A DNA stretch of 64,000 nucleotides, taken from the sequence record NC_054908.1. The stretch is one strand, 5' to 3'. The notes beneath the pieces are model-generated. The model saw only the letters and a list, made by a program, of their open reading frames with translations. It was not told the origin of the DNA and ran no database searches. Origin of the DNA: Escherichia phage vB_EcoM_DalCa. Within the stretch, counting starts at the first letter, position 1; the number at the start of each line of letters is the position of its first letter. Both the position numbers and the translations under genes were made by a program. This document shows positions 1 to 64,000 of this stretch, piece by piece.

Positions 1-1279
1 TGGCCCAGCTGTTATGGGTATGGTACGTCGTGCTATTCCTAACCTGATTGCTTTCGATATTTGTGGTGTTCAGCCAATGAATAACCCGACTGGCCAGGTA
101 TTCGCACTGCGTGCAGTATATGGTAAAGACCCAATCGCTGCTGATGCTAAAGAAGCATTCCACCCAATGTATGGTCCAGATGCAATGTTCTCTGGTCAGG
201 GTGCTGCTAAGAAATTCCCAGCTCTGGCTGCTAGCACACAAACCAAAGTAGGTGATATCTATACTCACTTCTTCCAGGAAACTGGTACTGTATATCTGCA
301 AGCTTCTGCTCAAGTAACAATTAGTTCTACTGCAGATGATGCAGAAATTAAGAAACAAATGGAAGCTGGCGCATTGGTAGAAATCGCTGAAGGTATGGCT
401 ACTTCTATCGCTGAACTTCAGGAAGGTTTCAACGGTTCTACCGATAACCCATGGAATGAAATGGGCTTCCGTATCGATAAACAAGTTATCGAAGCTAAAT
501 CTCGTCAGCTGAAAGCTGCTTACTCTATCGAATTAGCACAAGACCTCCGCGCTGTTCACGGTATGGATGCTGATGCTGAACTGTCTGGTATTCTGGCTAC
601 CGAAATTATGCTGGAAATCAACCGCGAAGTTGTTGATTGGATTAACTACTCCGCTCAGGTTGGTAAATCTGGTATGACCCTGACTCCGGGTTCTAAAGCT
701 GGTGTATTTGACTTCCAGGACCCAATCGATATTCGTGGTGCTCGCTGGGCAGGTGAATCCTTTAAAGCTCTGTTGTTCCAGATTGACAAAGAAGCAGTTG
801 AAATTGCTCGTCAGACTGGTCGCGGCGAAGGTAACTTCATTATCGCTTCCCGTAACGTAGTTAACGTTCTGGCTTCAGTTGATACCGGCATTTCTTATGC
901 TGCACAAGGTCTGGCTACTGGCTTTAACACTGATACTACCAAGTCAGTATTTGCTGGTGTTCTGGGTGGTAAATACCGTGTATATATCGACCAGTATGCT
1001 AAACAGGATTATTTCACCGTAGGTTATAAAGGTCCGAACGAAATGGATGCTGGTATTTACTATGCTCCATATGTAGCTCTGACTCCGCTGCGTGGTTCTG
1101 ATCCGAAGAACTTCCAACCGGTAATGGGATTCAAAACTCGTTACGGTATCGGTATCAACCCATTTGCAGAATCCGCTGCTCAGGCTCCGGCTTCTCGCAT
1201 CCAGAGCGGTATGCCTTCTATTCTGAATAGCCTTGGTAAAAACGCTTACTTCCGCCGTGTATATGTTAAAGGTATCTAA
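1..1279 (+). CDS. 23: major capsid protein gp23, 5'-truncated by window edge (C-terminal ~421 aa present)
   Basis: ORF 14..1279 stays open in frame to position 2; translation recognised as the C-terminal part of T4 gp23; followed by hairpin terminator. Confidence 0.95.
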   Translation, partial: GPAVMGMVRRAIPNLIAFDICGVQPMNNPTGQVFALRAVYGKDPIAADAKEAFHPMYGPDAMFSGQGAAKKFPALAASTQTKVGDIYTHFFQETGTVYLQASAQVTISSTADDAEIKKQMEAGALVEIAEGMATSIAELQEGFNGSTDNPWNEMGFRIDKQVIEAKSRQLKAAYSIELAQDLRAVHGMDADAELSGILATEIMLEINREVVDWINYSAQVGKSGMTLTPGSKAGVFDFQDPIDIRGARWAGESFKALLFQIDKEAVEIARQTGRGEGNFIIASRNVVNVLASVDTGISYAAQGLATGFNTDTTKSVFAGVLGGKYRVYIDQYAKQDYFTVGYKGPNEMDAGIYYAPYVALTPLRGSDPKNFQPVMGFKTRYGIGINPFAESAAQAPASRIQSGMPSILNSLGKNAYFRRVYVKGI

Positions 1280-1292
1280 TCTTTGACGATTT

Positions 1293-1324
1293 AAGGGACC
1301 TTCGGGTCCCTTTAGTTGTTTTTA
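1293..1324 (+). terminator. rho-independent terminator after gene 23 (GGGACC-TTCG-GGTCCC stem-loop plus T-run)
   Basis: perfect 6-bp GC stem with UUCG-type tetraloop at 1295..1310 followed by T-rich tract. Confidence 0.7.
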
Positions 1325-1327
1325 TGG

Positions 1328-1335
1328 TATAAATA
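1328..1335 (+). promoter_or_regulatory. T4-type late promoter TATAAATA upstream of gene 24
   Basis: exact TATAAATA about 28 nt upstream of the gene 24 ATG (1363), with GGAAAG Shine-Dalgarno between. Confidence 0.65.
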
Positions 1336-1362
1336 AATCATATAAACTGAAAGGAAAGCGCA

Positions 1363-2646
1363 ATGGCTAAAATCAACGAACTTCTGCGCGAATCAACCAC
1401 AACGAATAGCAACTCAATCGGTCGCCCAAATCTCGTTGCTTTGACTCGCGCTACCACTAAATTAATATATTCTGACATTGTAGCAACGCAAAGAACTAAT
1501 CAACCTGTTGCTGCTTTTTATGGTATCAAATACCTTAACCCAGACAATGAATTTACATTTAAAACTGGTGCTACTTATGCTGGCGAAGCTGGATATGTAG
1601 ACCGAGAACAAATCACAGAATTAACAGAAGAGTCTAAATTAACTCTCAATAAGGGCGATTTATTCAAATATAATAATATCGTTTATAAAGTATTAGAAGA
1701 TACACCATTTGCTGATATTGAAGAAAGCGATTTAGAATTAGCTCTTCAGATTGCAATTGTTCTTTTAAAGGTTCGTCTATTTTCTGACGCAGCGTCAACA
1801 AGCAAATTTGAAAGCTCTGATAGTGAAATTGCGGATGCTAGATTCCAGATTAATAAATGGCAAACCGCAGTTAAATCTCGTAAACTTAAAACTGGTATCA
1901 CAGTTGAATTAGCACAAGATTTAGAAGCAAATGGATTCGATGCTCCTAATTTCTTGGAAGATTTGCTTGCAACTGAAATGGCAGATGAAATCAATAAAGA
2001 TATTCTGCAGTCTTTGATTACAGTGTCAAAACGCTATAAAGTTACAGGAATTACTGATACTGGATTCATCGATTTGAGTTATGCATCTGCACCTGAAGCT
2101 GGTCGTTCATTATACCGAATGGTATGTGAAATGGTTTCGCATATCCAAAAAGAATCAACTTATACAGCAACGTTCTGTGTTGCTTCAGCTCGTGCTGCTG
2201 CGATTCTTGCTGCATCAGGTTGGTTAAAACATAAACCAGAAGATGACAAATATCTTTCACAAAATGCCTACGGGTTCTTAGCTAATGGTTTACCGCTTTA
2301 TTGCGATACTAACAGCCCATTAGATTATGTAATCGTTGGCGTAGTAGAAAATATCGGTGAAAAAGAAATTGTTGGATCAATTTTCTATGCTCCGTATACA
2401 GAAGGTCTTGACTTAGATGACCCTGAACATGTAGGTGCATTTAAAGTTGTAGTTGATCCAGAAAGTTTGCAGCCATCTATCGGTTTATTAGTTAGATATG
2501 CTTTATCTGCAAATCCTTACACCGTAGCAAAAGATGAAAAAGAAGCAAGAGTAATTGATGGTGGAGACATGGATAAAATGGCGGGTCGTTCAGATTTGTC
2601 TGTTTTATTAGGTGTTAAACTACCAAAAATTATCATTGATGAATAA
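1363..2646 (+). CDS. 24: head vertex protein gp24 (gp23 paralog)
   Basis: 427-aa ORF, recognised as T4 gp24; position immediately after gene 23. Confidence 0.95.
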   Translation: MAKINELLRESTTTNSNSIGRPNLVALTRATTKLIYSDIVATQRTNQPVAAFYGIKYLNPDNEFTFKTGATYAGEAGYVDREQITELTEESKLTLNKGDLFKYNNIVYKVLEDTPFADIEESDLELALQIAIVLLKVRLFSDAASTSKFESSDSEIADARFQINKWQTAVKSRKLKTGITVELAQDLEANGFDAPNFLEDLLATEMADEINKDILQSLITVSKRYKVTGITDTGFIDLSYASAPEAGRSLYRMVCEMVSHIQKESTYTATFCVASARAAAILAASGWLKHKPEDDKYLSQNAYGFLANGLPLYCDTNSPLDYVIVGVVENIGEKEIVGSIFYAPYTEGLDLDDPEHVGAFKVVVDPESLQPSIGLLVRYALSANPYTVAKDEKEARVIDGGDMDKMAGRSDLSVLLGVKLPKIIIDE

Positions 2647-2650
2647 AACA

Positions 2651-2676
2651 AAGGGACCTTTCGGTCCCTTTTTATT
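2651..2676. terminator. bidirectional hairpin terminator between gene 24 and rnlB (AAGGGACC-TTTC-GGTCCCTT)
   Basis: 8-bp inverted repeat with 4-nt loop, T-runs on both strands; lies between convergent genes. Confidence 0.65.
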
Positions 2677-2831
2677 TAACTTACCAATTCAATCCAAGCC
2701 GGACGAAGTACATCTTGTACCATTTTAACTAATTCCTTTTTAATCAAAGAAGGATTATCTGCTTGAGTTAGAGTAATACCTTCACGAGAAGTTTCTTCCA
2801 AAATATCTTGAACAGTTAGTCCCATCACCTT

Positions 2832-3680
2832 TCAAAAATCCTTCGGACCAATTTCACCAATTTTAGAAATAACGTTATTTACTCGGTTCAGTGTAACGTA
2901 GCAAGCTAAAATTCCCACCAATTTGTTATCAGCTTCTGATAGTTCAACTTTAGCTTTAATAGGCTTATCAGACTTTTTCTTTTCACTAAATTTGGAATTC
3001 TTGCATTTGATGGCTACACGATTTCCATTATGAAGCCAAGAAGGACAACAAGGTTTCAATACATATCCTTCAGCGGTAAATACTTCGCCTTTGGCTTCAG
3101 CTTTCCAAACACATTTGTTAGCGTCAACTAATCCTGCATGGTCTACTGTAAAATTATAATCTTGGACGACAGAATCTAAATCATTTGGCAATTTAATAAG
3201 CTCTTCAAATTTACCGCGACCTAAAAGTGGAGCCATTTTAAATTTAAATGTATTACAAAATGATTCCATCATATAATCATCGACATAAGTCACATCACCA
3301 CTTTCTGTAGTGACAATAATGTCAAATACATAAAAATCTTTATCGCCATAATCGACATTCTTCTGAATGCCAGGTCCAGCGAATTCGCCAAAGACTTGAT
3401 AAGATACAACCGCTGAGGTTTCCATAATATCTTGTACTGCTTTAATAGAATCTTCGTAATTCTTTAGAATAATTTCATACCCAAAGAAATCTTCAGCAGG
3501 AAGAATTGGTCCAGTACGTTTAGCGCAAGTTACTTTATCACGCTCAATAATCAATGAGAAATTTGTGCCGTGAATCTTTTCACGAGCTACCCACTCCCCA
3601 CCAGTCAATCCCAAGCTATAAAGTTTTTCAATAAATTTAGAGTTGTAATGATTTTCAAGACTGCTATACTTTTTAAACAT
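2832..3680 (-). CDS. rnlB: RNA ligase 2 (Rnl2), terminated by in-frame TGA after 282 codons; frame continues intact for 50 more codons to 2682
   Basis: N-terminus with KIHGTN nucleotidyltransferase motif I; recognised as T4 Rnl2 (334 aa); 282 + stop + 50 = 333 codons span the full-length position. Confidence 0.85.
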
Positions 3681-3689
3681 AATTAATCC

Positions 3690-3968
3690 TCAAAATGTAA
3701 TTTCTAACCAATCACCATCACGCTGATCACTATTGACTTTAAAGCTGAATCCTTCTTTTCTCAGCCAATCACCAATTTCTTCAGTAATCAATTTATCACG
3801 AGCAATACAATAATAACTAAAATGTGTTTTACCTTGTTCAGCTGCTTTATTAGCAAGTTCCGAAAAATCTTTAATAAAACATTCTAGTTTAAACTGTTTA
3901 CTTTTAAGTGCTTTTTCTCGCAATTGATTAGCAAAAGATTCATTTTCATAAAGATCATACTGTTCCAT
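3690..3968 (-). CDS. hypothetical protein (T4 24.2 position)
   Basis: 92-aa ORF, translationally coupled to flanking ORFs. Confidence 0.7.
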   Translation of the reverse strand: MEQYDLYENESFANQLREKALKSKQFKLECFIKDFSELANKAAEQGKTHFSYYCIARDKLITEEIGDWLRKEGFSFKVNSDQRDGDWLEITF

Positions 3969-4170
3969 TTTTCACCTTTTTATTGATATGTCTTTTTCTA
4001 TAGACGACTTTTTCTCGAGTTTCAAATTTATTCTTAGCAGTCATAGCTCGAGCCCATAATACAGCCACTTCTTTTGCCTGTAAGTTTAATTCACGAGCAA
4101 TTTCAATGAATGACTTTCCAGACTCATGAAGCGTAAACACCACAACCTCAGTTCTCATAATTAATCTCAT
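3955..4170 (-). CDS. small hypothetical protein with helix-turn-helix-like segment (T4 24.3 position)
   Basis: 71-aa ORF; segment GKSFIEIARELNLQAKEV resembles an HTH. Confidence 0.6.
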   Translation of the reverse strand: MRLIMRTEVVVFTLHESGKSFIEIARELNLQAKEVAVLWARAMTAKNKFETREKVVYRKRHINKKVKNGTV

Positions 4171-4259
4171 GTTATCGAGTTGGTGCCATTATATACATCA
4201 TTTTCTGATTGTGTTTTGCGTGCTTTCAAAATGAAGAAAGGGGCCGAAGCCCCTTATGA

Positions 4260-5675
4260 TTATGGATAGGTATAGATGATACCAGTTTCTAAAGCAGTTT
4301 TATGAATGATGTATCCATTACGCGATTCTTGGACATCAACTTCTGGATAGTCTTTAATCATCTTCTGAAGAGTGTAACGATGCAGGTAGTATTTACTATC
4401 TGGGTCGTCAGTTTTCCAATCTTTACCTTCTTCGGTCATTTTTTGGATTTCATCCATAACCCACCAACCGCACCAGATATAAGCTGAAGTACGATGTGGA
4501 AGAGGATGAACATAAGGTAGTTCACCTTCTGGTTCAATTGGAGTCCGTTCAGCAATAACAACTTCAGCTGTTGAACTAATTGTCTTTGAAGTGTAATTAT
4601 CTTTAGTTAATACTGCTTCAACTTTAATTGTATGAGTACCCGCTGAGGAGGTATCAATACTATAAGTATTAGTAGAATTACTTTCTGCTACGTTGTCTTT
4701 CTTCCAAGAGTACACAATATTAGTATCACCAGGAGCACCAGTAACAGATGCTGTTAAAGTTGCAGTTCCACCAACAGTAGTATTAACTGATGGCGGAGAT
4801 AAAGAAATGGTGGCACTATTAAATGTCGCATTATTAGTTACTACTGTTGCTTCTGCTGAAATTTCTTTTGTAACATAATTTGTTGCAGAAACAGATGCGG
4901 TGCATTTAAGAGTTTTACTTCCGACTTCGGTCGGAGTGAATTTATACGTAGCAGAAGTTGCATCCGGAATATTACTGTCATCCATTGACCATTGGAATGT
5001 TATAGTAGCACCTGAAGGTGCACTAGAGACATTTGCAGTTAAAGTAATAGGAACACCAAAGACTGTAGTCGGAGACTCGGGTGTAATTTTTAGCGTCGAA
5101 GAATTAGCCTTTTTATTTACAGTCAAAGAAACCGCTGATGATTCTACTGTTTTATCAACGTAATCAGTTGCAGTCACTGTGACAGAGCAAGTTATAGACT
5201 TAGTTCCTTCAGTTGTTGGTGTATATTCAAAGGTTGATTGCTTTTGACCGTCAACATCGACCCCGTCAACTTTCCATGTATAATCAATAGCAGCACCAAT
5301 AGGTTGATTGCTTACATTAGCAGTGAATGTTGTTGCTGTTCCAATTTCTACTGCCGCAGGAGAAGCCGGAGTAACAGTGATAGTGGAATTATTTTCTTTC
5401 TTATTAACAGTGATAGTTGTTGATGCTTCAGCTATTTCCGGATCTCCTGCGGAAAGTGTATTAGTTGCAACCACTTTAATTTTTTTTGTTCCTGCTGGAG
5501 AAGCAAGAGTATAATCCATTGTAGCAGCCGTAGAGCCCTGTGTTATATCATCTACAGTCCAGACGTATGTAATAGTACCGTCTGGGGTTTCACCTGCAGG
5601 TGTAGCAGTGAATGTTTGTGAACCTCCAATAACCCCTGTAGGAGTTAGAGGAGATAACGTGACAGTGAATGCCAT
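4260..5675 (-). CDS. hoc: Hoc, highly immunogenic outer capsid protein, with four tandem Ig-like repeats plus conserved C-terminal capsid-binding domain
   Basis: 471-aa ORF; four ~90-aa Thr/Ser-rich repeats; C-terminal ~90 aa (PEGELPYVHPLPHR...IIYTYP) recognised as Hoc capsid-binding domain. Confidence 0.9.
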   Translation of the reverse strand: MAFTVTLSPLTPTGVIGGSQTFTATPAGETPDGTITYVWTVDDITQGSTAATMDYTLASPAGTKKIKVVATNTLSAGDPEIAEASTTITVNKKENNSTITVTPASPAAVEIGTATTFTANVSNQPIGAAIDYTWKVDGVDVDGQKQSTFEYTPTTEGTKSITCSVTVTATDYVDKTVESSAVSLTVNKKANSSTLKITPESPTTVFGVPITLTANVSSAPSGATITFQWSMDDSNIPDATSATYKFTPTEVGSKTLKCTASVSATNYVTKEISAEATVVTNNATFNSATISLSPPSVNTTVGGTATLTASVTGAPGDTNIVYSWKKDNVAESNSTNTYSIDTSSAGTHTIKVEAVLTKDNYTSKTISSTAEVVIAERTPIEPEGELPYVHPLPHRTSAYIWCGWWVMDEIQKMTEEGKDWKTDDPDSKYYLHRYTLQKMIKDYPEVDVQESRNGYIIHKTALETGIIYTYP

Positions 5676-5684
5676 AAGTTATCC

Positions 5685-6365
5685 TTATTTTAATGTTATG
5701 AAAGAAGAATTACGAGTTTCGCGAATTAGAACTGATCCATCGCGATTAATATAATAAATTAAGCTAAATAATGTTTGGTGTGCTGACGCATGTTCAAAAC
5801 TAGTTGGGTGAGATTTCCAATCCGGAGTTTCAGCAATCCATTGATAAATCCACCAAGGAACAGTGCAGAATCCTGGATTTTTTCCAATCAGTTGAAGATT
5901 CGGACTAAAGTTTTCCGGAAGAGTAAATACAGACGGCTTTTCAGATTCAATAATCTCAGCTACAGCTTGTTCAAACTTTTCTTCAACAAACGGAGTGTCT
6001 TCAATCAAAACTGAGGTATTTTCAGGAATTTTATCCGTTTCTACTACTTCAATTTTAATGTCAGATTTAACCGGAGAATCAATCAAAAGTGCTGCTTCTG
6101 GATTGACTTCTTCATCGTCATATTTTAATCCCTCTGCGGCATCAGCAGCATCAATTAAGTCTTTAATAGATAACCCATCAGTCTCCGGCATAGGTTCACT
6201 AGCGAGCTTCTGGAGGGCTTCTTCAATATCAACAACGATATTATCAAAAGATTTATTCTTTTTGACCTTTATACCAAACTGTTCAGCATATTCAGCTAAT
6301 TTAGCTTTAGCTTCTTTGTTATCATCAAGAGCCTTCAGCTCTGCAATATAATCTTTATCTATCAT
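5685..6365 (-). CDS. inh: Inh, inhibitor of prohead protease gp21
   Basis: 226-aa ORF matching T4 Inh length and gene order. Confidence 0.8.
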   Translation of the reverse strand: MIDKDYIAELKALDDNKEAKAKLAEYAEQFGIKVKKNKSFDNIVVDIEEALQKLASEPMPETDGLSIKDLIDAADAAEGLKYDDEEVNPEAALLIDSPVKSDIKIEVVETDKIPENTSVLIEDTPFVEEKFEQAVAEIIESEKPSVFTLPENFSPNLQLIGKNPGFCTVPWWIYQWIAETPDWKSHPTSFEHASAHQTLFSLIYYINRDGSVLIRETRNSSFITLK

Positions 6366-6415
6366 AATATTTCCTCAGTATAAATATAGATATATTTATT
6401 ACATGGTATTTAGAC

Positions 6416-7927
6416 ATGACTGACATTAAAGTACATTTTTATGATTTTAGTCACGTGAGAATTGATTGTGAAGAAAGTACATTTCATGAACTCCGTGATT
6501 TCTTTAGCTTTGAAGCTGATGGGTATCGTTTTAATCCGAAGTACAGATATGGCCACTGGGATGGACGAATCCGTCTGTTAGATTATAATCGTCTTCTTCC
6601 ATTCGGCTTAGTCGGGCAAATTAAAAAGTTCTGCGATAACTTTGGCTATAAAGCCTGGATTGACCCACAGATTAACGAAAAAGAAGAATTATCAAGAAAA
6701 GATTTTGATGAATGGCTTTCTAAATTAGAAATCTATTCAGGAAATAAAAGAATTGAACCACATTGGTATCAAAAAGATGCAGTGTTCGAAGGATTAGTTA
6801 ATCGTCGTAGAATTCTTAATCTTCCAACATCCGCAGGTAAATCTTTAATTCAAGCTCTGCTTGCTCGGTATTATTTGGAAAATTATGAAGGCAAAATTCT
6901 TATTATTGTTCCAACAACTGCTCTGACAACTCAGATGGCTGATGACTTTGTTGACTATCGTTTATTCAGTCATGCAATGATAAAGAAAATCGGTGGTGGA
7001 GCATCAAAAGATGATAAATATAAAAATGATGCACCAGTCGTTGTTGGTACATGGCAAACTGTAGTAAAACAACCGAAAGAATGGTTCTCACAGTTTGGAA
7101 TGATGATGAATGATGAATGCCATCTTGCTACAGGAAAAAGTATTTCATCTATCATATCAGGTTTAAATAACTGCATGTTCAAATTTGGTCTATCTGGTTC
7201 ATTACGTGATGGCAAAGCCAATATCATGCAGTATGTTGGAATGTTTGGTGAAATATTTAAGCCAGTAACGACTTCTAAGTTAATGGAAGATGGACAAGTA
7301 ACTGAGCTAAAAATTAATAGTATTTTTCTTCGCTATCCCGATGAGTTCACTACTAAATTAAAGGGAAAAACTTATCAAGAAGAAATAAAAATTATTACGG
7401 GGCTTAGTAAAAGAAATAAATGGATCGCTAAATTGGCTATTAAGCTTGCACAAAAAGATGAAAACGCTTTTGTCATGTTTAAACATGTATCACATGGTAA
7501 AGCTATTTTCGATTTAATTAAAAATGAATACGATAAAGTTTATTACGTATCAGGGGAAGTTGATACCGAAACCCGCAACGTAATGAAAACCTTAGCTGAA
7601 AATGGTAAAGGAATAATTATAGTAGCTAGTTATGGTGTATTTTCTACTGGTATTTCAGTTAAAAATCTGCATCACGTTGTTTTAGCGCACGGTGTTAAAT
7701 CAAAAATCATTGTATTACAAACAATCGGTCGTGTATTACGTAAGCATGGTTCTAAAACAATCGCAACAGTCTGGGACCTCATAGATGACTGTGGTGTCAA
7801 GCCAAAATCTGCTAATACTAAAAAGAAATATGTTCACTTGAACTATCTTTTAAAACACGGCATTGATCGTATTCAGCGCTACGCAGATGAAAAATTTAAT
7901 TACGTAATGAAAACAGTTAATTTATAA
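6416..7927 (+). CDS. uvsW: UvsW DNA/RNA helicase (SF2)
   Basis: 503-aa ORF; Walker A-like LPTSAGKS and DExH-like NDECH motifs; recognised as T4 UvsW. Confidence 0.93.
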   Translation: MTDIKVHFYDFSHVRIDCEESTFHELRDFFSFEADGYRFNPKYRYGHWDGRIRLLDYNRLLPFGLVGQIKKFCDNFGYKAWIDPQINEKEELSRKDFDEWLSKLEIYSGNKRIEPHWYQKDAVFEGLVNRRRILNLPTSAGKSLIQALLARYYLENYEGKILIIVPTTALTTQMADDFVDYRLFSHAMIKKIGGGASKDDKYKNDAPVVVGTWQTVVKQPKEWFSQFGMMMNDECHLATGKSISSIISGLNNCMFKFGLSGSLRDGKANIMQYVGMFGEIFKPVTTSKLMEDGQVTELKINSIFLRYPDEFTTKLKGKTYQEEIKIITGLSKRNKWIAKLAIKLAQKDENAFVMFKHVSHGKAIFDLIKNEYDKVYYVSGEVDTETRNVMKTLAENGKGIIIVASYGVFSTGISVKNLHHVVLAHGVKSKIIVLQTIGRVLRKHGSKTIATVWDLIDDCGVKPKSANTKKKYVHLNYLLKHGIDRIQRYADEKFNYVMKTVNL

Positions 7928-7952
7928 GGGCTTCGGCCCTTTGGAGAAAAAG

Positions 7953-8183
7953 ATGTTACTAGAATTTAAACAATTTCTTTATGAAGCTTCTATTGATGAA
8001 TTTATGGGTAAAATTGCCTCTTGTCAAACATTAGAAGGTTTAGAAGAGCTTGAAGCTTATTATAAGAAAAGAGTTAAAGAAACTGAATTAAAAGATACTG
8101 ATGACATCTCAGTCAGAGATGCTTTGGCAGGAAAAAGAGCTGAATTAGAAGATTCAGACGATGAAGTAGAAGAAAGCTTTTAA
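7953..8183 (+). CDS. uvsW.1: UvsW.1 small acidic protein
   Basis: 76-aa ORF from the ATG at 7953 (track ORF begins at an upstream TTG); GGAG Shine-Dalgarno. Confidence 0.75.
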   Translation: MLLEFKQFLYEASIDEFMGKIASCQTLEGLEELEAYYKKRVKETELKDTDDISVRDALAGKRAELEDSDDEVEESF

Positions 8184-8238
8184 ATTAAAAAAGGCCCAAC
8201 CAAAAAGGAAGGGCCAAAACTATAGACTAAAGGTCACA

Positions 8239-8406
8239 CTATAGCAAAAGTTGTGTTTCATTTAATTGTTCTTCCGAACTTTCTGAAACTGGTAGTTCTT
8301 TAATGTAATTATAGCAAGGCCCAGGATGTACAGGACCTTTGTCTGTTTCAACAACCAATGCAGAATCGATTGGAGTTTTACAGACAACACAAATCTTATC
8401 TGACAT
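8239..8406 (-). CDS. small Cys-containing protein (uvsY.-2 position), 55 aa
   Basis: manual translation MSDKICVVCKTPIDS...GPCYNY; not in the ORF track (below length cutoff); directly downstream of 8435..8659. Confidence 0.5.
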   Translation of the reverse strand: MSDKICVVCKTPIDSALVVETDKGPVHPGPCYNYIKELPVSESSEEQLNETQLLL

Positions 8407-8434
8407 GATTGTCTCCTCTGAATTATATATCTAT

Positions 8435-8659
8435 TTATACAACTCTCATATGCATATCAATGCCCATATCTTTAGAATAAAAATATTCATCAAGATATCC
8501 GGCAAATTTTCCTTTAATATAAAGAACATCTTCACCGCACGGGTGGTCGGCCAGGATACGAATATCCTGACGCTTAAGATTATGCTTTTTCATTAAGAAT
8601 TGAATTTCCGTTTCAAATTCTTCTTCATAATTAAAAGCATCATCAATGCTATATCTCAT
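8435..8659 (-). CDS. hypothetical protein (uvsY.-1 position)
   Basis: 74-aa ORF, start overlaps the uvsY stop. Confidence 0.7.
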   Translation of the reverse strand: MRYSIDDAFNYEEEFETEIQFLMKKHNLKRQDIRILADHPCGEDVLYIKGKFAGYLDEYFYSKDMGIDMHMRVV

Positions 8660-9072
8660 TATTTTCCAGCCTCAAATGCTCGCATGTCTTGAATATGCTT
8701 AATAGCAAATCCACGTGATTTAATAGCATCAAGAGCTCCGCTACAGAAATCTAATAAAATCCCCCAATACTGTAACGAGGTATCAACCTTTAAAACATCC
8801 TTATCAGCTGATAGAACTGTCTTCATTTCTGATTTCTCGTAACGATCCATACTAAATTCATCACCATCTCCTCGTCCCGAGTAGTAGTCTAATTTAGCTT
8901 TAAGAGCAACTTTTTTCTGTGCATCAATTCTAAGCATTTCCTTTTTAATACTTGAATGCTTATTAAGCCATTTACTATATAACATCACATTATTAGCTGC
9001 TTCATACTGTAATTTAGTCGAATCTATAAATACATCTTTCTTCAATTCTTCTTGAAGATCTTCTAATCTCAT
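8659..9072 (-). CDS. uvsY: UvsY recombination mediator protein
   Basis: 137-aa ORF recognised as T4 UvsY. Confidence 0.93.
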   Translation of the reverse strand: MRLEDLQEELKKDVFIDSTKLQYEAANNVMLYSKWLNKHSSIKKEMLRIDAQKKVALKAKLDYYSGRGDGDEFSMDRYEKSEMKTVLSADKDVLKVDTSLQYWGILLDFCSGALDAIKSRGFAIKHIQDMRAFEAGK

Positions 9073-9112
9073 ATTGTTCTCTATTCAATTGTTATTGGAT
9101 GGACTTAGATTC

Positions 9113-9140
9113 ATTATACCACGTTTTAACGTGAAGCATT
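9113..9140 (-). promoter_or_regulatory. MotA-dependent middle promoter upstream of uvsY (MotA box AATGCTTCA, 13-bp spacer, TATAAT)
   Basis: minus-strand reading ...TAATGCTTCACGTTAAAACGTGGTATAATG...; overlaps the 3' end of gene 25. Confidence 0.7.
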
Positions 9141-9537
9141 ATACTCTATTACTGGAAGCCAATTGCAGTTTTATCTGCTCAATATCATCAGGGTTATCGA
9201 TGACCGAACAGCGTATTTCTACTATCAGAGTATAATCATCATAAACTGGTATCACATTAACTGCTAATTTATCAATACGTGGCTCATAGTTTCTTACTGC
9301 GCTTTCGATATTGCGCTCAACTGTGTCAGCAGTAAGAGGAGTCATATTTTCAAAAAGCTGGTCTGATAAATCACATCCAAATTCAGGGTCAAACGGTCTT
9401 GAACCTTTTCTTGTTGTAATAATTCCCAAAAGACTGTTTTTAATTGACCTTAATCCAAGCGATCTGGAAACATCTTTGTTCCAATCCATTTTCATTTCTG
9501 GGTCAATGTCAGAATAAAGCTTATTAATATTTGCCAT
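9139..9537 (-). CDS. 25: baseplate wedge protein gp25
   Basis: 132-aa ORF recognised as T4 gp25. Confidence 0.93.
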   Translation of the reverse strand: MANINKLYSDIDPEMKMDWNKDVSRSLGLRSIKNSLLGIITTRKGSRPFDPEFGCDLSDQLFENMTPLTADTVERNIESAVRNYEPRIDKLAVNVIPVYDDYTLIVEIRCSVIDNPDDIEQIKLQLASSNRV

Positions 9538-10163
9538 TATAGTAACTCAAAGAACTCTTTGAGGCCTCTTATTACATGAGCATGGGTTTTTCCACACTCT
9601 GGACACTTAATTGGAACAGCCAAATAAACGGTAGGTTTTAAAAGCATATCTTTTATAGCTACAATATCTGACTCTGTGATGATAGAATATAAATCTTCTA
9701 GTTCCTTTTCATTTAAGTCTTCAACTGGAATGCTTTCCCCGTTAGCATGAATCGTTTCTATGCATGATACTATCATGTGGGCTATATTTTTATCATCAAA
9801 AATTTTAGGGTATTGGAATTTAATTTTAATGTCACCCAGTGTATACCAGAGGTCTTCTGGTGCATCTATTTGTGTATGTAATAGATTTATATGGGTTGGT
9901 ATTTCAGTTCCACAGGTGCACTTCCAAGAGTTTTCGTGATTAACTTCACCAAGAGAATGCGCCCATAAATGAATCAGTAATAGTTCTGATTCTTGGCGGT
10001 TTAAATCTTTTGCATTTGTACAGTCTTTGATTAGCTTTTTAACAATCTCTTCTACTGAACCATTCTTTTTAGCAGTAATAAGTTCTAGATATTCTTTAAG
10101 CGTGAATGCGCGACAATTGATTATTTTAGAACCAACTCTCACATCAAATTTGTATTCATACAT
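9537..10163 (-). CDS. 26: baseplate hub protein gp26
   Basis: 208-aa ORF, T4 gp26 length and position. Confidence 0.9.
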
Positions 10164-10180
10164 ATTTTAGCTCCTTTATT

Positions 10181-10200
10181 TATCATATTTATAAATAGAA
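10181..10200. promoter_or_regulatory. palindromic divergent late promoter (TATTTATAAATA) between genes 26 and 51
   Basis: TATAAATA readable on both strands within a 12-bp palindrome in the 51-bp divergent intergenic gap. Confidence 0.6.
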
Positions 10201-10214
10201 TAAAAGGAGCATCT

Positions 10215-10964
10215 ATGGCAAACATTATTCGTTGTAAATTACCAGATGGTGTTCATCGTTTTAAACCATTTACGGTAGAAGATTATCGAGATTTTTTGTT
10301 AGTTCGAAACGATATAGAGCATCGGTCACCACAAGAACAAAAAGAAATAATTACTGATTTAATTGATGATTATTTTGGAGACTATCCGAAGACTTGGCAA
10401 CCATTTATATTTTTGCAGGTATTTGTAGGGTCAATAGGTAAAACTAAAGTACCGGTCACATTTGTATGTCCAAAATGTAAAAAAGAAAAGACAGTTCCAT
10501 TTGAAATATACCAAAAAGAATTAAAGGAACCTGTTTTTGATGTAGCTAATGTTAAAATTAAATTAAAGTTTCCTTCTGAGTTTTATGAAAATAAAGCAAA
10601 GATGATTACTGAAAATATTCATTCTGTCCAAGTAGATGAAATATGGTATGATTGGAAGGAAATTAGCGAGTCCAGTCAAATAGAACTTGTTGACGCCATC
10701 GAGATAGAAACATTAGAAAAAATTCTCGATGCAATGAATCCTATTAATTTAACTCTACATATGTCATGCTGTAATAAGTATGTAAAAAAATACACTGATA
10801 TAGTAGATGTGTTTAAGCTATTAGTTAATCCAGATGAGATATTTACTTTTTATCAAATTAATCACACGCTTGTAAAAAGTAATTATAGCTTAAATTCAAT
10901 AATGAAAATGATTCCTGCTGAGCGCGGATTCGTATTAAAACTGATTGAGAAGGATAAACAATAA
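10215..10964 (+). CDS. 51: baseplate hub assembly protein gp51
   Basis: 249-aa ORF, T4 gp51 length and position. Confidence 0.9.
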
Positions 10965-12136
10965 TGAGTATGTTGCAACGCCCCGGATATCCAAATCTCA
11001 GCGTTAAATTATTTGAGAGTTATGACGCTTGGAGTAATAATAGATTTGTTGAATTAGCTGCTACTATTACCACATTAACTATGCGGGATTCTCTTTATGG
11101 TCGAAATGAAGGAATGCTACAATTTTATGATTCTAAAAATATCCATACAAAAATGGATGGAAATGAAATAATTCAGATTTCTGTAGCTAATGCAAACGAT
11201 ATTAATAATGTTAAAACAAGAATTTATGGATGTAAGCATTTTTCTGTATCTGTAGATTCAAAAGGTGATAACATCATTGCTATTGAATTGGGAACTATTC
11301 ATTCTATAGAAAATCTTAAATTTGGTAGACCATTTTTCCCTGATGCCGGTGAATCTATAAAGGAAATGCTTGGCGTAATTTATCAAGATCGTACATTATT
11401 AACTCCAGCGATAAATGCTATTAATGCTTATGTTCCTGATATTCCATGGACTAGCACATTTGAAAACTATTTGTCATATGTAAGAGAAGTTGCTCTAGCG
11501 GTAGGAAGCGATAAGTTCGTATTTGTATGGCAAGACATCATGGGAGTTAACATGATGGACTATGATATGATGATAAATCAAGAACCATATCCAATGATTG
11601 TAGGTGAGCCAACTTTAATAGGTCAATTCGTCCAAGAATTGAAATATCCATTAGCATATGATTTTGTTTGGTTGACTAAATCAAACCCGCATAAACGTGA
11701 TCCAATGAAAAATGCTACTATCTATGCTCATTCATTTTTAGATTCTTCATTACCAATGATTACTACAGGAAAGGGTGAAAACTCTATTGTAGTGTCAAGG
11801 TCAGGTGCTTATTCTGAAATGACTTATAGAAATGGATATGAAGAAGCTATTCGTCTTCAGACTATGGCGCAATATGACGGCTATGCTAAATGTTCTACTG
11901 TCGGTAATTTTAACTTGACTCCTGGCGTTAAAATTATTTTTAATGATAGTAAAAACCAATTTAAAACAGAATTTTACGTTGATGAAGTTATTCACGAATT
12001 ATCAAATAATAATTCCGTAACTCATCTATATATGTTCACTAATGCAACGAAACTGGAAACAATCGACCCAGTTAAGGTTAAAAATGAATTTAAAACTGAT
12101 ACTACCACTGAAGAAAGTAGTTCTTCCGATAAGTAA
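10964..12136 (+). CDS. 27: baseplate hub protein gp27
   Basis: 390-aa ORF recognised as T4 gp27. Confidence 0.93.
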
Positions 12137-12617
12137 TAAAGAAGTTTCTATTCCTAAGATGGGTCTTAAACATTATAACATTTTAAAAGATGTTAAAGGT
12201 CCTGATGAAAATTTAAAGCTTCTTATTGATTCTATTTGTCCAAATTTATCACCGGCAGAAGTTGATTTCGTTTCTATTCATTTATTGGAATTTAATGGAA
12301 AGATTAAATCTCGTAAAGAAATAGATGGCTATACTTATGACATTAATGATGTTTATGTATGCCAAAGATTAGAATTTCAATACCAAGGAAATACATTTTA
12401 TTTTAGACCTCCTGGAAAATTTGAACAATTTTTAACGGTGAGCGATATGTTATCTAAATGCTTGCTTAAGGTCAACGATGAAGTTAAAGAAATTAATTTT
12501 CTTGAGATGCCAGCATTCGTTTTAAAATGGGCAAATGATATTTTTACAACTTTAGCAATTCCTGGCCCTAATGGTCCAATAACTGGAATTGGCAATATTA
12601 TTGGATTATTTGAATGA
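12084..12617 (+). CDS. 28: baseplate hub distal protein gp28
   Basis: 177 aa from the internal ATG at 12084 (track ORF starts further upstream inside gene 27); overlaps gene 27 end as in T4. Confidence 0.8.
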
Positions 12618-14386
12618 AAAAGCCACAAGAAATGCAAACGATGCGTAGAAAAGTTATTTCAGATAATAAACCAACACAGGAAGCGGCTAAATCCGCTTCC
12701 AATACTTTATCTGGACTTAATGACATTTCTACAAAATTGGATGATGCTCAAGCTGCTTCTGAATTAATAGCTCAAACCGTTGAAGAAAAATCGAATGAAA
12801 TAATTGGAGCAATTGACAATGTAGAAAGCGCAGTGAGTGATACTACTGCTGGTTCTGAGTTAATTGCTGAAACTGTAGAAATTGGCAACAATATTAATAA
12901 AGAAATCGGTGAATCACTCGGAAGTAAATTAGATAAATTAACGAGTTTACTAGAACAAAAAATTCAAACAGCTGGAATTCAACAGACAGGAACCAGCTTA
13001 GCTGTAGTCGAAAGTGCTATTCCCGTTAAAGTTGTTGAGGATGATACAGCTGAATTTGTTGGTCCATTATTACCAGCTCCTGAAGCAGTTAATAATGATC
13101 CTGACGCTGATTTTTTCCCTGCCCCTCAACCAGTTGAACCTAAGCGAGAGTCACCGGAAGAAAAACAGAAAAAAGAAGCATTTAATTTAAAATTATCTCA
13201 AGCTTTAGATAAATTAACAAAGACTGTTGATTTTGGATTTAAAAAATCCATTTCAATTACTGATAAAATATCAAGCATGCTATTTAAGTATACTGTCAGT
13301 GCTGCTATTGAAGCTGCTAAAATGGTTGCATTAATAATGGCTGTTGTTATTGGAATAGACCTACTGATGGTTCATTTTAAATATTGGTCAGATAAATTTT
13401 CAAAAGCCTGGGATTTGTTTAGCACTGATTTTAAAACTTTTTCAAGCGAAACCGGAACTTGGGGTCCTTTATTACAGAGCATCTTTGAATCTATTGATGA
13501 AATTAAAAAGTTCTGGGAAGCGGGAGATTGGGGCGGTTTGACGGTAGCTATTGTAGAAGGGCTTGGAAAGGTTCTTTATAATTTAGGAGAACTTATTCAG
13601 CTTGGAATGGCTAAATTATCAGCAGCAATTCTTCGAGTTATTCCTGGTATGAAAGATACTGCTGACGAAGTAGAAGGAAGAGCGCTGGAAAATTTCCAAA
13701 ATTCTACTGGAGCATCTCTCAATAAAGAAGACCAGGAAAAAGTTGCGAATTATCAAGATAAACGAATGAATGGAGACCTTGGTCCGATAGCAGAAGGACT
13801 AGACAAAATTGCGAACTGGAAAACTCGTGCATCTAACTGGATTCGTGGTGTTGATAATAAAGAAGCATTGACAACTGATGAAGAACGCGCAGCAGAAGAA
13901 GAAAAATTAAAGCAGCTTTCACCAGAAGAAAGAAAAAATGCTTTAATGAAGGCTAATGAAGCCCGTGCCGCGATGATTCGTTTTGAAAAATATGCTGATT
14001 CAGCTGATATGAGTAAAGACTCAACAGTTAAATCAATTGAAGCCGCTCATGAAGACCTTAAAAAACGGATGAATGACCCGGATTTAAATAATTCACCTGC
14101 AGTTAAAAAGGAGCTTGCTTCTAGATTTGCTAAAATTGATGCTACTTATCAAGAGCTTAAGAAAAATCAACCTGAGGCCAAACCTGAAACTTCTGCTAAA
14201 TCGCCAGAAGCAAAACAAGTCCAGGTAATAGAAAAGAACAAAGCACAGCAAGCTCCTGTTCAACAAGCATCTCCTTCAATCAATAATACTAATAATGTTA
14301 TTAAGAAAAATACTGTCGTTCATAATATGACACCCGTAACGAGCACAACTGCTCCTGGTGTATTTGGCGCGACTGGAGTTAATTAA
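12614..14386 (+). CDS. 29: baseplate hub / tail length determining protein gp29
   Basis: 590-aa ORF, T4 gp29 length and position. Confidence 0.92.
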   Translation: MKKPQEMQTMRRKVISDNKPTQEAAKSASNTLSGLNDISTKLDDAQAASELIAQTVEEKSNEIIGAIDNVESAVSDTTAGSELIAETVEIGNNINKEIGESLGSKLDKLTSLLEQKIQTAGIQQTGTSLAVVESAIPVKVVEDDTAEFVGPLLPAPEAVNNDPDADFFPAPQPVEPKRESPEEKQKKEAFNLKLSQALDKLTKTVDFGFKKSISITDKISSMLFKYTVSAAIEAAKMVALIMAVVIGIDLLMVHFKYWSDKFSKAWDLFSTDFKTFSSETGTWGPLLQSIFESIDEIKKFWEAGDWGGLTVAIVEGLGKVLYNLGELIQLGMAKLSAAILRVIPGMKDTADEVEGRALENFQNSTGASLNKEDQEKVANYQDKRMNGDLGPIAEGLDKIANWKTRASNWIRGVDNKEALTTDEERAAEEEKLKQLSPEERKNALMKANEARAAMIRFEKYADSADMSKDSTVKSIEAAHEDLKKRMNDPDLNNSPAVKKELASRFAKIDATYQELKKNQPEAKPETSAKSPEAKQVQVIEKNKAQQAPVQQASPSINNTNNVIKKNTVVHNMTPVTSTTAPGVFGATGVN

Positions 14387-14394
14387 GGAATAAT

Positions 14395-15489
14395 ATGGCA
14401 ATTGTTAAAGAAATAACTGCTGATTTAATTAAAAAGTCCGGTGAGAAAATTTCAGCCGGACAGAGTACTAAATCAGAAGTAGGAACTAAAACATACACAG
14501 CCCAGTTTCCAACTGGGCGTGCTAGTGGGAATGACACTACAGGGGACTTCCAGGTAACAGATCTATATAAGAATGGATTATTATTTACTGCATACAATAT
14601 GTCATCTAGGGATTCTGGAAGTCTCAGAACGATGAGATCTAACTACTCTTCTTCATCTTCTAGTATTTTACGTACAGCCAGAAACACTATTAGTAGTACA
14701 GTATCAAAACTATCAAATGGATTAATATCAGATAATAATTCAGGAACAATAAGTAAAGTTCCTGTTGCAAATATTCTTTTACCGAGATCTAAATCCGATG
14801 TTGATACATCATCACATAGATTTAACGATGTTCAAGATAGTCTTATTACAAAAGGTGGAGGTACTGCTACTGGCGTGTTAAGCAATATGGCTTCAACTGC
14901 AGTATTTGGAGCACTGGAAAGTATAACACAAGGTATAATGGCTGATAATAATGAACAGATTTATACGACAGCCAGAAGTATGTATGGTGGTGCTGAGAAT
15001 AGAACTAAAGTGTTCACTTGGGATTTGACTCCGCGTTCCACAGAAGATTTAATGGCTATTATTAATATCTATCAATATTTTAACTATTTTTCTTATGGTG
15101 AAACGGGTAAATCTCAATATGCTGCTGAAATAAAAGGATATCTAGATGAGTGGTATCGCTCTACTTTTATTGAGCCATTAACTCCAGAAGATGCAGTTAA
15201 AAATAAGACGTTATTTGAGAAAATGACATCGAGTTTAACTAACGTTCTTGTAGTTTCAAACCCGACAATTTGGATGGTTAAAAACTTTGGCGCAACTTCT
15301 AAATTTGACGGAAAAACAGAAGTGTTTGGACCGTGTCAAATTCAAAGTATTAGATTTGATAAAACTCCGAATGGTAATTTTAACGGATTAGCTATTGCTC
15401 CTAACCTTCCAAGTTCTTTTACACTCGAGATTACTATGAGAGAGATTATCACGTTAAACCGTGCTTCTTTATATACGGGGACTTTCTAA
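14395..15489 (+). CDS. 48: baseplate tail-tube junction protein gp48
   Basis: 364-aa ORF, T4 gp48 length and position. Confidence 0.92.
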   Translation: MAIVKEITADLIKKSGEKISAGQSTKSEVGTKTYTAQFPTGRASGNDTTGDFQVTDLYKNGLLFTAYNMSSRDSGSLRTMRSNYSSSSSSILRTARNTISSTVSKLSNGLISDNNSGTISKVPVANILLPRSKSDVDTSSHRFNDVQDSLITKGGGTATGVLSNMASTAVFGALESITQGIMADNNEQIYTTARSMYGGAENRTKVFTWDLTPRSTEDLMAIINIYQYFNYFSYGETGKSQYAAEIKGYLDEWYRSTFIEPLTPEDAVKNKTLFEKMTSSLTNVLVVSNPTIWMVKNFGATSKFDGKTEVFGPCQIQSIRFDKTPNGNFNGLAIAPNLPSSFTLEITMREIITLNRASLYTGTF

Positions 15490-16454
15490 TGTATTCTTTA
15501 GAGGAATTTAATAATCAAGCAATAAACGCAGATTTTCAACGTAATAATATGTTTAGCTGCGTTTTTGCGACAACTCCATCAACTAAAAGCTCTTCGTTGA
15601 TAAGTTCAATTAGCAACTTTTCTTATAATAACTTGGGTCTAAATTCAGACTGGTTAGGATTGTCTCAAGGTGATATTAATCAGGGAATTACCACGCTAAT
15701 TACTGCTGGCACACAAAAACTGATAAGAAAATCAGGGGTTAGTAAATATCTTATTGGTGCCATGAGTCAACGTACAGTTCAAAGTTTATTGGGTTCATTT
15801 ACAGTTGGTACATATTTAATTGACTTCTTTAATATGGCGTATAATTCATCTGGATTGATGATATACTCTGTAAAAATGCCAGAGAATAGATTATCCTATG
15901 AAACTGACTGGAACTATAATTCTCCTAATATTCGTATAACTGGGAGAGAATTAGACCCTTTGGTTATTTCATTTAGAATGGATTCAGAAGCTTGTAACTA
16001 TCGTGCAATGCAAGACTGGGTTAACGCTGTTCAAGACCCAGTAACTGGATTACGTGCTTTGCCACAAGATGTCGAGGCAGATATTCAGGTTAATCTTCAT
16101 GCTCGTAATGGATTACCTCATACTGCGGTGATGTTCACCGGATGCATTCCAGTGTCAGTGAGCGCTCCTGAGTTATCATATGATGGAGATAACCAAATAA
16201 CTACATTTGATGTTACTTTTGCATATAGAGTCATGCAGGCTGGAGCAGTTGATAGGCAAGCTGCGCTTGAATGGCTTGAATCTGCTGCTATAAATGGTAT
16301 TCAAAGCGTTCTCGGAAATAGTGGAGGTGTTACTGGACTATCTAATTCGCTTTCACGACTCAGTAGATTAGGGGGAACTGCAGGAAGCATTTCAAACATT
16401 AATACTATGACAGGAATTGTCAATTCGCAGAGTAAAATATTAGGAGCAATATAA
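15489..16454 (+). CDS. 54: baseplate tail-tube initiator gp54
   Basis: 321-aa ORF, T4 gp54 length and position. Confidence 0.92.
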   Translation: MYSLEEFNNQAINADFQRNNMFSCVFATTPSTKSSSLISSISNFSYNNLGLNSDWLGLSQGDINQGITTLITAGTQKLIRKSGVSKYLIGAMSQRTVQSLLGSFTVGTYLIDFFNMAYNSSGLMIYSVKMPENRLSYETDWNYNSPNIRITGRELDPLVISFRMDSEACNYRAMQDWVNAVQDPVTGLRALPQDVEADIQVNLHARNGLPHTAVMFTGCIPVSVSAPELSYDGDNQITTFDVTFAYRVMQAGAVDRQAALEWLESAAINGIQSVLGNSGGVTGLSNSLSRLSRLGGTAGSISNINTMTGIVNSQSKILGAI

Positions 16455-16456
16455 CA

Positions 16457-16488
16457 ATGGGGACCTTTCGGTCCCCATATTTTTATTT
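16457..16488. terminator. bidirectional hairpin terminator (GGGGACC-TTTC-GGTCCCC) between gene 54 and the alt-region ORFs
   Basis: 7-bp GC stem, 4-nt loop, T-run; convergent transcription units meet here. Confidence 0.7.
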
Positions 16489-16773
16489 ACGGAATGAAAT
16501 AAAAGCAGAAACTGAAGCAACTAAACTATCTTCAATATAAACTTCAATTTTTACCGGAGCTTCTGACTCAAATTTACCTGTTACTACACCCTGAAAAATA
16601 CTTTCAGTCTGTTCTGGCTTTGAAAAATTTTCAGAAGGAAAAATTCCAAACTTTTTATCGGTTCCAAAAATTTTAATAAATTCATCATAAACTGCTTCAT
16701 TGAAAGCGTTATCAGCGGGAATAACGCCCTCAACTACAAGTTCTTGACCTAAAAAGCGCAAAGAAGATTTCAT
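16483..16773 (-). CDS. hypothetical protein (alt.-3 position)
   Basis: 96-aa ORF with GAGGAA Shine-Dalgarno, preceded by an early-type promoter. Confidence 0.7.
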   Translation of the reverse strand: MKSSLRFLGQELVVEGVIPADNAFNEAVYDEFIKIFGTDKKFGIFPSENFSKPEQTESIFQGVVTGKFESEAPVKIEVYIEDSLVASVSAFISFRK

Positions 16774-16799
16774 TTTGTGTTCCTCATGTTATGTAAGTA

Positions 16800-16850
16800 A
16801 GACTACTATAACACAACATGATGGACTTGTAAACTACATTTTGAACTTTT
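16800..16850 (-). promoter_or_regulatory. T4 early-type promoter (GTTTACA -35, 17-bp spacer, TATAGT -10) upstream of 16483..16773
   Basis: minus-strand GTTTACAAGTCCATCATGTTGTGTTATAGT; the -35 overlaps the stop codon of the upstream alt paralog. Confidence 0.6.
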
Positions 16851-18891
16851 TAGACATTCCGTTAATGTTAACCAAAGAAGCTAAGATTTGAGAAACTTCA
16901 TTTTCCTCTTCTTTTGATTCTTCTACAAGGAATTGATTAAATCCAGCCATTGGACGAACTTCACCAGTTTCCATTAGATGGTCTCCATCATATACTGATT
17001 CTTCTAATTGTTCAGAAGGAGGAACGATTGTACCTTCGATTAGATACTTGTTATAAGCAGTTTCTTTCATAAAGTACGTACTTACTTTATTAATCTTCAG
17101 TAAAATTCCACGTGGTAGAATAACTTCAGCTTCTGATGGAAATCCTGATAAATGACCCGGAACGATAACTTTGATTCGCTCAGCTCCTTTAATTACCATA
17201 CCCACGCTAGTTTCAGCATCTTCATTAGCATATGTAGAATGACTACCCATATGCATCAAATCTTCTGCATCAACAGAACCTTCTCCTTCGCCAGAAAATA
17301 CTGCACCGGAATCATCTAGAGCCATATAGTTTTTACCATGCTCACCGAAGATATTTGGTTTAAGTGATGTCGATACGAAGTTCTTGAAATAGAACATTTT
17401 ATTTTCAATATTGTGACGCAAAGTTTTAAAGGTAACTTCTTGTCCACGGTAAAGTGTAGTTCCTGGAGGAAGAACTGAACCTTTAGCGAATGCAGAATCC
17501 AGCGTCTCAATATGTTTAATAGCTCGTTCCATATATTCTTCACGGGTAGAATCTGGTTTACCCAAAAGGAACGAGTTCATTTCAACATATGAATCTGCAC
17601 AATAATCTTCAATTACGTCAGATTCAGCCTGAGTTAATCCTTTTGGAGTTACTTCAGTACTTGCATATTCATATGCCTGAGCGGCAGATTCATTAATCAA
17701 TTTATAAATGCCATTCATGACAAATTGAATAATAGCTGTCTTTTCATCTGGCGTAGCTTTAGAACCTTTAACTAAATCATTGACAATTTTCTTAATAACA
17801 TCAAAACTATTAGAAATATTAATATCAGCAAGATCGCTTAAAATTTTATCAGTTTTATAATCAAAGAATTCTTTATTCTTTAAATATTCTTGAGAACCTT
17901 GATATGTTATATCGCTCTGCAGCTTGATAGATGGATCGCGTAAACGTGCATGGGCCAATGCAATATGATTTCGGAAGTTTTCTAGTTCATAATCGTTAGA
18001 TTTAAAACGAGAAGCACTTCTCATACCACCGATAGCTCCTTTGCTAAAGTTTGAACCAATCTGAATAACGCCAGAGTTCATCGGACCTTCTGCTTTATAT
18101 ACCGGAACTTTAGATTCAAACTCTTGATATTTCTTGGCAGCAAAGCTATCACCCTGAAGTGAAGCATCAACAGTAGAATATTGAGCTTGTGCTGCTAATC
18201 GACGACTTATTTTAGTTTTCTGAATAACAGCTTGGTCCGTGCGCTTATCATTTTCTAAAGCAATAGAAGCAGCAACAGCGACAGCTTTAGGAACAGCATT
18301 TCCTGTTTTAACGTCTACATAAACATCACCGACCTTTGATTCAACTTTTGTGAATAACTCAGTTGAAATAGGAGGTACACCTGGAATGTCTTCTAAATTG
18401 GCATTTTTACGGTAAACCATAATATATGCATATTTCTTATCATAGTCCCAGATTTCCTTTAAAAGAACATATCGACCTGCTCCTTTAGTACGTACTAAAC
18501 GGTCAGCAATAACTTGCATTTGACGAGCTGCGCCATTTGTTTTACTTTTTAGTACGCGGAATAGGCATGCGTCGATTTTATACTGTTTCATTGTTTGAAG
18601 AGCAGTATCAAAAACGGCATTAATGACACCAATTGGATTTCCACCCAAGTTTCTAAGTTTAACCAGTGATAGTTTCTCATTAACACCTATCATTACGATA
18701 TGCATCATTTTATCGCCTGGCTTAACGTTTTTATTCGTATCACCACCAGAGGTGTATGTACAAAATCTAAATCCAGGAAGCACGCTTTCTTCGCCGGCTT
18801 GAATAGCAAAAATTTGTGGTATTTTATGCTTAGGATTTAAGTTAACAACCGGCGCCGAAGCGCCGTCAAATAATTCTGTAATAAGTTCCAT
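16834..18891 (-). CDS. Alt-like ADP-ribosyltransferase paralog (second, divergent full-length copy)
   Basis: 685-aa ORF; N-terminus MELITELFD and first ~230 aa similar to Alt; C-terminal region keeps TLYRG, FVSTSL and EAEVILPRG motifs. Confidence 0.85.
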   Translation of the reverse strand: MELITELFDGASAPVVNLNPKHKIPQIFAIQAGEESVLPGFRFCTYTSGGDTNKNVKPGDKMMHIVMIGVNEKLSLVKLRNLGGNPIGVINAVFDTALQTMKQYKIDACLFRVLKSKTNGAARQMQVIADRLVRTKGAGRYVLLKEIWDYDKKYAYIMVYRKNANLEDIPGVPPISTELFTKVESKVGDVYVDVKTGNAVPKAVAVAASIALENDKRTDQAVIQKTKISRRLAAQAQYSTVDASLQGDSFAAKKYQEFESKVPVYKAEGPMNSGVIQIGSNFSKGAIGGMRSASRFKSNDYELENFRNHIALAHARLRDPSIKLQSDITYQGSQEYLKNKEFFDYKTDKILSDLADINISNSFDVIKKIVNDLVKGSKATPDEKTAIIQFVMNGIYKLINESAAQAYEYASTEVTPKGLTQAESDVIEDYCADSYVEMNSFLLGKPDSTREEYMERAIKHIETLDSAFAKGSVLPPGTTLYRGQEVTFKTLRHNIENKMFYFKNFVSTSLKPNIFGEHGKNYMALDDSGAVFSGEGEGSVDAEDLMHMGSHSTYANEDAETSVGMVIKGAERIKVIVPGHLSGFPSEAEVILPRGILLKINKVSTYFMKETAYNKYLIEGTIVPPSEQLEESVYDGDHLMETGEVRPMAGFNQFLVEESKEEENEVSQILASLVNINGMSKKFKM

Positions 18892-18894
18892 GAT

Positions 18895-20949
18895 TTATCC
18901 TTGAACGAACTTGTAAGGCATGTTTGCAATATCTATACAAGACGCAATAATTCCAAGAGATGATTCTACTTTCTGTTTAACATTTGATGAAACAAATGAT
19001 GCAAAGTCAACTCTGTCTTCTACTTCAATATCACCTGTCATTGCAACCAATTCACCAGTTTCCATTAAATGGTCTCCGTCATAGATTACCGATTCGGTGA
19101 GCTCTTCCGTGGTCATAACTTCAGCTTGAATAAGCTTGTTGTTAGTTTTAACTGTTCCATCATTGTAAGATGCATCAGTTATTTTATTAACTTTGACCAT
19201 TAATCCACGTGGCAAAATAACTTCCATTTCATTTGAAGGCGCTAAACTTCCACCGGGTAAAACAACATTGACTTTATCAGCCCCAGTAATAACCCATCCA
19301 ATTCCGACTAAATTATCGCTAGAATTAACAAGCCCTTCATCATTTTTATCGATAGAAATGTTTAGACGCTTTTCATCTGGTAAAACACCAACAGCTGAAT
19401 CAGTCATCCAAGTACCAAAAATGTTTGGATATAATGATGTTGATACAAAATTTCTAAAATAAAAAACTCGATTTTTTACCAATGCTTCATATATTGAAGG
19501 TAACATTCGCTGTGAACGATATAAAGTAATACCTTTTGGCAATCGATCACCATTTTTAAAGGCTGAATCTAAATTATCAATAGCTTTTTCTATGTCAGAT
19601 GCTGTCAAAATACTTGTACGCTCATCTGGATTATATAATCCCAAAAGAGCATTATTTATGTCTACATATCCTGAACCTACGTATTCACGAATTCCGCGTT
19701 TTTGTGCTGGTGTGTATTTAGATGAATCTTTATTTTCGACTATAGGATGTAATGACCATCCAGCTGTAAGAGCATATCCACGTAATTCTCTTCGAATAAT
19801 CTTTGTTTTTATTGCATTCCAAGAATTTTGTACTAACTCATTTGCAGCATCTTGGTTTAAATGCGAATGTTTGTTAATATTTCTTTCAAACCAAGCACCT
19901 TTATATTTTTCTAAAGTATCATCGACGATAGAAGCAATAGTTTCTAAAGTTTTTATTGAAGTAATAGATTCTTTTCGTAATTTTTCTAAAGCTTTATTTT
20001 TTATTTCTGCATTAATAATGGATTCTTTATCTTCAGGAATTATAGAAGCTTCTCTGAATGCCATCCCAGCTGTAACACTGCTAAGAGCATTCTCTAGTGC
20101 AAATCCTGAAGTAGAAATTACCGTTAATTCATTAGAATCAGAAATTAAAGGCGCGTCCGCTGGTTTATTTAATTCTGCCGCTGAAGCCTCAAATTTTTGA
20201 AACATCGGTGTTTCAAATCTAGAAGATTCCAATGACTGACTTTGTGCAATTGCTCTACGGGAAATTTTAACTTTAACGATTACAGCTTGGTCAGAACGTT
20301 TATCATTTTCTTGTGCAATAGATGCTGCAATTGCCTCATTTTTGGTTACTTGAGCTCCGGTATCTTTATTGATATAAACATCACCGACCTTCGATTCAAC
20401 TTTAGTAAAGAGCTCGGTACTAATTTCCGGAACTCCTGGAATGTCTTCTAGTGATACATTTTTGCGATGTATAAGAATATATGCATACTTTTTATCATAA
20501 TCCCAGAGTTCCTTAAGAAGGACGTATCTGCCACCTGAACGACTACGGATAAGTCTATCAGCAATAACTTGAATTTGTCGAGCTTGACCAGCGGTTTTAG
20601 ACTTAAGAATACGAAGCATACAAGCATCAATTTTATACTGACGCATTGTTTGCATTGCAACAGTAAAAACTGAATTGATATAATTAATTGGGCTTGGACC
20701 AAGACCTTTTAATTTAGCAATTGAACCTTTAGCAGTTAATGTAAAAGGAACAATATGCATCATTTTATCGCCCATTTTTAAATCGCGATTAGTATCACCT
20801 CCAGATGTATAGGTACATAAACGAAAGCCTGGTTGTTCAATTGCATCATCAACATGAACTGAAAAAATTTGCGGTATTTTCTTCTTTGGATTTAAGTTTG
20901 TAATCGGAAGAGTAGTATCTTCGTCAAATAATTCTGTAATAAGTTCCAT
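18895..20949 (-). CDS. alt: Alt, ADP-ribosyltransferase packaged in the virion
   Basis: 684 aa from the second Met; recognised as T4 Alt along its length; motifs TLYRS, FVSTSL, EMEVILPRG. Confidence 0.92.
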   Translation of the reverse strand: MELITELFDEDTTLPITNLNPKKKIPQIFSVHVDDAIEQPGFRLCTYTSGGDTNRDLKMGDKMMHIVPFTLTAKGSIAKLKGLGPSPINYINSVFTVAMQTMRQYKIDACMLRILKSKTAGQARQIQVIADRLIRSRSGGRYVLLKELWDYDKKYAYILIHRKNVSLEDIPGVPEISTELFTKVESKVGDVYINKDTGAQVTKNEAIAASIAQENDKRSDQAVIVKVKISRRAIAQSQSLESSRFETPMFQKFEASAAELNKPADAPLISDSNELTVISTSGFALENALSSVTAGMAFREASIIPEDKESIINAEIKNKALEKLRKESITSIKTLETIASIVDDTLEKYKGAWFERNINKHSHLNQDAANELVQNSWNAIKTKIIRRELRGYALTAGWSLHPIVENKDSSKYTPAQKRGIREYVGSGYVDINNALLGLYNPDERTSILTASDIEKAIDNLDSAFKNGDRLPKGITLYRSQRMLPSIYEALVKNRVFYFRNFVSTSLYPNIFGTWMTDSAVGVLPDEKRLNISIDKNDEGLVNSSDNLVGIGWVITGADKVNVVLPGGSLAPSNEMEVILPRGLMVKVNKITDASYNDGTVKTNNKLIQAEVMTTEELTESVIYDGDHLMETGELVAMTGDIEVEDRVDFASFVSSNVKQKVESSLGIIASCIDIANMPYKFVQG

Positions 20950-21001
20950 CATAGCCTCTCTAGTGTTTATTCTATTTATAAAATTAAAGGCCCGAAGGCC
21001 T

Positions 21002-21190
21002 TTAGTAATCTAGTGGTAAGAGAGTACGATATATTTCAAACTTTGGTCCTTTTTCATAGGCATCAAATGTTTCTGTAAATTTATTATAAGCGTATGCATC
21101 TACAAATTCGAGAATGACTTGTGATACAGAAGTAGAAACATCTCCACCTTCTTTTTGAGCAATGACAATTGTTTCTAAGTAAGCTTTCAT
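21002..21190 (-). CDS. small hypothetical protein (alt.1 position)
   Basis: 62-aa ORF between ligase and alt, stop/start coupled to gene 30. Confidence 0.65.
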   Translation of the reverse strand: MKAYLETIVIAQKEGGDVSTSVSQVILEFVDAYAYNKFTETFDAYEKGPKFEIYRTLLPLDY

Positions 21191-22650
21191 AAACCAGTTA
21201 CCTCATGAAAATCACCAAATACATCCTCGAATGTATTAGCTTTAGTTTTATCTTCACGTAAACGAATCGCAATCGGAAGAAATAATTTAACGTAATCAGT
21301 GCGGCCATCAGATTTTAACCAACCGTTGCATTCGCACTCTAGAATTTTTCCAATATAATAATTTTGGTTTTCCATAATGCGAGTACGGTCAAGTTCATGT
21401 GATTTTACGCCGGCTTTGTCTTTTAAGCCTGAACCAGCATTTACCTTAATTTTTCCACACTCTGACTCAAGAATAAATCCACCTGCTTTAGTAGGGTCTT
21501 TACGGTGAGGATAAATTCCTACAATTTTTAAATCAACATCAATTACTTCTTTAAATTTATAGAGATTTTTTGAACGAGCATTTTCCCATAACCCATCAAC
21601 GTTTTTGAGAATAATACCTTCAAGACCTTGATCAATATACTTTTTATAAATTACCTTAGCTTCATCTAGGTTATTTACTACCTGGTTTTCAATTAAAATT
21701 ACTTTATCATAACCTGATGTCATTTGTTCTAGTTTAGAAAAACGTACATCATATTTCAAACGAAATGCAGGAAGACCGTATATTTCTACCAACGGGACAT
21801 AATCCCAGACCTGAAACTTCATGCATTGAGCTTCTTTTTCAGAAATGGTTCCCTTTAAAGATTTATTGGCGATGCCATTAGATGCAGTACGTGATTCAGC
21901 TACTTCGGCGAATTCTTTAGCTTTACTAATTTCAGGATAAGCATCAAAAAGAAAATCTAGGCCTTCTGGCTCCTTTTCAACTTGCTCATGGTATACCAAT
22001 TCGCCATCAATTAACACACCTTCTGGATGAATCTGGCGAGCTTCTGCAGTCATTTTGATTAACTCTTCCTTAAGAAGATCTAATCCTAGATATTCATTAC
22101 CAGCTCGTGATAAAAGACGAACATCATCTAATTCATCACCTCTAACTTCAGCAAAACACCGAGCTCCATCAGCTTTTAACTGGGCAAAGGCTGGAAATTT
22201 GATATTCTTATTAATGCCTTTTTCATCATAAGAACTTGCAAGCATTTGAGGTTGTTCAGGAATTAAACCTGGCCAAACTTTGTTCGCAATAGATACTGAA
22301 GCACCACATTCAAGGTCTCGCATCATCACCCGACGCAAAACTTCAACATCATCTTTTTTACCGTCAGTAATATATCCAGTTAATTCCTCAATTGCCGCAT
22401 TTCCAGTCAATTTCCGAGTAGCTAACGTGAATTCAATGAAGTCAAGCATATCGGTAAGAGTCAACATTCCAAAACTCTGGGTAGCAATACCCGGTTTAGG
22501 CCATTTCTTGATATAATACTGTAACCCACGAGAATAAGTCAGACGATATACTCGTTTAAGCAATTCATTATCTTTATTCTTTTCAAGAATTGCTTGCTTC
22601 TGCTTAGTTGAACCAATAGATGCTATTTCGTTCAGAATTTTAAGAATCAT
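21187..22650 (-). CDS. 30: ATP-dependent DNA ligase gp30
   Basis: 487-aa ORF; KADGAR adenylation motif; recognised as T4 DNA ligase. Confidence 0.95.
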   Translation of the reverse strand: MILKILNEIASIGSTKQKQAILEKNKDNELLKRVYRLTYSRGLQYYIKKWPKPGIATQSFGMLTLTDMLDFIEFTLATRKLTGNAAIEELTGYITDGKKDDVEVLRRVMMRDLECGASVSIANKVWPGLIPEQPQMLASSYDEKGINKNIKFPAFAQLKADGARCFAEVRGDELDDVRLLSRAGNEYLGLDLLKEELIKMTAEARQIHPEGVLIDGELVYHEQVEKEPEGLDFLFDAYPEISKAKEFAEVAESRTASNGIANKSLKGTISEKEAQCMKFQVWDYVPLVEIYGLPAFRLKYDVRFSKLEQMTSGYDKVILIENQVVNNLDEAKVIYKKYIDQGLEGIILKNVDGLWENARSKNLYKFKEVIDVDLKIVGIYPHRKDPTKAGGFILESECGKIKVNAGSGLKDKAGVKSHELDRTRIMENQNYYIGKILECECNGWLKSDGRTDYVKLFLPIAIRLREDKTKANTFEDVFGDFHEVTGL

Positions 22651-22916
22651 TGTTCATCCTTTAGAGTTTGGTTTACAGCTCTATTATAAATCAATTCATC
22701 ATTAAGCTCAGTCAAAGACCTGTGGTACGTGGTTCTAACTTTATTTCCTTGCATCCAGTGCTTGACGTAAATGAAACCTTGCTCTACACATTTTTTAAAA
22801 ATTCGTTCGTCTTTTTGAGCTCGGAATTCTGGATTGCATCTAAAAAATTGATTTACGTGACCGTAATCACGTGTAGTATTACCTTCATTTTCATAAATAG
22901 TGTGAACAACAAACAT
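22647..22916 (-). CDS. hypothetical protein (30.1 position)
   Basis: 89-aa ORF, overlapping stop/start with flanking genes. Confidence 0.7.
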   Translation of the reverse strand: MFVVHTIYENEGNTTRDYGHVNQFFRCNPEFRAQKDERIFKKCVEQGFIYVKHWMQGNKVRTTYHRSLTELNDELIYNRAVNQTLKDEQ

Positions 22917-23770
22917 TAGAATGCTCCTTGGAAAATATTATCACCACTACCACTAGTAAGTCTATTAAAATACCCTGCGTCGCCAGGCTTAATATAACTC
23001 CACGTATGGAATGGATGCATCTGATGTGAGTGTGTATAATATGGATGATATGGATTATAAGGATTAAATCCAGGAGTTCTCCAAGTAGTGTTCCAACGAA
23101 AAGAATCGTTTTTAATCATCTTCTCAATTACATCTTTTATAACTTTTTCACTATCAAAACTTTCTTTATTTTCCTTCGATGGAAAAAGCTTATTCTCTAC
23201 ATCATTCCATGTATAAACTCGCTGTGCAGTTTTTGGAATACTGTCACGTTCCCCTCGAGCCATCCAATAAACAGGAACATTTAATATTTCACTCGCGTGA
23301 TCGCAGTGGTGAGCGAGATCGTCAATATAACAAATTACGTTATATTTTTCTTTTGCCTTTTTGAACAACTCTTCTTTTGAAGAATCATGACCACACATCA
23401 GTACTTCTGAGAAGGCACCAGGAAAAAGAGCATTCAAATTAAATTGACGATTCAGCAGAGCGTCAATAGAATCACCCAATGCTGTAACAGCTACAAAATT
23501 ATAATCTTCTTTTAATTTGTTAATTACACACAGAGCATCTTTATATGGAGACAAGTAACGAATAAAATCTGAACGATTGTATTTTTCAATTAGCTTGACG
23601 CCAAGTTCTTCGTCACAATTAAAGAGTTTACCTGGAGAAATAAATTTCTCATCCTGGATCATTTTTAAAATATGTTCTAACGGAAGATTATATTTCTGAG
23701 CAAAATAAGGAAGACCTGATTGCCAGCTTAAACATACTCCATCAATATCAGTTAAAATAGTAGGCTTCAT
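22916..23770 (-). CDS. 30.2: HAD-superfamily phosphatase-like protein (30.2 position) with His/Tyr/Pro-rich C-terminal tail
   Basis: N-terminal ILTDIDGV matches HAD motif I (DxDG); later CYIDD resembles motif III. Confidence 0.7.
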   Translation of the reverse strand: MKPTILTDIDGVCLSWQSGLPYFAQKYNLPLEHILKMIQDEKFISPGKLFNCDEELGVKLIEKYNRSDFIRYLSPYKDALCVINKLKEDYNFVAVTALGDSIDALLNRQFNLNALFPGAFSEVLMCGHDSSKEELFKKAKEKYNVICYIDDLAHHCDHASEILNVPVYWMARGERDSIPKTAQRVYTWNDVENKLFPSKENKESFDSEKVIKDVIEKMIKNDSFRWNTTWRTPGFNPYNPYHPYYTHSHQMHPFHTWSYIKPGDAGYFNRLTSGSGDNIFQGAF

Positions 23771-24231
23771 AGAGAGTCTCTTAATAGGTTTAACACATCA
23801 ATAAATTCAGCTTCGGTTAGTATTGTATCATCTTTTGTTAGACCACTAGCCATGCTGTGCTTCAAAACTTTTCCTTTCGAGGCTTGTAATGCATCACGGA
23901 AGCCCTTGTTTTGGATCACTGCTTCAAAATATGCATTTGTGTATAATTCTTTCCACGCCGGGGAGTATCTTGAAAATGGAACTCCAAGCCAGAAGAGGGT
24001 CCCACGGTCCTGAGCTCTAGCATAAGACCTTCCAGCTTGTTGAGCGGCAAGCCCGGATAACCCAAATATACGACGTTGTTGTTCAACGTTTTTTACCTTG
24101 CATCCTTGGAGGAATCCTTCAAGACCTCCAAATTGAATACCATCCATAACGAAAGGCCATTGGGCGAAATTGCTTAATGCACATGATGGCCATCTAAAAT
24201 TGCTTCTTATCTCTAGCTCAGACATTTTCAA
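23767..24231 (-). CDS. 30.3: YbiA/NADAR (DUF1768)-like protein (30.3 position)
   Basis: segment LSNFAQWPFVMDGIQF resembles the FSNFAAWP..VDG core recalled from E. coli YbiA. Confidence 0.6.
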   Translation of the reverse strand: MKMSELEIRSNFRWPSCALSNFAQWPFVMDGIQFGGLEGFLQGCKVKNVEQQRRIFGLSGLAAQQAGRSYARAQDRGTLFWLGVPFSRYSPAWKELYTNAYFEAVIQNKGFRDALQASKGKVLKHSMASGLTKDDTILTEAEFIDVLNLLRDSL

Positions 24232-24424
24232 TACTTATAATTTCAACATCAGCCCAATGACCATAGCAAGGAAGACGAAATTCAACTGGCCAGTTAGGGT
24301 CCTTTTCTAATATAATAGACTTAACTTGTGGTTCTTCATGTTCATCGGTATACGGACCTTTATACGTTACTTTATATGTGACCTTAATGTACTGAATTCC
24401 AAAAATCTTATTAATTATATTCAT
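24218..24424 (-). CDS. hypothetical protein
   Basis: 68-aa ORF in a translationally coupled accessory block. Confidence 0.55.
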   Translation of the reverse strand: MNIINKIFGIQYIKVTYKVTYKGPYTDEHEEPQVKSIILEKDPNWPVEFRLPCYGHWADVEIISIENV

Positions 24425-24618
24425 ACTAATTCCTTTAATCCATAGATAGGAGATAATTCATCACCCATACGAAGGTCTTCATTTCCATCTACCCAGGAAA
24501 CAATATAAGCCTCTTTTATTTGAACGTCTCTCCATTTAAATGCAGGCAAAACCTTAGAAATTAATCCAGGTATACCGACTCCCTTTAATTCAACAGTTTG
24601 ACCCAAAAAGAATTTCAT
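24421..24618 (-). CDS. hypothetical protein
   Basis: 65-aa ORF, overlapping stop/start. Confidence 0.55.
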   Translation of the reverse strand: MKFFLGQTVELKGVGIPGLISKVLPAFKWRDVQIKEAYIVSWVDGNEDLRMGDELSPIYGLKELV

Positions 24619-24956
24619 TAGAACCTCATCTGAAATCCGTGCGATTTAACATTACCACCACCAATGTCAGAAATATTAATTTCACTCGCAATTGAAGGGT
24701 CAATGTCAATTTCACGATTGAGTTTAATGATTGCTAGAGTATCACGTCCATTTACAGTACGGAACTCTAAAGGACATACTACATTAACGTAGTTTTTAAT
24801 CGATTCACTGGTAGGCTGCAAATGAGCAGGAAGGTCTTTAGGCGCCTTAGAGAAAACCACTTCACAGAAATTTTTGCGGGTATCAAAATAAGTAGTCATA
24901 AACATAGTATTTTCCTCAGTAAGGGGCCGAAGCCCCTGTTTTATTTTAAATATCAA
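24618..24956 (-). CDS. hypothetical protein
   Basis: 112-aa ORF; start may be internal. Confidence 0.55.
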   Translation of the reverse strand: MIFKIKQGLRPLTEENTMFMTTYFDTRKNFCEVVFSKAPKDLPAHLQPTSESIKNYVNVVCPLEFRTVNGRDTLAIIKLNREIDIDPSIASEINISDIGGGNVKSHGFQMRF

Positions 24957-25323
24957 ATTCGTTAAGAACTACATCAAAGATTGCTTCAAGATGCTCAGGT
25001 TTAGCTCTGTTACTCAGAATATGACGAATCCAAGTTTTAACCAGAAGCTTACGATTGACGCCATTCCAACAAGGATGAGTCCCTAAATCACGTTGACGAA
25101 AATCATCATCCAGAGCGATTTTAAAAGAAGAACCTTCTTTCGTGATTGAAACCGTAATGCCATTTTCAAATCGCATATAAACGTAGTTAGGAGTCATATA
25201 CTGTTCAATTTCGCATACTGATCCATTTTGATGTTTCCAAAGGCAAATAGTATCAATAGAACCTGCAATACCGTTAGAAACATATTTACGTTCAAAGTTA
25301 ATGTAGTTCATTTTATTCTCCAA
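24946..25323 (-). CDS. hypothetical protein
   Basis: 125-aa ORF. Confidence 0.6.
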   Translation of the reverse strand: MENKMNYINFERKYVSNGIAGSIDTICLWKHQNGSVCEIEQYMTPNYVYMRFENGITVSITKEGSSFKIALDDDFRQRDLGTHPCWNGVNRKLLVKTWIRHILSNRAKPEHLEAIFDVVLNEFDI

Positions 25324-25378
25324 GATGTTTAATTGCGGTACAGGTATATAATATCATATCCTGTACCAAAGTAAACAA

Positions 25379-25711
25379 TTATTTTACTAATTTCCAATGC
25401 TTCATGTCAAGTTTGCCAACTTTTTTCATCTTCTCAATTAAGCGTTCGGCACGCTGGCGAGCTGTAACATAATACCATTCACCCAATTCATTTTGTTCAA
25501 TTTTTCCAACGATTACTGTATTCAATTCATAAATCCAACCAGTAAAGAAATTATGAACTTGAATTGTAAAGGTGAAATCTGTTCCCATACCTTCTGTTGT
25601 TTCTACTTCAACAATATCACCTTCAACTGCCATTAAGAACCACATAGTTTCATCATATTTACCATTGAAGCATTTAGTTTTAACTGCAGCGTTCAGATTA
25701 ATCGTTTTCAT
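25379..25711 (-). CDS. hypothetical protein
   Basis: 110-aa ORF preceded by an early-type promoter at about 25735..25775. Confidence 0.6.
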   Translation of the reverse strand: MKTINLNAAVKTKCFNGKYDETMWFLMAVEGDIVEVETTEGMGTDFTFTIQVHNFFTGWIYELNTVIVGKIEQNELGEWYYVTARQRAERLIEKMKKVGKLDMKHWKLVK

Positions 25712-25821
25712 TTTATTCTCCTTTGTTTGTGTAAGATAATACTATCACAAAGGAACCATACTGTAAACAACTTTGTGCAATCTTTGGAAAATAAAAAAGG
25801 ACTCCCGAAGGAGTCCTCAAC

Positions 25822-25998
25822 TTATGCTTTCTGCTTACCAAAACGAGAAGCATCATCTCGAAGAACCGCACGTGCTCGGCGCATGATCTTCTCAACAGTT
25901 TGATTGATACGAGAGTTCGACCCACGCTTGTAACCAGCGCGTTTAGAATCACCAACTTTCTTTTCAACTGCTTTCTTTGCTTTAGCTTGTTTTGCCAT
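25822..25998 (-). CDS. small basic Lys/Arg-rich protein (30.9 position)
   Basis: 58 aa from MAKQAKAKK...; start choice uncertain (alternative ATG at 26040). Confidence 0.55.
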   Translation of the reverse strand: MAKQAKAKKAVEKKVGDSKRAGYKRGSNSRINQTVEKIMRRARAVLRDDASRFGKQKA

Positions 25999-26241
25999 TA
26001 TAAATTCTCTTTTAAATGAAAATGCAGGACTTATTGGCATTGCCTGCGCAAGCCCTCAAGGGGAACATAGGTTTTGTATATTTACCGACAGGATAACCAT
26101 AAACCCGTCATCATTCACATTCAAGAGGTACACCGTAAAACTGCCGGGGTCTTAAAACTATAATGATTCGCAAATCATTAATCAGACAGTTCGACGGCTC
26201 CTCGATTTTAGCTCACACTAAGGCAGTGAATCTCCAATAAA

Positions 26242-26490
26242 TTACTTCAATGTTACCACAAAGTGACGAACTGCTTTTCGTGCAGCAGAAGCCAGAGGCT
26301 TAGCATATTTAAGTTCATCTTTTTCCTGAAGCTCAGCAGCTAATGCAGTTTGAGCAGGATTCAGATGTTTGAAATAACGCAGGATTTCAAGAGCTTCGGC
26401 TTCAACATCAATAGATGCGCCATAGTTTTCGTGACCATTATTCCATGCGTTTCGTTGCAGTTCAAGAGCGTGTTGTAATTGTTTAATCAT
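26242..26490 (-). CDS. rIII: rIII lysis-inhibition accessory protein
   Basis: 82-aa ORF recognised as T4 rIII. Confidence 0.9.
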   Translation of the reverse strand: MIKQLQHALELQRNAWNNGHENYGASIDVEAEALEILRYFKHLNPAQTALAAELQEKDELKYAKPLASAARKAVRHFVVTLK

Positions 26491-26637
26491 TTAAAAATTC
26501 TCGTTAGAGATTAAAACTCGGTAGTCACGTTCTTCTGAATTTCATCTTCTTTCGACAGATCTCTCAGTTGTAGACTACCACATAGAATTGTTCGGTTAAC
26601 TTATTATTCCGACACCCAATTCATATTATTATTTATA

Positions 26638-26973
26638 TCACTTATAAAGACACGGAATAGCTTTATAGTGACAAGTAACGAATTTTTGTTTAATTTCTTT
26701 TGGCTGCTTAAGACCCAGAGCTACAAAAGGATGCGGAACATTTCGAATTTGACCAACTGGAAGAGAAGTCAAATCACCAACTTCGCAGAAACCTTCAGGA
26801 ACATCAGGACCGACAGAGTGAACTACACACAGTTCAGGAACTTCACCTTGAACACGTTTACCGATAATAAGTCCTGATTCTGTAACTTCTTCATCACCGG
26901 CTTGTGCAGGTTCAGAAACTAAAATAACATATTCACCGACAGCACGAATTGGTAGCTGTTGTACTTCAGACAT
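26638..26973 (-). CDS. 31: gp31 co-chaperonin (GroES-like) for capsid folding
   Basis: 111-aa ORF recognised as T4 gp31. Confidence 0.93.
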
Positions 26974-27002
26974 CGTTTTTCCTTTTTGTTAACAGATGAA
27001 TT

Positions 27003-27031
27003 AATAATAACAAATAATTCTTAAAGCATTT
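27003..27031 (-). promoter_or_regulatory. candidate MotA-dependent middle promoter for gene 31 (MotA box AATGCTTTA, then TATTAT)
   Basis: minus-strand ...AAATGCTTTAAGAATTATTTGTTATTAT... about 30 nt upstream of the gene 31 ATG. Confidence 0.5.
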
Positions 27032-27338
27032 ATTTACCAATAAATTGGAGCAAATGCTCAACTTTCATACCATTAACGGAAATCAATTTGTCAATAGAAA
27101 AACCTCGCCATGCACCAAGTTCAACATCAAATACTGGAATCATATCAGTAGATTCTTTCCGAGTAGATTCAGTCAATTTACCAGTTTGCATGGTTGGCAT
27201 AAAGTCAGCATCGCGAGTACCTTTCATAACACGAATAGTACCATCAGACTTTTCAAAAACTACGTTTGAAACACCCATGGACAATTTAGTTTTCAAAATT
27301 TCACGAATTGCTACTTTTTGTTCAGTCGTCAGTTTCAT
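27030..27338 (-). CDS. hypothetical protein (31.1 position)
   Basis: 102-aa ORF. Confidence 0.65.
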   Translation of the reverse strand: MKLTTEQKVAIREILKTKLSMGVSNVVFEKSDGTIRVMKGTRDADFMPTMQTGKLTESTRKESTDMIPVFDVELGAWRGFSIDKLISVNGMKVEHLLQFIGK

Positions 27339-27575
27339 TTATTTACCTATTACAGTTTTAATATGAGTTGTTCCACGTTCTTTAAGAGTGGAAAGTAATT
27401 TTTGGCATTTTTCTAAATCAGATTTCCAACTATGTGGTCTATCAATACAAACCCAGTTTGACTTATAATACTGCTTCCATTTAGAGAAAAAATACTTCTT
27501 ATACTCTACAGCAAATGAAATGTTCTCGTTGGAATAAGAACTAATTGCTGTGAGCTGTACCAAACGAAATTTCAT
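27339..27575 (-). CDS. hypothetical protein (31.2 position)
   Basis: 78-aa ORF, start overlaps the cd stop. Confidence 0.65.
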   Translation of the reverse strand: MKFRLVQLTAISSYSNENISFAVEYKKYFFSKWKQYYKSNWVCIDRPHSWKSDLEKCQKLLSTLKERGTTHIKTVIGK

Positions 27576-28156
27576 TATTCACCACAGAATTCGTTGATAT
27601 TTTCCCAGTTTAACTTATTTAAGTTTTTCTTAGGAACATTAAACACTTCAATACCTGCATTTCGCAGAATATCATCCCAGCCAGGTTTATTTTTATCGTA
27701 TGTTTCACAATAAACCAGCTTTTTAATTCCAGATTGAGCTATTGCTTTTGCACAATCTGGGCAAGGAGAAAGTGTTACATACATAGTAGCACCTTCAATT
27801 GAAGAACCGTTTCGTGCAGCAAACAAAATCGCATTTAGTTCAGCATGAATTTCATTTTTAGACGACCATTCAGAGTGCGCGCTACGATGTTCTTTCGCCA
27901 ATACAAAACGATCAGTTGAACCAAACGATACACATTCAGGCTTATGACCTTGAATGATAGTATGTTTAGGCTTATTCAGCAACCAACCTTGCTCAGCAGC
28001 ATAATCACAGCAGTTCACACCACCTGCAGGTGAACCATTATATCCAGTAGAAATAATACGTCCATTCTTTTCAATTACTGCTCCTACTTTCCAGGAGCAA
28101 CATTTTGATTCTTGTGATACTAAATATGCAATTTGAAGTACTGTACTCGCTTTCAT
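27575..28156 (-). CDS. cd: dCMP deaminase
   Basis: 193-aa ORF; HAELNAI and SPCPDCAKAI zinc-binding cytidine/dCMP deaminase motifs. Confidence 0.93.
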   Translation of the reverse strand: MKASTVLQIAYLVSQESKCCSWKVGAVIEKNGRIISTGYNGSPAGGVNCCDYAAEQGWLLNKPKHTIIQGHKPECVSFGSTDRFVLAKEHRSAHSEWSSKNEIHAELNAILFAARNGSSIEGATMYVTLSPCPDCAKAIAQSGIKKLVYCETYDKNKPGWDDILRNAGIEVFNVPKKNLNKLNWENINEFCGE

Positions 28157-28491
28157 TTCATAATCACCAGATAAGCAGATTTAGCAGTTTCAACACGATA
28201 AATTTCGTGACGAAGTTTAGTTATACTTTTAATAACAGAACTAATTATATTCTGCCCATCTTTAAAGCGGTTTTTCTTATCAATAAAAATTGCGCCAACC
28301 ATCTTTTTGTGAAGCTCAACCGGATACTTCGTCACAATAATAGCATCATACACAGAAGGATGAATACTATTCACCAGAGTATCATTCATTAAAGTTATTC
28401 TAATGAACTTTGCTGTTTCAGAGTCAAGCGCTCTATGATCGCCAGTATCATTTTCAAGACAATTATCAATTATATCAGTTAAATTCATCAT
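28153..28491 (-). CDS. hypothetical protein (cd.1 position)
   Basis: 112-aa ORF. Confidence 0.65.
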   Translation of the reverse strand: MMNLTDIIDNCLENDTGDHRALDSETAKFIRITLMNDTLVNSIHPSVYDAIIVTKYPVELHKKMVGAIFIDKKNRFKDGQNIISSVIKSITKLRHEIYRVETAKSAYLVIMK

Positions 28492-28724
28492 AGTACGCCA
28501 TACACCCTTTGTGCTTCAACTAATCCATCAAAATCCAATTTGAGATGTGTTATTTGGTCACCATCACCTGGATTCACAATTACTAATACCGAACGAGGAG
28601 TTTCGGTAATAACACGAACCGACGTTTCAGGAAATCGTTCAGAAACCTTATTTACCAATTCTTGAGCAAATAGTTTAACTTTTTCTTGGAATTCTTTAAC
28701 AGTAATTGGTTTTTCGCTTAGCAT
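28488..28724 (-). CDS. hypothetical protein (cd.2 position)
   Basis: 78-aa ORF. Confidence 0.65.
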   Translation of the reverse strand: MLSEKPITVKEFQEKVKLFAQELVNKVSERFPETSVRVITETPRSVLVIVNPGDGDQITHLKLDFDGLVEAQRVYGVL

Positions 28725-29245
28725 GTTGATCCTAGCTCCTTACTTTCAACATTTTTAACTAATTTGACAGAAACTAATTCAGCATCTTGGGTAATCATTA
28801 CCGGACCTTCTTCATGCTCTTCAAGATATTCTAGAGCTTTCTTTTTAGCTTCTTCCTTCGTATCAGTTTGAGCATAGATATAGAACATACAACCAGTAAT
28901 ACCTACTACTTTCCACTTAATTTCTTTATCAGTTTTAATTTCAAATTTACTTACAGAATCATCTTTTTGAACTTCTTCGAAAAAAGAATATTCTAACATA
29001 TAAGCAATTGAAAATAACGGGCTAACTTTATAGGATTCACCCATTACATCAACAGCTTTATACCAACAATCATCAATTTCACGTTTAATGCTAATAACAT
29101 TTTTCGCAGGATCTATTTTTACTTTAAATGAATTTTCCCCAATAAACTGGGCAATTCGTTTATTAGCCCCGCAAGTTTCATTAAAAATATCTTTATATCC
29201 AGCTTTAAAGCGATAAACCTTATCTTCTTCAAACCATTCGCTCAT
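28718..29245 (-). CDS. hypothetical protein (cd.3 position)
   Basis: 175-aa ORF. Confidence 0.65.
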   Translation of the reverse strand: MSEWFEEDKVYRFKAGYKDIFNETCGANKRIAQFIGENSFKVKIDPAKNVISIKREIDDCWYKAVDVMGESYKVSPLFSIAYMLEYSFFEEVQKDDSVSKFEIKTDKEIKWKVVGITGCMFYIYAQTDTKEEAKKKALEYLEEHEEGPVMITQDAELVSVKLVKNVESKELGSTC

Positions 29246-29307
29246 TTCAATTTCCTCATTTGTTTTGGTAGAGCTATAATATCACAACTCTACCGTAAAG
29301 TAAACTA

Positions 29308-29613
29308 TTAAATTGCTTTGAATTCTGATGTCTGTGATTCAAAGCGAATGTCGCCTTTGATAACTAGCTCAGCATCAAGACCGAATACAACAATGATATG
29401 CGCGGAACCTGGATACAACGTAATGGCAATAGAATCCACCTGGTCTGGAAGCAAAGTGTTCAATACATGAGTCACTTGAGCGTGGATTCGAAGCTCAGCT
29501 GCATTATCAAGCTTTTCAAACATGTTATTAGCGATAATTTGGCTAAACACTACTTCTACGATTTTAGAGTAAGTCGGAAACATATTTACCTCACATAATT
29601 TTCTTCGAGCCAA
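29308..29613 (-). CDS. hypothetical protein
   Basis: 101-aa ORF preceded by an early-type promoter-like sequence at about 29270..29310 on the neighbouring unit. Confidence 0.6.
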   Translation of the reverse strand: MARRKLCEVNMFPTYSKIVEVVFSQIIANNMFEKLDNAAELRIHAQVTHVLNTLLPDQVDSIAITLYPGSAHIIVVFGLDAELVIKGDIRFESQTSEFKAI

Positions 29614-29786
29614 TCAATAACATCCAAAGCGTTATCAAAAGTTGCGCCATCTACTTTGTCTTCTGTTTCATAATCAAGAACATCTAGGCCTACTCTTCCG
29701 TCAACAATAGGCCATAGACAAAATAGATATTTCTTTTCTTTTTCAATTTTATCACAAAGACGATAAATCTTTTCTAGGTTATTCAT
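29586..29786 (-). CDS. hypothetical protein
   Basis: 66-aa ORF. Confidence 0.55.
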   Translation of the reverse strand: MNNLEKIYRLCDKIEKEKKYLFCLWPIVDGRVGLDVLDYETEDKVDGATFDNALDVIDWLEENYVR

Positions 29787-29975
29787 ACGTTTTCCATGGT
29801 AAAGGCAGTTTAGTTTTCTTTACTGTTAGTTCAACATCAGGATTCTTTTCTCTTAATTTAAGGCATTCCTCCCATGCTCTATTTTCACTAGTGAATACAC
29901 AAAATTGCCCATTACTAGTACCGACTAAACCACTATTTACAATAATAATAGCCCAAGTTTCATGATGCAAAGCCA

Positions 29976-29976
<1 letters not shown>
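29779..29976 (-). CDS. hypothetical protein
   Basis: 65 aa from the internal Met whose ATG overlaps the pseT stop; track ORF extends to 30006. Confidence 0.5.
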
Positions 29977-31176
<1,200 letters not shown>

Positions 31177-31180
<4 letters not shown>

Positions 31181-31407
31181 TTATTTTTCTCAACCAATGA
31201 TTGAATATAATCATGCAGGTCTTTAGATGCTTTACCCCACTTATTTTGATATTCATTTTTGAGATTAGCGCGTGATTGAGCTAATAAAACATCATTAGTT
31301 GGAGGTAAAGATTCTAATCGTTGAATCTGTCGTCCATAAATCATTGCAGCCATCTCGGATTCATAAATTAATCCTTTTAGATGTTCAAATTGATACCATG
31401 AAATCAT
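31177..31407 (-). CDS. hypothetical protein
   Basis: 76-aa ORF. Confidence 0.6.
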
Positions 31408-31703
31408 TTACATTTATCCTCTTTTAGCTCTTGACGATAATAACATATCATAGTTTTCTGGTCATGTACATATCGTTTTACATCATTAAGCCAAATACGA
31501 AATTCCTGAGAATCTTCAAATGGCATACCTACCCAAGCTTTACCATCAATAACTTTAACTTGCCAAGATAGTTTAGCTTCGTCATATGACTTTATTTGTA
31601 CAGGCCAATTAGGATGAACTGTTTCTTTCTTTACTTCTAGAGGCTTTGTCGAACAACCAGCTAGAAGACCAATAGATAATATTACTGCTGATAGTTTAAT
31701 CAT
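31404..31703 (-). CDS. o-spanin (outer-membrane lipoprotein; T4 pseT.2-type)
   Basis: 99-aa ORF with signal peptide and lipobox LLAG-C; directly follows a TMD plus coiled-coil ORF. Confidence 0.7.
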   Translation of the reverse strand: MIKLSAVILSIGLLAGCSTKPLEVKKETVHPNWPVQIKSYDEAKLSWQVKVIDGKAWVGMPFEDSQEFRIWLNDVKRYVHDQKTMICYYRQELKEDKCK

Positions 31704-32053
31704 TTAGAAAGGTCCTGGATGTCTTCTGCGAACTTGTTGAAGGAGTTGTTGATTTGTTTTTCAACCAATCCTGGCTTATGAGCCACCACATCCGCCTTCT
31801 TTGCGTCTTTGCGCAGCTTTTCATTTTCACGCTCAATAGCAGCAATCGCCTCACGATTTTTATTATTCATCGCATCAATATAATTATACTGAATTCGCAA
31901 ATTATTTAATGCTAAGGCGTTTTCATTGGCCGTTTTTGTAATTTCTACAACAGACGTTTCTAATCTTTCTACCTTATTTTTTAAAATAATAGATGTTCCG
32001 CCAAATGCTATTACAAGTAATAGCAATCCAGCTGTAAAATTACTTACATGCAT
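31700..32053 (-). CDS. i-spanin (inner-membrane anchored; T4 pseT.3-type)
   Basis: 117-aa ORF with N-terminal TMD (AGLLLLVIAFGGTSIIL) then charged coiled-coil-like region; 4-nt overlap with the downstream lipoprotein ORF. Confidence 0.7.
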   Translation of the reverse strand: MHVSNFTAGLLLLVIAFGGTSIILKNKVERLETSVVEITKTANENALALNNLRIQYNYIDAMNNKNREAIAAIERENEKLRKDAKKADVVAHKPGLVEKQINNSFNKFAEDIQDLSK

Positions 32054-32550
32054 AAAGTTTTAATAACCTCTATAATATCGTCTTGAGAAAGACCGTTAAT
32101 TAAAATATGATGTTCAGCTGGAGATTTAGAAATTTTAAAGCATGCCGCAACATCTTCTGCCATATCCGATGCGCTACGATTTGGATTACTAATTCCAAGA
32201 CGATGTTTTCCCGTCAAAGGATTAACGATGATGTAGCATTTGCAATTATTGATATGAACATTAGGTTGAGTCTGATTAATAAACACTTCACAATCATATT
32301 TCGCAAGCTGATTTTCTAAAAAGACTTTCATCTCCTCAACCGCATCAGGAAGCATATCACGGGCTTGCTCAAGACGACGATTTCGATATTCTTTAATGGT
32401 CGTTTTCCGCTTGACTTGCTTAGCTAAATCTTTCTTAAGATCGGTGATATATCCAACTCGACGATTTCCTTTAAATACAGAAATCCCATCTGTAGTATCA
32501 CCGTATGCTTCAACGACCATTTCAGTAGTAATAAGCTGTAAATCCATCAT
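32044..32550 (-). CDS. alc: Alc, inhibitor of host transcription elongation
   Basis: 168-aa ORF at the T4 alc position and length. Confidence 0.7.
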   Translation of the reverse strand: MMDLQLITTEMVVEAYGDTTDGISVFKGNRRVGYITDLKKDLAKQVKRKTTIKEYRNRRLEQARDMLPDAVEEMKVFLENQLAKYDCEVFINQTQPNVHINNCKCYIIVNPLTGKHRLGISNPNRSASDMAEDVAACFKISKSPAEHHILINGLSQDDIIEVIKTLCM

Positions 32551-32611
32551 AAAGTCCTCATGTTATGTCAGTAAGTCTACTATAACACAACACGAGGGGT
32601 TTGTAAACAGC

Positions 32612-34199
<1,588 letters not shown>

Positions 34200-34226
34200 A
34201 ATAAAATGGGCCTTGCGGCCCACTCC

Positions 34227-35405
34227 TTAAAAGTATTTTTTAAAACTCATCATAACTTTATCATCAACATCATTATCAATCTGTGCAACAAGATAAGATG
34301 ACAGTTCTACTTCTTGCGGCGCGGATTGAACATTATCAGAATTAAGGTATTCACGAATCCAAGGATATGGATGTTTAACCGGAGCATCGGTAATCGGGCA
34401 TGGAAGACCACACTGTTTCATACGAGATACAGTTAAGTAATCAATAAAGCTCCACATGCTATTTGTATTTAATCCAGGAACATCGCCATCTTTAAATAAA
34501 TGAACTGCCCAATCTTTTTCTTGGCGGTTAACTTCCATGAAAATATCAACTGCTTCTTGTTCACACTCTTGAGCAATTTTAACCCATTGATCGCCATCAG
34601 TACCAGATTGAAGTTGACGAATAATATATTGTGTACCTTTAAGATGAAGCTGCTCATCACGTGCAATGAACTTCATAATCTTGGCATTACCTTCCATGAT
34701 TTCCATGTTTTTATGGAAGTTAAAGGTACACGCAAAGGATACATAAAAACGAATAGCTTCCAGAGCATTGATAACGTGCAGACAGAGATAAAGCGACTTC
34801 ATCAGGTCTCGTTTACATTCTTCCAAATGAGTGAGACTGTTTGAATATGCTTCTAAATCATATTCATTTTCAGCAAAATAACTAAAGTTTTCTTTGGCGT
34901 TTTCCCAAATACGTGTCTTGTCCAGAACATCATCATAATAACGACCAATAGATTCAGCACGTTTCATGATAGCTTTATCTAATACAATCTCATCAAATAC
35001 CTTTGACGGATCAGTATAAAGATTTCGCATAATATGAGTGTATGAACGACTGTGAATAGTTTCACTAAAAGTCCATGTAGCAACCCATGTATCAAGGCTT
35101 GGGTCTGAAATCAATGACATAAGTACAGCAGACGGTGCACGACCCTGAATGCTATCCAGAAGTGATTGATACTTCAGATTATTAGTAAAAATATTCTGCT
35201 GATATTGAGGAAGCTTATTAAACTGTGCAGCATCCATCATTAAGTTTACTTCTTCAGGACGCCAGAAAAATGACAACTGCTTTTCGGTTAAATCTTCAAA
35301 AACTTTATGACGTTGAATATCATAACGCGCAATACCAAGACCTGAACCAAAAAACATAGGTTCTTTTAAAACATCAACTGGATTTGTATTAAAAACTGTG
35401 CTCAT
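34227..35405 (-). CDS. nrdB: ribonucleotide reductase small subunit NrdB, uninterrupted
   Basis: 392-aa continuous ORF. Confidence 0.92.
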   Translation of the reverse strand: MSTVFNTNPVDVLKEPMFFGSGLGIARYDIQRHKVFEDLTEKQLSFFWRPEEVNLMMDAAQFNKLPQYQQNIFTNNLKYQSLLDSIQGRAPSAVLMSLISDPSLDTWVATWTFSETIHSRSYTHIMRNLYTDPSKVFDEIVLDKAIMKRAESIGRYYDDVLDKTRIWENAKENFSYFAENEYDLEAYSNSLTHLEECKRDLMKSLYLCLHVINALEAIRFYVSFACTFNFHKNMEIMEGNAKIMKFIARDEQLHLKGTQYIIRQLQSGTDGDQWVKIAQECEQEAVDIFMEVNRQEKDWAVHLFKDGDVPGLNTNSMWSFIDYLTVSRMKQCGLPCPITDAPVKHPYPWIREYLNSDNVQSAPQEVELSSYLVAQIDNDVDDKVMMSFKKYF

Positions 35406-35456
35406 AAATTTTCCGCTTAGTTAATAGTTGGTGACTCGTCCGTGAGTCAAATTATA

Positions 35457-37721
35457 TCATAATTTACAGGATGAACAATCTTCAGCTTTTGGAGTTTCTA
35501 TTTCATAATCATCAGTACCAGAACCGTCACGGGTATTATGATAATAGAAATTTTTTCCGCCAAAATACCAGAAATACAAAAGGTCATCAATCATTATTGA
35601 CATTGGAACCTTGCCTTTAGGGAAGATTTGGGGGTCATAGTATGTATTCGCCGAAGCTGATTGACAAACCCATTTCAGCATAATAGCTACCTGCGTAAGA
35701 TAAGGTTTATTACCTTTCTTAGCTAATTTCCATGTATAATCATAAAGGTCTATGTTATGCTCAATATTGGGCACGACTTGATTAAAGGAGCCCTCTTTTG
35801 ATTCTTTAACAGAGACTGGTCCACGTGGAGGCTCGATACCGTTTGTACTGTTAGAAACTTGGGAAGATGACTCACATGGCATAAGTGCTGATAGTGTGCT
35901 ATTACGGATGCCAAAGAGCTTAAGGTCTTCCCGCAGCGACGACCAGTCACAAACGTATTTTGGAGCTGCGATTTGGTCAATCTTTTTATTGTACCAGTCG
36001 ATAGGTAATTCGCCTCGAGACCAACGAGTGTCTGAATAATATTCACAAGGTCCTTTTTCTTTGGCGAGTTTAATGGATGCTTTAATAAGTCCATACTGTA
36101 ATCTCTCAAATAGTTCATGTGTTAAATCGTTAGCATCTTCATAAGAAGCAAAGTTACTTGCCAACCAAGCTGCATAGTTAGTAACACCTACACCGAGGTT
36201 ACGACGCTTTTTAGCTTTTTCTGCTTCAGGAACTGGATATCCTTGGTAATCCAAAAGATTATCAAGAGCACGAACCTGGACTTCTGCCAATTCATTAATT
36301 TTATCTTGGTCTTGCCAGTCAAAATTATCCAGTACGAATGCAGAGAGAGTACACAATCCAATTTCAGCATCAGGACTATTCACATCATTTGTTGGAATAG
36401 CAATTTCACAGCACAAGTTACTCTGACGAATAGGTGCCTTTTCACGAATAAACGGAGTATAGTTATTCGTATTATCAATGAACTGTACATAAATCCTTGC
36501 TGTTCCTGAACGTTCAGTCATGAGCAATTCAAATAGTTCACGGGCTTTAATACGCTTTTTACGAATATTAGGGTCTTTTTCTGCTGCTTCGTATAATTCA
36601 CGGAAACGGTCTTGGTCTTTAAAATAAGAATAATACAGCTCTCCACCCATTTCATGTGGACTGAACAAAGTAATGTAATCGTTCTTTCCGAATCGTTCCA
36701 TCATCAAATCATTCAGTTGAACACCATAATCCATATGACGAATGCGGTTTTCTTCTACGCCTTTGTTATTTTTCAAAACGAGAAGATTTTCAACTTCCAA
36801 ATGCCAAATAGGATAATAAGCAGTAGCAGCGCCGCCACGAATTCCGCCCTGTGAGCATGATTTAACAGCAGTCTGAAAATGTTTCCAAAAAGGAATAACA
36901 CCAGTATGACGCACTTCACCCATGCCAATCTTAGAACCTTCGGCACGAATCATACCAACGTTAATACCAATTCCAGCACGTTTGGAGATATATTCAACAA
37001 TTGAAGCAGAAGCCTTATTAATAGACTTTAATGAATCACCTGCCTCAATAACAACGCATGAACTAAACTGCCGAGTTGGAGTACGGCAACCAGCCATAAT
37101 AGGAGTTGGTAATGAAATCTGTCGAGTAGATACTGCTTCATAAAAACGAATAACATGTTTTAATCTATCAACAGGTTCATCTTGATGCAATGCCATTCCA
37201 ATAGTCATAAATGCAAACTGAGGAGTTTCATAAATTTGACCAGTGGTTTTATCTTTAACTAGATATTTTTCTTTTAATTGCATCGCCCCGGAATAAGTAA
37301 ATTCCATATCCCGTTCGTGCTTAATTTTTGATTCTAAAAATGTAATTTCTTCTGCTGAATATTTTGACAACAATTCAGGGTCATATTTACCTTCATTTAC
37401 ACAGTAAGAAATATGGTCAATAAATGAACGTGGTTCATACTGCCCATAAACATGCTTACGAAGAGCGAACATTAGACAACGTGCAGCTACATATTGATAA
37501 TCAGGCTCTTCAACCGAAATAGAATTCGCAGCGGCCTTAATGACAATAGTCTGAATATCATCAGTTGTCATTCCATCACGGAGATAAGATTTAATATTTT
37601 CATATAATTCATAAGGATCTACTGATGTTCCCTCAGCTGCCCAAGATAAAACTTTAATAATTTTTTGTGGGTCAAAGCTCTGAGAAACACCACTACTTTT
37701 GATAACATTAATTAATTGCAT
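35457..37721 (-). CDS. nrdA: ribonucleotide reductase large subunit NrdA
   Basis: 754-aa ORF; active-site NLCCEI; recognised as T4 NrdA. Confidence 0.95.
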   Translation of the reverse strand: MQLINVIKSSGVSQSFDPQKIIKVLSWAAEGTSVDPYELYENIKSYLRDGMTTDDIQTIVIKAAANSISVEEPDYQYVAARCLMFALRKHVYGQYEPRSFIDHISYCVNEGKYDPELLSKYSAEEITFLESKIKHERDMEFTYSGAMQLKEKYLVKDKTTGQIYETPQFAFMTIGMALHQDEPVDRLKHVIRFYEAVSTRQISLPTPIMAGCRTPTRQFSSCVVIEAGDSLKSINKASASIVEYISKRAGIGINVGMIRAEGSKIGMGEVRHTGVIPFWKHFQTAVKSCSQGGIRGGAATAYYPIWHLEVENLLVLKNNKGVEENRIRHMDYGVQLNDLMMERFGKNDYITLFSPHEMGGELYYSYFKDQDRFRELYEAAEKDPNIRKKRIKARELFELLMTERSGTARIYVQFIDNTNNYTPFIREKAPIRQSNLCCEIAIPTNDVNSPDAEIGLCTLSAFVLDNFDWQDQDKINELAEVQVRALDNLLDYQGYPVPEAEKAKKRRNLGVGVTNYAAWLASNFASYEDANDLTHELFERLQYGLIKASIKLAKEKGPCEYYSDTRWSRGELPIDWYNKKIDQIAAPKYVCDWSSLREDLKLFGIRNSTLSALMPCESSSQVSNSTNGIEPPRGPVSVKESKEGSFNQVVPNIEHNIDLYDYTWKLAKKGNKPYLTQVAIMLKWVCQSASANTYYDPQIFPKGKVPMSIMIDDLLYFWYFGGKNFYYHNTRDGSGTDDYEIETPKAEDCSSCKL

Positions 37722-38038
37722 AAGTCCTCAACTTGAAAATCGTCTTTAAACAATCGGTTAACTATATGAGCTATTATATCACCATGACACGGCTTTGGTT
37801 TACATGTGCATCCTAGCCTCATTCCACGTAAAGGCTCTAAATGTGCTTTAGTTATTTCTCCGGATTTAATTCGACGTATAAAATCTTTTTTGAATAATTC
37901 AATGGCAACCTCCCGGCTGCCAGCATCTTTACCGACGTAATTTCCCCAAAATGTACCACGGTGAATATTAACATCAAAGTCGGATTTGTATTTATTCACT
38001 ACCCGACATAGACGGCCCGCGCGGTGATAATTCGGCAT
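37712..38038 (-). CDS. hypothetical Cys/His-containing protein (nrdA.1 position)
   Basis: 108-aa ORF; [11 protein letters not shown] motif. Confidence 0.65.
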
Positions 38039-38255
38039 ATTGTTTTTCCGTTAAAACAGTAATATCGTAGTAACAGTCAGAAGAAGTTTTAACTGTGGAA
38101 ATTTTATTATCAAAATACTCACGAGTCATTTTATGAGTATAATATTTTTTGCCATAAATGATAATAGGCTGATTTGGTCCTGGAACTTCTAGCTCACTTG
38201 GATTAGGAAGTGTAAAAAGAACAACGTCAGAAGTATCTTTAAATCGTAAAATCAT
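37992..38255 (-). CDS. hypothetical protein (nrdA.2 position)
   Basis: 87-aa ORF. Confidence 0.6.
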
Positions 38256-39112
38256 ATTGCCATTTTCCCTTTAATTGCTGGATGCGATTCATAATTTTCA
38301 AGGATAAAATCTTTCGGTTTCATGTATTCAGTTAACCAGTAAAGCTGTGTTTCGGTGTCACAATTTCCAAACTCTATAGGCCAATCAATTTTAAGTTCAC
38401 ATAGTTCTTTAGGCTCACGACGTAAAATTTCTTTACATTGCTCAGTATGATTCATATAGATGTGAGTATTACCACCAGAAAATATCAAATCTCCTGGGAT
38501 AAGATTACACATCTTAGCCACAATATGCGTCAAGGCAGCGTACGAGGCAATGTTGAATGGCAATCCCAAGAAAACATCTACACTTCTTTGGTACCATTGT
38601 AAATCAAGATAACCATTACGCACATTAAACTGATAGAACATATGACAGGGCGGTAATGCCATTTGATTGATTTCAGCTGGATTCCATGCTGAAACGATTT
38701 GACGTCGATCAGTTGGTAATTTTTTAATACGATCAATAGTTTCAACTAATTGATCCACACCGCCGAAATCACGCCATTGTTTACCGTATATAGGACCAAG
38801 TTCACCACTATGATATCCTAGGTCTTTAGCCTGGTTTTCATAGTTATCGTCCCAAATAGTTTTACCTTGAATAAGACTACCATGTGTGCGAAGACGTAAA
38901 TCATTAACATTGGTAGAACCGGAAATAAACCATAGAAGCTCAGCAATGCATGCATTCCACGCAAGCTTCTTAGTTGTTACCGCAGGAAAACCTTTAGTTA
39001 AATCCCAACGTAATTTAGTACCGAACAAAGCAATTGTTCCTGTGCCTGTTCGGTCATCGGTTTCATAGCCATTTTCAAAAATGTCTTTAATTAAATCTTG
39101 GTATTGTTTCAT
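38252..39112 (-). CDS. td: thymidylate synthase, uninterrupted
   Basis: 286-aa continuous ORF; active-site region ALPPCH. Confidence 0.93.
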
Positions 39113-39157
39113 TTAGTACCTTATATAAATTATAATACATTTTATGAAGCTAAATAA

Positions 39158-39505
39158 TCAATACGGTTTAGCATCAAATTTTCTCTCAATTTCAGGCGTG
39201 AAATATAATTCTTTACCGCGTTTGGAAAAGCGACCAATAATATGATAATTATTCTCATCAAACGTGATATTACCAATATCCATAGCTTTCAACCAAATAT
39301 CGATATTTCTATCCAGCTTTATGTCAAAATTCCAATACGGTGAACTATTACCGAAAATACTGCAAGCGGATTCAGTGAAACAACTGCTATAAATCTTGTC
39401 TTTAGGAACTACTAATTGATAGACACCTTTAATAAACTGAGGACCCTGCCACTTTGGCTGTTTCGTGTCTTTTTCTAATAGAATAGGGTAATAATTAAAA
39501 TTCAT
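39158..39505 (-). CDS. hypothetical protein inserted between frd and td
   Basis: 115-aa ORF, no recognised motif. Confidence 0.6.
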   Translation of the reverse strand: MNFNYYPILLEKDTKQPKWQGPQFIKGVYQLVVPKDKIYSSCFTESACSIFGNSSPYWNFDIKLDRNIDIWLKAMDIGNITFDENNYHIIGRFSKRGKELYFTPEIERKFDAKPY

Positions 39506-39524
39506 ATTTCCGCCACGTGTTATT

Positions 39525-40354
<830 letters not shown>

Positions 40355-40364
40355 ATTATTTTCC

Positions 40365-40607
40365 TTAAACAGACTTTTTCACAATTTTCCAATCAGCTTT
40401 AAACTGCTCGACGTCAGAATGGTAAATCCAGAATCCTGCGCTTTCACCGTCTTCATAAAGCGGACACCCATCACATTCATCTTCCCATCCCATGCCACGT
40501 AAAAGGTGTTCAGCTTTTTCAACAAGTTCAGAATCTTTACCGATGATATTAAAATACCATTTACCTCTAACTTCTGAATCTTTGATGCTCTGGCGTTGTA
40601 ATCTCAT
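40365..40607 (-). CDS. hypothetical protein (frd.2 position)
   Basis: 80-aa ORF. Confidence 0.6.
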   Translation of the reverse strand: MRLQRQSIKDSEVRGKWYFNIIGKDSELVEKAEHLLRGMGWEDECDGCPLYEDGESAGFWIYHSDVEQFKADWKIVKKSV

Positions 40608-40745
40608 TTTATTCTCCTTAGCAAGCTTTAATCAAAAGATATAAACAGACCAACATAACTGCTGCCATAATATAAGGTGCGAACATTTTCTTTTCTCCAT
40701 TAGTTTTGATAGGGTAATAGTATCACACTACTACCCTTCTGTAAA

Positions 40746-41111
40746 CTACTTTTTGAAAGTTTTTCGCAAAAGTTCAATGATTTCATCTACATTGTTTTCG
40801 TCAACAATGCAGTGAATTTTTGTTACGCCAGAAACTTTGTCTTTGACTTCATCTTCTTCAGAAGTCGGTTCTTTATACTCACGAAAACAATGAAATTCGT
40901 CTTCACAAACGTTAAAGTAAAAATGCTTTCCATTTGCGCATTCAATGTGTTTTATTACTCTAAATCCATCAACAAAGAAAGCTTCTTTAACTTCAAACCA
41001 TCCGCCATTTTCTTGAATAATTTTAACTATTGCTGAATTAGAACGTGGGCGATAATTAATAAATGTATCAATAAGTCTTGGAACAAGTTCATACTTTTTA
41101 CCGATATACAT
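40746..41111 (-). CDS. hypothetical protein (frd.3 position)
   Basis: 121-aa ORF preceded by an early-type promoter at about 40705..40750. Confidence 0.6.
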   Translation of the reverse strand: MYIGKKYELVPRLIDTFINYRPRSNSAIVKIIQENGGWFEVKEAFFVDGFRVIKHIECANGKHFYFNVCEDEFHCFREYKEPTSEEDEVKDKVSGVTKIHCIVDENNVDEIIELLRKTFKK

Positions 41112-41155
41112 TATGTTTTCCTCATTTTAACGGGGCTGTAATAGCCCCTTGATAA

Positions 41156-41383
41156 TTATTGTTCAATCAATCCCATGTAAAATTCTGCGTCTTCAGAATC
41201 CATACCATCACAATATTCATTAGCCATAAAGCGGGTGAGGTCTTCAAGAGGACCTTCAATAACGATTTGAATACTCCAAAACTTAGAATCTTGCACGCTT
41301 GTGATACTAAGTTCAGGATAACGATTACGAATAATTTCTTCGATATATTCAAAATCAACGATGTCAATATCAACTTTAGCCAT
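41156..41383 (-). CDS. hypothetical acidic protein
   Basis: 75 aa from the internal Met with GAGGAAA Shine-Dalgarno; the longer track ORF runs into the promoter. Confidence 0.6.
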
Positions 41384-41421
41384 ATTATTTTCCTCTTTAA
41401 TCATCAGCAGTATTGCCGATA

Positions 41422-41482
41422 GTTGTATAGTACCATGGAAGGACAAGGATGTAAACCGTTTTGTGAAAAAATTTTTGAAATA
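41422..41482 (-). promoter_or_regulatory. T4 early-type promoter (UP element, GTTTACA -35, -10 TACTATAC) for 41156..41383
   Basis: member of a near-identical ~65-bp repeat family (also 58270..58330 and 61914..61972). Confidence 0.65.
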
Positions 41483-41486
41483 AAAA

Positions 41487-41505
41487 GGGGACCTCTAGGG
41501 TCCCC
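41487..41505 (-). terminator. hairpin (GGGGACC-TCTAG-GGTCCCC) downstream of gene 32
   Basis: 7-bp GC stem directly after the gene 32 stop. Confidence 0.55.
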
Positions 41506-41527
41506 AATTAATTAGTAATATAATCTA

Positions 41528-42436
41528 TTAAAGGTCATTCAAAAGGTCATCTAGGTCCGTGTCATCAGCACTAGATGAACTGCCAGAGCTTGAGCTCATA
41601 AAATCATCTTCAGTTTTTGTATTGAAGTCATCAACATTGAATGCATCCAAATCATCAGCAACTTTATCAGCTTTCTTAGCAGCAGTTGCAGCAGCACCGC
41701 CCATCACAGCAGTTCCCATAACTTGACCGAATTTAGTGCTCAGTTCTTCAAACGATTTGAATTTATCTTTAGAAGTCATTTCAGAAAGGTCAACCATTTG
41801 TTCGAACAGTTCTTTCTGGAAAGATTCATCGTCAATGTTTGGAATCGCAGATTGATTCAGGAATTTAGATTCGTCGTAGTTACTAAATCCAGAAACCTGT
41901 TTAACTTTCAGTACAAAGTTAGCACCTTCCCACGGACAAGTTACATCAACCGGAGTTTCACCCATTTCAACATCAACTGCAATCATTGCGTTGATTTTAT
42001 CCCAGATTTTCTTACCGAAACGGTATTTAAATACTTTACCTTCATTTTCTGGAGCAGCTGGGTCTTTTACTACAAGAATGTTAGCCCAGTAAGAAGTTTT
42101 ACGTTTAACAAGACCGTACTCTTTATTGTCAGTGTTATACAAATCATTTTTACTGATGTACTGACATACTGGACAAGAATCGTAATCACCGTGGGTAGAT
42201 GAACAGTTTTCAATATACCATTTACCATTTTTCTTGAAACCGTGATTTACAAGAATTGCGAATGGTGCTTGTTCATCATTTTTAGACGGAAGAAAACGAA
42301 TTACTGCTTGACCGTTACCCGCATTGTCGAGTTTCAGTTTCCACTCGCCTTTATCTTCAGAAGAAAAACCACCTTTATTTCCAGCCAGTTTAGCCATTTG
42401 TGCAGCGAGTTCAGCAGTAGATTTACGTTTAAACAT
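41528..42436 (-). CDS. 32: gp32 single-stranded DNA-binding protein
   Basis: 302-aa ORF recognised as T4 gp32, including acidic Ser/Asp-rich C-terminus. Confidence 0.95.
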
Positions 42437-42535
42437 TTTTATTTCCTTTTTAATTTAATTAACAGTTGGTGCTATGACGATGTATGACCTCATAGCTGGT
42501 CAGTGAGGTAATTATAATCTATTTATAATAAGCAA

Positions 42536-43189
42536 TTAATACCTACAAGATTTCACAGTTTCAATGAAAACACTTTTAGCTTTCTGTGAATCAATATTTA
42601 AAATTTTTCTATAAGCCTTTAACTTTATAGAATAATTATTCCAGACTAAATTATCAGTCTGTTCATCATGTTTATCAATTATATTTAAAAACGAATCAAG
42701 CAAGATAAACGTTTCAAACGAAATTATATTCGATTGAAGTAGTTTAAAAATATAACTTGATTGAACTTTTGGATTATACTCAAAGATTTCTTTAAAAGCA
42801 GAAACTTCAACTTTTTTACTAAAATAATAAATGTTGCGAATATCTTCTTCAAACTTAAATTTAATTTGCTTTAAGCGTCCGATATATTCACGATAAAACA
42901 CAAGTGCATCAGCGTCAGAGATGTCACCAATCCAAGCATCTTGGTTAGCTACAAGATTGCTAATAAAAATTAAAGTTAATTCTTTTAATTTATACTTTTC
43001 TGATAGCTTTTGGAAAAAATACTTATCCCTTCGCTTTTGATAAGCGGCATCAGACACCCGCATGCACCAATTATACTTAATTACATCATACTTTCCATTC
43101 ATATGTTGTTTTATCATTAAGTATAATTTATAAACTGATTTACCATCAATGTATCTTTCACCACCAGCAGGCATGCGGAGTTTAATCAT
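42536..43189 (-). CDS. 59: gp59 helicase loader
   Basis: 217-aa ORF recognised as T4 gp59. Confidence 0.92.
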   Translation of the reverse strand: MIKLRMPAGGERYIDGKSVYKLYLMIKQHMNGKYDVIKYNWCMRVSDAAYQKRRDKYFFQKLSEKYKLKELTLIFISNLVANQDAWIGDISDADALVFYREYIGRLKQIKFKFEEDIRNIYYFSKKVEVSAFKEIFEYNPKVQSSYIFKLLQSNIISFETFILLDSFLNIIDKHDEQTDNLVWNNYSIKLKAYRKILNIDSQKAKSVFIETVKSCRY

Positions 43190-43524
43190 AGTAGAAAATC
43201 TAATGTATTAGTTTTTTCACAACGAACAACAGAAGGACGTAAAAGATTTTCGTCAATGGCTTCTGACTGAATTTTTTCAATTATACCCGAAGGAATAAAT
43301 TTAGCAAATTGAGTTTCAGGAATAGAGTTTTCTTCCAAGAATGCTGTCGTAGCTTCAAGATAACTCATTCCAAACTCTTCTACCATTTTTTCAATGATAA
43401 ATCCATTTTCTTGACGATCGAGAAGCTTTGCTATTTCATCCTTTTCTTTCTTAATTGAAAGTTCTTTTTCTGAAAGTCCGGTCTCATCGACCGGACGAAT
43501 ATCATTTAGAGAAAACTGTGTCAT
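43186..43524 (-). CDS. 33: gp33 late-transcription co-activator
   Basis: 112 aa from the internal Met; T4 gp33 length and position. Confidence 0.85.
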   Translation of the reverse strand: MTQFSLNDIRPVDETGLSEKELSIKKEKDEIAKLLDRQENGFIIEKMVEEFGMSYLEATTAFLEENSIPETQFAKFIPSGIIEKIQSEAIDENLLRPSVVRCEKTNTLDFLL

Positions 43525-43771
43525 AAAGTTCAACTACCTCTTCAGTTTCAGCTTCAAACACATCACGATTATCTTTATGATACAAAGCTAATAGACGATT
43601 AAACATCTTACCATCAACGCCAAGTTCATCTTTGGCACGAATTCGAATATCTTTAATCAGTTCATTATAACCGGAAATTTTCAGTTTATGATCAGATGCT
43701 TCTTTAATAAATTTAGCCAAGTCTTCGCCATGGATAGCTTCATCAAATTCAACCATTTCTTTTTTAGCCAT
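43502..43771 (-). CDS. dsbA: DsbA double-stranded DNA-binding protein
   Basis: 89-aa ORF overlapping gene 33 start as in T4. Confidence 0.85.
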   Translation of the reverse strand: MAKKEMVEFDEAIHGEDLAKFIKEASDHKLKISGYNELIKDIRIRAKDELGVDGKMFNRLLALYHKDNRDVFEAETEEVVELYDTVFSK

Positions 43772-43779
43772 TATTCACC

Positions 43780-44697
43780 TCAAAATTCATTAATGCTATT
43801 AGTTAATTTAGAAAGACCCGCTTTTACAAAATATGAATAAATTTTGCCACGCGGTGGTAATTTATATGAATTATAGTAATTCACAATGTTTGAAGCAATA
43901 TTATCAGGAATATAATCAAAATCAATTAGAACTAAATTTTCTTTATAACGATTATATTCAGATTCTGTGAGAAGCACCTTAGCTTGTTCACGGTCATTAG
44001 CAATAGCTTCAACGATTGAAGTTTTCATTGAAGGAGTTCGTTCACCTTCAACTTTGGTAAACCAAAAGTCAGATCGTACTTTAACTGAAGCAACGTTATC
44101 CTTTTTGTCACCTTTAAGGATTTTAGTCATACAGTCAATTTCAGCAGAACCGCTTTTAATTTTAACCCATTTCTTATGCATCGGTGACCATTGCTTAACA
44201 TTTGGGTATTTGTGAAGCTGTGTAAAGTCACCATCCGACGAAATGATTAAAATCTTATGTCCTTCTAAAGAGAACTTTTTAACAAGAACAGCAATATGGT
44301 CATCTGCTTCATACTTATCAATATCCATAACAATGTATGGCATATAAGCTTTCAATTCATCTATAACTTTATGACTGGATTCAAAATAACCTTCCCAGTC
44401 CCAAGTAGATTCTTCTCGTGCTTTTCCACGGTTTTTCTTATAATAATAAGCGAAATCACGACGCCAGTATCCAGATTTCGCGTTATCAATACACAGTACA
44501 ATTTTAGTGTATCCAAGCGTTTTTGCTTTTTTGACATTAAACTTAATTGAGTTCAATATCAAATGACGAACCATTGATAAATTAATTTTTTCTTTATCTG
44601 GGAAGTTTACCAGAGCAGTTGAAAGAGCAATTTGACTAAAGTCAATAAAGCAAATTCCTTCTTTGTAATCTTCATCCAGCATCATTTCTAAATCCAT
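43780..44697 (-). CDS. rnh: RNase H (5'-3' exonuclease / flap endonuclease)
   Basis: 305 aa from the Met at 44697; recognised as T4 RNase H. Confidence 0.92.
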   Translation of the reverse strand: MDLEMMLDEDYKEGICFIDFSQIALSTALVNFPDKEKINLSMVRHLILNSIKFNVKKAKTLGYTKIVLCIDNAKSGYWRRDFAYYYKKNRGKAREESTWDWEGYFESSHKVIDELKAYMPYIVMDIDKYEADDHIAVLVKKFSLEGHKILIISSDGDFTQLHKYPNVKQWSPMHKKWVKIKSGSAEIDCMTKILKGDKKDNVASVKVRSDFWFTKVEGERTPSMKTSIVEAIANDREQAKVLLTESEYNRYKENLVLIDFDYIPDNIASNIVNYYNSYKLPPRGKIYSYFVKAGLSKLTNSINEF

Positions 44698-44759
44698 ATG
44701 AACCTCGTTCAATTAGTGAGATTTCTATTATATACTATCTAAATCTTAAAGTAAACAGG

Positions 44760-44767
44760 TATAAATA
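44760..44767 (+). promoter_or_regulatory. T4-type late promoter TATAAATA upstream of gene 34
   Basis: exact TATAAATA about 35 nt upstream of the gene 34 ATG, followed by AGGAG Shine-Dalgarno. Confidence 0.7.
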
Positions 44768-44801
44768 CTTATTATTGAAAACACAATAGGAGCCCGGGAG
44801 A

Positions 44802-47800
44802 ATGGCCGAGATTAAAAGAAAGTTCAGAGCAGAAGATGGTCTGGACGCAGGTGGCGATAAAATAATCAACGTAGCTTTAGCTGATCGTACCGTAGGAACT
44901 GACGGTGTTAACGTTGATTACTTAATTCAAGAAAACACAGTTCAGCAATATGATCCAACTCGTGGATATTTAAAAGATTTTGTAATCATTTATAATAATC
45001 GTTTTTGGGCAGCAACGGATAATATTCCAAAACCTGCTGGAAATTTTAATAGAATTCGTTGGAAAGCATTACGTACTGATGCTGTATATACAACCGTATC
45101 ATCTGGACCGTATCAATTAAAATCCGGAGAAGCAATTTCAGTAGATACATCAGTTGGTAATGACATTGAGTTTACTTTACCACCTTCTCCGCTCGATGGA
45201 GAAACAGTAATAATTCAAGATATCGGTGGAAAACCTGGTATAAATCAGGTTAAAATAAGTTCTTCAAATCAGAGCATTGTTAATTTTAGAGGTGAACAAG
45301 TACGTTCAGTTTTAATGACTCATCCAAAGTCACAGATGGTATTCATTTTTAATAATCGTTTGTGGCAAATGTATATTGCTGATTATAGCAGAGAAGCTGC
45401 GATTGTTACTCCATCGACTGCGTATCAAGCACAATCTAATGATTTTATCGTACGTAGATTTACTTCTGCTGCACCAATTAATGTTAAACTTCCGAGATTT
45501 GCTAATCATGGCGATATTATTAATTTCGTTGATTTAGATAAACTGAATCCACTTTATCATACAATTGTTACTACATACGATGAAACGACTTCAGTACAAG
45601 AAGTTGGAACTCATTCCATTGAAGGCCGTACATCGATTGACGGTTTCTTGATGTTTGACGATAATGAGAAATTGTGGAGATTGTTTGACGGGGATAGTAA
45701 AGCACGTTTACGCATTATAACAACTAATTCAAATATTCGTCCAAATGAAGAAGTCATGGTATTTGGCGCGAATAATGGAACAACCCAAACAATTGAACTT
45801 CAGCTTCCGACTGATATTTCTGTTGGTGATACTGTTAAAATTTCCATGAATTACATGAGAAAAGGACAAACAGTTAAAATCAAAGCTGCTGGTGAAGATA
45901 AAATTGCTTCTTCAGTTCAATTGCTGCAATTCCCAAAACGTTCAGAATATCCGCCTGAAGCTGAATGGGTAACAGTTCAAGAATTAGTTTTTAACGGTGA
46001 AACTAATTATGTTCCAGTTTTACAACTTGCTTATATAGAAGATTCTGATGGAAAATACTGGGTTGTACAGCAAAACGTTCCAACAGTTGAAAGAGTCGAT
46101 TCTTTAAATAATTCTACTAGAGCAAGATTAGGCGTAATTGCTTTAGCTACACAAGCTCAAGCAAATGCTGATTTAGAAAATTCTCCGCAAAAAGAATTGG
46201 CAATTACTCCAGAAACGTTAGCTAATCGTACTGCTACTGAAACTCGCAGAGGTATTGCAAGAATAGCAACTACTGCTCAAGTGAATCAGAACACCACATT
46301 CTCTTTTGCAGATGACCTTATCATCACTCCTAAAAAGCTGAATGAAAGAACTGCTACAGAAACTCGCAGAGGTGTCGCTGAAATTGCTACGCAGCAGGAA
46401 ACTAATACAGGTACTGATGATACTACAATCATTACTCCTAAAAAGCTTCAAGCTCGCCAAGGTTCTGAATCATTATCTGGTATTGTAACTTTTGTATCTA
46501 CCGCAGGAGCTACTCCAGCTTCTAGTCGTGAATTAAATGGTACGAATGTTTATAATAAAAACACTAATAATTTAGTTGTTTCACCTAAAGCTTTGGATCA
46601 GTATAAAGCTACTCCAACGCAACAAGGCGCAGTAATTTTAGCAGTTGAAAGTGAAGTAATTGCTGGACAAAGCCAAGAAGGATGGGCAAATGCGGTTGTA
46701 ACGCCAGAAACGTTACATAAAAAGACATCAACTGACGCAAGAATTGGTTTAATTGAAATTGCTACACAAAGTGAAGTTAATACAGGAACTGATTATACTC
46801 GCGCAGTCACTCCTAAAACTTTAAATGACCGTAGAGCAACTGAAAGTTTAAGTGGTATAGCTGAAATTGCTACGCAAGTTGAATTCGACGCAGGCGTCGA
46901 CGATACTCGTATCTCTACACCATTAAAAATTAAAACCAGATTTAATAGTACTGATCGTACTTCTGTTGTTGCTCTATCTGGATTAGTTGAATCAGGAACT
47001 CTCTGGGACCATTATACCCTTAATATTCTTGAAGCAAATGAGACACAGCGTGGTACACTTCGTGTAGCTACACAAGTTGAAGCTGCTGCAGGAACATTAG
47101 ATAATGTTTTAATAACTCCTAAAAAGCTTTTAGGTACTAAATCTACTGAAGCACAGGAAGGTGTCATTAAAGTTGCAACTCAGTCTGAAACTGTGGCTGG
47201 AACGTCAGCAAATACTGCTGTATCTCCAAAAAATTTAAAATGGATTGTGCAGAGTGAACCTACTTGGGCAGCGACTACTGCGATAAGAGGTTTTGTTAAA
47301 ACTTCGTCTGGTTCAATTACATTCGTTGGTAATGATACAGCTGGTTCAACACAGCCATTAGAATCATATGAGAAAAATGGTTATGCAGTATCACCATATG
47401 AATTAAATCGCGTATTAGCAAATTATTTGCCATTAAAAGCAAAAGCCGTAGATAGTAATTTATTAGATGGTCTAGATTCGCTCCAGTTCATTCGTAGGGA
47501 CATTGCACAAACAGTTAATGGTTCACTAACCTTAACCCAACAAACGAATCTGGGTGCCCCTCTTGTATCATCTAGTACTGCTACATTCGGTGGATCAGTT
47601 TCAGCAAATAGTACATTAACTATTTCTAATACTGGAACGGCAACTCGTCTGATTTTTGAGAAAGGACCTCAAACTGGAACAAACCCGGCTCAAACGATGA
47701 CAGTCAGAGTGTGGGGAAATCAATTTAGTGGGGAATCAGACACAACACGTTCTACCGTATTTGAAGTTAGTGATGAAACGTCTAGTCATTTTTATTCTCA

Positions 47801-48671
47801 GCGTAATAAAGCTGGAAATATAACATTTAATATCAACGGTACAGTAACACCGATAAATGTTAATGCTTCAGGAACATTGAATGCAAATGGTGTAGCAACA
47901 TTTGGTAATTCAGTCACTGCAACTGGTGAAATTATTTCTCGAAGCGCAAATGCTTTCCGTGCTATTAACGGAAATTATGGTTTCATTGTTCGCAATGATG
48001 GATCAGTAACGAATTTTATGCTTACTGCATCGGGTGATCAGACTGGTGGATTTAATGGATTACGTCCTTTAGCTATTAATAATGCATCTGGCCAAGTAAC
48101 GATTGGTGAAAGCTTAATCATTGCCAAAGGTGCTACTATAAATTCAGGCGGTTTGACTGTTAACTCGAGAATTCGTTCTCAGGGCACTAAAACATCTGAT
48201 TTATACACCCGCGCTCCAACATCTGATACTGTAGGATTCTGGTCAATTGATATTAACGATTCAGCCACTTATAACCAGTTCCCGGGTTATTTTAAAATGG
48301 TTGAAAAAACTAATGAAGTGACTGGACTTCCATACTTAGAACGTGGTGAAGAAGTTAAATCTCCTGGTACATTGACTCAGTTTGGTAACACACTTGATTC
48401 ACTTTACCAAGATTGGATTACTTATCCAACGACCCCAGAAGCACGTACCACTCGCTGGACACGTACATGGCAGAAAACCAAAAACTCTTGGTCAAGTTTT
48501 GTTCAGGTATTTGACGGAGGTAACCCTCCTCAACCTTCAGATATAGGAGCGATCCCATCTGATAATGGAATAATAGGTAATCTTACTATTCGCGATTTCT
48601 TGCGAATTGGTAATGTTCGCATTATTCCTGACCCAGTGAATAAAACTGTTAAATTTGAGTGGATTGAATAA
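44802..48671 (+). CDS. 34: long tail fibre proximal subunit gp34
   Basis: 1289-aa ORF, T4 gp34 length and position. Confidence 0.95.
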   Translation: MAEIKRKFRAEDGLDAGGDKIINVALADRTVGTDGVNVDYLIQENTVQQYDPTRGYLKDFVIIYNNRFWAATDNIPKPAGNFNRIRWKALRTDAVYTTVSSGPYQLKSGEAISVDTSVGNDIEFTLPPSPLDGETVIIQDIGGKPGINQVKISSSNQSIVNFRGEQVRSVLMTHPKSQMVFIFNNRLWQMYIADYSREAAIVTPSTAYQAQSNDFIVRRFTSAAPINVKLPRFANHGDIINFVDLDKLNPLYHTIVTTYDETTSVQEVGTHSIEGRTSIDGFLMFDDNEKLWRLFDGDSKARLRIITTNSNIRPNEEVMVFGANNGTTQTIELQLPTDISVGDTVKISMNYMRKGQTVKIKAAGEDKIASSVQLLQFPKRSEYPPEAEWVTVQELVFNGETNYVPVLQLAYIEDSDGKYWVVQQNVPTVERVDSLNNSTRARLGVIALATQAQANADLENSPQKELAITPETLANRTATETRRGIARIATTAQVNQNTTFSFADDLIITPKKLNERTATETRRGVAEIATQQETNTGTDDTTIITPKKLQARQGSESLSGIVTFVSTAGATPASSRELNGTNVYNKNTNNLVVSPKALDQYKATPTQQGAVILAVESEVIAGQSQEGWANAVVTPETLHKKTSTDARIGLIEIATQSEVNTGTDYTRAVTPKTLNDRRATESLSGIAEIATQVEFDAGVDDTRISTPLKIKTRFNSTDRTSVVALSGLVESGTLWDHYTLNILEANETQRGTLRVATQVEAAAGTLDNVLITPKKLLGTKSTEAQEGVIKVATQSETVAGTSANTAVSPKNLKWIVQSEPTWAATTAIRGFVKTSSGSITFVGNDTAGSTQPLESYEKNGYAVSPYELNRVLANYLPLKAKAVDSNLLDGLDSLQFIRRDIAQTVNGSLTLTQQTNLGAPLVSSSTATFGGSVSANSTLTISNTGTATRLIFEKGPQTGTNPAQTMTVRVWGNQFSGESDTTRSTVFEVSDETSSHFYSQRNKAGNITFNINGTVTPINVNASGTLNANGVATFGNSVTATGEIISRSANAFRAINGNYGFIVRNDGSVTNFMLTASGDQTGGFNGLRPLAINNASGQVTIGESLIIAKGATINSGGLTVNSRIRSQGTKTSDLYTRAPTSDTVGFWSIDINDSATYNQFPGYFKMVEKTNEVTGLPYLERGEEVKSPGTLTQFGNTLDSLYQDWITYPTTPEARTTRWTRTWQKTKNSWSSFVQVFDGGNPPQPSDIGAIPSDNGIIGNLTIRDFLRIGNVRIIPDPVNKTVKFEWIE

Positions 48672-48679
48672 GAGGTATT

Positions 48680-49795
48680 ATGGAAAAATTTATGGCAGAG
48701 TTTGGACAAGGATATGTCCAAACACCATTTTTATCGGAAAGCAATTCAGTAAGATATAAAATAAGCATAGCGGGTTCTTGCCCGCTTTCTACTGCGGGGC
48801 CATATGTTAAATTTCAGGATAATCCCGTTGGAAATCAAACATTTAGTGCAGGTCTTCATTTAAGAGTTTTTGACCCTTCTACGGGAGCATTAGTTGATAG
48901 CAAGTCATATGCTTTTTCTGCTTCAAACAATACAACATCTGCCGCTTTTGTCAGTTTCATGAATTCTTTGTCAAACAATAGACTTGTTGCTATATTAACT
49001 AGCGGAAAGGTTAATTTTCCTCCTGAAGTGGTATCTTGGTTAAGGGGAGCAGGAACTTCAGTTTTTCCATCAGATTCAGTATTGTCAAGATTTGACGTAT
49101 CATATGCTGCTTTTTATACTTCTTCTAAAAGAGCTATTGCATTAGAGCATGTTAAACTAAGTAATAGAAAAAGCACAGATGATTATCAAACTATTTTAGA
49201 TGTTGTATTTGATAGTTTAGAAGACGTCGGAGCGACAGGATTTCCAAAAAGAACTTATGAAAGTGTAGAGCAATTCATGTCAGCAGTTGGTGGAACTAAT
49301 AACGAAATTGCGCGATTGCCAACTTCAGCTGCTATAAGTAAACTTTCTGACTATAATTTAATTCCTGGTGATGTTCTTTATCTTAAAGCACAGTTATATG
49401 CTGATGCTGATTTACTTGATCTTGGAACTACAAACATATCCATTCGTTTTTATGATGCATCAAATGGATATATTTCCTCGACCCAAGCTGAGTTTACTGG
49501 GCAAGCTGGGTCTTGGGAATTAAAAGAAGACTATGTAGTTGTTCCAGAAAACGCCGTAGGATTTACGATATATGCACAAAGAACTGCTCAAGCAGGTCAA
49601 GGCGGCATGAGAAATTTAAGTTTTTCTGAAGTATCAAGAAATGGCGGCATTTCAAAACCTGCCGAATTTGGCGTCAACGGTATTCGCGTTAATTATGTCT
49701 GTGAATCGGCTTCACCTCCAGATATAATGGTACTTCCTACACAAGCCTCTTCTAAAACTGGCAAAGTGTTTGGACAGGAATTTAGAGAAGTTTAA
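48680..49795 (+). CDS. 35: long tail fibre hinge protein gp35
   Basis: 371-aa ORF, T4 gp35 length and position. Confidence 0.9.
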   Translation: MEKFMAEFGQGYVQTPFLSESNSVRYKISIAGSCPLSTAGPYVKFQDNPVGNQTFSAGLHLRVFDPSTGALVDSKSYAFSASNNTTSAAFVSFMNSLSNNRLVAILTSGKVNFPPEVVSWLRGAGTSVFPSDSVLSRFDVSYAAFYTSSKRAIALEHVKLSNRKSTDDYQTILDVVFDSLEDVGATGFPKRTYESVEQFMSAVGGTNNEIARLPTSAAISKLSDYNLIPGDVLYLKAQLYADADLLDLGTTNISIRFYDASNGYISSTQAEFTGQAGSWELKEDYVVVPENAVGFTIYAQRTAQAGQGGMRNLSFSEVSRNGGISKPAEFGVNGIRVNYVCESASPPDIMVLPTQASSKTGKVFGQEFREV

Positions 49796-49797
49796 AC

Positions 49798-49826
49798 TGA
49801 GGGAGCCTTCGGGTTCCCTTTTTCTT
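49798..49826 (+). terminator. hairpin (GGGAGCC-TTCG-GGTTCCC) plus T-run after gene 35
   Basis: GC stem with UUCG loop followed by TTTTTC. Confidence 0.6.
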
Positions 49827-49834
49827 TATAAATA
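49827..49834 (+). promoter_or_regulatory. T4-type late promoter TATAAATA upstream of gene 36
   Basis: exact TATAAATA about 24 nt upstream of the gene 36 ATG. Confidence 0.7.
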
Positions 49835-49857
49835 ATATTAAAATAAAGGGGCATATA

Positions 49858-50508
49858 ATGGCTGATTTAAAAGTAGGTTCAACTGTGGGTGGATCTGTCA
49901 TTTGGCATCAAGGAAATTTTCCATTGAATTCAGCCGGTGACGATGTACTCTACAAATCATTTAAAATATATTCAGAATATAATAAACCGCAGGCAGCTGA
50001 TAACGATTTCGTTTCTAAAGCTAATGGTGGTACTTACGCCGGTCCAATTACTATTAATTACGGGGTAAATAGTTATCTTCAATTAAGTAATAATGAAACC
50101 CCTATCCGAATTCGTTCTGGTGGCGGCACTGGTAATACTCTTGTAGTTGGCGGCTCTTCCGGTGGTATTAGTTTTAGACCTGCAGGTAGTGAAATCACTA
50201 CTGGACAAATTACTATTACGCCAGAAGGTTTGACAACATTTACCAGGGCTGTAACGGCTCCATCGGTAACTGTTACATCTACTCCTTCCGCAGCATCTGA
50301 TGTTACTCGCAAAGATTATGTTGATGGAGCAATAAATACTGTTACAGCAAATGCAAACTCTAGGGTATTACGCTCTGGAGACACTATGACAGGAAATTTA
50401 ACTGCGCCAAACCTTTTTTCACAGAATCCTGCATCTCAACCTTCACACGTTCCACGATTTGACCAAATCGTAATTAAGGATTCTGTTCAAGATTTCGGCT
50501 ATTATTAA
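49858..50508 (+). CDS. 36: long tail fibre distal connector gp36
   Basis: 216-aa ORF, position between 35 and 37. Confidence 0.9.
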
Positions 50509-50516
50509 GAGGACTT

Positions 50517-53483
50517 ATGGCTACTTTAAAACAAATACAATTTAAAAGAAGTAAAACTGCAGGTCAACGTCCTGCTGCTTCAGTATTAGCCGAAGGTGAA
50601 TTGGCTATAAACTTAAAAGATAAAACAATTTTCACAAAAGATGACTCAGGTAGTGTTATAGAATTAGGTTTAAAATATGGAGGAACAATTGATGGTTCTT
50701 TAACTGTTAATGGAAACATAATTGGAAATTTAACAGGTAACGCTGCAACTGCAACGAAATTAAAAACAGCACGAAAAATTAATGGTATATCCTTTGATGG
50801 GTCAAAAGATATCACGCTAACTCCATCTGACATAAATGTCAATAGCACAACGTTTATAAAAAATAACGGCGAATTACCTGTTGATGCTAATTTAGATGAG
50901 TATGGGCCTGTTGAAGAATATCTTGGAGTTTGGTCGAAAGCAACTTCAACCAACGCTCAACCAGCAAATAAATTTCCAGAAGAAAATGCTGTAGGTGTTC
51001 TAGAAGTATTTGTGGCCGGTCAATTTGCTGGTACTCAGAGATATACAACTAGATACGGAAATGTTTATATTCGTTCCTTGACTGCTACATGGAACGGAGT
51101 AAACGGTCCGTGGAGTGCGTGGCGAAATATTCAATCTGGTACTCGTCCACTGTCAACAACGATTGATCTTAATGATCTAGGAGGCGCTGAACACCTTGGT
51201 TTGTGGCGAAATAGTTCAAATTCCATTGCTACCTTTGACAGAAATTTCCCAGAAGAAGGATCGTCCGCTCAAGGACTTTTAGAAGTATATGAAGGTGGAA
51301 ACTATTCTCGCACACAGAGATATACGACCAGATTTGGTGTTGTTTATACTCGTTGTCTTGCTGCTGCGTGGGATGCTTCTGCGCCTAAATGGGGACCTTG
51401 GCAACAAGTCGGTAATGTCACACCGGCGACTTTCTATGACGGAGATCTGAATGATTTTAAAACTCCTGGGTTATATAATATTTTAGGCACTGATGCCGTT
51501 ATTAACTGTCCTACCGGTGAAGGTTTACCAGCCGTTATTGTTGGTTTGCTGGAAGTTAAACAGCGTGCTTCTGGTGGTGCTATTTTCCAAAAATTTACTA
51601 CTGCCGGAACGGGTGCAACTACTCGCGATCGTATTTTTGAGCGTGCATATACTGGTGGTGTGTGGGGTGCATGGAACGAAGTATATACATCTTATTCCCT
51701 GCCAATTACTTTGGGTATGGGTGGTATTAAAACTCAATTAGCGGAGTTAGATTGGCAAACCTTTGATTTTGTCCCTGGTAGTATGTTTAGTGTTCCTTTG
51801 AACAAAATAAAGAATATGCCAGCAAATATGGATTGGGGCACGATTGATGGAAACCTGGTTATGTTTTCCGTTGGTCCTAGCGAACACACTAGCACAGGAC
51901 GTACTGTTCAGATTTGGCGCGGCACCGTATCCCAGACAAACTACCGTTATTTTGTCGTTCGTGTGTTCGGTAATTCTGGAAATAGAACTTGCACAGTTCG
52001 TCGTGTTGTTCTTGAAGACGGATCACATACTTGGACTGCTAAACAAGATTTTAATGGCGCAGTTAACTTTAACTCTACTGTTAACCTTAATAACACTACC
52101 ACATTTAAAACAGAAGTTAAATTTCGCTCATTGAATGCATTCCGTATGTATGGCGGAAAATTTGGTACATTTTTACGTAATGATGGAGAGAGTCTTTATA
52201 TTCTTTCCACCGACGAAGATGATCAAGATGGAAACTTTAATACAAATAGACCTTTCCGTTATGAATTAAGAACTGGTGATGTTACTTTGGGTGGTGCTAG
52301 TGGTGCTAACGTTTTAAAATTAAAACGTGATTCTCTCACCGCATTTTTTGGCGGTGATATTAACATTAAAGGCATGATGACTTTTGACGCCGGACGTTTA
52401 GGATCACGAGATTATTTTAAATTTAACCATTGGGGTGATAGTAATAATGCGCGTGATAACATTATTCAGTTAGAAGACAGCAAAGGCGCTCATTTTTCCA
52501 CTGAACGTACTTTAGCGACTGGTGCAATTAAGACTAAATTTTTTGGTGAAATTGAATCCGATGGTAAATTGGTTATTAAACGTCCGGGTGATTCTATTGT
52601 ATTATCAACAACTGCTAGTAATTCTTTGCATATTCGCGGTGATATAGACGGGACTGGTAACTGGTATATTGGTAAAGGTGGTGCTGATAATGGATTAGCG
52701 TTCTATAGTTATGCTACTAATGCTGGTGTATACATTACAAACGCAGGAGATATCTCGCTAAGTCCAAAGGGTGCCGAAATGGCTCAGGTCAATAACGTTC
52801 GATTATATGTTCATGGTGAACGTTGGACCGCTAGTCAACCAGGTGATTGGGGCAGTCAGTGGCAAGTGGAAGCGCCAATATTCGTCGATCATGGTTATGT
52901 TGGACCAGATAGCTATTATCCAATTATTAAAGGAAGAAGTGTAATCACCAATCAAGGGTTTGTAACTGCCGTCGATCTTGGTATTCGTCGTGTCCCTAAC
53001 AATTGGGGGCAAGCAATTATTCGTGTTGGATCTGCAGAGGCATCGCCAGCGGCTGGACACCCTAACGCGGTATTTGAATTTCATTACGACGGTACTTTCT
53101 ATTCTCCTGGTAATGGTAACTTTAACGATGTGTATATTCGTTCCGATGGTCGTCTTAAGATTAATAAAAAAGAGCTAGAAAACGGAGCACTTGAAAAAGT
53201 ATGCCGACTGAAAGTTTATACATACGATAAGGTTAAGTCTATTAAAGATCGTAGTGTTATTAAACGTGAAGTTGGTATTATTGCTCAGGATCTTGAAAAA
53301 GAATTACCGGAAGCTGTGTCTAAAGTTGAAGTTGATGGATCTGATGTTCTGACAATTTCTAACTCCGCTGTGAATGCTCTTTTAATTAAGGCTATCCAAG
53401 AAATGAGCGAAGAAATTAAAGAATTAAAAACGCCTTTCTTCACTAAAATTGCTCGCAAAATTAGTAAATATTTTAAATTCTAA
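50517..53483 (+). CDS. 37: long tail fibre distal subunit gp37 with C-terminal intramolecular-chaperone-like domain
   Basis: 988-aa ORF; C-terminal ~115 aa contains IRSDGRLK (SDxRxK-like) and amphipathic [17 protein letters not shown] segment. Confidence 0.9.
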
Positions 53484-53518
53484 CAACAAGGGGGCAACGC
53501 CCCCTTTGGAGATAAATT

Positions 53519-54319
53519 ATGGCAGTAGTTGGTGTTCCTGGTTGGATTGGTAGTTCATCCGTAAATGAAACAGGACAACGATGGATGAGTCAAGCGGCTG
53601 GTCAATTAAGATTGGGTGTTCCTTGCTGGATGAGTCAATTTGCAGGTCGCTCACGAGAAATTATTCATACACTTGGAGCAGACCATAACTTCAATGGTCA
53701 ATGGTTCCGAGATAGATGTTTTGAGGCCGGTAGTGCACCTATAGTGTTTAATATTACAGGTGATTTAGTATCATATTCTAAAGATGTTCCTTTATTCTTC
53801 ATGTACGGGGATACGCCTAATGAATATGTTGTTCTTAATATTCATGGTGGTGTTCATATGTGGGGTCGTGGTGGTAATGGTGGATACACTCACTCGGGAG
53901 GCGACGGTAACGGTACACAAGGCGGTCATGTTATTCAAAATGATATCGGTGGACGGCTTCGTATTTGGAACTACGGTGTTATAGCTGCTGGCGGTGGCGG
54001 CGGTGGTGGTATTGCATATCGTCCACACTCAGGGGCAAACTGGCAAGATATCGGTGGCGGTGGTGGTCGACCTTTCGGTGGCGCTGGCGGTGGCGGTTAT
54101 TCCGGTGGTGCTGCTTCGTATGAAGGTCCGGGTGGTGGTTATGACTATGGTAACGCACACTCCGGCGCAGGTGGTAATGCTGGTGCTGCTGGTCAGAATG
54201 CATGGTCTGACGGCGGTAAAGTTCTTAAAGTTGGTGTTGGTGGTGCGTCTGGTCATGCAGTGTTTGGGTCTTCTCCAACTTGGGGTGCTGTTGGAACAAT
54301 TTACGGACCAAGAGTATAA
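53519..54319 (+). CDS. 38: gp38 tail-fibre tip adhesin, T2 type (glycine-rich motifs interleaved with variable segments)
   Basis: 266-aa ORF; N-terminal gp37-attachment-like region, then repeated poly-Gly blocks separated by short variable stretches. Confidence 0.88.
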
Positions 54320-54349
54320 TTTGAATAAATATCCTTAAAAGGAGGGTCT

Positions 54350-55006
54350 ATGGCAGCACCTAGAATATCATTTTCGCCCTCTGATATTCTGTTTGGTGTT
54401 CTAGATCGCTTGTTCAAAGATAACGCTACCGGGAAGGTTCTTGCTTCCCGAGTAGCTGTCGTAATTCTTTTATTTATGATGGCGATTGTTTGGTATAGGG
54501 GAGATAGTTTCTTTGAGTACTATAAGCAATCAAAGTATGAAACATACAGTGAAATTATTGAAAAGGAAAGAAATGCACGCTTTGAATCTGTCGCCCTGGA
54601 ACAACTCCAGATAGTTCATATATCATCTGAGGCAGACTTTAGTGCGGTGTATTCTTTCCGCCCTAAAAACTTAAACTATTTTGTTGATATTATAGCATAT
54701 GAAGGAAAATTACCTTCAACAATAAGTGAAAAATCACTTGGAGGATATCCTGTTGATAAAACTATGGATGAATATACAGTTCATTTAAATGGACGTCATT
54801 ATTATTCCGACTCAAAATTTGCTTTTTTACCAACTAAAAAGCCTACTCCCGAAATAAACTACATGTACAGTTGTCCATATTTTAATTTGGATAATATCTA
54901 TGCTGGAACAATAACCATGTACTGGTATAGAAATGATCATATAAGTAATGACCGCCTTGAATCAATATGTGCTCAGGCGGCCAGAATATTAGGAAGGGCT
55001 AAATAA
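54350..55006 (+). CDS. t: holin T
   Basis: 218-aa ORF recognised as T4 holin; single TMD near N-terminus. Confidence 0.93.
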   Translation: MAAPRISFSPSDILFGVLDRLFKDNATGKVLASRVAVVILLFMMAIVWYRGDSFFEYYKQSKYETYSEIIEKERNARFESVALEQLQIVHISSEADFSAVYSFRPKNLNYFVDIIAYEGKLPSTISEKSLGGYPVDKTMDEYTVHLNGRHYYSDSKFAFLPTKKPTPEINYMYSCPYFNLDNIYAGTITMYWYRNDHISNDRLESICAQAARILGRAK

Positions 55007-55279
55007 TTATTTGTTCGTATACATCTCTAGATATCGATATACACCCTCAAAACCCTCGTTGAATTCGTCGATGAGGGTTTTCTTATCTTCTTGAGTTAAT
55101 TCAGAAACAATTTTACGGAATGAATTCTGATTTAACTTTCTACCTTCATGCGTTACTCCAATCTCATTCAGAAATGCAATAAAATTAGCACGATTCTCAA
55201 CAATATCTTCTCTGGAAAATTTAATCAAAATAGACGCAACAGTAATAATTTCACGAACTGTATCAATGTTTTTATTCAT
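55007..55279 (-). CDS. asiA: AsiA anti-sigma-70 factor
   Basis: 90-aa ORF recognised as T4 AsiA. Confidence 0.92.
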   Translation of the reverse strand: MNKNIDTVREIITVASILIKFSREDIVENRANFIAFLNEIGVTHEGRKLNQNSFRKIVSELTQEDKKTLIDEFNEGFEGVYRYLEMYTNK

Positions 55280-55285
55280 TAACTA

Positions 55286-55444
55286 TACCACTCAATTAGT
55301 TGACTTTGTTATAATATCATCAGACACTTGATTTGTAAACTGGTCTGTGTTATTTTCTTCAAAAATTTTTTCTACGAATTCCTTGAACGACTCGCGTTCC
55401 TGAGCTACATTATGCTCGATTACCATTTCAAGATTATGACTCAT
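55286..55444 (-). CDS. small hypothetical protein (52 aa) between arn and asiA
   Basis: manual translation MSHNLEMVIEHNVAQERESFKEF...; ATG overlaps the arn stop (ATGA); below track length cutoff. Confidence 0.4.
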
Positions 55445-55719
55445 TCGAAATAATCTTCAATTTCGTAATCATGGACATAAATCATTATAGTTTTTAATAC
55501 ATCATCAATACTTTTTCCTGGAGCTGGAATTACGTAAAAATATCCTGCTTTTGAGAGGTCTTTATAAGTTCCAATCAAGAAATCATTATTCTCAAGATGT
55601 AACTCTTCAACTAATTCATTGACAATTGAATGGTATAGGTTTGGTAGAAACTTATATAGCTTTTCTAGAATATCAATTTTGATTGTGTATTGAACCACGG
55701 ACTGAGAATCAATAATCAT
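55441..55719 (-). CDS. arn: Arn anti-restriction protein (McrBC inhibitor)
   Basis: 92-aa acidic ORF at the T4 arn position and length. Confidence 0.8.
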   Translation of the reverse strand: MIIDSQSVVQYTIKIDILEKLYKFLPNLYHSIVNELVEELHLENNDFLIGTYKDLSKAGYFYVIPAPGKSIDDVLKTIMIYVHDYEIEDYFE

Positions 55720-55802
55720 AGACCTTCCCCTTATGTTTCTGTTTGCGATTAGATTCTTTAAACGCTTTCTTCTTATCCTTATGAACAGAAGCTTTATTAA
55801 AA

Positions 55803-56021
55803 TTATGCTTTGCGACTAAATTGTTCATAGTGCTGAATTACCTCTCTTAAACATTTGCATGTGAATGAAAACTTTTTAGCTACACCACATTCAAATATAT
55901 GTTCTCTTAAATCACGTGTATCAGTATATCCCATCTCAACAATAAAATGCCTTATTAGATTTTTATCTTTATCATTGAGAGAATTAAAATAATCAGATTT
56001 TGAATTAATTTCCCTGGCCAA
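55803..56021 (-). CDS. hypothetical protein (arn-motA accessory block)
   Basis: 72-aa ORF. Confidence 0.55.
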   Translation of the reverse strand: MAREINSKSDYFNSLNDKDKNLIRHFIVEMGYTDTRDLREHIFECGVAKKFSFTCKCLREVIQHYEQFSRKA

Positions 56022-56301
56022 ATTGAATCACCTTCAGTTGACGTTTTAGCTCTTTTATCATCTCTTCGTTCATCGCAATATAAAGATCGCGTAAAGCAGG
56101 TTTTATCATTCCATTTATTGGGGAACTAAATGGGCATACATAATCTTTTCCTACGAGCTTTTTAGTGAATTCCATATCACAAAACTGAAATGCAGGTTCA
56201 TTAGCATAAATTCCCCAATTGGTTGACATCATTTTATTGGCATATTCCAATGCTTGGATTTGATTAGTAATTCCATCAATTTGAAACTTTTTAATATTCA
56301 T
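56005..56301 (-). CDS. hypothetical protein (arn-motA accessory block)
   Basis: 98-aa ORF. Confidence 0.6.
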   Translation of the reverse strand: MNIKKFQIDGITNQIQALEYANKMMSTNWGIYANEPAFQFCDMEFTKKLVGKDYVCPFSSPINGMIKPALRDLYIAMNEEMIKELKRQLKVIQFGQGN

Positions 56302-56768
56302 TAGTAAAGGTCCTCGGAGTAAAGTTCTTTTTCACTACCACCACGTTCAATACGCACTTGTCCAGCGTAAGTTGCAATAATCATTGCTTCTTCACGTGTC
56401 CAGTAATTGCTATACTGGTCAATAAATCCTTGGTCTTCACCACAAACATGGTCTGATACAAGTTTATCACTTACCTGGTCAAGAACTTCAGCCATATCTT
56501 TAGAATAATGACGAGCACCAGGAATAACCAGAGTCCCACCATCTTTTAACTTAAAGCGGTTGGCTGCACACACAATTCGACGTTGATATTTTTCATTATT
56601 GTTCCAATGAGCTACTTGCCAACAGATTTCAGGAACCTCTTCTAAAACATCCTCTTCCGTATATTCGGTGTAGTCGCCATAGGCCTGTAATTTAGCTGCT
56701 AGACTTTCTGGAGTTTCACGTAATAAAGCCAGGTCTAATAATTCAAGACGCTCTTTGAAGGTTTTCAT
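56301..56768 (-). CDS. hypothetical protein (arn-motA accessory block)
   Basis: 155-aa ORF. Confidence 0.65.
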
Positions 56769-56916
56769 TTGGTTTCCTCAACACTTTTAATTTTTATAGC
56801 TTGTTTAGAACTTTCAAAGCATTGACAATATACTCTTACCGCATCAAACTGGTTGGCCGCTTTAAGATGGACTACACCTTCGTCGTTATAAAATTCTACG
56901 ACAATTTTAAATGTTT

Positions 56917-57246
56917 TCATTTAAACCATCCTTTAATACGTTGCCATAAAGTTTTCTGTTGAGCTTTGTTAACACCAATTGAACGAATAACTGGTTGAGA
57001 TTCCTGAAATTCTTTATAATCAGCAAGGTAAATTTCGTAAGCTGCATCCGTAAATGAACTTATCGCTGCCATAAAATTATTGCGAATACCTACTGGAGCA
57101 TCTTTACTTTCACGAATAATCATGTATTTACCAGTCTTAATCTTTACGATAGTTCCAAGATAAGCTCCATGGTACCAGATGTCCCAACCCTCTTGAGTAG
57201 GTTCTACACAACGACGAAGTTCATTGACAATTTCTAACTTGTTCAT
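56917..57246 (-). CDS. hypothetical protein (arn-motA accessory block)
   Basis: 109-aa ORF. Confidence 0.6.
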   Translation of the reverse strand: MNKLEIVNELRRCVEPTQEGWDIWYHGAYLGTIVKIKTGKYMIIRESKDAPVGIRNNFMAAISSFTDAAYEIYLADYKEFQESQPVIRSIGVNKAQQKTLWQRIKGWFK

Positions 57247-57256
57247 TATTTATTCC

Positions 57257-57892
57257 TCACAGTTCAGATGCTACAGTGATTACAGCTTCAATGTTTTCTG
57301 CCGAGCGTTTAATGTCAAGATACACATTACCGTTTTTAGCGATTTTACATGACATTCCGATATCAGTAAATTTCTGAATATGATGTTCCATCATTTTGTA
57401 TCCAAAAATTCGCATATTTCCATTATTGTTAATTTCAAAATTACGAATTCCGTGAGTGCGTTTTTCTAAAATGGCAAGATAATTACTACGATAAGTTTCA
57501 ACCTTTTTAAGAACAAATCCATTTTCATCTAAAAGTTTTAACATGAGGTCTTTATCTTCTTCCATATCAGAAGTAATCTCACGAGCTTTACGAGTTGCTC
57601 GTTTTTTCAGTAGTTCAGGAGCATTTTCCTGTGCATATAAAGTTGCCGCATTTGAAATAATATCCTGAGCTTCACCAGTAATGATTAATCCATCACCAGA
57701 TTTCTCCACCAGGCCTTTTTTAATCAATACCCCAATATTACTATTAACTACTGCGTTACCTAAATCTGGATGCACCTCACGAACTTCTGCGGCTGTAATG
57801 AAATCTTTCTTAGCAATGGTAATTAAAATCGCAGCAGTTTTTTCATTCAGAACATCGTTAGAAGCTTTGATGATGTAAGTTACTTTAGACAT
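57257..57892 (-). CDS. motA: MotA activator of middle transcription
   Basis: 211-aa ORF recognised as T4 MotA. Confidence 0.92.
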   Translation of the reverse strand: MSKVTYIIKASNDVLNEKTAAILITIAKKDFITAAEVREVHPDLGNAVVNSNIGVLIKKGLVEKSGDGLIITGEAQDIISNAATLYAQENAPELLKKRATRKAREITSDMEEDKDLMLKLLDENGFVLKKVETYRSNYLAILEKRTHGIRNFEINNNGNMRIFGYKMMEHHIQKFTDIGMSCKIAKNGNVYLDIKRSAENIEAVITVASEL

Positions 57893-57904
57893 TTTAATCT
57901 CCGT

Positions 57905-57950
57905 TTCAGTTCATTTATTTGATAGGTCTATAGTATCATGTTTAAAGCAG
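57905..57950 (-). promoter_or_regulatory. T4 early-type promoter upstream of motA (GTTTACT -35, GATACTAT -10)
   Basis: minus-strand AAAAAAGTGTTTACTTCTGCTTTAAACATGATACTATAG. Confidence 0.55.
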
Positions 57951-57997
57951 AAGTAAACACTTTTTTGCACTCTTTTTCAAGAGCTCTAATAAAGTAC

Positions 57998-58225
57998 TTA
58001 CTTAATGTTCAGATTACGAACTTCGATTTCGTCTTCATGGGCAAAATCAAACTGTTTGAATTCTGTGTCACCTTTAAATTTAAAAATCATTGTGAAGAAA
58101 GTCAGAACACCAGGTTTTTCTTCACGAACTCCACAGATATCATATTCAATACCATCTACAACCAGTTTGTTAGCAGTCGGAGCATTTTTAGCTTTAACGA
58201 TTTCGTTTTCGATTTTAAATTTCAT
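57998..58225 (-). CDS. hypothetical protein (motA.1 position)
   Basis: 75-aa ORF with GGAGA Shine-Dalgarno. Confidence 0.65.
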   Translation of the reverse strand: MKFKIENEIVKAKNAPTANKLVVDGIEYDICGVREEKPGVLTFFTMIFKFKGDTEFKQFDFAHEDEIEVRNLNIK

Positions 58226-58269
58226 TTTTTGTATCTCCGGGTTGTTTGTTTCAGTTCATTTATTTGATA

Positions 58270-58330
58270 GTTGTATAGTACCACAGTATGCTTTGGTTGT
58301 AAACCGTTTTGTGAAAAAATTTTTGAAATA
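58270..58330 (-). promoter_or_regulatory. T4 early-type promoter (UP element, GTTTACA -35, 17-bp spacer, -10)
   Basis: near-identical to 41422..41482; -35 at 58298..58304, -10 at 58272..58280. Confidence 0.65.
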
Positions 58331-58335
58331 AAAAA

Positions 58336-58356
58336 GGGAGAGCCGAGGCTCTCCCT
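58336..58356 (-). terminator. hairpin (GGGAGAGCC-GA-GGCTCTCCC) after the gene 52 unit
   Basis: 9-bp GC-rich inverted repeat just downstream of the small ORF that follows gene 52. Confidence 0.6.
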
Positions 58357-58360
58357 AAAA

Positions 58361-58510
58361 TTACTGCATGACTGTGATAACTGTCATGATAACACGTTGA
58401 ATTCCGAACGCAAGAAGACCTCCTGCTACGGCAGGAACAACACCTAAACCCGCCAGTAAAATGCCACCAGATACTAATGCAGCGCTTGTGATACCAATGA
58501 ATGGACTCAT
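58361..58510 (-). CDS. small hydrophobic membrane protein (49 aa) translationally coupled to gene 52
   Basis: manual translation MSPFIGITSAALVSGGILLAGLGVVPAVAGG...; ATG overlaps the gene 52 stop; below track length cutoff. Confidence 0.45.
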   Translation of the reverse strand: MSPFIGITSAALVSGGILLAGLGVVPAVAGGLLAFGIQRVIMTVITVMQ

Positions 58511-59835
58511 TTGATTTCCTCTAAATCTTTGGTGTATTCTGTAACTACATCAGTAGTTTTCCAATATTCGTTTTCTTCTTTTTTGGCTTTAGCTTCTTCA
58601 GCAAGTTTCTTTGCTTCGTCGGAAGTCATATGAAAAATGTTCATTCCAACTAGTTTATCAACATAAGAAGAATACATATCAATTTTAGAAAGTTCTTCGG
58701 TCAGTTCTTTGCGAGTTTTACCTTGTACAACAATTTCACCTGAAATTACTTTCTTAATGAAATGTGCCTTGGCAAAAGCTAAACGAAATGCTGATTCAGT
58801 TTCTTTGATTTTGTTATCAATTCGTTTTTGGACATAAGTTTTACGAACTTCAACGAAGTCTTTGATTAAATCAACTACATTATCGTAAACTTGCAGCTTT
58901 CCTTTCTCATTAATGACGGTAATATTCTGGGAACGACGCTCAATCAACCCGAAGTCTTTCATAATTTTTGCATGGCGTTCTTCTTCATTATCGCTCAAAG
59001 AGTATTCTTTTCGGAATTTAACTTTGAAGCCAAAGCCATGCTCACCACAAGCATCATCCCATGTAATGAAGCCTTTATCTTCAAGCGGGTCTAAGATTTT
59101 ACTCACATAAGTTTCACGATCATACTTATATGGAATCTCAGTGATATGCATTTGAGTTCGTGAAGTAAACTTATATGTTCCACGAATTTCATATTGCCCA
59201 TCAATTTCAACGACTTCACCACGAAATTCTGGGAATTCTACCTTCGGTTTAGTTACTTTCTTTCCTTGAAGAGCTTGCAGTACAGCTTTCTTGACAGAAG
59301 AAACACTATGAGGAAGAATGTAAGTTGCATAACCAGTTGCAATACCGGAAACACCATTAAGAAGAACAGTAGGAATAATAGGCAAATAGAAAGCAGGAGG
59401 AATGTGTTCTTTATCTTGATGTACTGGAGCATATTCAGTATCTTTATATACGTTATAGAAATTTTTACTTACACGAGCAAAAATATAACGACTTGCTGCT
59501 GCCTTTTGAACGGTACGAGAACCAAAGTTTCCTTGACCGTCTAACAAAGGAAAGTTATTATTCCAAGTATTAGCCATCAAAGCCCCCGCATCTTGTGCAG
59601 AGTTTTCACCATGATGATATCCAAGGTCAGCTACACCACCTGCAATAGAAGCAAGTTTGTGAAACTTATCTTTATTTCCTCGTGCCAAATCAAGAGCTCG
59701 AGCAATAACAAATCGTTGAACTGGCTTAAATCCATCAATCATATTTGGAATAGCACGATTTTCAACCGTGTACATAGCATAAGCCAATGCTTCATTATCA
59801 ATGATACTTTTTAAATCGCGATTATTCAGTTGCAT
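58507..59835 (-). CDS. 52: topoisomerase II medium subunit gp52
   Basis: 442-aa ORF recognised as T4 gp52. Confidence 0.93.
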   Translation of the reverse strand: MQLNNRDLKSIIDNEALAYAMYTVENRAIPNMIDGFKPVQRFVIARALDLARGNKDKFHKLASIAGGVADLGYHHGENSAQDAGALMANTWNNNFPLLDGQGNFGSRTVQKAAASRYIFARVSKNFYNVYKDTEYAPVHQDKEHIPPAFYLPIIPTVLLNGVSGIATGYATYILPHSVSSVKKAVLQALQGKKVTKPKVEFPEFRGEVVEIDGQYEIRGTYKFTSRTQMHITEIPYKYDRETYVSKILDPLEDKGFITWDDACGEHGFGFKVKFRKEYSLSDNEEERHAKIMKDFGLIERRSQNITVINEKGKLQVYDNVVDLIKDFVEVRKTYVQKRIDNKIKETESAFRLAFAKAHFIKKVISGEIVVQGKTRKELTEELSKIDMYSSYVDKLVGMNIFHMTSDEAKKLAEEAKAKKEENEYWKTTDVVTEYTKDLEEIK

Positions 59836-59839
59836 AAAT

Positions 59840-59980
59840 TTACCATACTAGTGAATGTAGTGCCATAATAACATCAGAAATGAAAAGCACGACTTGAATT
59901 AATCCGAACATTACTCCATAATATAGTGCTACTAATAAAGTAGCAAGGGCTAATGAATAGCCCAAGATTTTCTTAATCAT
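59840..59980 (-). CDS. small hydrophobic protein (46 aa; 52.1 position)
   Basis: manual translation MIKKILGYSLALATLLVALYYGVMFG...; below track length cutoff. Confidence 0.45.
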   Translation of the reverse strand: MIKKILGYSLALATLLVALYYGVMFGLIQVVLFISDVIMALHSLVW

Positions 59981-60131
59981 TAGTAGATAACAACACAAAT
60001 GTTAAATATGCACACATACCCTGAGCTAAAGCTTGCGAAAACACACTGCTGGCATCAATACAGATAGTTAAAACACATGCTACTATCCAACAAATAAATG
60101 AAATAACTCCTAATAATTTTGCAATATTCAT
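59973..60131 (-). CDS. ac: Ac-type small membrane protein (acriflavine sensitivity locus), 52 aa
   Basis: manual translation MNIAKLLGVISFICWIVACVLTICID...; position between stp and 52 as in T4. Confidence 0.5.
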   Translation of the reverse strand: MNIAKLLGVISFICWIVACVLTICIDASSVFSQALAQGMCAYLTFVLLSTND

Positions 60132-60138
60132 ATTTTCC

Positions 60139-60219
60139 TCACTGGCGTCCGAAGACGCCTTTGGTTTTAAGATTGTTACGATAGAACTGCATCACATGTT
60201 CGTTATGGAAATTACTCAT
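60139..60219 (-). CDS. stp: Stp peptide (26 aa)
   Basis: manual translation [26 protein letters not shown] recognised as T4 Stp; ATG overlaps the ndd stop. Confidence 0.75.
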
Positions 60220-60677
60220 TAATATGCCTGCAAAACAAATTTAAAGTTATCAGCCAACATACGGTTCATTTCTTCAAGTGTTTGATACTCAGAATGATGA
60301 TTACGAGTAAACGCTAAAGCTAACTGTCCTTTTCCAAATCCCGTCGTCAGAGGTTTCATCTTAGAAGCAGGCAGATAAAATACTGTGTATGGAACATTGT
60401 TATTTGCAATAGTACGCGCAAGTTGAGACCGGCGTTGACGAATATGACTTAGAACTGCGCTGAATCCTTGCTTAGAACGCTGATTACCCACATAAAATCG
60501 TGCGGATACGCACGGATTACTAAATGGACGACCATCTAATTTACACACTAAAAAGTAAAATCCAGGTTTAGATAAAATATCTTTATGCGGAGTTCCTAAA
60601 AACCATTCACCACCCTTGATTGTACCAATAACAGTTGCGCCTGCATCATTCAGATCAGTAACAGTCATGTATTTCAT
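60219..60677 (-). CDS. ndd: Ndd nucleoid disruption protein
   Basis: 152-aa ORF recognised as T4 Ndd. Confidence 0.85.
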
Positions 60678-60735
60678 ATTAATTTCCTCTAAATTATTTT
60701 CTACTCCAAGGCCGCATGAATACGCGGCTATTAAA

Positions 60736-60951
60736 TTAATCGTCGCAGTCGACGCTCAATTCCCAAAACTCTTCTACAGTATAAGTTTCAGTATCATTTT
60801 CAATACAGAAACGTTCATTACTATTATTTGCTAAAGTAGCATTAACTGTCGGTTTCTCGCTAGTGCTCTTAAGAGGTGAAATACGAATTAACTGATCACC
60901 GTTATCTAAACAAAAAATTTCACCGACTTTTACATCTTTAAAACTTTTCAT
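60736..60951 (-). CDS. hypothetical protein (ndd.1 position)
   Basis: 71-aa ORF. Confidence 0.6.
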
Positions 60952-61066
60952 AATTCACCTCAAGGAGTATAAAATCCGAATGCAGTTGTTGACCATCCCA
61001 TCCAATATGGGAAATTTGCACCAATGTAAAACATAAGAATATAAAACCAACCACTCAGCAAATTCA

Positions 61067-61264
61067 TCATTTTACACCATTCCAAATTGTTTCAACCACG
61101 GATTTTAAACCATTTTGATGAATGTCCATTCCGACTACTGCCATCAAATAGATTCCAACTACAACTGAACCTAAGGCAAAAATCAGCATGAAAATGAATA
61201 AAGCCGGAAAAATATTATCGAAAAACCATTCAATAAATGTAAAAGCACTGCGTTTACGCTTCAT
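61067..61264 (-). CDS. small membrane protein
   Basis: 65 aa from the Met with GAGGAAAAT Shine-Dalgarno; two hydrophobic segments. Confidence 0.55.
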   Translation of the reverse strand: MKRKRSAFTFIEWFFDNIFPALFIFMLIFALGSVVVGIYLMAVVGMDIHQNGLKSVVETIWNGVK

Positions 61265-61271
61265 ATTTTCC

Positions 61272-61385
61272 TCACATAAATCCAAAGTAAGCGTTTAATA
61301 CATCAATCATTAAAACGATTGGGAATATACTCAAAACTATTAGTATTATAACTACATTCCATATAGCTTTAACAATCTTTTTCAT
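61272..61385 (-). CDS. small membrane protein (37 aa)
   Basis: internal Met with GGAGGAACAGAAA Shine-Dalgarno; the longer track ORF runs into an early-type promoter. Confidence 0.45.
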   Translation of the reverse strand: MKKIVKAIWNVVIILIVLSIFPIVLMIDVLNAYFGFM

Positions 61386-61627
61386 TTTCTGTTCCTCCGT
61401 AGTTGATAGAGTAATAATACCACAGAGGAACAGTCTTGTAAACAACTTTTTAAAAATATTCGTAATAAATGTGAATACCAACTACTACCGCTGAAACCTG
61501 TGCAACCCACCACGCACAAGCAATAAGTACAGAATTCAAAATTTTCATAATAACCTCATCACAAAAGTAAATGTTAAACAAATTACTGGAATACTAATTA
61601 ACCAAACAAAACACCACCACAGTGAAC

Positions 61628-61891
61628 TCATAGCTCAATCTCAACGATTTCCAAGTGTTTTTGTTTTATTGCCTTTTTAACACAATCATGGACTAAATAT
61701 GACCATGAATCATTATATTCTCCATTAACTAATCGTTGGAGATCTTCACGTGATGATAAGTAAGGTTGATCTGATTCCCATTTTGATAAAAATACTGCAG
61801 TAAAAATATCTCCTTCATCTGTAGTTGAAGTCGTAAATGCAATAAATTCACCGGTAATTTTATGTTTAGCGTAATAAAATTTAAATTTCAT
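61628..61891 (-). CDS. hypothetical protein
   Basis: 87 aa from the internal Met with GGAGGAG Shine-Dalgarno; the longer track ORF runs into a promoter. Confidence 0.6.
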   Translation of the reverse strand: MKFKFYYAKHKITGEFIAFTTSTTDEGDIFTAVFLSKWESDQPYLSSREDLQRLVNGEYNDSWSYLVHDCVKKAIKQKHLEIVEIEL

Positions 61892-61913
61892 TTTTACTCC
61901 TCCGTAGCTGATA

Positions 61914-61972
61914 GTTGTATAGTACCACGGTCCTTGTAGTATGTAAACGGTTTTGTGAAAATTTTTTAAATG
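61914..61972 (-). promoter_or_regulatory. T4 early-type promoter (third member of the repeat family)
   Basis: -35 TGTAAAC (plus-strand spelling) at 61942..61948, -10 at 61915..61924. Confidence 0.6.
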
Positions 61973-62523
61973 GAAAGATACCATCCATTGTAGTTGCTTT
62001 TTCTTACAACCTTACGAAGGTCTTCTCTGTCACCTATGAACTTCGGAGTGTACTGGATAACACCTGGATGAATTTCTTTAGTGTTGAATATAATTATACA
62101 GTCAGCGACTTGATGATTTAGAATGGGCCCTAGATTTATTCCAGAACCGTATGGATACTCTCCGCTGCATCCTGTTGTTACAGAAATCCAACGTGAGCCA
62201 GTTTGATGTGTCTTAACTTCTACACGAAGCCCACAGTATTTTGGATGTGCTAAAACATCCCACGCGTATGTATATGGATCATCGACATCTTCTTGACCTT
62301 TATTAACATACCCGCTTAGCCAATCTGCTACAAAAAACTCTGCGTATACAGCAATACGACATCTTTCAATAACTTCTGCTTTATCCTGGTTCGGGTTTTG
62401 TTTTAAAGAGTATCTTGCAGTATCAGCAATTTTGACCTTCATTTCACTAGTCAAGTCACTGTTCGATAGGGTAAATGTCGGAATCTGAAATAGTCTCTGT
62501 AAACCCGGATTCGTTTTCTGCAT
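61966..62523 (-). CDS. denB: endonuclease IV
   Basis: 185-aa ORF at the T4 denB position and length. Confidence 0.8.
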   Translation of the reverse strand: MQKTNPGLQRLFQIPTFTLSNSDLTSEMKVKIADTARYSLKQNPNQDKAEVIERCRIAVYAEFFVADWLSGYVNKGQEDVDDPYTYAWDVLAHPKYCGLRVEVKTHQTGSRWISVTTGCSGEYPYGSGINLGPILNHQVADCIIIFNTKEIHPGVIQYTPKFIGDREDLRKVVRKSNYNGWYLSI

Positions 62524-62785
62524 TTAGACTTTCCTTTTTACCACTGAGATAAGCGTTATATACTTTAAGAGTGCCGTAATAAATTCGGTCATTTTCATCT
62601 AAAGACTCGCGGTCAAGTTCATCGAGCTCCTTTTTATCCATGACTATAACATCATTACAGTAAAGAAACCCAAGTTTTTCGTGACCAAACTCAAATTTAT
62701 TACAGTACACAATATTAGCGTGATGATTTCCGTGCAGTTTAATCTCTTTTATGTCGGAATCACCGATATTCATACAATAAATCAT
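62456..62785 (-). CDS. hypothetical protein (denB.1 position)
   Basis: 109-aa ORF; 5' end overlaps denB. Confidence 0.55.
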   Translation of the reverse strand: MIYCMNIGDSDIKEIKLHGNHHANIVYCNKFEFGHEKLGFLYCNDVIVMDKKELDELDRESLDENDRIYYGTLKVYNAYLSGKKESLNAENESGFTETISDSDIYPIEQ

Positions 62786-62823
62786 AATTTTTCCTTAAAA
62801 CAAAAGGGCCGAAGCCCCTTATT

Positions 62824-63018
62824 TTATTTGAATTGCGCAATTCTTTTTTCTAAACAATCTGCATAAGATTTCATTGAGATGAACTGTGAAAGCAGTAATT
62901 CTTGCTCAACTTCATTAATCGTTAGAAACTTTGTACTTTCTAAAAATTTGCTCAGTGCATTAATTTTGAGCATTAATTGATCGTATTCTTCTTTTACTCG
63001 TGCTTGATAACCTAACAT
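62824..63018 (-). CDS. hypothetical protein
   Basis: 64-aa ORF flanked by GGGCCGAAGCCC hairpins. Confidence 0.55.
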   Translation of the reverse strand: MLGYQARVKEEYDQLMLKINALSKFLESTKFLTINEVEQELLLSQFISMKSYADCLEKRIAQFK

Positions 63019-63050
63019 AATTTTCCTTAATATGATAAGGGCCGAAGCCC

Positions 63051-63989
63051 TTATTTAAATTGTTCAGTAACGTCTTCAACTACTTCGTATTGGCAGGTAC
63101 GCATTTTAGCGTCGTTGTAATCAATCGGAATTGATACCACATCGCGAGGATGCACTTTAACTTTTACGACTCGGCTGGTTGAACTGCCAAAGTGACGAAT
63201 ATAAGATTTAGAACACACATGCAGACCACGAGAACAAGTTTGTGTATCATCGTCATTCACGCGAGTACGTGGCATTTTAACTACTTTACCCGGACTGTTA
63301 TCAAAGGTATTTGAGTGACAGTCAAAGTAATTGCTGCGAACTACTTTCCAAGCATAGAAGTAGCCATCTTCTGTAATTTCAATATCGTTTGCTACCAAGA
63401 AATCAAAGAGTCGAGATACCGCTTTTTGGCTTGGGTTTTCCAGCAGATTTTCCAAGAACGGAAAATAAAATTCAAAGTTTTCGCCTTTTTCCATCGAGTC
63501 AAGAATACGATCAACCAAACCAGACCGCAATTCAATATTTTGATAGAACAAGCTTCCACCTTCAATTCGAACATCGCCGGAAATATATTTTTCAACAGCG
63601 CGACGAACATTAATTTTTTGTGCTGCTTCTTCCAGCTTATCCGCTACAAGCAGATTAAGAATTTCCTGGAAGTTTGAATGAGTATTAGGAGTTGCGTTAT
63701 AAGTTACACCGTCAACAGTAATTGAAATGAATTTTTTAGATGCATTCCAAATAATGTCAGATTTAGCAACTGGAGCAATAACTGCATCGCTATTAACTTT
63801 AACTGTAATATCACCGCTAATAGTAACTTTAGGGCGTTTAGCTTCTTCAGCATTTTTCAAAACACGACGGATTGTGTCAACCGATACATCCTTCCAATAA
63901 GCTAATTCCTGCTGAGTGTAATTACCACTTGAATACAGTTTAACAATTTCAGCTTGTTCGTTTTTGGTCAGGCATTTAATATTGTACAT
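63051..63989 (-). CDS. rIIB: rIIB
   Basis: 312-aa ORF recognised as T4 rIIB; the start codon lies 11 nt from the window end. Confidence 0.92.
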   Translation of the reverse strand: MYNIKCLTKNEQAEIVKLYSSGNYTQQELAYWKDVSVDTIRRVLKNAEEAKRPKVTISGDITVKVNSDAVIAPVAKSDIIWNASKKFISITVDGVTYNATPNTHSNFQEILNLLVADKLEEAAQKINVRRAVEKYISGDVRIEGGSLFYQNIELRSGLVDRILDSMEKGENFEFYFPFLENLLENPSQKAVSRLFDFLVANDIEITEDGYFYAWKVVRSNYFDCHSNTFDNSPGKVVKMPRTRVNDDDTQTCSRGLHVCSKSYIRHFGSSTSRVVKVKVHPRDVVSIPIDYNDAKMRTCQYEVVEDVTEQFK

Positions 63990-64000
63990 AATTTTCCTTA

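Follow-up and report, generated by a model that had tools for sequence, protein, structure and literature searches.

Irregular intercistronic hairpins with internal loops are well known from the early mRNAs of T7 and T3, where a host enzyme acts on the RNase III sites, among them R0.3 and R1.1, whatever their context. The sequence of these sites is conserved from one related site to another, and a protective hairpin stays on the RNA after processing; in the T7 R-type sites about 20 bp of coaxial double-stranded RNA are interrupted by an internal loop. REP elements, of about 35 nt, are imperfect palindromes of intercistronic regions and 3'-UTRs that are transcribed with their operon and stabilise the upstream mRNA; they exist in hundreds of copies and are moved by RAYT transposases. 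RNAs C and D of T4 (species 1 and 2), together with GOLLD and ROOL, are structured, function-orphan RNAs co-transcribed with phage tRNAs. The PeSL cassettes of T4-type phages were reportedly described by Arbiol in 2010. They place an early promoter, TTTACW-N17-TAYWAT, behind a simple stem-loop and ahead of an SD and start codon (PMC4122927), and serve in hyperplastic regions as small non-coding modules through which shuffling takes place, among other ways by the excision and integration of minicircles (Comeau 2014, PMC4122927). The put element of HK022 brings about terminator read-through by binding the zinc-binding domain of the RNA polymerase beta' subunit. It consists of two stem-loops of about 70 nt in all, arranged in a V-shape with a triplex in stem I (PMC9378689); it is a short cis-acting RNA that needs no phage protein, acts on the host RNA polymerase, and depends both on its orientation and on a position upstream of terminators (PMC9378689).

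The locus considered here is the spacer between rIII and gene 30.9 in a 64-kb window (the whole stretch of DNA analysed) of a Tequatrovirus, which by BLAST shares about 99% identity with T4 and the phages nearest to T4. Comparison across phages shows that positions 26119-26208 of the minus strand, which we term module B, behave as a non-coding element of about 90 nt under selection for RNA secondary structure. Like the T7 and T3 sites, module B is an irregular hairpin with an internal loop between the cistrons of a phage RNA; however, its loop is much larger and asymmetric (4 against 15-20 nt), the basal stem below the bulge has 4 bp, and the element occurs once per genome and crosses phage families. 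The basal stem P1 and the long helix above it together make 18-20 bp, in which an A/GUA bulge and a C.U mismatch occur; only 4 bp of this belong to the basal stem, and the upper loop is very large. Unlike put, which in lambdoid phages sits just downstream of PL/PR, module B forms a single long, interrupted hairpin with just one apical arm, has no sequence similarity to put and lies mid-operon. Its spacer resembles PeSL loci in being an indel hotspot, and in the phi92 copy the order is circularly permuted between 13-bp repeats, but the spacer has no such promoter and B is a covarying fold of 90 nt common to non-T4 phages. As with RNAs C and D, GOLLD and ROOL, B is found in tRNA arrays, although it is far smaller than GOLLD and ROOL. 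A relationship to T4 rnaC and rnaD was rejected because our covariance model of B (R1) finds no match in NC_000866 69000-74500, which holds both genes and eight tRNAs. In contrast to the REPs, B is single-copy, 90 nt long, strand-specific and absent from E. coli. Module B falls outside the Rfam families, tRNAs, intrinsic terminators, PeSL cassettes, put, REP/MITE elements and T4 rnaC/rnaD, and no account of it came out of full-text literature searches, whether these targeted its sequence or T4 non-coding RNAs.

All genes of the neighbourhood lie on the minus strand, as do the features of the window given below. The T4 annotation places gene 30.9 at 25822-25998 and rIII at 26242-26490, with its TAA stop codon at 26242-26244; gene 31 (26638-26973) and cd (27575-28156) are annotated further along. 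Because the T4 annotation sets the ends of 30.9 and rIII, the spacer is 25999-26241, or 243 bp, the longest in a neighbourhood where the others measure 41-147 bp. A sequence-only reading of this DNA had described some 200 bp without a convincing ORF: the length needs this correction, while the absence of an ORF stands, the ORF list holding nothing in the spacer beyond frames of 25-29 aa. In the core of module B stop codons break all six frames, or the frames are not conserved between phages, and the substitutions are of the pair-compensating kind; a conserved ORF with synonymous-type variation was not found. A conserved micro-ORF, AUGAUUUGCGAAUCAUUAUAG, was considered and rejected, its start codon and frame being lost in Kuravirus. 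The same reading had called the region locally GC-richer, which is true only mildly (0.399, the window as a whole having 0.360), and gene 30.9 exceeds it with 0.455. The T4 records we examined carry no annotation inside the spacer. ARAGORN called no tRNA in the window, and an Rfam scan of the spacer gave no tRNA match; a permissive cmscan of 25500-26800 (Rfam 15, E up to 10) gave no match inside 25999-26241, and Rfam scans of six related loci (E up to 1) gave only tRNAs and chance matches elsewhere. Spurious matches to Atu_C8 and Phe_leader arise from the intrinsic terminator at 25797-25818. With regard to 30.9, its mechanical ORF reaches an upstream ATG at 26040 (72 aa, 25822-26040), and the start that is annotated and conserved lies at the ATG of 25998, which gives 58 aa. 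In several automated annotations the gene bears the name '1,4-alpha-glucan branching enzyme, GH-13-type', an implausible one for a lysine-rich protein of 58 aa.

Scans of the minus strand of the spacer returned no sigma-70 promoter and no intrinsic terminator, and TTTACW-N17-TAYWAT had no match in 25999-26241 at up to two mismatches. The same scans recovered the known early promoter just downstream of 30.9 and the terminator after it, and true T4 early promoters elsewhere had 0-1 mismatches; the earlier suggestion of a promoter/terminator cluster finds no support in them. The strong intrinsic terminator (25797-25818) directly follows 30.9, and the T4-type early promoter, TTTACA-N17-TAGTAT (25739-25767), lies past this terminator and ahead of 30.8. 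An invariant UUUUACGG was considered as a T4 early -35 box and rejected, since it has no -10 at the right spacing, is unconserved elsewhere and was not matched in the scan.

The palindromes that first drew attention to the region are mostly real. The hairpin TAATGATT-CGCA-AATCATTA lies exactly at 26161-26180, CCCT-CA-AGGG is at 26053-26062 and GGCA-TT-GCC at 26036-26044; a further palindrome, given as TTGCGCAA, was misread and is in fact CTGCGCAA, with TGCGCA at 26045-26050. The left-hand group (26036-26062) belongs to the leader of 30.9 and not to module B, of which the palindrome at 26161-26180 is the apical hairpin P3. Taken alone such palindromes are weak evidence: the short ones are at chance level in this spacer, 1.7% of dinucleotide shuffles yield a perfect 8-bp hairpin, and the z-score for the minimum free energy of the whole spacer is only -1.32 for the minus and -0.6 for the plus strand. 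It is the comparative evidence, conservation together with covariation, that lifts the finding above chance.

In the window the covariance model matches module B at 26119-26208, which corresponds to about 130,662-130,751 of T4, with 114 bits (E 3e-28). At its base, the P1 strand GAGG (26200-26203) pairs with CCUC (26125-26128), and this helix covaries between GAGG/CCUC, GGGG/CCCC and AGGG/CCCU. An invariant bulged A at 26199 stands opposite an invariant GUA bulge at 26129-26131. Above the bulges the long helix of 14-16 bp pairs GCCGUCGAACUGUC (26185-26198) with GGCAGUUUUACGGU (26132-26145), has invariant G.U wobbles on each side of a conserved C.U mismatch, and shows double changes in 7 of its 15 pairs. 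P3 has 8 bp closed by a UNNG tetraloop, and four of the eight pairs show double changes. Between the two helices lies the asymmetric internal loop, the 3' side of which, UAUAGUUUUAAGACC (26146-26160), with CC at 26146-26147 coming next, faces a conserved UGAU at 26181-26184; both sides, 4 nt and 15-20 nt, are unpaired and highly conserved. The unpaired nucleotides of module B as a whole are nearly invariant.

This fold was first derived by eye from an alignment (A1) of 28 distinct versions of B, comprising BLAST-derived sequences and copies retrieved from IMG/VR and metagenomes with a degenerate pattern. Across the 28 versions, 98.2% of the 721 pair cells are paired, although many of the sequences are close relatives and the cell counts therefore overstate the number of independent events; 13 of the 27 pairs changed on both sides (70 cells). 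None of 500 shuffles reached the observed score. When the 3' partners were slid by 1-3 columns, pairing fell to 30-62%, and the covariation value of 0.337 for the fold compares with 0.03-0.13 (maximum 0.134) in these controls. RNAalifold predicts the same pairs independently of the by-eye fold, and single-sequence minimum free energy folds of the T4, W70, O18-011 and phiWec188 versions give it again (z -0.8 to -4.3). The folding and covariance checks that the sequence-only reading had proposed thus agree with one conserved fold, and its suggestion of a small RNA is borne out to the extent that a 90-nt structure is kept, with compensatory changes, on the transcribed strand. On the opposite strand 93 G.U cells become A.C and pairing drops to 85.3%; to judge from the alignment, the two invariant G.U pairs and the conserved C.U mismatch fit the transcribed strand only. 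The pattern that supplied part of A1 holds GAGCYRTCGAA and TTTTRYRGTGTACC constant, and with them part of the basal helix, which inflates the apparent invariance at those positions; the same residues are present in the BLAST-derived versions (W70, A5-4, LTH01, O18-011, 172-1, phiWec188, AlbertHofmann, IME341 and phi92), and the Y and R positions of the pattern were free to mispair. Two other IMG/VR patterns were set aside: AATCAGACA-N-TTCGACGGCTCC retrieved T4-likes only, and GAGCYRTCGAA-N{4,9}-TCTGATTA gave 5 chance matches in coding DNA. Model R1 finds a single copy of B in the 64-kb window, one per related locus, and no false match in 640 kb of unrelated control DNA, namely the DNA around 120 chance matches of TCTGATTA-N-TATRKTTTT, an AT-rich, loose contig pattern. 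We consider it very probable that module B is a functional structured RNA. The sequence-only reading had also allowed for a protein-binding site, and a putative protein-binding RNA site is compatible with the fold.

Two variants of the element can be told apart, B1 (the T4 type) and B2 (the AlbertHofmann/IME341 type), which are distributed as a mosaic within Mosigvirus; B2 is 88-91% identical to the phiWec188 copy. In B2 (loci L142, L143 and L014) a 9-nt insertion, in columns 43-70 of A1, allows an alternative hairpin, CGAUAU/GUAUCG, or CGGUAU/GUACCG in IME341, which overlaps the 3' strand of P3 and has one compensatory pair. B2 could therefore be a two-state element, but one of the four versions has an A.C mismatch, and we regard the evidence as too slender for a switch to be claimed.

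Module B is present in five unrelated groups of virulent coliphages: the T4-likes (668 records), Kuravirus (about 28), Vequintavirinae, Phapecoctavirus and Justusliebigvirus. BLAST with the spacer finds a 97-98% identical copy inside the tRNA array of the phi92-like phages (Justusliebigvirus), and narrower queries find a core of about 95 nt at 77-86% identity in Vequintavirinae, Phapecoctavirus and Kuravirus. The Vequintavirinae copies (W70, A73, A5-4, LTH01) adjoin tRNAs and that of Phapecoctavirus phiWec188 lies between tRNA-Gln and tRNA-Pro, which makes three phage groups with B in tRNA arrays; the Kuravirus copies lie between a phrog_8771 ORF and the terminase or portal genes. In all five contexts B is co-oriented with the flanking genes or tRNAs, and no protein family is common to its neighbours across the contexts. 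Only a few members of Vequintavirinae and Stephanstirmvirinae carry it. B had no BLAST match in 5,426 complete E. coli genomes or in the PLSDB plasmids, and on this basis we reject an origin from the host as well as a reservoir in prophages or plasmids. Two records with coliphage-type copies, MG065689.1 (L016; 'Campylobacter phage A110a', unverified) and OR584014.1 ('Pseudomonas phage PsgM04F'), are classified as, or identical to, Stephanstirmvirinae coliphages, and their host labels are likely wrong or derived from contaminants.

Lack of conservation in related phages had been named beforehand as part of what would refute the sequence-only reading, and it clearly does not apply. Between T4 and RB69 the core of B is 100% identical, against 85.7% for rIII and 90.6% for 30.9, and in RB69-type phages it begins just 3-6 nt past the rIII stop. 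Some relatives have nonetheless lost it. The KMB39-type Tequatrovirus has no B, the copy of CF-SP2 (Gelderlandvirus) is internally deleted and decayed, and that of G50 (Tequatrovirus) is internally deleted with the basal hairpin kept; in KBNP1711 (Nieuwekanaalvirus, a relative of Kuravirus) B is likewise cut down to the basal hairpin. Judging from its absence or deletion in KMB39-type phages, G50 and CF-SP2, module B is dispensable. In the two shortened forms, which we call mini-B (G50, extracted locus L174 515-560; KBNP1711, extracted locus L179 677-722; both minus strand), the apical two-thirds are gone and the basal helix, with its A bulge, GUA bulge, C.U mismatch and G.U pairs, is capped by a loop of 3-5 nt. 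The independent origin of these alleles suggests that the basal helix is a functional unit.

The copy in phi92 and ESCO9 gives some insight into how the element travels. It is a T4-derived, circularly permuted piece of 329 bp that holds the 3' end of rIII, the start of 30.9 and the whole spacer (L005 2798-3142 in phi92 and L002 2501-2845 in ESCO9), with window positions 26229-26326 joined to 25990-26241 through a TTTT(T/G)CC microhomology. On either side of the piece stands a 13-bp direct repeat, AATCTCCAATAAA, and the 5' end of tRNA-Gln is one of its copies. In phi92 it is annotated 'putative rIII' (gp113). This permuted layout is what would be expected of minicircle integration as proposed for the PeSL cassettes (PMC4122927), and from its sequence the segment looks like such an integration between unrelated phage families. 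Together with the distribution described above, it indicates that B has moved between phage groups by recombination.

Module B lies on the transcribed strand and has no promoter of its own, so it would be made within transcripts that read through rIII towards 30.9; rIII is transcribed at all stages of infection, from early, middle and late promoters (PMC9409239). The element is kept in transcription units as different as tRNA arrays, a lysis-inhibition/early-gene spacer and a spacer ahead of the terminase gene; its unpaired positions hardly vary, and it is not accompanied by any phage protein. Together these observations point to a signal recognised by an E. coli factor. Recognition by a host factor, independent of context, is in our view somewhat better than an even bet. 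We propose that such a factor of the shared host would bind B sequence-specifically, and that B would mark polycistronic or tRNA-array precursor RNAs as a point of endonucleolytic processing and protection: cleavage would fall in the exposed U-rich loop and tail, the pieces on either side would be shielded by the irregular helix, and a stable structured fragment would be left. RNase E prefers RN|WUU, and the UAUAG/UUUU of the B loop fits this preference as a predicted site. The specific mechanism of processing and stabilisation, drawn from context, is tentative, and a processing and protection signal as the best overall explanation deserves slightly more credence, though still short of even. 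A plain nuclease barrier would need neither near-invariant loops nor 100% identity between T4 and RB69, and the hairpin just upstream of 30.9, unlike B, keeps its structure while its sequence drifts.

The losses in KMB39-type phages, G50 and CF-SP2 would look more natural for an accessory or anti-host function, in which tRNA-processing enzymes might excise B from its carrier in tRNA arrays as a stable small RNA that titrates a host protein in trans, for instance one of defence or RNA metabolism, and phages would gain, lose and exchange it as they do an anti-defence gene. Three independent insertions into tRNA arrays, the patchy distribution (with loss in some T4-likes and presence in few Vequintavirinae and Stephanstirmvirinae), recent horizontal transfers between phages that are unrelated (98% and about 90% identity), and the kind of wobble pairs and near-invariant unpaired residues that a specific binding surface typically has all fit this idea, as do the single copy, the lack of a partner protein nearby and the absence of B from host genomes. 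However, non-coding space in these phages is concentrated in tRNA arrays, where insertion may reflect tolerance only, and in the T4-likes and Kuravirus B abuts a stop codon like a 3'-UTR element; we regard this alternative as rather unlikely. It is more unlikely still that B acts in cis as an antiterminator of the HK022 put or rrn boxA type, the nascent RNA modifying RNA polymerase so that it reads through terminators and resists Rho. The carrier phages all use the host RNA polymerase, the orientation of B is fixed, and put shows that an RNA alone can suffice (PMC9378689). In Kuravirus and KBNP1711, B lies 25-50 nt upstream of a strong intrinsic terminator preceding the terminase gene, in phiWec188 it is followed by a hairpin and U6, in T4 terminator-like hairpins and the strong terminator after 30.9 come downstream of it, and in Vequintavirinae it heads an untranslated tRNA array. 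Its architecture is nevertheless unlike that of put, without sequence similarity or a boxA, and in phi92 and phiWec188 it sits mid-array.

Mobility might also be a property of the DNA, if B were a selfish palindrome of the MITE or REP kind or a recombination scar whose structure matters, if at all, as a DNA hairpin. The independent distribution of the spacer modules, the insertion hotspot and the minicircle-type illegitimate recombination of the phi92 copy are in keeping with this, but the movement is accounted for by ordinary recombination of flanking DNA and not by the element itself; B has one copy per genome, no terminal inverted repeats or target duplications at its insertion boundaries, an orientation that always follows transcription and a conservation that exceeds that of the flanking genes, and its invariant G.U pairs would be A.C on the other strand. 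We consider a selfish palindrome very improbable. A new small self-cleaving ribozyme or ligand aptamer, in which covarying helices would hold conserved junction nucleotides, strikes us as very improbable indeed. Size, covarying stems round conserved unpaired residues, scattered occurrence in intergenic regions and tRNA arrays of phages, and mobility would suit one, representatives of the twister, hatchet, pistol and hammerhead classes in phages behave in a similarly scattered and mobile way, and Rfam scans matched no known class. Yet the class-specific Rfam models were equally silent, mini versions with the basal hairpin alone persist in two lineages, and there is no multi-helix junction, pseudoknot or downstream expression platform. 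That the spacer is simply a promoter/terminator cluster controlling 30.9 is barely credible: a GCAGG/CCUGC hairpin followed by AUUUUCAUUU does stand upstream of 30.9, and other genera have a hairpin there, but scans that are positive for the known sites nearby are negative in the spacer, the core of B has no U-tract, and its covariation goes far beyond the needs of a terminator.

As a signal for processing and protection or otherwise, module B is a candidate for a new RNA family among the conserved structured RNA elements of phages, with no match to any curated family. A fold that is more conserved than its flanking genes and common to rV5-like, phi92-like and phiEco32-like phages points to a context-independent function at the RNA level, one that is probably tied to the common host. 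T4 is the best-studied virulent phage, yet in those of its records that we examined the spacer is unannotated. Whether virulent coliphages trade in B, much as they would in an accessory gene, as a new class of mobile functional RNA, one that either self-cleaves or is released from tRNA-array or mRNA precursors as a small stable RNA to act in trans as a decoy or inhibitor of a host defence or RNA-metabolism protein, seems to us doubtful, if a little less so than its excision to titrate a host protein. Were it true, T4 would gain a functional non-coding RNA that had gone unrecognised. The rIII-30.9 spacer of the Tevenvirinae might in turn be a dedicated landing pad for such RNAs, because an unrelated and equally conserved 135-nt module, X, holds the same spot in T4-likes of Klebsiella, Citrobacter, Enterobacter and Aeromonas. 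Module B is a small and testable object (90 nt, with natural null and 'mini' alleles available) that bears on the processing and protection of phage transcripts, or on RNAs used against host systems, and it reveals fine-scale exchange of modules, including minicircle-like transfer, between phage families that otherwise share no DNA.

By the same comparisons the spacer as a whole is a mosaic of small mobile modules, which in RNA sense follow the rIII stop in the order L, B, tail, C, CCCCUUGAGGG, the GCAGG/CCUGC hairpin with a U-rich run, and the SD and ATG of 30.9. Module L, UUUAUUGGAGAUUCACUGCCUUAGUGUGAGCUA (26209-26241), is an optional leader: T4, T2, phi92 and phiWec188 have it, RB69, AlbertHofmann and IME341 do not. 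Its first 13 nt are identical to the 5' flank and the start of the acceptor stem of phi92 tRNA-Gln, to which it also shows D-arm-like similarity, and these 13 nt may have served as the crossover site for transfer into phi92-like phages. An intrinsic terminator is a GC-rich stem with a U-tract directly behind it; what follows B is the conserved single-stranded tail, UUGAAUGUGAAU (26113-26124), or UUGUAAGNGAA in other phage groups, which reads UUGAAUGU. The tail is an insertion hotspot, empty in T4 but filled by a 45-nt 'Y' in T2 and RB69 and by a 155-nt 'X' in Pinarejo and AlbertHofmann.

Module C, AUGAUGACGGGUUUAUGGUUAUCCUGUCGGUAAAUAUACAAAACC (26070-26114), contains a small hairpin (26104-26109/26087-26092) of GACGGG/CCUGUC with the loop UUUAUGGUUAU, followed by GUAAAUAU. 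It is kept in all Tevenvirinae genera sampled, with limited covariation (2 of 6 pairs). In the Vequintavirinae it lies just 3' of B in A5-4 and LTH01 (L146 and L147) but not in W70, which marks it as a separately mobile piece of about 55 nt. As a sigma-70 promoter it was rejected, the spacing of TTGACG-TAAATA being 22 nt and the putative -10 variable. The leader of 30.9, read by eye at 26024-26063, holds the short hairpin CCCCUUGAGGG (26053-26063) and the hairpin GCAGG...CCUGC (26043-26047/26024-26028), which is followed by AUUUUCAUUU (26014-26023). A hairpin occupies the latter position in every genus with differing sequence (GAACUGG/CCAGUUC in CF-SP2); by eye it is probably a weak terminator or a 5' stabiliser, though the terminator scan does not call it. 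The ribosome-binding region AAAAGAGAAUUUAUA with the ATG (25996-25998) completes the spacer side of 30.9 (25996-26013).

Module X is a non-coding insert of 135-155 nt that lies directly after B or alone in the rIII-30.9 spacer. It is found in 408 phage records, including T4-likes of Klebsiella, Enterobacter, Citrobacter, Raoultella and Aeromonas, at 85-95% identity; copies outside the window are at L148 612-775 (minus strand), L175 (about 600-735), L142, L176, L177 and L178. It gave no match to Rfam. RNAalifold folds six versions into a multi-helix structure in which 15 of 46 pairs are compensated, and X and B have ACGGUGU(A/G)C in common. On these grounds module X looks like a second candidate structured RNA at the same locus. 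Directly 3' of B in the Vequintavirinae there is, besides, an 85-nt tRNA-like sequence (L004 1918-2003 and L147 1349-1427, both minus strand). It is not called by ARAGORN and reaches just 35.8 bits with the Rfam tRNA model; its acceptor stem is perfect over 7 bp and its T-arm canonical, but the D/anticodon region is aberrant.

Follow-up and report, generated by a model that had tools for sequence, protein, structure and literature searches.

The 115-aa open reading frame (ORF) between the dihydrofolate reductase (frd) and thymidylate synthase (td) genes of Escherichia phage vB_EcoM_DalCa (NC_054908.1) is td.1, a genuine, strongly constrained and native gene. It is an already catalogued, uncharacterised T-even gene and not new cargo, and the frd-td junction of Tequatrovirus in which it lies is a polymorphic slot with three alleles: td.1, a different ORF of 68 aa, or nothing. 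On balance, we regard it as somewhat probable that td.1 is a vertically inherited T-even accessory gene and not a recent insertion, expressed early with frd, whose product is a non-enzymatic beta-barrel binder. All positions given below refer to the 64,000-nucleotide stretch of this genome that was analysed (the window).

Genomic context of the frd-td junction

The window derives from a Tequatrovirus. A 2-kb region of it is 99.1% identical to phages WilhelmHis (BASEL Bas35) and UTI-E2, and at least 80% of this region is covered in 355 phage records. The gene order on the minus strand is gp32 (41528-42436), homologues of frd.3, frd.2 and frd.1, an 81-aa ORF (40109-40354), frd, the 115-aa ORF, td, nrdA.2, nrdA.1, and nrdA. 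Upstream of td.1, frd encodes a 194-aa dihydrofolate reductase (39525..40109, minus strand; Pfam DHFR_1, E = 7e-19), and downstream of it td encodes a 286-aa thymidylate synthase (38252..39112, minus strand; Pfam Thymidylat_synt, positions 1-266 of 266, E = 7e-96). The td.1 gene itself, defined by the ORF call and by its match to phrog_1928, runs from ATG to TGA across 39158..39505 on the minus strand and is separated from the frd stop by 19 nt and from the start of td by 45 nt.

In phage T4 (NC_000866), no gene separates frd from td, which share 4 bp (ATGA), so that the window carries 416 bp (39113-39528) more than T4 at this point; the frd genes of the two phages are 89% identical at the nucleotide level. 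The td ORF of the window is contiguous, whereas T4 td aligns to it as two blocks split by the T4 intron, and an Rfam search across the 64-kb window identified no group I intron or other RNA family. A sequence-only reading of this DNA had held that frd runs directly into td in T4, that a 115-aa ORF on the same strand fills a gap of about 400 bp here, and that td is free of its intron. Each of these points was borne out, and the junction thus departs from that of T4 in the two ways proposed, by the extra ORF and by the missing td intron. Single-piece matches to td are numerous, and an intron-free td is thus common among the relatives of this phage.

The nrdB gene (392 aa) is also without an intron and follows nrdA after a gap of 51 nt, with no mobE (34227-37721, minus strand). 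Together with the intron-free td and the lack of any Rfam hit in 64 kb, this shows that the mobile elements which T4 carries here are missing from the region. At the position of the T4 td intron (about 38524-38608, minus strand), the window departs from T4 at 25 of 85 nt. Across the 24 codons around the intron site, 19 of 72 nt differ, all of them synonymously, leaving the same 24 residues; two amino-acid changes relative to T4 lie further downstream of these codons. Some of the changed bases fall within the regions that I-TevI cleaves and binds. The 81-aa ORF (minus strand; phrog_3183, E = 2e-43) sits between frd.1 and frd, where T4 has a 71-nt gap, and overlaps the frd start codon by a single base. 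WilhelmHis, Shfl2, AR1, slur08 and JQD51 have this ORF; T4, SF and 236Ecol005PP lack it.

td.1 is a catalogued and constrained gene

The protein encoded in the window has the same length as td.1 of phage T6 (AY262134.2, ABI48938.1) and is 99.1% identical to it in amino acid sequence. The T6 gene is flanked by frd upstream and td downstream, as in the window, and nothing material differs between the two copies of td.1; T6 has an intron in the downstream td, and the window does not. Several other phages have annotated hypothetical proteins that are 100% identical to the window protein, and hundreds of Tequatrovirus copies reach 99% to 100% identity. Residues 4-111 of 115 match phrog_1928 (PHROG 1928, function unknown; E = 1e-35), and an HMM built from 23 members of the family matches the ORF at E = 6e-43. 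In agreement with the earlier statement that the ORF has no recognisable motif, sequence searches of td.1 against Pfam, NCBIfam, PADLOC and the PDB returned no match. Our literature search found no paper that mentions td.1, and comparative reviews of T4 are silent on the gene.

Comparison with six Tequatrovirus and Mosigvirus relatives revealed 5-31 synonymous and 1-11 nonsynonymous differences in td.1 (14 and 1, respectively, relative to Shfl2). Across these six relatives, dN/dS is 0.014-0.055 for td.1, compared with 0.12-0.17 for frd and 0.06-0.11 for td. While it had been considered that the ORF might lack coding bias, its codon adaptation is 0.63 in frame and 0.43-0.48 out of frame, close in frame to that of its neighbours (0.65-0.66), and its GC content (0.33; window, 0.36) matches the neighbouring genes. 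The lack of a known domain and a weak Shine-Dalgarno sequence are features that an ORF arising by chance between two genes would also have. However, the occurrence of homologues in 579 records, the large excess of synonymous over nonsynonymous changes, the in-frame codon bias, and a confident fold prediction from co-varying homologues all argue against such an origin, which is refuted by the conservation pattern and to which we assign a negligible probability.

Annotation errors were encountered in the public records PV204681.1, OR125554.1 and MZ501113.1. The product names of JQD51 are off by one gene, which leaves td.1 labelled as dihydrofolate reductase, and the record of phage BW-1 names it a 'putative glucose-1-phosphate adenylyltransferase'.

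Distribution of td.1 and alleles of the junction

A tblastn search identified the td.1 protein in the 579 phage records mentioned above, which split into 361 at 90% identity or more (Tequatrovirus and a few Mosigviruses) and 218 below 60%. A nucleotide comparison gives 361 records that match td.1, 323 of them with at least 95% identity. Since a Tequatrovirus-level frd or frd/td junction is present in roughly 506-529 records, about two thirds of the Tequatroviruses carry td.1, T2 and T6 included. The framing of the gene as an unusual insertion or as cargo of this genome is thus not supported.

The T4 junction was also used as a query, and the 30 Tequatrovirus-level rows of an evenly spread sample were compared. 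The td.1 cassette, which lengthens the span by about 416 or about 386 bp, is present in 20 of these (T2, HY01, PP01 and WilhelmHis among them), a cassette of 206 bp in seven, and a direct junction in three (T4, G2133 and vB_EcoM_112). The 206-bp cassette consists of the 68-aa ORF (phrog_9550, E = 3e-44), which has ATGA overlaps with both frd and td. An example is found in phage vB_EcoM-G3G6 (L020:800-1006), where it takes the slot equivalent to 39113-39528 of the window. Rows at 72% to 81% identity, which represent the closest sister groups sampled and include IME08 and VR7, mostly have the direct junction. The synteny comparison that the sequence-only reading had suggested therefore distinguishes three alleles and places T4, not the window, in the minority. 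Whether the ORF would be present in T4 and most T-even phages had also been raised; it is absent from the former and present in most of the latter.

Beyond Tequatrovirus, homologues of td.1 directly follow frd in MY742 (Enterobacter), Mineola and Biddle (Klebsiella), Cronus (Erwinia), STML-198 (Salmonella), CHI14 (Serratia), and two metagenomic T4-like contigs. Given this distribution and the presence of td.1 in most Tequatroviruses, T4 is the outlier at the frd-td junction. The homologues in other T4-like phages are 26% to 47% identical to td.1 and often overlap the frd stop codon; two homologues are 63% to 66% identical in td.1 and 46% to 50% in frd. A profile search of 1.84 billion representative proteins returned 22 clusters, 20 of which are true family members, all of 95-116 aa; the other two (P0021 and P0023) were rejected as spurious matches to repetitive proteins. 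The PHROG 1928 family is apparently small and restricted to T4-like phages. One distant phrog_1928 member lies away from frd and td on a metagenomic T4-like contig (L019:1248-1577), between genes for a zinc-ribbon/TM2 protein and an RlaP-family protein, and genes of the RegB and valyl-tRNA-synthetase-modifier families are located nearby.

A tandem paralogue in distant T4-like phages

In most of the distant T4-like lineages, a second gene (type B; 113-144 aa) adjoins the td.1 homologue (type A), either before or after it. Alignment to the td.1 profile with hhalign gave probabilities of 90% to 99% for type B and of less than 1% for unrelated neighbours. Type B matches phrog_1928 at E = 4e-16 to 3e-39, and a Foldseek search with the td.1 model recovers the paralogue of Cronus. 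Examples are Cronus gp170, Biddle CDS0094, a 124-aa ORF of CHI14 and a 119-aa ORF of MY742, and the type B loci are L006:2059-2493, L008:2748-3143, L017:4323-4697, L004:2817-3176, L007:2809-3156, and L010:4332-4673. The C-terminal GRFxKxG hairpin and the HG(I/F)Y strand are common to both types, as is the frd-td slot. Following the QKxW motif, type B alone has about 19 additional residues (WALVxDGxxPTIxxYKRNP); this insert is absent from the window and from the Tequatrovirus loci examined, and a profile search identified no second family copy in the window. The 68-aa ORF, orf81 and nrdA.2 were also considered as family members and rejected (hhalign probability below 1%).

The family is thus represented at the frd-td junction by zero, one or two copies across genera. 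In MY742, Biddle and contig L010, frd is followed by type A, type B, the 68-aa ORF and finally td, and this shared order suggests that the Tequatrovirus alleles are differing subsets of an older array.

Junction sequences and expression signals

The spacer between frd and td.1 (39506..39524, minus strand) consists of 19 nt, which in gene orientation read ATAACACGTGGCGGAAAT after the frd TGA. It contains a weak Shine-Dalgarno-like GGCGGA 3-4 nt upstream of the td.1 ATG. The same 19-nt spacer is kept in other Tequatroviruses, and since it is too short to accommodate a separate promoter, td.1 appears to be co-transcribed with frd.

The 45-nt spacer between td.1 and td (39113..39157, minus strand) contains a promoter-like element, recognised both in the sequence and in a consensus scan. 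By sequence, it comprises TTAGCTTCA (39153-39145), 10 nt, and TATAAT (39134-39129), all on the minus strand; the consensus scan reports a sigma-70-like TTGATT-18-TATTAT, after which an AAGG serves as the ribosome-binding site of td. The 30-nt element with TTAGCTTCA and TATAAT is present in every Tequatrovirus copy of td.1 examined and is missing in the short-spacer phages SF and JQD51. TTAGCTTCA resembles the T4 MotA box, TGCTTtA, and together with the -10 element it would presumably form a putative middle promoter.

The end of frd reads ATGAAATAA and is similar to the opening codons of td, ATGAAACAA, and the spacer after frd starts with ATGAAATAACAC, which resembles the start of td, ATGAAACAATAC. 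A 9-bp direct repeat, TAAATGAAA, is found at the frd end (left copy, 39523..39531, minus strand) and at the td start (right copy, 39107..39115, minus strand). The copies are 416 bp apart in the window, and T4 has exactly one, at the frd/td overlap.

Loss, gain, and exchange

The T4 state could have been reached by deletion of the 416-bp cassette between the two copies of TAAATGAAA. The likeness of ATGAAATAACAC to ATGAAACAATAC could stem from a target duplication upon insertion into a T4-like junction, and the mostly direct junctions of the sister groups at 72% to 81% identity also count against our preferred reading. Considering the family-wide association with the frd-td slot, we favour loss in T4 over gain as the probable direction of the change within Tequatrovirus.

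The Mosigvirus SF (L011) is 89% identical to the window in td.1, 81% in td, and 67% in frd at the nucleotide level. JQD51 (L012) combines a Tequatrovirus-type frd (93%) and 81-aa ORF (96%) with td.1 (88%) and td (83%) of the SF type. These mosaics suggest that recombination breakpoints lie at the gene junctions, and the contrast between td.1 and frd in SF suggests some lateral movement of the cassette between genera, so that exchange of td.1 with SF-type Mosigviruses appears likely. Within Tequatrovirus, the nucleotide identity of td.1 is 95% to 99%, which is not above the background of nrdA.1 and frd.1, and across genera its divergence tracks that of the flanking genes. The excess of nucleotide conservation of td.1 over its neighbours is not special, since frd and td are themselves unusually divergent. 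A recent sweep or a mobile cassette within the genus was considered and rejected, as nrdA.1, nrdA.2 and frd.1 are equally conserved and the synonymous divergence of td.1 within Tequatrovirus is similar to that of frd.

Conserved residues and predicted structure of the protein

Within the 23-member alignment, Q16, W19, G27, G91, K95 and G97 are invariant and L9, Y29, N79, F93 and F102 nearly so, and the family motifs are (K)QxKW, HG(I/V)Y, GN and IGRFxKxG. None of the invariant positions is D, E, H, C or S, and this lack of an invariant acidic, His, Cys or Ser residue argues against an enzyme. Most members are mildly basic (pI 6.8-9.4, mostly 7.7-9.4), and 17% of residues are aromatic.

An AlphaFold2 model built with four sequences was poor (pLDDT 59.5), and the prediction was repeated with 23 sequences, which gave a small beta-barrel with one helix (pLDDT 92.0, pTM 0.84). 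In this model, strands at residues 6-12, 27-34, 38-40, 48-50 and 62-64 are followed by a helix at 68-76 and by strands at 80-82, 86-96 and 99-104, and the order of elements is strand-strand-strand-helix-strand-strand. The structure prediction that had been called for has thus produced a confident beta-barrel, and it has no significant match among solved structures: Foldseek against the PDB returned no hit below E = 0.48, with TM scores of at most 0.37. Weak structural hits, obtained with two methods, are mostly to OB-fold proteins (HIN, Teb1, Cdc13, S1, SSB, RPA, RMI and RuvA domain I). Among predicted viral structures, the significant hits are solely to uncharacterised proteins of T4-like phages, the Cronus paralogue included. 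Like the OB-fold domains of SSB, RPA, S1, HIN and Teb1, the td.1 model is a small barrel with three strands, a helix and more strands, and the mildly basic, aromatic-rich composition adds to the likeness to OB-fold nucleic-acid-binding domains, although the structural hits are weak. Together with the lack of a PDB match, these weak hits suggest that the predicted fold is new or else represents an OB-like barrel that has diverged very far.

Possible roles of td.1

The gene is located in the early-transcribed block for nucleotide metabolism, where it would most likely be co-transcribed with frd, and the overlap of its start with the frd stop in other genera suggests translational coupling. As no catalytic residues are conserved, Td.1 most likely binds rather than catalyses, and we consider it fairly probable that it acts by non-enzymatic binding. 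A role in nucleic-acid binding through the predicted OB-like barrel is only tentatively proposed. More specifically, the protein may be a single-stranded nucleic-acid binder, or it may be a protein-binding adaptor for a conserved partner. The very low dN/dS suggests that such a partner is itself conserved, as would be the case for a phage protein, a nucleic acid or a conserved host machine, and is not a rapidly evolving defence protein. The gene is dispensable, given that T4 and about a tenth of the sampled Tequatroviruses are without it.

A different function is implied by the GenBank records MZ501113 and MZ501066 (BASEL), which label td.1 a 'putative homing endonuclease'. The BASEL paper describes comparative annotation, with domain evidence for the label absent, and the label seems to derive from comparative annotation of presence and absence. 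Apart from the label, a homing endonuclease or other self-mobile element would be consistent with the presence/absence polymorphism between conserved genes, with the SF td.1 being far closer to the window than SF frd, and with the 9-bp direct repeat that flanks the cassette. The gene also resembles those of the Seg and Mob homing endonucleases, which are likewise small, located between conserved genes, and present or absent among T-even phages. However, searches of Pfam, NCBIfam and the PDB with the 23 members identified no GIY-YIG, HNH, LAGLIDADG, PD-(D/E)XK or other nuclease domain, the invariant positions include no acidic residue, His or Cys, and with its 115 aa the protein is half as large as the Seg and Mob enzymes (for comparison, the genes of I-TevI and T6 MobE have 738 and 642 nt). 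The predicted fold also differs from theirs, being OB-like at best, the distribution is old, with homologues that co-diverge with their flanks in many genera, and the identity of 95% to 99% among Tequatroviruses is no higher than that of nrdA.1 and frd.1. A self-mobile element is thus very improbable, and the GenBank label, which is unsupported by a nuclease domain or by conserved catalytic residues, should not be propagated.

Two further roles would tie td.1 to the host or to its neighbours. A role of td.1 in host takeover or anti-defence, in which the protein binds and neutralises a host factor and the gene is kept where the factor is met but lost where it is not, for example in T4, is unlikely in our assessment. 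A small, early and dispensable gene that is present or absent within a genus, that varies between zero and two copies across genera through tandem paralogues, and that shares a polymorphic slot with an alternative 68-aa ORF is consistent with such a role, as is a fold that matches no solved structure, which is common for such proteins. The very strong purifying selection (dN/dS of 0.01-0.06, tighter than for frd) and the conservation of 97% to 100% of the protein over hundreds of Tequatroviruses are unlike an arms race, however, and a mildly basic protein would not be a DNA mimic. No solved structure of an anti-defence protein is matched, td.1 bears no likeness in sequence or structure to a characterised anti-defence inhibitor, and the literature search found no link between td.1 and defence. 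The suggestion that insertions of this kind mark accessory or anti-defence sites consequently holds for the first part, in that the junction is polymorphic and accommodates small accessory genes, while the native composition, the low dN/dS and the lack of an anti-defence link speak against the second. Somewhat less likely still is a role in the thymidylate cycle, with Td.1 as an accessory subunit or a regulator. In that case the protein would bind to dihydrofolate reductase or thymidylate synthase, or to the mRNA of these enzymes; it might, for instance, be an adaptor within the dNTP-synthesising complex or a translational coupler. In eight or more diverged lineages of T4-like phages, td.1 is located between frd and td; this placement, the frequent overlap of start and stop codons with both neighbours, and the strong constraint, which fits a conserved phage-encoded partner, point in this direction. 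Yet both enzymes are functional without td.1 in T4, in the rows at 72% to 81% identity and in Tequatroviruses with the 68-aa allele; gene order is generally conserved among T4-like phages, which makes position weak evidence, and one homologue is encoded elsewhere. A vertically inherited accessory gene for a non-enzymatic beta-barrel binder therefore remains the reading that we prefer.

Implications for T-even phages

It is also conceivable, if unlikely, that PHROG 1928 and type B together constitute a structurally new beta-barrel family, restricted to T4-like phages, with a specific role. The family may counter a host function that acts on the thymidylate or nucleotide supply of the phage, or it may represent a new kind of small protein that binds nucleic acids early in infection. 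If this were true, the loss in T4 would explain why td.1 has never been studied.

The comparison of junctions corrects a T4-centred view of this region, as the window shows the common state of frd and td and T4 is the exception. td.1 is one of many conserved T-even genes that have been missed because T4 lacks them. With a constraint tighter than that on dihydrofolate reductase, a confidently predicted fold unmatched among solved structures, and zero, one or two copies across genera, it is a reasonable, though not pressing, subject of study.

Follow-up and report, generated by a model that had tools for sequence, protein, structure and literature searches.

The repeated blocks that we describe here in the genome of Escherichia phage vB_EcoM_DalCa (NC_054908.1) are very probably early promoters of the T4 class, some of which are arranged as PeSL cassettes, and they would also act as ectopic homology patches. 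This reading is drawn from sequence comparison over a window of 64,000 nucleotides, i.e. the whole stretch of DNA that was analysed. The window belongs to a Tequatrovirus, being 98.8% identical to several isolates, e.g. vB_EcoM-fFiEco06, and it is collinear with T4 105.2-168.9 kb at 91-97% identity. The promoters and related features are listed in Table 1, and each promoter is denoted below by the position of the G that opens its -35 element.

Thirteen probable early promoter sites on the minus strand

A near-identical block at three loci had been proposed from the sequence alone, and all three copies are real. A repeat search of the window assigns 41418-41491, 58266-58339 and 61910-61983 to one repeat family, in which the second and third copies are 86% and 70% identical to the first; the starts at 41418 and 61910 had each been placed one base off, and that at 58266 was correct. 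When read on the minus strand, the first two copies (cassette A at 41456 and cassette B at 58304) share 38 consecutive identical bases, TTTTTATTTCAAAAATTTTTTCACAAAACGGTTTACA, comprising the T-tract, the UP element and the -35 element, and 18 identical bases, TGGTACTATACAACTATC, are common to A, B and cassette C (61948). The 14-nt spacer between the conserved blocks is unrelated among the three. The two-block pattern CACAAAACS-GTTTACA-N14-TGGTACTATACAACTATC, searched in the window with up to 3 mismatches, matches A, B and C only, with 0 mismatches in each, and at the same stringency it has no match in 100 dinucleotide-preserving shuffles. All three cassettes carry AAAAATTTTTT at approximately -57 to -47, followed by an A-rich stretch to -38; presumably, AAAAATTTTTT fits the E. 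coli UP-element consensus as the distal UP subsite.

The seven looser copies of the original prediction all exist, with the -35 G at 16834, 25768, 29305, 32608, 40746, 57958 and 61443, and three additional copies beyond that list are found at 25376, 44756 and 55340. The motif search across the window that had been suggested as a check returns 13 sites, all on the minus strand: GTTTAC-N17-19-TAnnnT has 13 minus-strand and 0 plus-strand matches in the window, where first-order Markov simulations give 1.3-1.5 expected matches per strand. In a two-block position-weight scan the 13 sites score 29-59, with the next best site at 11 and none above 10 on the plus strand, although the weight matrix was trained on those same 13 sites, so that the scan gives their separation and is no independent test. 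A generic sigma-70 hexamer scan of this A/T-rich window (36% GC) yields no enrichment over shuffles. The discriminating signal is the extended T4 consensus, the hexamers alone being insufficient.

All 13 sites point in the direction of the early genes, and they are conserved in ~500 related genomes. The -35 element is TTTACA or TTTACT and the -10 element TAnnnT, separated by 17 nt at 11/13 sites and by 16 nt at the other two, and an extended -10 TGn is present at every site except 44756. No Rfam family reached its gathering score in the window.

Orthologous sites at the same position and on the same strand are found for 12/13 promoters in T4, 13/13 in fFiEco06, 11/13 in T6 and 9/13 in T2. The T4 record itself names an early promoter, Pe133295, between cd.2 and cd.3, which corresponds to 29305. 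Another T4 promoter, Pe148.6 upstream of rnh, has been mapped by primer extension and is active 1 min after infection (PMC6024815). The T4 orthologue of 44756 has its -35 element at 150763 and a -10 element ending at 150734, and the +1 predicted from it coincides with T4 150,727, where the published schematic of Pe148.6 begins (PMC6024815). Taken together, the T4-like character of the phage, the TTTACA-17-TAnnnT architecture, TGn at 12 of the 13 sites, the A/T-rich UP element of the three main copies and the orthology to T4 at 12 of 13 bear out the earlier reading of the repeats as T4 early promoters.

T4 early promoters combine a UP element with -35, TGn and -10 motifs, and they out-compete host promoters (Hinton 2010, PMC2988021). 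In DalCa, unmodified E. coli sigma-70 RNA polymerase would likewise bind these sites immediately after infection through four contacts, i.e. the A/T-rich UP element (with the alpha C-terminal domains), the -35 GTTTACA, the extended -10 TGn and the -10 TAnnnT. Transcription is then predicted to start ~7 nt downstream of the -10 element on the minus strand, and the transcript would carry a short 5'UTR with a strong Shine-Dalgarno sequence, followed by the first early gene.

Table 1. Early promoters, cassettes and related features of the window (-35 and -10 intervals are window positions)
Feature	Span	Strand	Parts	Family, orthology or role
Early promoter upstream of alt.-3	16774..16865	-	-35 16829-16834; -10 16805-16810	family D7
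Early promoter upstream of gene 30.7	25312..25405	-	-35 25371-25376; 16-nt spacer; -10 25348-25353; GGAGAATAAAATG	
Terminator hairpin (25797-25818) and early promoter upstream of gene 30.8	25712..25818	-	-35 25763-25768; -10 25739-25744; GGAGAATAAAATG Shine-Dalgarno and start	family D4
Early promoter, ortholog of Pe133295	29246..29335	-	-35 29300-29305; -10 29276-29281	T4 Pe133295
Early promoter upstream of alc	32551..32640	-	-35 32603-32608; -10 32579-32584	family D7
Early promoter between frd.2 and frd.1	40687..40780	-	-35 40741-40746; -10 40717-40722	family D4
Cassette A, between gene 32 and frd.3	41384..41505	-	gene 32 terminator hairpin 41487-41505; UP element ~41457-41486; -35 GTTTAC 41451-41456; 17-nt spacer; TGG and -10 TACTAT 41427-41432; predicted +1 near 41420; 5'UTR with GAGG Shine-Dalgarno, ending at frd.3 ATG (41383)	orthologous to T4 146875
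Early promoter upstream of rnh	44698..44790	-	-35 44751-44756; -10 TATAAT 44727-44732; no TGn	ortholog of T4 Pe148.6
Early promoter upstream of asiA, inside asiA.1	55280..55370	-	-35 55335-55340; -10 55311-55316	T4 ortholog 161211
Cassette M, directly upstream of motA	57893..57997	-	weak stem GCTCTT/AAGAGT; -35 57953-57958; 16-nt spacer; -10 57930-57935; 5'UTR with 23 nt repeated from cassette B 5'UTR (CTATCAAATAAATGAACTGAAAC), then GGAG; motA ATG 57892	repeat family D14; no ortholog in T4, T2, T6
75-aa ORF (orf75)	57998..58225	-		cassette B-driven; part of promoter-plus-ORF module
Cassette B, after motA.1	58226..58356	-	hairpin 58335-58356; UP element; -35 58299-58304; -10 58275-58280; predicted +1 near 58268; 5'UTR with GGAG Shine-Dalgarno preceding the 75-aa ORF	orthologous to T4 motA promoter 163673, same spacer
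Early promoter, ndd.5/ndd.4 region	61386..61470	-	-35 61438-61443; -10 61414-61419; GGAGG Shine-Dalgarno	family D4; T4 ortholog 166807
Cassette C, after denB	61892..61983	-	weak AT-rich stem; UP element; -35 61943-61948; -10 61919-61924; predicted +1 near 61912; GGAGGAG Shine-Dalgarno; 87-aa ORF 61628-61891 downstream	orthologous to T4 167086
Sites of the mobile-gene and intron absences relative to T4 named in the text	1290-1351, 6402-6422, 34729, 35405-35461, 38560-38565, 42499-42535			

Hairpins, Shine-Dalgarno sequences and driven genes

A strong GC hairpin followed by a T-tract lies directly upstream of 3/13 sites, namely 41456 (-14.3 kcal/mol), 58304 (-18.6 kcal/mol, z=-4.6) and 25768 (-16.4 kcal/mol, z=-4.3), and in each case the terminator T-tract continues into the UP element. 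We infer that the hairpins are efficient terminators, and at these three sites the promoter would be joined to the upstream gene's intrinsic terminator, forming an insulated terminator-promoter-Shine-Dalgarno unit (PeSL). The stems at 61948 (cassette C) and 57958 (cassette M) have energies no better than those of shuffled sequence, and no convincing terminator-like stem-loop was found upstream of the other sites. The earlier statement that several copies are immediately preceded by a GC hairpin therefore applies to three sites, with the remaining ones lacking a strong hairpin. At six of these other sites the upstream ORF extends to within a few bases of the -35 element, so that the UP region there is coding; the UP element of 16834 overlaps the 3' end of an alt paralogue.

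A Shine-Dalgarno sequence and an ATG are located 28-50 nt past the -10 element at 13/13 sites, and the Shine-Dalgarno sequence is GGAG at 7/13. GGAG is also the core motif reported for RegB endoribonuclease sites in T4 early mRNAs, and RegB may by analogy cut at the GGAG sequences of these cassettes. The genes driven are alt.-3, 30.7, 30.8, a 175-aa ORF, alc, a 22-aa ORF before frd.1, frd.3, rnh, asiA, motA, the 75-aa ORF, an ndd.4-like ORF and the 87-aa ORF. The original prediction, in which each copy is followed by a Shine-Dalgarno sequence and a small accessory ORF, is thus correct for the translation signals at all sites, but the description of the genes goes too far, since they include motA, asiA, alc and rnh. 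The ORF downstream of cassette A matches the Pfam family Phage_FRD3 (E=8e-40), and no Pfam match was obtained for the 75-, 87- and 175-aa ORFs, the last of which is an extra ORF inserted before cd.2 and driven from 29305.

The 22-aa ORF (40618-40686, minus strand) has a GGAG Shine-Dalgarno sequence and lies directly past the promoter at 40746. Conservation of its start region extends to T4, T6 and fFiEco06, where the ORF is unannotated, and T2 joins the promoter straight to frd.1.

Hairpins are also repeated elsewhere in the window. The same GC hairpin (AAGGGGCCGAAGCCCCTT, with a tetraloop) occurs at 4238-4268, 24921-24951 and 62803-62833, and the repeated terminator stems could serve as homology patches at these three distant sites. 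Furthermore, a 46-nt unit composed of a terminator hairpin (GGGGCTTCGGCCC stem), a Shine-Dalgarno sequence and an ATG is found twice, at 62783-62828 and 63016-63061, 233 nt apart. The two units flank a 64-aa ORF (62824-63018), and T4 has a single unit and no such ORF. From its sequence, the arrangement looks like a module exchange through a stem-loop/Shine-Dalgarno repeat without a promoter.

Spacer alleles and gene indels at the cassettes

The 14-nt spacer between the conserved blocks is unconstrained and therefore marks ancestry. The spacer of cassette A is TCCTTGTCCTTCCA in the window, T2 and fFiEco06, differs from it by one base in T6, and is AGCATAAAGCTTTA in T4. The latter allele sits in cassette B of fFiEco06, ~17 kb away. 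Per pair, 14 free bases would be identical by chance with a probability of ~4e-9, and repeat-induced misassembly would not yield a double switch within 70 nt.

We collected 54 family-I cassettes from five genomes, IMG/VR and metagenome contigs and assigned them to six positions, A-F, by upstream context; the contribution of IMG/VR is small (7 Tequatrovirus stretches). Position A has four spacer alleles among the 54 cassettes, and each of them also occurs at B, C, D or F, either identical at 14/14 bases or with one base different. For each of the four A alleles, at least 4 isolate genomes match a 68-nt diagnostic query at 100%. The records per allele at ≥80% coverage (328, 132, 101 and 90) overlap and are upper bounds only; since their total exceeds the number of records, the exact-match examples were used instead.

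As judged from the aligned alleles, at least 5 ectopic transfers would be needed to account for those common to A, B, C, D and F, and short-patch gene conversion through the conserved flanks appears to be the simplest account of the sharing. Given the length and near-identity of the conserved blocks, and given that short homologies suffice for recombination in T4-type phages, the cassettes may well double as ectopic homology patches. In such a process, gene conversion of short patches would carry spacer alleles from cassette to cassette, and a crossover between neighbouring cassettes, or between shared 5'UTR/Shine-Dalgarno segments, would lead to gain or loss of the small gene in between. On balance, we lean toward the view that the spacer is a natural barcode, according to which the dispersed early promoters of T-even phages repeatedly swap short patches by ectopic gene conversion and evolve as one family.

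The spacer of the promoter at 61443 (61414-61443), which belongs to another sub-family, is AGACTGTTCCTCTG, and the same sequence is the spacer of a family-I cassette located elsewhere, in metagenome contig ULRM01008302.1. This identity indicates that spacer sharing crosses sub-families.

Gene gain and loss can be read at several cassettes. In the window the order is B, the 75-aa ORF, M and motA, whereas B lies directly before motA in T4, T2 and T6. The module of orf75 and M has a 23-nt perfect direct repeat on its two sides, one copy in each of the two 5'UTRs. The full B-orf75-M arrangement is represented by 136 records that cover ≥80% of the query, while T4, T2 and the other sampled relatives with lower coverage match only the ends of the query, without orf75 and M. 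A clean B x M excision junction was found in none of the sequenced phage genomes searched, the best matches being the window-type arrangement in two pieces. T2 lacks gene 30.8, with the junction lying within GGAGAATAAAATGAA, which is common to the two flanking cassettes. At cassette C, ACAACTATCA is followed by one of at least three different ORFs, depending on the phage, and the same ORF is preceded by two different 5'UTRs. Such junctions inside cassettes, together with the same spacer alleles at non-orthologous cassettes, support the original idea that the repeats are recombination substrates.

Relative to T4, T6, T2 and fFiEco06, ~7 of ~25 distinct indel events touch the cassette zones, which account for 3.2% of the sequence, although this enrichment is partly expected since an indel the size of a gene is bound to have its ends in intergenic DNA, the place of promoters. 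Some of the indels next to cassettes are, from their junction sequences, microhomology deletions and not events between cassettes, and two are read in this way. The deletion in the T4 alt paralogue went through a 9-nt microhomology, CTAAAAAGT, one end lying in a UP element; past cassette C, T4 has lost the interior of the 87-aa ORF and keeps an 8-codon remnant. Many other indels of the window represent gain or loss of homing endonucleases and introns (segD, segE, I-TevIII, mobE, I-TevI, segG) or divergence of tail fibres.

Several observations accompany these comparisons. Relative to T4, several elements are missing from the window: segD, segE, the nrdB intron carrying I-TevIII, nrdB.1/mobE, the td intron carrying I-TevI, and segG. 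It contains two full-length tandem alt-like ADP-ribosyltransferase genes (16854-18543 and 18544-20952), of which T4 keeps the second as fragments (alt.-1/alt.-2). The 8-codon remnant of the window ORF 61628-61891, ATGAAAATCGCTGAGATTGAACTATGA, is located at T4 ~166,997-167,040, upstream of ndd.6, and the overlap of its stop codon with the ndd.6 ATG suggests that translational coupling may have been preserved. On the plus strand, 46203-47128 contains internal direct repeats of 30-68 nt with spacings that are multiples of 3 (108, 120, ...), in the proximal long-tail-fibre gene (gp34 homologue); these are protein repeat units.

The resemblance among the cassettes might instead originate only from selection toward one strong-promoter optimum, with no role of recombination and with the adjacent indels simply reflecting intergenic gene boundaries. 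The consensus of T4 early promoters is indeed unusually long (PMC2988021), the sites keep their orthologous positions in T4, T2, T6 and the window, and some of the neighbouring indels are microhomology events. The unrelated spacers of A, B and C in the window are also what would be expected if only the functional blocks were constrained. However, convergence fails to explain identical 14-nt spacers at non-orthologous cassettes of different phages, because spacers are otherwise free to differ. Moreover, the sub-families share bases beyond the general consensus, as in 16834 and 32608 with 89% identity over 54 nt, and the orf75 module is bounded by its perfect repeat. We consider selection alone to be an unlikely explanation.

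It is far less probable still that the repeats are att sites or ends of mobile elements. Automated 'attR' misc_features do lie on cassette C in T6 (AP018814, 46590-46629) and beside cassette B in T2 (AP018813, 43301-43320), but an att label is the expected output of a repeat-based prophage tool for any direct repeat, and the T2 and T6 labels are probably artefacts of such a tool, i.e. misannotations. DalCa is virulent and a myovirus of the T4 type, and in four annotated relatives nothing over the region is named as an integrase. The repeats, moreover, are promoters that all face the same way at conserved intergenic sites, and they show neither terminal inverted repeats nor target-site duplications. 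As for chance similarity in A/T-rich intergenic DNA, to which the unenriched hexamer scan at 36% GC might point, it is ruled out by the shuffles, none of the 100 matching the block; the distribution of the sites, 13 on the minus and 0 on the plus strand, and the conservation in ~500 related genomes also speak against it.

Meaning and relation to known systems

Early promoters of the T4 type set the first minute of infection, and their arrangement as cassettes would offer a mechanism for gain, loss and re-wiring of small host-takeover genes. For annotation, the analysis adds 13 predicted early transcription starts and three predicted terminators. If the spacers are exchanged as we suppose, promoter strength could be re-tuned through spacer swaps while the flanking genes remain untouched, and the spacer barcode would provide a simple way to quantify ectopic gene conversion across the ~500 sequenced Tequatrovirus genomes.

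The promoter class is textbook T4 biology and the recombination hypothesis is the published PeSL model, both of which are already known. The DalCa sites share with the T4 early promoters (Hinton 2010, PMC2988021) the UP element, the -35 GTTTAC(A/T), the 17-nt spacer, TGn and the -10 element, as well as their orientation, their positions (gene 32/frd.3, upstream of motA, denB/ndd.6) and the early genes driven. Nothing essential differs, except that the spacer allele at gene 32/frd.3 is not that of T4, and DalCa has, beyond the T4 set, one promoter (57958) and some small ORFs.

With regard to the PeSL model, Arbiol 2010 (PMC2839356) describes a composite cassette of stem-loop, early promoter and Shine-Dalgarno sequence that is clustered by variable ORFs, and proposes its role in modular shuffling, mini-circles included. 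Comeau 2014 (PMC4122927) extends the model to T4/PST with the consensus TTTACW-N17-TAYWAT, which the sites here match, and gives an example in the ndd region, within the homologous stretch of the window. The cassettes are alike in having a stem-loop/terminator (at three sites here), an early promoter, a Shine-Dalgarno sequence and a start codon, and in being repeated, by variable ORFs and at indel junctions. ORF variation of the PeSL type between close relatives is seen here in orf75 with M, the loss of gene 30.8 in T2, the 175-aa ORF (orf175) and the replacements downstream of C. In contrast, a strong stem-loop is present at only 3/13 sites, so that most sites are plain early promoters and not full PeSLs. 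The exchange of spacer alleles between dispersed cassettes was not found stated in the accessible parts of the two PeSL papers (PMC2839356, PMC4122927); it is an incremental addition to the model.

A further comparison can be made with the 'linker' sequences of the Botstein type and the morons of lambdoid phages, in which short conserved regulatory sequences likewise flank exchangeable modules with their own expression signals. Morons are thought to insert by illegitimate recombination, whereas in the DalCa cassettes the regulatory sequence itself would provide the homology.

Follow-up and report, generated by a model that had tools for sequence, protein, structure and literature searches.

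The distal tip of the long tail fibre analyzed here belongs to a module type that has already been published (PMC7917993, PMC3157838, PMC7289586). In phage S16, the last 113 residues of gp37 are lost by autocleavage (PMC7917993). For T2 and T6, C-terminal cleavage of gp37 and its capping by gp38 are stated in PMC3157838, with reference to Drexler 1986 for T2. For the Yersinia fPS phages, cleavage at DVYIR^SDGRLKI was predicted from an alignment with the gp37 site given there for S16 (PMC7917993), and a Ser/Lys cleavage mechanism was described for pb1 of phage T5 (PMC4690869). The adhesin gp38 is present as a monomer on the S16 virion fibre tip (PMC12032242), its N-terminal Trp residues being the prongs that dock on gp37 (PMC7917993), and gp38 adhesins carry five glycine-rich motifs (GRMs) and four hypervariable segments (HVSs) (PMC3157838). 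Regarding receptors, Ox2 binds OmpA loops, and FL08 and AV119 were shown to be OmpA-dependent (PMC12032242). In one survey, Ox2 behaved as requiring more than one receptor (PMC3157838), and a single HVS substitution can switch the receptor, as with Q206L, which changes OmpF to OmpW (bioRxiv 10.64898/2026.04.02.716166).

The window considered here, i.e. the whole 64,000-nucleotide stretch of the record NC_054908.1, contains genes 37 and 38 flanked by gp36 and holin t, according to the ORF list and Pfam, with a gap of 35 nt between genes 37 and 38:

50517-53483, plus strand: gene 37, long tail fibre distal subunit precursor (ORF; 988 aa, 108.2 kDa)
53519-54319, plus strand: gene 38, receptor-recognising adhesin (ORF; 266 aa)
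54350-55006, plus strand: holin t, the conserved right-hand flank of the variable module (Pfam Phage_holin_T, E 2e-117)

Both products are exact full-length protein matches to Escherichia phage vB_EcoM_DalCa (Tequatrovirus ecomdalca), gp37 to YP_010067662 and gp38 to YP_010067663, with zero differences when compared at the protein level. RefSeq labels them 'long tail fiber protein distal subunit' and 'tail fiber protein; host specificity', respectively, and gp37 also matches PHROG 1699, 'long tail fiber protein distal subunit' (E 9e-227). A literature search on phage DalCa returned nothing relevant. We are highly confident that this is a Tequatrovirus tip module, from the distal end of a long tail fibre of the T2/T6/Ox2 type, with a gp37 intramolecular chaperone (IMC) predicted to cleave itself off, a gp38 adhesin and OmpA as the predicted receptor. 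The module is of an ordinary, already described type and nothing in it is new in kind, as its proteins are in RefSeq, structures have been solved for the family, the cleavage site is an already published prediction and the receptor class can be read from near-identity to a phage characterised in the 1980s.

The closest characterised relative is Ox2, for which there is a 1987 sequence of the 3' end of gene 37, gene 38 and gene t from the Henning laboratory (GenBank X05675). This entry has the same gene order, 37-38-t, and 99.1% nucleotide identity over 1401 nt. The gp37 IMC (aa 876-988) is 100% identical, and gp38 is of equal length with 263 of its 266 residues identical, the three exceptions being N174 (K in Ox2), G193 (R) and A257 (V). 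More differences are found in the gp37 tip, with eight substitutions in aa 747-870 and 19 nucleotide differences in 52755-53125. Given these tip substitutions and the three gp38 differences, the window is, in the tip module, a close relative or a recombinant and not Ox2 itself.

The features at the C-terminus of gp37 are as follows:

53127-53141, plus strand: DVYIR, predicted end of mature gp37 and predicted gp38 docking surface (aa 871-875)
53142-53480, plus strand: C-terminal IMC (Peptidase_S74) domain (aa 876-988, 113 aa, 12.8 kDa)
53142-53159, plus strand: SDGRLK motif with Ser876 and Lys881 (sequence)

The initial annotation had described about 115 residues containing IRSDGRLK at the end of gp37, from position 53130 (the first base of codon 872) onwards, and had read them as an intramolecular chaperone. 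Both points were supported by our analysis. IRSDGRLK occupies aa 874-881 (nt 53136-53159), so that 115 residues run from I874 to the end and 113 from the predicted scissile Ser876. Pfam Peptidase_S74 (PF13884) matches aa 876-934 (E 1e-11, 45.4 bits, cut-off 22) over positions 1-57 of the 58 of the profile, position 1 being Ser876, and the IMC domain extends to the last residue of the protein. With Ser876 at the predicted scissile bond and Lys881 at +5, the site has the SDxRxK pattern, whose S, D, R and K are invariant in an alignment of eight T-even gp37 C-termini, including T2, T6, S16, FL08 and FL18; across 38 homologues, S126, D127 and K131 of the aligned region are nearly invariant. A profile of T-even gp37 C-termini matches the ICA domain of MyRF and the neck-appendage chaperone chain of 3GUD. 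The latter chain starts at SDERHK, exactly at the homologous Ser.

The AlphaFold monomer model of the IMC has block-mean pLDDT values of 85-93 over most of the domain and a terminal helix at fragment residues 199-235. It shares the fold of solved IMC domains, and these are its only matches: the MyRF ICA (7DC3, Foldseek probability 1.00), the 3GUD neck appendage (0.99), T5 pb1 with its IMC and the endoNF IMC. The K1F endosialidase (3GW6), T5 pb1 (4UW8), 3GUD and 7DC3 have Pfam Peptidase_S74 in common with gp37, and the domains all carry Ser at +1, Lys at +6 and a long C-terminal helix, although sequence identity to the gp37 IMC is only 9-22% and the gp37 domain is shorter than that of endoNF. 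Ser876 and Lys881 correspond to Ser1264 and Lys1269 of T5 pb1 (PMC4690869). A further difference lies in the product, as cleavage in gp37 would expose a docking face for a separate adhesin, whereas in the other IMC proteins it is the receptor-binding or enzymatic tip itself.

The predicted scissile bond is R875-S876, in DVYIR|SDGRLK, and this site is identical to that predicted for the fPS phages. Residues N870-R875 are nearly invariant among 38 homologues. The protein has N at -6, where S16, FL08 and FL18 have R, a conserved D871 at -5 and R875 at -1, as in T2. The same VYIR|SD is found in T2 gp37, and DVYIR|S aligns with DLNVS^S of S16. The solved S16 gp37-gp38 tip (PDB 6F45) has the same architecture, with a 113-residue IMC cleaved before the Ser of SDxRxK, although S16 departs from it in the P1 residue and in the residues upstream (DLNVS|S against DVYIR|S) and the C-terminal 155 residues of gp37 share 28% identity. 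Mature gp37 is predicted to end at R875 with a mass of 95.3 kDa. The tip of mature gp37 preceding the IMC was modeled with low confidence as a monomer (pLDDT 39-62).

For gp38, two adhesin models are the sole Pfam families matched. Pfam GP38 (PF05268) matches aa 47-266 over its full profile (1-218 of 218, E 1e-67, 228.5 bits), Gp38_N (PF21721) matches aa 1-42 (E 3e-19, 69.1 bits) and PHROG 2056 matches with E 9e-110. The PDB sequence matches are the PP01 and S16 gp38 adhesins. The AlphaFold model (pLDDT 86.8) predicts the beta-helix and polyglycine-II sandwich fold of T2-type gp38, and Foldseek relates it to 9V85_C (E 1.5e-26, TMt 0.88) and 6F45_D (E 1.1e-20, TMt 0.82). These two folds are the only matches (TM 0.74-0.88), with no other PDB fold at E <1. 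The T2/T6-type adhesin proposed in the initial annotation is hence what both sequence and fold matches return. The predicted parts of gp38 also agree with the S16 monomer, which has the Trp prongs, the beta-helix and the polyglycine-II sandwich, at 47% identity in the MAFFT alignment and 41% in the Foldseek alignment. The protein was divided as follows:

53519-53656, plus strand: N-terminal attachment domain, T6/Ox2 subtype (aa 1-46), with conserved W9, W22 and W37
53657-53857, plus strand: conserved beta-helix region, likely crossover zone (aa 47-113)
53858-54256, plus strand: specificity domain with glycine-rich motifs and HVS1-4 (aa 114-246, alignments)
53885-53920, plus strand: HVS1 (about aa 123-134, alignment)
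53927-53983, plus strand: conserved 19-residue motif (aa 137-155)
54011-54052, plus strand: HVS2 (about aa 165-178, alignment)
54080-54169, plus strand: HVS3 (about aa 188-217, alignment)
54194-54238, plus strand: HVS4 (about aa 226-240, alignment)

The attachment domain is 100% identical to those of T6 and Ox2 and 50-63% identical to those of FL08, AV119, FL18, T2 and S16. W9, W22 and W37 are invariant in a 10-sequence alignment, and among 61 sequences W9 is invariant and W22 nearly so. As a free monomer, this domain has low pLDDT. The T6/Ox2-type N-terminus of gp38 is paired with a T6/Ox2-type end of gp37, while FL08 and FL18 combine a different N-terminus with an S16-like end. The following aa 47-113 are 91-96% identical to T6, M1, FL08, AV119 and FL18 despite diverging flanks and, judged from these alignments, are the likely crossover zone.

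Glycine makes up 26% of gp38 overall and 38% of aa 110-250, far beyond chance. Invariant Gly columns cluster in the alignments at 116-121, 158-162, 182-190, 205, 216-225 and 241-245, alternating with variable stretches, and the arrangement of five GRMs and four HVSs was found. The specificity domain was modeled with pLDDT 87-97, and DSSP assigns it almost no secondary structure, in keeping with polyglycine-II helices. Overall, the initial annotation stands in its ORFs, its motif and the Gly enrichment, while its block count and its choice of variable segments had to be corrected. It had counted at least six poly-Gly blocks; a count in windows along gp38 does give six G-rich blocks, but the literature counts five GRMs, and true runs of at least four glycines number only three (G7 at 158-164, G5 at 179-183 and G4 at 190-193). 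It had also quoted three strings as variable segments. All are present, at aa 137-155, 168-177 and 227-238, but the first ranks with the best-conserved motifs in that domain of gp38 which sets specificity: in the 61-sequence alignment, I139, N141, G144, L147, I149, N151, G153 and I155 are invariant and R148 nearly so, the only Ox2-group-specific residues within it being W150 and Y152.

An alignment of the gp38 variable segments to T2, T6, Ox2 and S16, put forward in the initial annotation as a guide to the receptor, revealed near-identity to Ox2. Over aa 114-246, identity is 98-99% to Ox2 and ESCO58, 83-84% to the OmpA binders FL08 and AV119 and 39-48% to T6, T2, M1, FL18 and S16. HVS1-4 are identical to those of Ox2 except for N174K in HVS2 and G193R in HVS3. 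At 174 and 193, ESCO58, FL08 and AV119 carry N and G as here, A257 matches ESCO58, and G193R and A257V are natural polymorphisms within the same 90% cluster. In comparison with the OmpA-dependent 'type 1' gp38 of FL08 and AV119 (PMC12032242), to which the above 83-84% identity holds across the GRM/HVS domain, HVS4 is nearly identical, HVS2 reads IAYR(P/V)HSGANW(Q/K)D and five of the seven FL08 residues predicted to contact OmpA are kept (PMC12032242). On the other hand, V166 is replaced by P and D217 by N here, and W150 and Y152 take the place of N and G. S16, whose receptor is Salmonella OmpC, has HVS sequences unrelated to those found here. As the gp38 loops are essentially those of Ox2, E. 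coli OmpA is the predicted receptor, by analogy with the characterised phages.

Combining these data with what is known for the homologues, the following pathway can be suggested. gp37 would be synthesised as a 988-aa precursor, the last 113 residues of which would serve as the IMC and nucleate the assembly of the C-terminal fibre tip into a folded trimer. In a trimer that has folded correctly, Ser876 would be activated by Lys881 and cut the R875-S876 bond. The chaperone trimer would then depart, exposing a new C-terminal face (...NDVYIR). On this face of the three gp37 chains a single gp38 monomer would dock (3:1, as in characterised homologues) via its N-terminal attachment domain, with W9, W22 and W37 as prongs. 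Its specificity domain would form a polyglycine-II sandwich of conserved Gly-rich motifs displaying four receptor-binding hypervariable loops. With loops that are essentially those of Ox2, gp38 would bind E. coli OmpA at its surface loops.

Other readings of the locus should be considered. Some public records call homologues of gp38 'distal long tail fiber assembly catalyst', in line with a T4-type assembly chaperone that is absent from the virion, in which case receptor binding would reside in gp37. An alignment of gp38 with such a chaperone had been named in the initial annotation as a refutation of its reading, and the matches do not bear it out. These labels are, however, annotation carry-overs from T4. 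The Pfam (full-length GP38 and Gp38_N), PHROG and PDB matches are all to adhesins, the sequence and fold matches being solely to the solved PP01 and S16 proteins; gp38 is 99% identical to that of Ox2, whose hypervariable changes altered host range (as cited in a passage of PMC12892980); and as gp37 has its own IMC, a T4-type gp38 is not needed. We therefore regard an assembly chaperone as extremely improbable. That the IMC fold is present but uncleaved, staying on the mature fibre as a structural cap, is also very unlikely. Cleavage at this locus is deduced from homologues, and gp37 shows no obvious equivalent, at the conserved spacing, of the upstream Arg in the Arg/Asp 'folding sensor' that a neighbouring chain contributes in T5 pb1 and K1F. 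Yet gp37 has both Ser876 and Lys881, which do not vary within the family, a retained IMC would sit in the binding site that gp38 requires, T2 gp37, with the same VYIR|SD.RLK site, is among the proteins stated to be cleaved and capped in PMC3157838, and S16 gp37 is cut at the homologous bond, exposing the gp38 docking face (PMC7917993).

Regarding the receptor, the adhesin could be functional while its primary receptor is not OmpA but OmpC, OmpX-like proteins or LPS, through N174, G193 and A257 together with W150 and Y152. Two of the three gp38 differences fall in HVS2 and HVS3, where single substitutions can switch receptors, and altered hypervariable regions of Ox2 gp38 gave changed receptor specificity, as cited in the same passage of PMC12892980. 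This alternative is nonetheless unlikely, as N174 and G193 occur in the OmpA-requiring FL08 and AV119, G193R and A257V are polymorphisms of the same cluster and the remainder of HVS1-HVS4 is that of Ox2. While OmpA is thus the preferred prediction, it may not be the whole story, considering the single-substitution switches and the multi-receptor behaviour of Ox2. In the otherwise conserved RLRI-N-G strand, N and G (or N) give way to W150 and Y152, and there is a small chance that, with N174 and G193, these Ox2-group-specific residues shift the range of OmpA-loop variants or add LPS or OmpC as a secondary receptor. If so, the host range would truly differ from that of Ox2 in spite of the nearly identical sequence.

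As the tip module determines to which bacteria the phage adsorbs, it is relevant to host-range prediction and the engineering of therapeutic phages. Its practical value is that of a clean, annotatable example, with a predicted cleavage at R875|S876, a 95.3 kDa mature gp37 and OmpA as the predicted receptor. A recombination hotspot, suggested in the initial annotation, is borne out by mosaic identity profiles: in sliding profiles, identity to T2, T6 and FL08 is back at 97-99.6% from about 54500. At the level of sequence comparison, this confirms the already known exchange of the tip module by recombination.

Two features precede gene 38 in the intergenic gap:

53490-53504, plus strand: intergenic GC hairpin GGGGGC-AAC-GCCCCC (sequence)
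53508-53511, plus strand: gene 38 Shine-Dalgarno GGAG, 3' of the GC hairpin (sequence)

The hairpin folds no more stably than shuffled sequences do (z -1.16), and no regulatory role is claimed for it. The nearest upstream late promoter TATAAATA is at 49827, and between this position and the window end there is no exact match that could precede gene 38. Scans for sigma-70-like promoters and terminators yielded no more than in shuffles, and searches for Rfam families and tRNAs across the whole window were negative. Gene 38 is GGN-rich and G-skewed (GC 0.50, skew 0.3), and short ORFs within it on both strands were rejected as genes, being by-products of this composition. As to gp37, a BLASTP self-comparison gave zero internal matches; an internal duplicated domain was seen by Smith-Waterman alignment with shuffles.

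The window is a segment of a T-even (Tequatrovirus) genome, and the interval 53130-54319, which runs from gp37 codon 872 through the gp38 stop codon, lies in the long-tail-fibre operon.

Genes of the long-tail-fibre operon and the gene after gp38
44802-48671, gp34, 1289 aa
48680-49795, gp35, 371 aa
49858-50508, gp36, 216 aa
50517-53483, gp37, 988 aa
53519-54319, gp38, 266 aa
54350-55006, holin t, 218 aa, after gp38

Beyond holin t, AsiA and further early genes are found on the minus strand. Both tip proteins are full-length exact matches to RefSeq entries of Escherichia phage vB_EcoM_DalCa (gp37, YP_010067662; gp38, YP_010067663), and the gp37/gp38 tip, known and annotated already, belongs to a system characterised at the structural level, with nothing new in kind. 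The initial annotation was essentially correct in its observations, apart from one mislabelled segment, and correct in its interpretation; cleavage, docking stoichiometry and OmpA use are what we infer for this phage from close experimental precedent. A GC hairpin (GGGGGC-AAC-GCCCCC, 53490-53504) lies in the gap that separates the stop codon of gene 37 from the ribosome-binding site of gene 38; its stability is no greater than that of shuffles (z -1.16). The 1987 Ox2 record has one G fewer in this region, possibly a gel-compression error of the old sequence.

The motif IRSDGRLK, indeed present at the gp37 end as had been noted, occupies aa 874-881, across the start of an intramolecular chaperone (IMC) domain matched by Pfam Peptidase_S74 ('chaperone of endosialidase'; aa 876-934, E 1e-11), with Ser876 as profile position 1. 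Across aligned gp37 C-termini (window, Ox2, ESCO58, T6, FL08, FL18, T2 and S16), S, D, R and K of SDxRxK do not vary, and conservation in 38 homologues from the database is at least 90% for N870-D871-V872-Y873-I874-R875-S876-D877, L880 and K881. A profile of these C-termini matched four solved structures, namely S16 gp37 (6F45_A, E 6e-63), the MyRF ICA domain (7DC3, E 1.5e-9), a putative tail fibre (8JOV) and a neck-appendage chaperone domain (3GUD), the crystallised chain of which starts exactly at the Ser homologous to Ser876 (SDERHK…). AlphaFold modelling of the final 238 residues gave a confident IMC part, with block-mean pLDDT 85-93 across most of its length and a long helix at its end, and a trimeric tip of low confidence ahead of it (pLDDT 39-62).

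Cleavage before Ser876 would remove 113 residues (12.8 kDa) and leave a predicted mature gp37 of 875 residues and 95.3 kDa. The mechanism may be carried over from T5 pb1, where Lys1269 activates Ser1264 and a correctly formed trimer is required (PMC4690869). This transfer is supported by three reports: autocleavage of S16 gp37 removes its last 113 residues and exposes the gp38 docking surface (PMC7917993); T2 and T6 gp37 are cleaved C-terminally and then capped by gp38 (PMC3157838, citing Drexler 1986); and S16 is among the listed IMC-bearing fibres (PMC7289586). The site predicted for Yersinia fPS phages, DVYIR^SDGRLKI (PMC7917993), is identical to the gp37 sequence here. T5 pb1 and K1F, however, have an upstream sensor Arg with no recognisable counterpart at conserved spacing in this gp37, where, as in T2, position -1 is R and position -5 is D.

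Further upstream, gp37 contains a tandem duplicated domain of ~90 aa (aa ~116-298, window 50860-51410; signature GxLEV…TQRYTTRxGxVYxR…W…W). The copies align with a local score of 166, as compared with 28±5.5 in shuffles, and a third copy (aa ~340-390) is much weaker (about 40). The GC content of this region (0.43-0.44) is above that of its surroundings, and it coincides with a drop in OMNI12 identity to 75-80%.

The description of gp38 as a T2-type adhesin, rather than a T4-type assembly chaperone, was borne out by family and structure. Pfam assigned GP38 (E 1e-67, full profile) and Gp38_N (E 3e-19), and the PDB sequence matches were the PP01 gp38 receptor-binding domain (9V85, E 3e-65) and S16 gp38 (6F45_D, E 4e-43). 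The AlphaFold model, built on a 61-sequence alignment (pLDDT 86.8), matched only the same two structures (TMt 0.88 and 0.82, respectively; next E above 2). Across the Gly-rich region the model has pLDDT 87-97, with DSSP helix and strand nearly absent, as would be expected of polyglycine-II helices. The N-terminal 45 residues, with conserved W9, W22 and W37, are of low confidence as a free monomer, which would fit an attachment domain that becomes ordered only on gp37. Outside the window, an E. coli 'tail fiber domain-containing protein' (P0077, 303 aa) has Peptidase_S74 fused to Gp38_N and GP38, which suggests a read-through or frameshift event joining the gp37 IMC to gp38, or else an artefact of assembly.

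Glycine makes up 26% of gp38 and 38% of aa 110-250. At least six poly-Gly blocks were first described; a window count gives six G-rich blocks, and there are three true poly-Gly runs (G7, G5 and G4). All three peptides quoted as variable are present, but [19 protein letters not shown] (aa 137-155) belongs to the most strongly conserved motifs of the specificity domain (aa 114-246): across 61 diverse gp38 sequences there is no variation at I139, N141, G144, L147, I149, N151, G153 or I155, and hardly any at R148. The variable stretches are at about aa 123-134, 165-178 (including [10 protein letters not shown]), 188-217 and 226-240 (including [12 protein letters not shown]), in agreement with the published layout of five glycine-rich motifs and four hypervariable segments (HVSs; PMC3157838; PMC12032242).

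A query of 1401 nt matches the Ox2 gene 37-38-t record (X05675) at 99.1% identity, and gp38 differs at three residues (N174, G193 and A257 here; K, R and V in Ox2). N174 and G193 are the state of ESCO58, FL08 and AV119, while A257 is that of ESCO58 (N in FL08 and AV119); G193R and A257V are among the natural polymorphisms inside the same 90% cluster. Ox2 uses OmpA loops, and an OmpA requirement was shown for FL08 and AV119 (PMC12032242), the specificity domains of which are 83-84% identical to that here. Five of the seven predicted OmpA-contact residues of FL08 are kept (R168, H170, S171, G172 and A173) and two are changed (V to P169, D to N220). The specificity domain is only 39-48% identical to those of T6 (Tsx), T2 (OmpF/FadL), M1, FL18 and S16 (OmpC). 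Given the near-identity to Ox2, the likeness to FL08 and AV119 and this low identity to the others, OmpA is the predicted receptor. It should be considered, nonetheless, that one substitution in an HVS can be enough to change porin specificity (bioRxiv 10.64898/2026.04.02.716166) and that Ox2 behaved in one survey as if needing more than one receptor (PMC3157838). An Ox2-type gp37/gp38 module with 98.8% identity to the window is present in 'Pseudomonas phage PsgM02F' (OR584013), a Tequatrovirus whose deposited record gives Pseudomonas coronafaciens as the host; over 49-58 kb this phage and E. coli phage ph0021 have the same identity profile. For an adhesin of the OmpA(E. coli) type, that host seems doubtful.

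The suggestion of a recombination hotspot agrees with both the mosaic identity profiles and a 2x2 reassortment of gp38 domains.

Sliding nucleotide identity of the window to relatives
OMNI12: 48250-50499, 98-100%; windows starting 50500-52000 (gp37 N-terminal half), 75-89%; 52250 onward, mostly 98-99.6%, with a 96-98% dip at 53000-53750
ASO78A: upstream, 98-100%; windows starting 52000-52750, 84-89%
T6: windows starting 52000 and 52250, 96%; up to 53999, 81-92%; HVS region unalignable; t, 99%
T2: gp37 and gp38 unalignable; from about 54500, 97-99.6%
FL08: gp37 essentially unalignable; gp38, 76-82%; from about 54500, 97-99.6%

At the protein level, the attachment domain (aa 1-46) is 100% identical to that of T6 and the specificity domain only 48%, whereas FL08 shows 57% and 83%, respectively; between FL08 and FL18 the attachment domain is shared (86%) and the specificity domain is not (46%). 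Each attachment subtype is paired with its own gp37 end. The beta-helix stretch between the two domains (aa 47-113), 91-96% identical among E. coli types, would be the obvious crossover zone. Such mosaic exchange and reassortment of the module were already described by Trojet et al. 2011 (PMC3157838).

A second mosaic patch, in the small ORFs that lie on the minus strand between arn and motA, spans 56000-57000; there identity is ~82% to ph0021, PsgM02F and T2 and 97-100% to OMNI12 and ESCO58; its flanks are 96-99% identical to all five alike. In the comparison of window 40000-44800 with ASO78A, genes 32 and 59 of ASO78A are separated by a SegG homing-endonuclease gene, which OMNI12 lacks at that position, and the 24-kb ASO78A match to the window falls into three pieces.

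Follow-up and report, generated by a model that had tools for sequence, protein, structure and literature searches.

The interval between ndd and gene 52 of Escherichia phage vB_EcoM_DalCa (NC_054908.1) raises two questions: are the three very short ORFs found there genes, and what is the role of an RNA hairpin that lies inside the first of them? Both were examined in the 64,000-nucleotide stretch of this record that is called the window below; coordinates are those of the window unless another locus is named.

Gene order and spacing between ndd and gene 52

Every gene from 58.5 to 61 kb of the window is oriented on the minus strand. The ndd gene (60219-60677, minus strand) encodes the 152-aa nucleoid disruption protein (Pfam PF06591, E 1.2e-94, 314.8 bits). 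It is followed by stp (60139-60219, minus strand; 26 aa with an ATG start; phrog_6763), by ac, the acridine sensitivity/resistance locus (59973-60131, minus strand; 52 aa with an ATG start; phrog_2501, 3.7e-25), and by 52.1 (59840-59980, minus strand), which encodes a predicted membrane peptide of 46 aa when read from its ATG. Gene 52, for the topoisomerase II medium subunit (58507-59835, minus strand; 442 aa), was identified from the ORF list and from synteny with T4 and RB27. The initial annotation had proposed three genes of fewer than 60 aa between ndd and gene 52, and all three ORFs were found on the minus strand at the positions proposed. It had also described the cluster as missed by the ORF track; the genes are indeed absent from that track, simply because it omits ORFs shorter than about 60 aa. 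A cut-off of this kind conceals known functional phage genes.

The genes are tightly packed. At the ndd/stp junction, the ndd TAA and the stp ATG have base 60219 in common in the sequence TAATG, as the initial annotation had noticed. The stp UGA stop codon (60141..60139) overlaps the ac Shine-Dalgarno sequence GAGG (60140..60137) in an ac initiation region that we delimit from the sequence at 60129..60140 (minus strand); this region ends with the ac ATG (60131..60129), and GAGGAAAAU lies directly 5' to that ATG. The 3' end of ac and the start of 52.1 overlap by 8 nt (ATGATTAA), and 4 nt separate the 52.1 stop codon from the start of gene 52. In the mechanical ORF list 52.1 appears as an ORF of 52 aa, with an upstream TTG taken as its start. 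Since neither stp nor 52.1 has a strong Shine-Dalgarno sequence of its own, coupling to translation of the upstream cistron would be the simplest explanation for the translation of both. The close packing of stp, ac and 52.1 suggests polycistronic expression with such coupling. The peptides Ac and gp52.1, previously described as hydrophobic products of overlapping frames, have GRAVY values of 1.42 and 1.68, respectively, and are strongly hydrophobic, with two apolar segments in Ac; Stp is hydrophilic, with a value of -1.03.

Comparison with T4 and RB27

A megablast search with positions 59700-60800 matched 581 phage records, nearly all of them T4-like, and 492 of these covered at least 80% of the query. 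The top record was RB27, at 97.9% identity; with a 24-kb query the best identity was 97.3%. By sequence the phage is assigned to the genus Tequatrovirus, and the window seems to represent the rIIB-proximal end of its genome. Annotated 52.1, ac, stp and ndd genes are present in the T4 reference and in RB27, in the order and with the spacing found here, and gene 52 is syntenic in each. In both annotations stp is labeled 'activator of host PrrC lysyl-tRNA endonuclease', and it lies, as in the present phage, 3' to ndd and 5' to ac, 52.1 and 52.

An alignment with the T4 stp/ac region had been specified beforehand as a check on the gene assignments. The predicted Stp is 100% identical to T4 Stp (NP_049878) over its 26 residues, so that the peptide had rightly been called exact; because no residue differs from T4, a loss of residues needed for Stp activity, which had been raised as a possible objection, does not arise. 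The T4 and DalCa stp genes differ at just two nucleotides, both synonymous (CAT/CAC at His8 and ACC/ACT at Thr19), and every nucleotide difference from T4 and RB27 taken together is synonymous. Stp matches Pfam PF08133 over positions 1-26 of 26 (75.3 bits against a cut-off of 25; E 2e-21). T4 has the same TAATG after ndd, the same hairpin at the 3' end of stp and the same ac initiation region. All residues of T4 Ac (NP_049877, 51 aa) are present in the Ac peptide (51/51), which has in addition a single Thr inserted close to its C-terminus (…LLSTND; …LLSND in T4); the extra Thr is also present in RB27 and YUEEL01, and the DalCa and RB27 Ac peptides are identical. The Pfam scan returned no family for Ac, which is recognized instead by its sequence identity to the product of T4 ac, a gene defined by genetics, and by the shared gene order and Shine-Dalgarno sequence. 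Gp52.1 is identical to T4 gp52.1 (NP_049876) at 45/46 residues, the exception, A14T, being shared with RB27 and SP18; it is identical to RB27 gp52.1 and matches PF24129 (DUF7396) over positions 1-46 of 46 (81.9 bits against a cut-off of 27; 3.5e-23). T4 gp52.1 is likewise 46 aa long, and in T4, too, its gene overlaps ac by 8 nt and is separated from gene 52 by 4 nt.

Short ORFs of this size can occur by chance, and the three are all below 60 aa, with no strong Shine-Dalgarno sequence belonging to 52.1 or stp. We nevertheless regard it as hardly credible that any of them is an untranslated chance ORF. Both stp and ac were defined genetically in T4 (PMC3014915; bioRxiv 10.1101/2025.06.30.662393), the overlapping stop and start codons are kept across genera, and substitutions are biased toward synonymous changes: comparison of 52.1 with its Dhakavirus and Gaprivervirus counterparts gave 11-14 synonymous codon differences against 3-7 non-synonymous ones, most of these conservative. 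The ndd-stp-ac-52.1-52 segment is almost certainly an ordinary early gene string of a T4-like phage, transcribed from the minus strand. Since all of the genes named here were previously annotated, and stp and ac have been characterized experimentally in T4, the gene content itself is already known.

Some differences between records in the annotation of these genes should be noted. The G28 record gives ac a GTG (GUG) start in place of ATG, the RB27 ndd gene (positions 2020-2532 of locus L001) is annotated with an 18-codon N-terminal extension, and in the T2 reference (positions 913-954 of L010) ac is annotated as just 13 codons.

Predicted functions of Stp, Ac and gp52.1

T4 Stp is necessary and sufficient for activation of the latent tRNA-Lys anticodon nuclease PrrC (PMC3014915 section 31; PMC1484252; PMC12707154), and it relieves restriction by the type IC enzymes EcoprrI and EcoR124I (PMC3014915 section 31). 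Its function resides in the N-proximal 18 residues, and suppressor mutations cluster at residues 4-14; deletion of the last 8 codons lowers activity only moderately, and relatives of T4 are polymorphic in this tail (PMC3014915 section 31). The N-proximal 18 residues are intact and identical to T4 in DalCa. Identity with the T4 products is the basis on which the functions of stp and ac are carried over to this phage. Stp is thus predicted to inhibit EcoprrI and EcoR124I restriction and to activate PrrC; the order of events given in the initial annotation, in which inhibition of EcoprrI triggers PrrC, agrees with the published role (PMC3014915 section 31; PMC12707154). In this scheme Stp would bind or inhibit EcoprrI, a type IC restriction enzyme of the host, and would thereby unmask the latent PrrC nuclease where the host is prr+; the cleaved tRNA-Lys would be repaired by the phage PseT (healing) and RnlA (sealing) proteins. 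Genes for both repair enzymes were found in the window at full length: pseT, for the polynucleotide kinase/3'-phosphatase (29976-30881, minus strand), had a tblastn match to T4 PseT of 90% identity over 301 aa, and rnlA, for RNA ligase 1 (32612-33736, minus strand, from the ATG that aligns with the T4 start), matched T4 RnlA at 98.9% over 374 aa.

The logic of Stp and PrrC is shared with other inhibitors of type I restriction, Ocr, ArdA and Ral, which are sensed by an attached suicide effector that causes abortive infection (PMC12707154; bioRxiv 10.1101/2023.04.06.535777). Stp differs from these proteins in being a type IC-specific peptide of 26 residues that is unrelated in sequence and is no DNA mimic (PMC12707154).

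T4 Ac is a non-essential membrane peptide of 51 aa whose loss gives resistance to acriflavine (bioRxiv 10.1101/2025.06.30.662393; PMC13250531), and according to a proposal in a 2025 preprint it would interfere with efflux by AcrAB-TolC (bioRxiv 10.1101/2025.06.30.662393). By its identity to the T4 product, the Ac of DalCa is likewise expected to be a small membrane peptide that renders infection sensitive to acriflavine; gp52.1 is probably a conserved small membrane peptide. With Stp, the enzymes that repair PrrC damage, Ac and gp52.1, the window contains the complement familiar from T4.

A C(UUCG)G hairpin in the stp tail

The minus strand of stp encodes a C(UUCG)G tetraloop hairpin, GGCGUC-UUCG-GACGCC, at 60144..60159. 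It has six Watson-Crick pairs and a 4-nt loop and extends over codons 21-25 into the first base of codon 26, which leaves 12 nt between its end and the ac ATG. A hairpin within stp had been reported in the initial annotation, and it is real; the end given there, 60160, is replaced by 60159, the register of the stem having been misparsed. In isolation the coding-strand hairpin has a predicted folding energy of -12.2 kcal/mol (z = -3.0). The complementary sequence on the plus strand, GGCGTC-CGAA-GACGCC, gave -12.0 kcal/mol, and it is on the minus (transcribed) strand that the element belongs to the C(UUCG)G class. When a wider 131-nt stp region was folded, no significant larger structure was found (z -1.1), and the local hairpin alone is meaningful. 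No Rfam family matched at gathering thresholds in a scan of the whole 64-kb window, which places the stp hairpin outside the curated RNA families. In the nrdB/td part of the genome, too, the scan recognized no group I intron, and the phage therefore appears to lack the T4 introns there.

Hairpins of the C(UUCG)G type, described as 'extraordinarily stable', were first discovered in T4 mRNA, according to the portion of PMC4371310 that recounts Tuerk et al. 1988. Those T4 hairpins resemble the one in stp in having a GC-rich stem and in lying at a cistron junction just 5' to a ribosome-binding site. The position relative to the upstream gene is different: the stp hairpin lies wholly in coding sequence, whereas most of the others start at or just after the upstream stop codon and overlap it by a few bases at most.

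A count of C(UUCG)G hairpins in the window, with 6 bp as the minimum stem length, gave twelve, and they are members of the known T4 intercistronic hairpin class. Most start at or a few nt past the upstream stop codon; six of the twelve have a start codon within the next 11-37 nt, and the stp hairpin is the sole one that is wholly inside known coding sequence. Examples on the plus strand are at 1293-1312, 7926-7941 and 49799-49820, and examples on the minus strand are at 63054-63035, 62820-62803, 25818-25797, 24937-24922, 21004-20985 and 4255-4238. The window also has two consecutive ORFs of 685 aa each (16834-18891 and 18895-20952, both minus strand), which could be tandem paralogues; the second of these contains a hairpin, CGGCGC-UUCG-GCGCCG (18865..18850), some 26 nt past its start.

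Probable selection on the hairpin at the RNA level

All encodings of the peptide GVFGRQ, which spans the hairpin, were weighted by the codon usage of the phage itself. A six-pair Watson-Crick stem is formed by 0.055% of the weighted encodings (P = 5.5e-4), and the observed encoding is at the energy minimum, at -11.5 kcal/mol against a weighted mean of -1.7 kcal/mol. The codons that build the stem and loop are used in the phage at frequencies of 13% (GGC), 9% (GUC), 30% (UUC) and 14% (CGC), so that GGC, GUC and CGC count as rare. In a set of 15 unique T4-like sequences, drawn from three Tevenvirinae genera, every change within the hairpin preserves pairing: the changes are C to U opposite G, UUCG to UUUG in the loop, and C to U opposite G at position 16. 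The block UGAGGAAAAUAUG, 3' to the hairpin, is almost invariant in the Tequatrovirus, Dhakavirus and Gaprivervirus sequences. Third positions were variable at 13/19 sites in codons 2-20 against 2/5 in the hairpin, the number of sites being too small for this difference to be significant alone.

Siphoviruses of the Kagunavirus type, whose Stp-like peptides are described below, encode the same KGVFG residues with the codons GGA/GGG GUG UUU GGA AAA, which form no stem (-3.3 kcal/mol). T2-type phages have a different stp tail, NFGILGFKK, and no hairpin; thus, the hairpin is lineage-specific and is dispensable in at least one lineage. Taken together, the codon choice, the conservation among T4-like phages and the contrast with the siphoviruses indicate, as far as sequence comparison can, that the hairpin is under selection as RNA.

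That the stem is instead an accidental result of encoding the tail GVFGRQ, with no role in the RNA, is in our view improbable, although its location within coding sequence and the T2-type phages that do without it would both fit such an accident, and the retention of GVFG in Kagunavirus suggests that the tail is to some degree selected as a peptide. The phages that share those residues and form no stem argue against it, as do the preserved pairing of all natural variants and an encoding that is at the energy minimum and belongs to the 0.05% of weighted encodings able to form the stem. In addition, the peptide constraint on the tail is evidently weak, since Stp activity falls just moderately when the last 8 codons are deleted (PMC3014915). 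The stp tail, with strongly non-random codons that build a UUCG hairpin in front of the ac start, offers a clean case in which to test how RNA structure constrains coding sequence, and the evidence for selection on it as RNA is a mildly new angle on this locus.

Terminator or junction element

The hairpin had been suggested to act as a terminator or a processing site. The coding strand continues after the stem with AGUGAGGAAAAUAUG and has no U-tract there; the hairpin is thus not a canonical intrinsic terminator of the stp/ac transcript, and the processing half of that suggestion is the more plausible one. A Rho-independent terminator at this place would end the ndd-stp transcript before ac. 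The stem of 6 bp is GC-rich and the tetraloop extra-stable, and in phage G28 the pipeline of one submitter labeled exactly this hairpin 'putative transcriptional terminator, -10.30'. Apart from the missing U-tract, however, the terminator scan reported the site solely on the plus strand, and such a terminator would leave ac, 52.1 and gene 52 downstream with no promoter of their own above shuffle expectation. In the promoter scan 13 promoter-like sites were found where shuffling predicts 11.7, so that no internal promoter can be argued for ac or 52.1. We therefore consider it quite unlikely that the hairpin terminates the sense transcript.

It is also unlikely, in our estimate, that the element works on the plus strand, as a terminator for antisense transcription or for late read-through across the early gene block. 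There the stem GGCGTCCGAAGACGCC, with its equally stable fold, is followed by the T-rich tail TTTGGTTTTA and passes the filter for terminator-like sites, of which the 3-kb region has 8 where 1.5 are expected. The U-tract, however, is interrupted (TTTGGTTTT), and in Gaprivervirus the bases upstream of the hairpin on the coding strand are altered (AAATTAACT), so that the plus-strand tail is not conserved as a run of T. What is conserved across genera is a coding-strand feature, the hairpin together with UGAGGAAAAUAUG. The loop, moreover, reads UUCG on the coding strand and CGAA on the plus strand, and the special tetraloop is thus formed on the coding strand only. Literature searches on the mapping of T4 3' ends and termination, and on ribosome profiling of small T4 proteins, returned nothing usable.

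The position of a C(UUCG)G hairpin just 5' to the ac ribosome-binding site makes a role in RNA stability, in processing or in organizing the initiation region more plausible than termination. The most likely role is that of an RNA-level barrier at a 3' end or processing site which would, in addition, organize the downstream initiation region. The element would then be a standard junction hairpin through which the short stp frame happens to pass.

A conserved junction upstream of a variable ORF

The architecture in which stp is followed by a small hydrophobic ORF, 52.1 and 52 is kept in Tequatrovirus, Dhakavirus and Gaprivervirus, and across these genera 52.1, the Stp N-terminus and the cassette of hairpin plus Shine-Dalgarno sequence are fixed. 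The ORF in the position of ac is unrelated between lineages, with N-termini such as MIILVFIELI…, MQSVFTFIWL… and MNILQGFAAG…. When the ac position (59973-60131) was compared with loci L011, L012, L013, L024, L031 and L034, it was seen to be hypervariable between Tevenvirinae genera and to hold unrelated hydrophobic peptides of 45-55 aa. It thus resembles a constant site in which one small membrane peptide can be exchanged for another.

As a tentative reading, the 3' end of stp may be dual-coding: the hairpin and UGAGGAAAAUAUG would be an RNA-selected junction in front of the hypervariable membrane-peptide slot, and the sequence of the Stp tail would be dictated by the hairpin. The cassette would then set the 3'/5' boundary of the downstream message, its stability or its translation. 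The slot would be filled by ac in Tequatrovirus and by unrelated hydrophobic ORFs of 45-55 aa in Dhakavirus and Gaprivervirus, and the weakly required tail of Stp would largely follow the hairpin.

Stp-like peptides in siphoviruses

A tblastn search with Stp detected relatives of 25-27 aa outside the T4-like myoviruses, which were either unannotated or labeled 'hypothetical'. They occur in Kagunavirus, in Drexlerviridae (Nouzillyvirus PH1062 and Tlsvirus PHB07), in Segzyvirus and in Skatevirus. The ORFs are at positions 2501-2578 of locus L009 (Kagunavirus PDP21P8, OZ035783), 1501-1578 of L015 (PH1062) and 1501-1581 of L016 (PHB07), and start at position 1501 in L017 and L018; further examples are in the IMG/VR loci L029, L030, L032, L033 and L035. 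In IMG/VR an Ndd query retrieved 5 close loci, and 17 loci were obtained with a degenerate DNA pattern based on the N-terminal part of Stp, which worked better. The siphovirus peptides share the N-terminal motif MS(N/S)(F/W/H)HNEH(V/I)MQ(F/W/L)YR..(L/I)K, and all scored above the PF08133 threshold (30.8-65.8 bits). The peptides of Kagunavirus and PH1062 align across almost the whole profile, and for those of Tlsvirus, Segzyvirus and Skatevirus the alignment is limited to profile positions 1-18, which correspond to the functional region.

A chimeric assembly was considered as the source of the Kagunavirus ORF. The proteins of the flanking ORFs do not look T4-like, and similar IMG/VR contigs of 44 kb carry the same ORF, so that the Kagunavirus Stp looks genuine. 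In the library searched, no paper connecting Stp with these phages was found, also when the search was aimed at Drexlerviridae. The occurrence of this family outside T4-like phages, mostly unannotated, is a mildly new angle; it adds to the phages that might block type IC restriction or trip PrrC-like sensors.

In two genomes of the Drexlerviridae type, an annotated polynucleotide kinase gene was located 0.35-1.2 kb downstream of the Stp-like ORF, at positions 2766-3054 of L016 (PHB07 gp71) and 1853-2395 of L019 (Escherichia phage morffagbaw, OX538565). This arrangement echoes the pairing of trigger and repair functions in T4 Stp and PseT; no annotated RNA ligase was present in the 12 kb of PHB07 that were inspected. 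In morffagbaw the Stp-like ORF (positions 1501-1533 of L019) has an in-frame TAG at codon 11, following MSSFHSEHVM. Because the codons past this TAG are still Stp-like, the morffagbaw ORF is possibly a natural stp-null allele.
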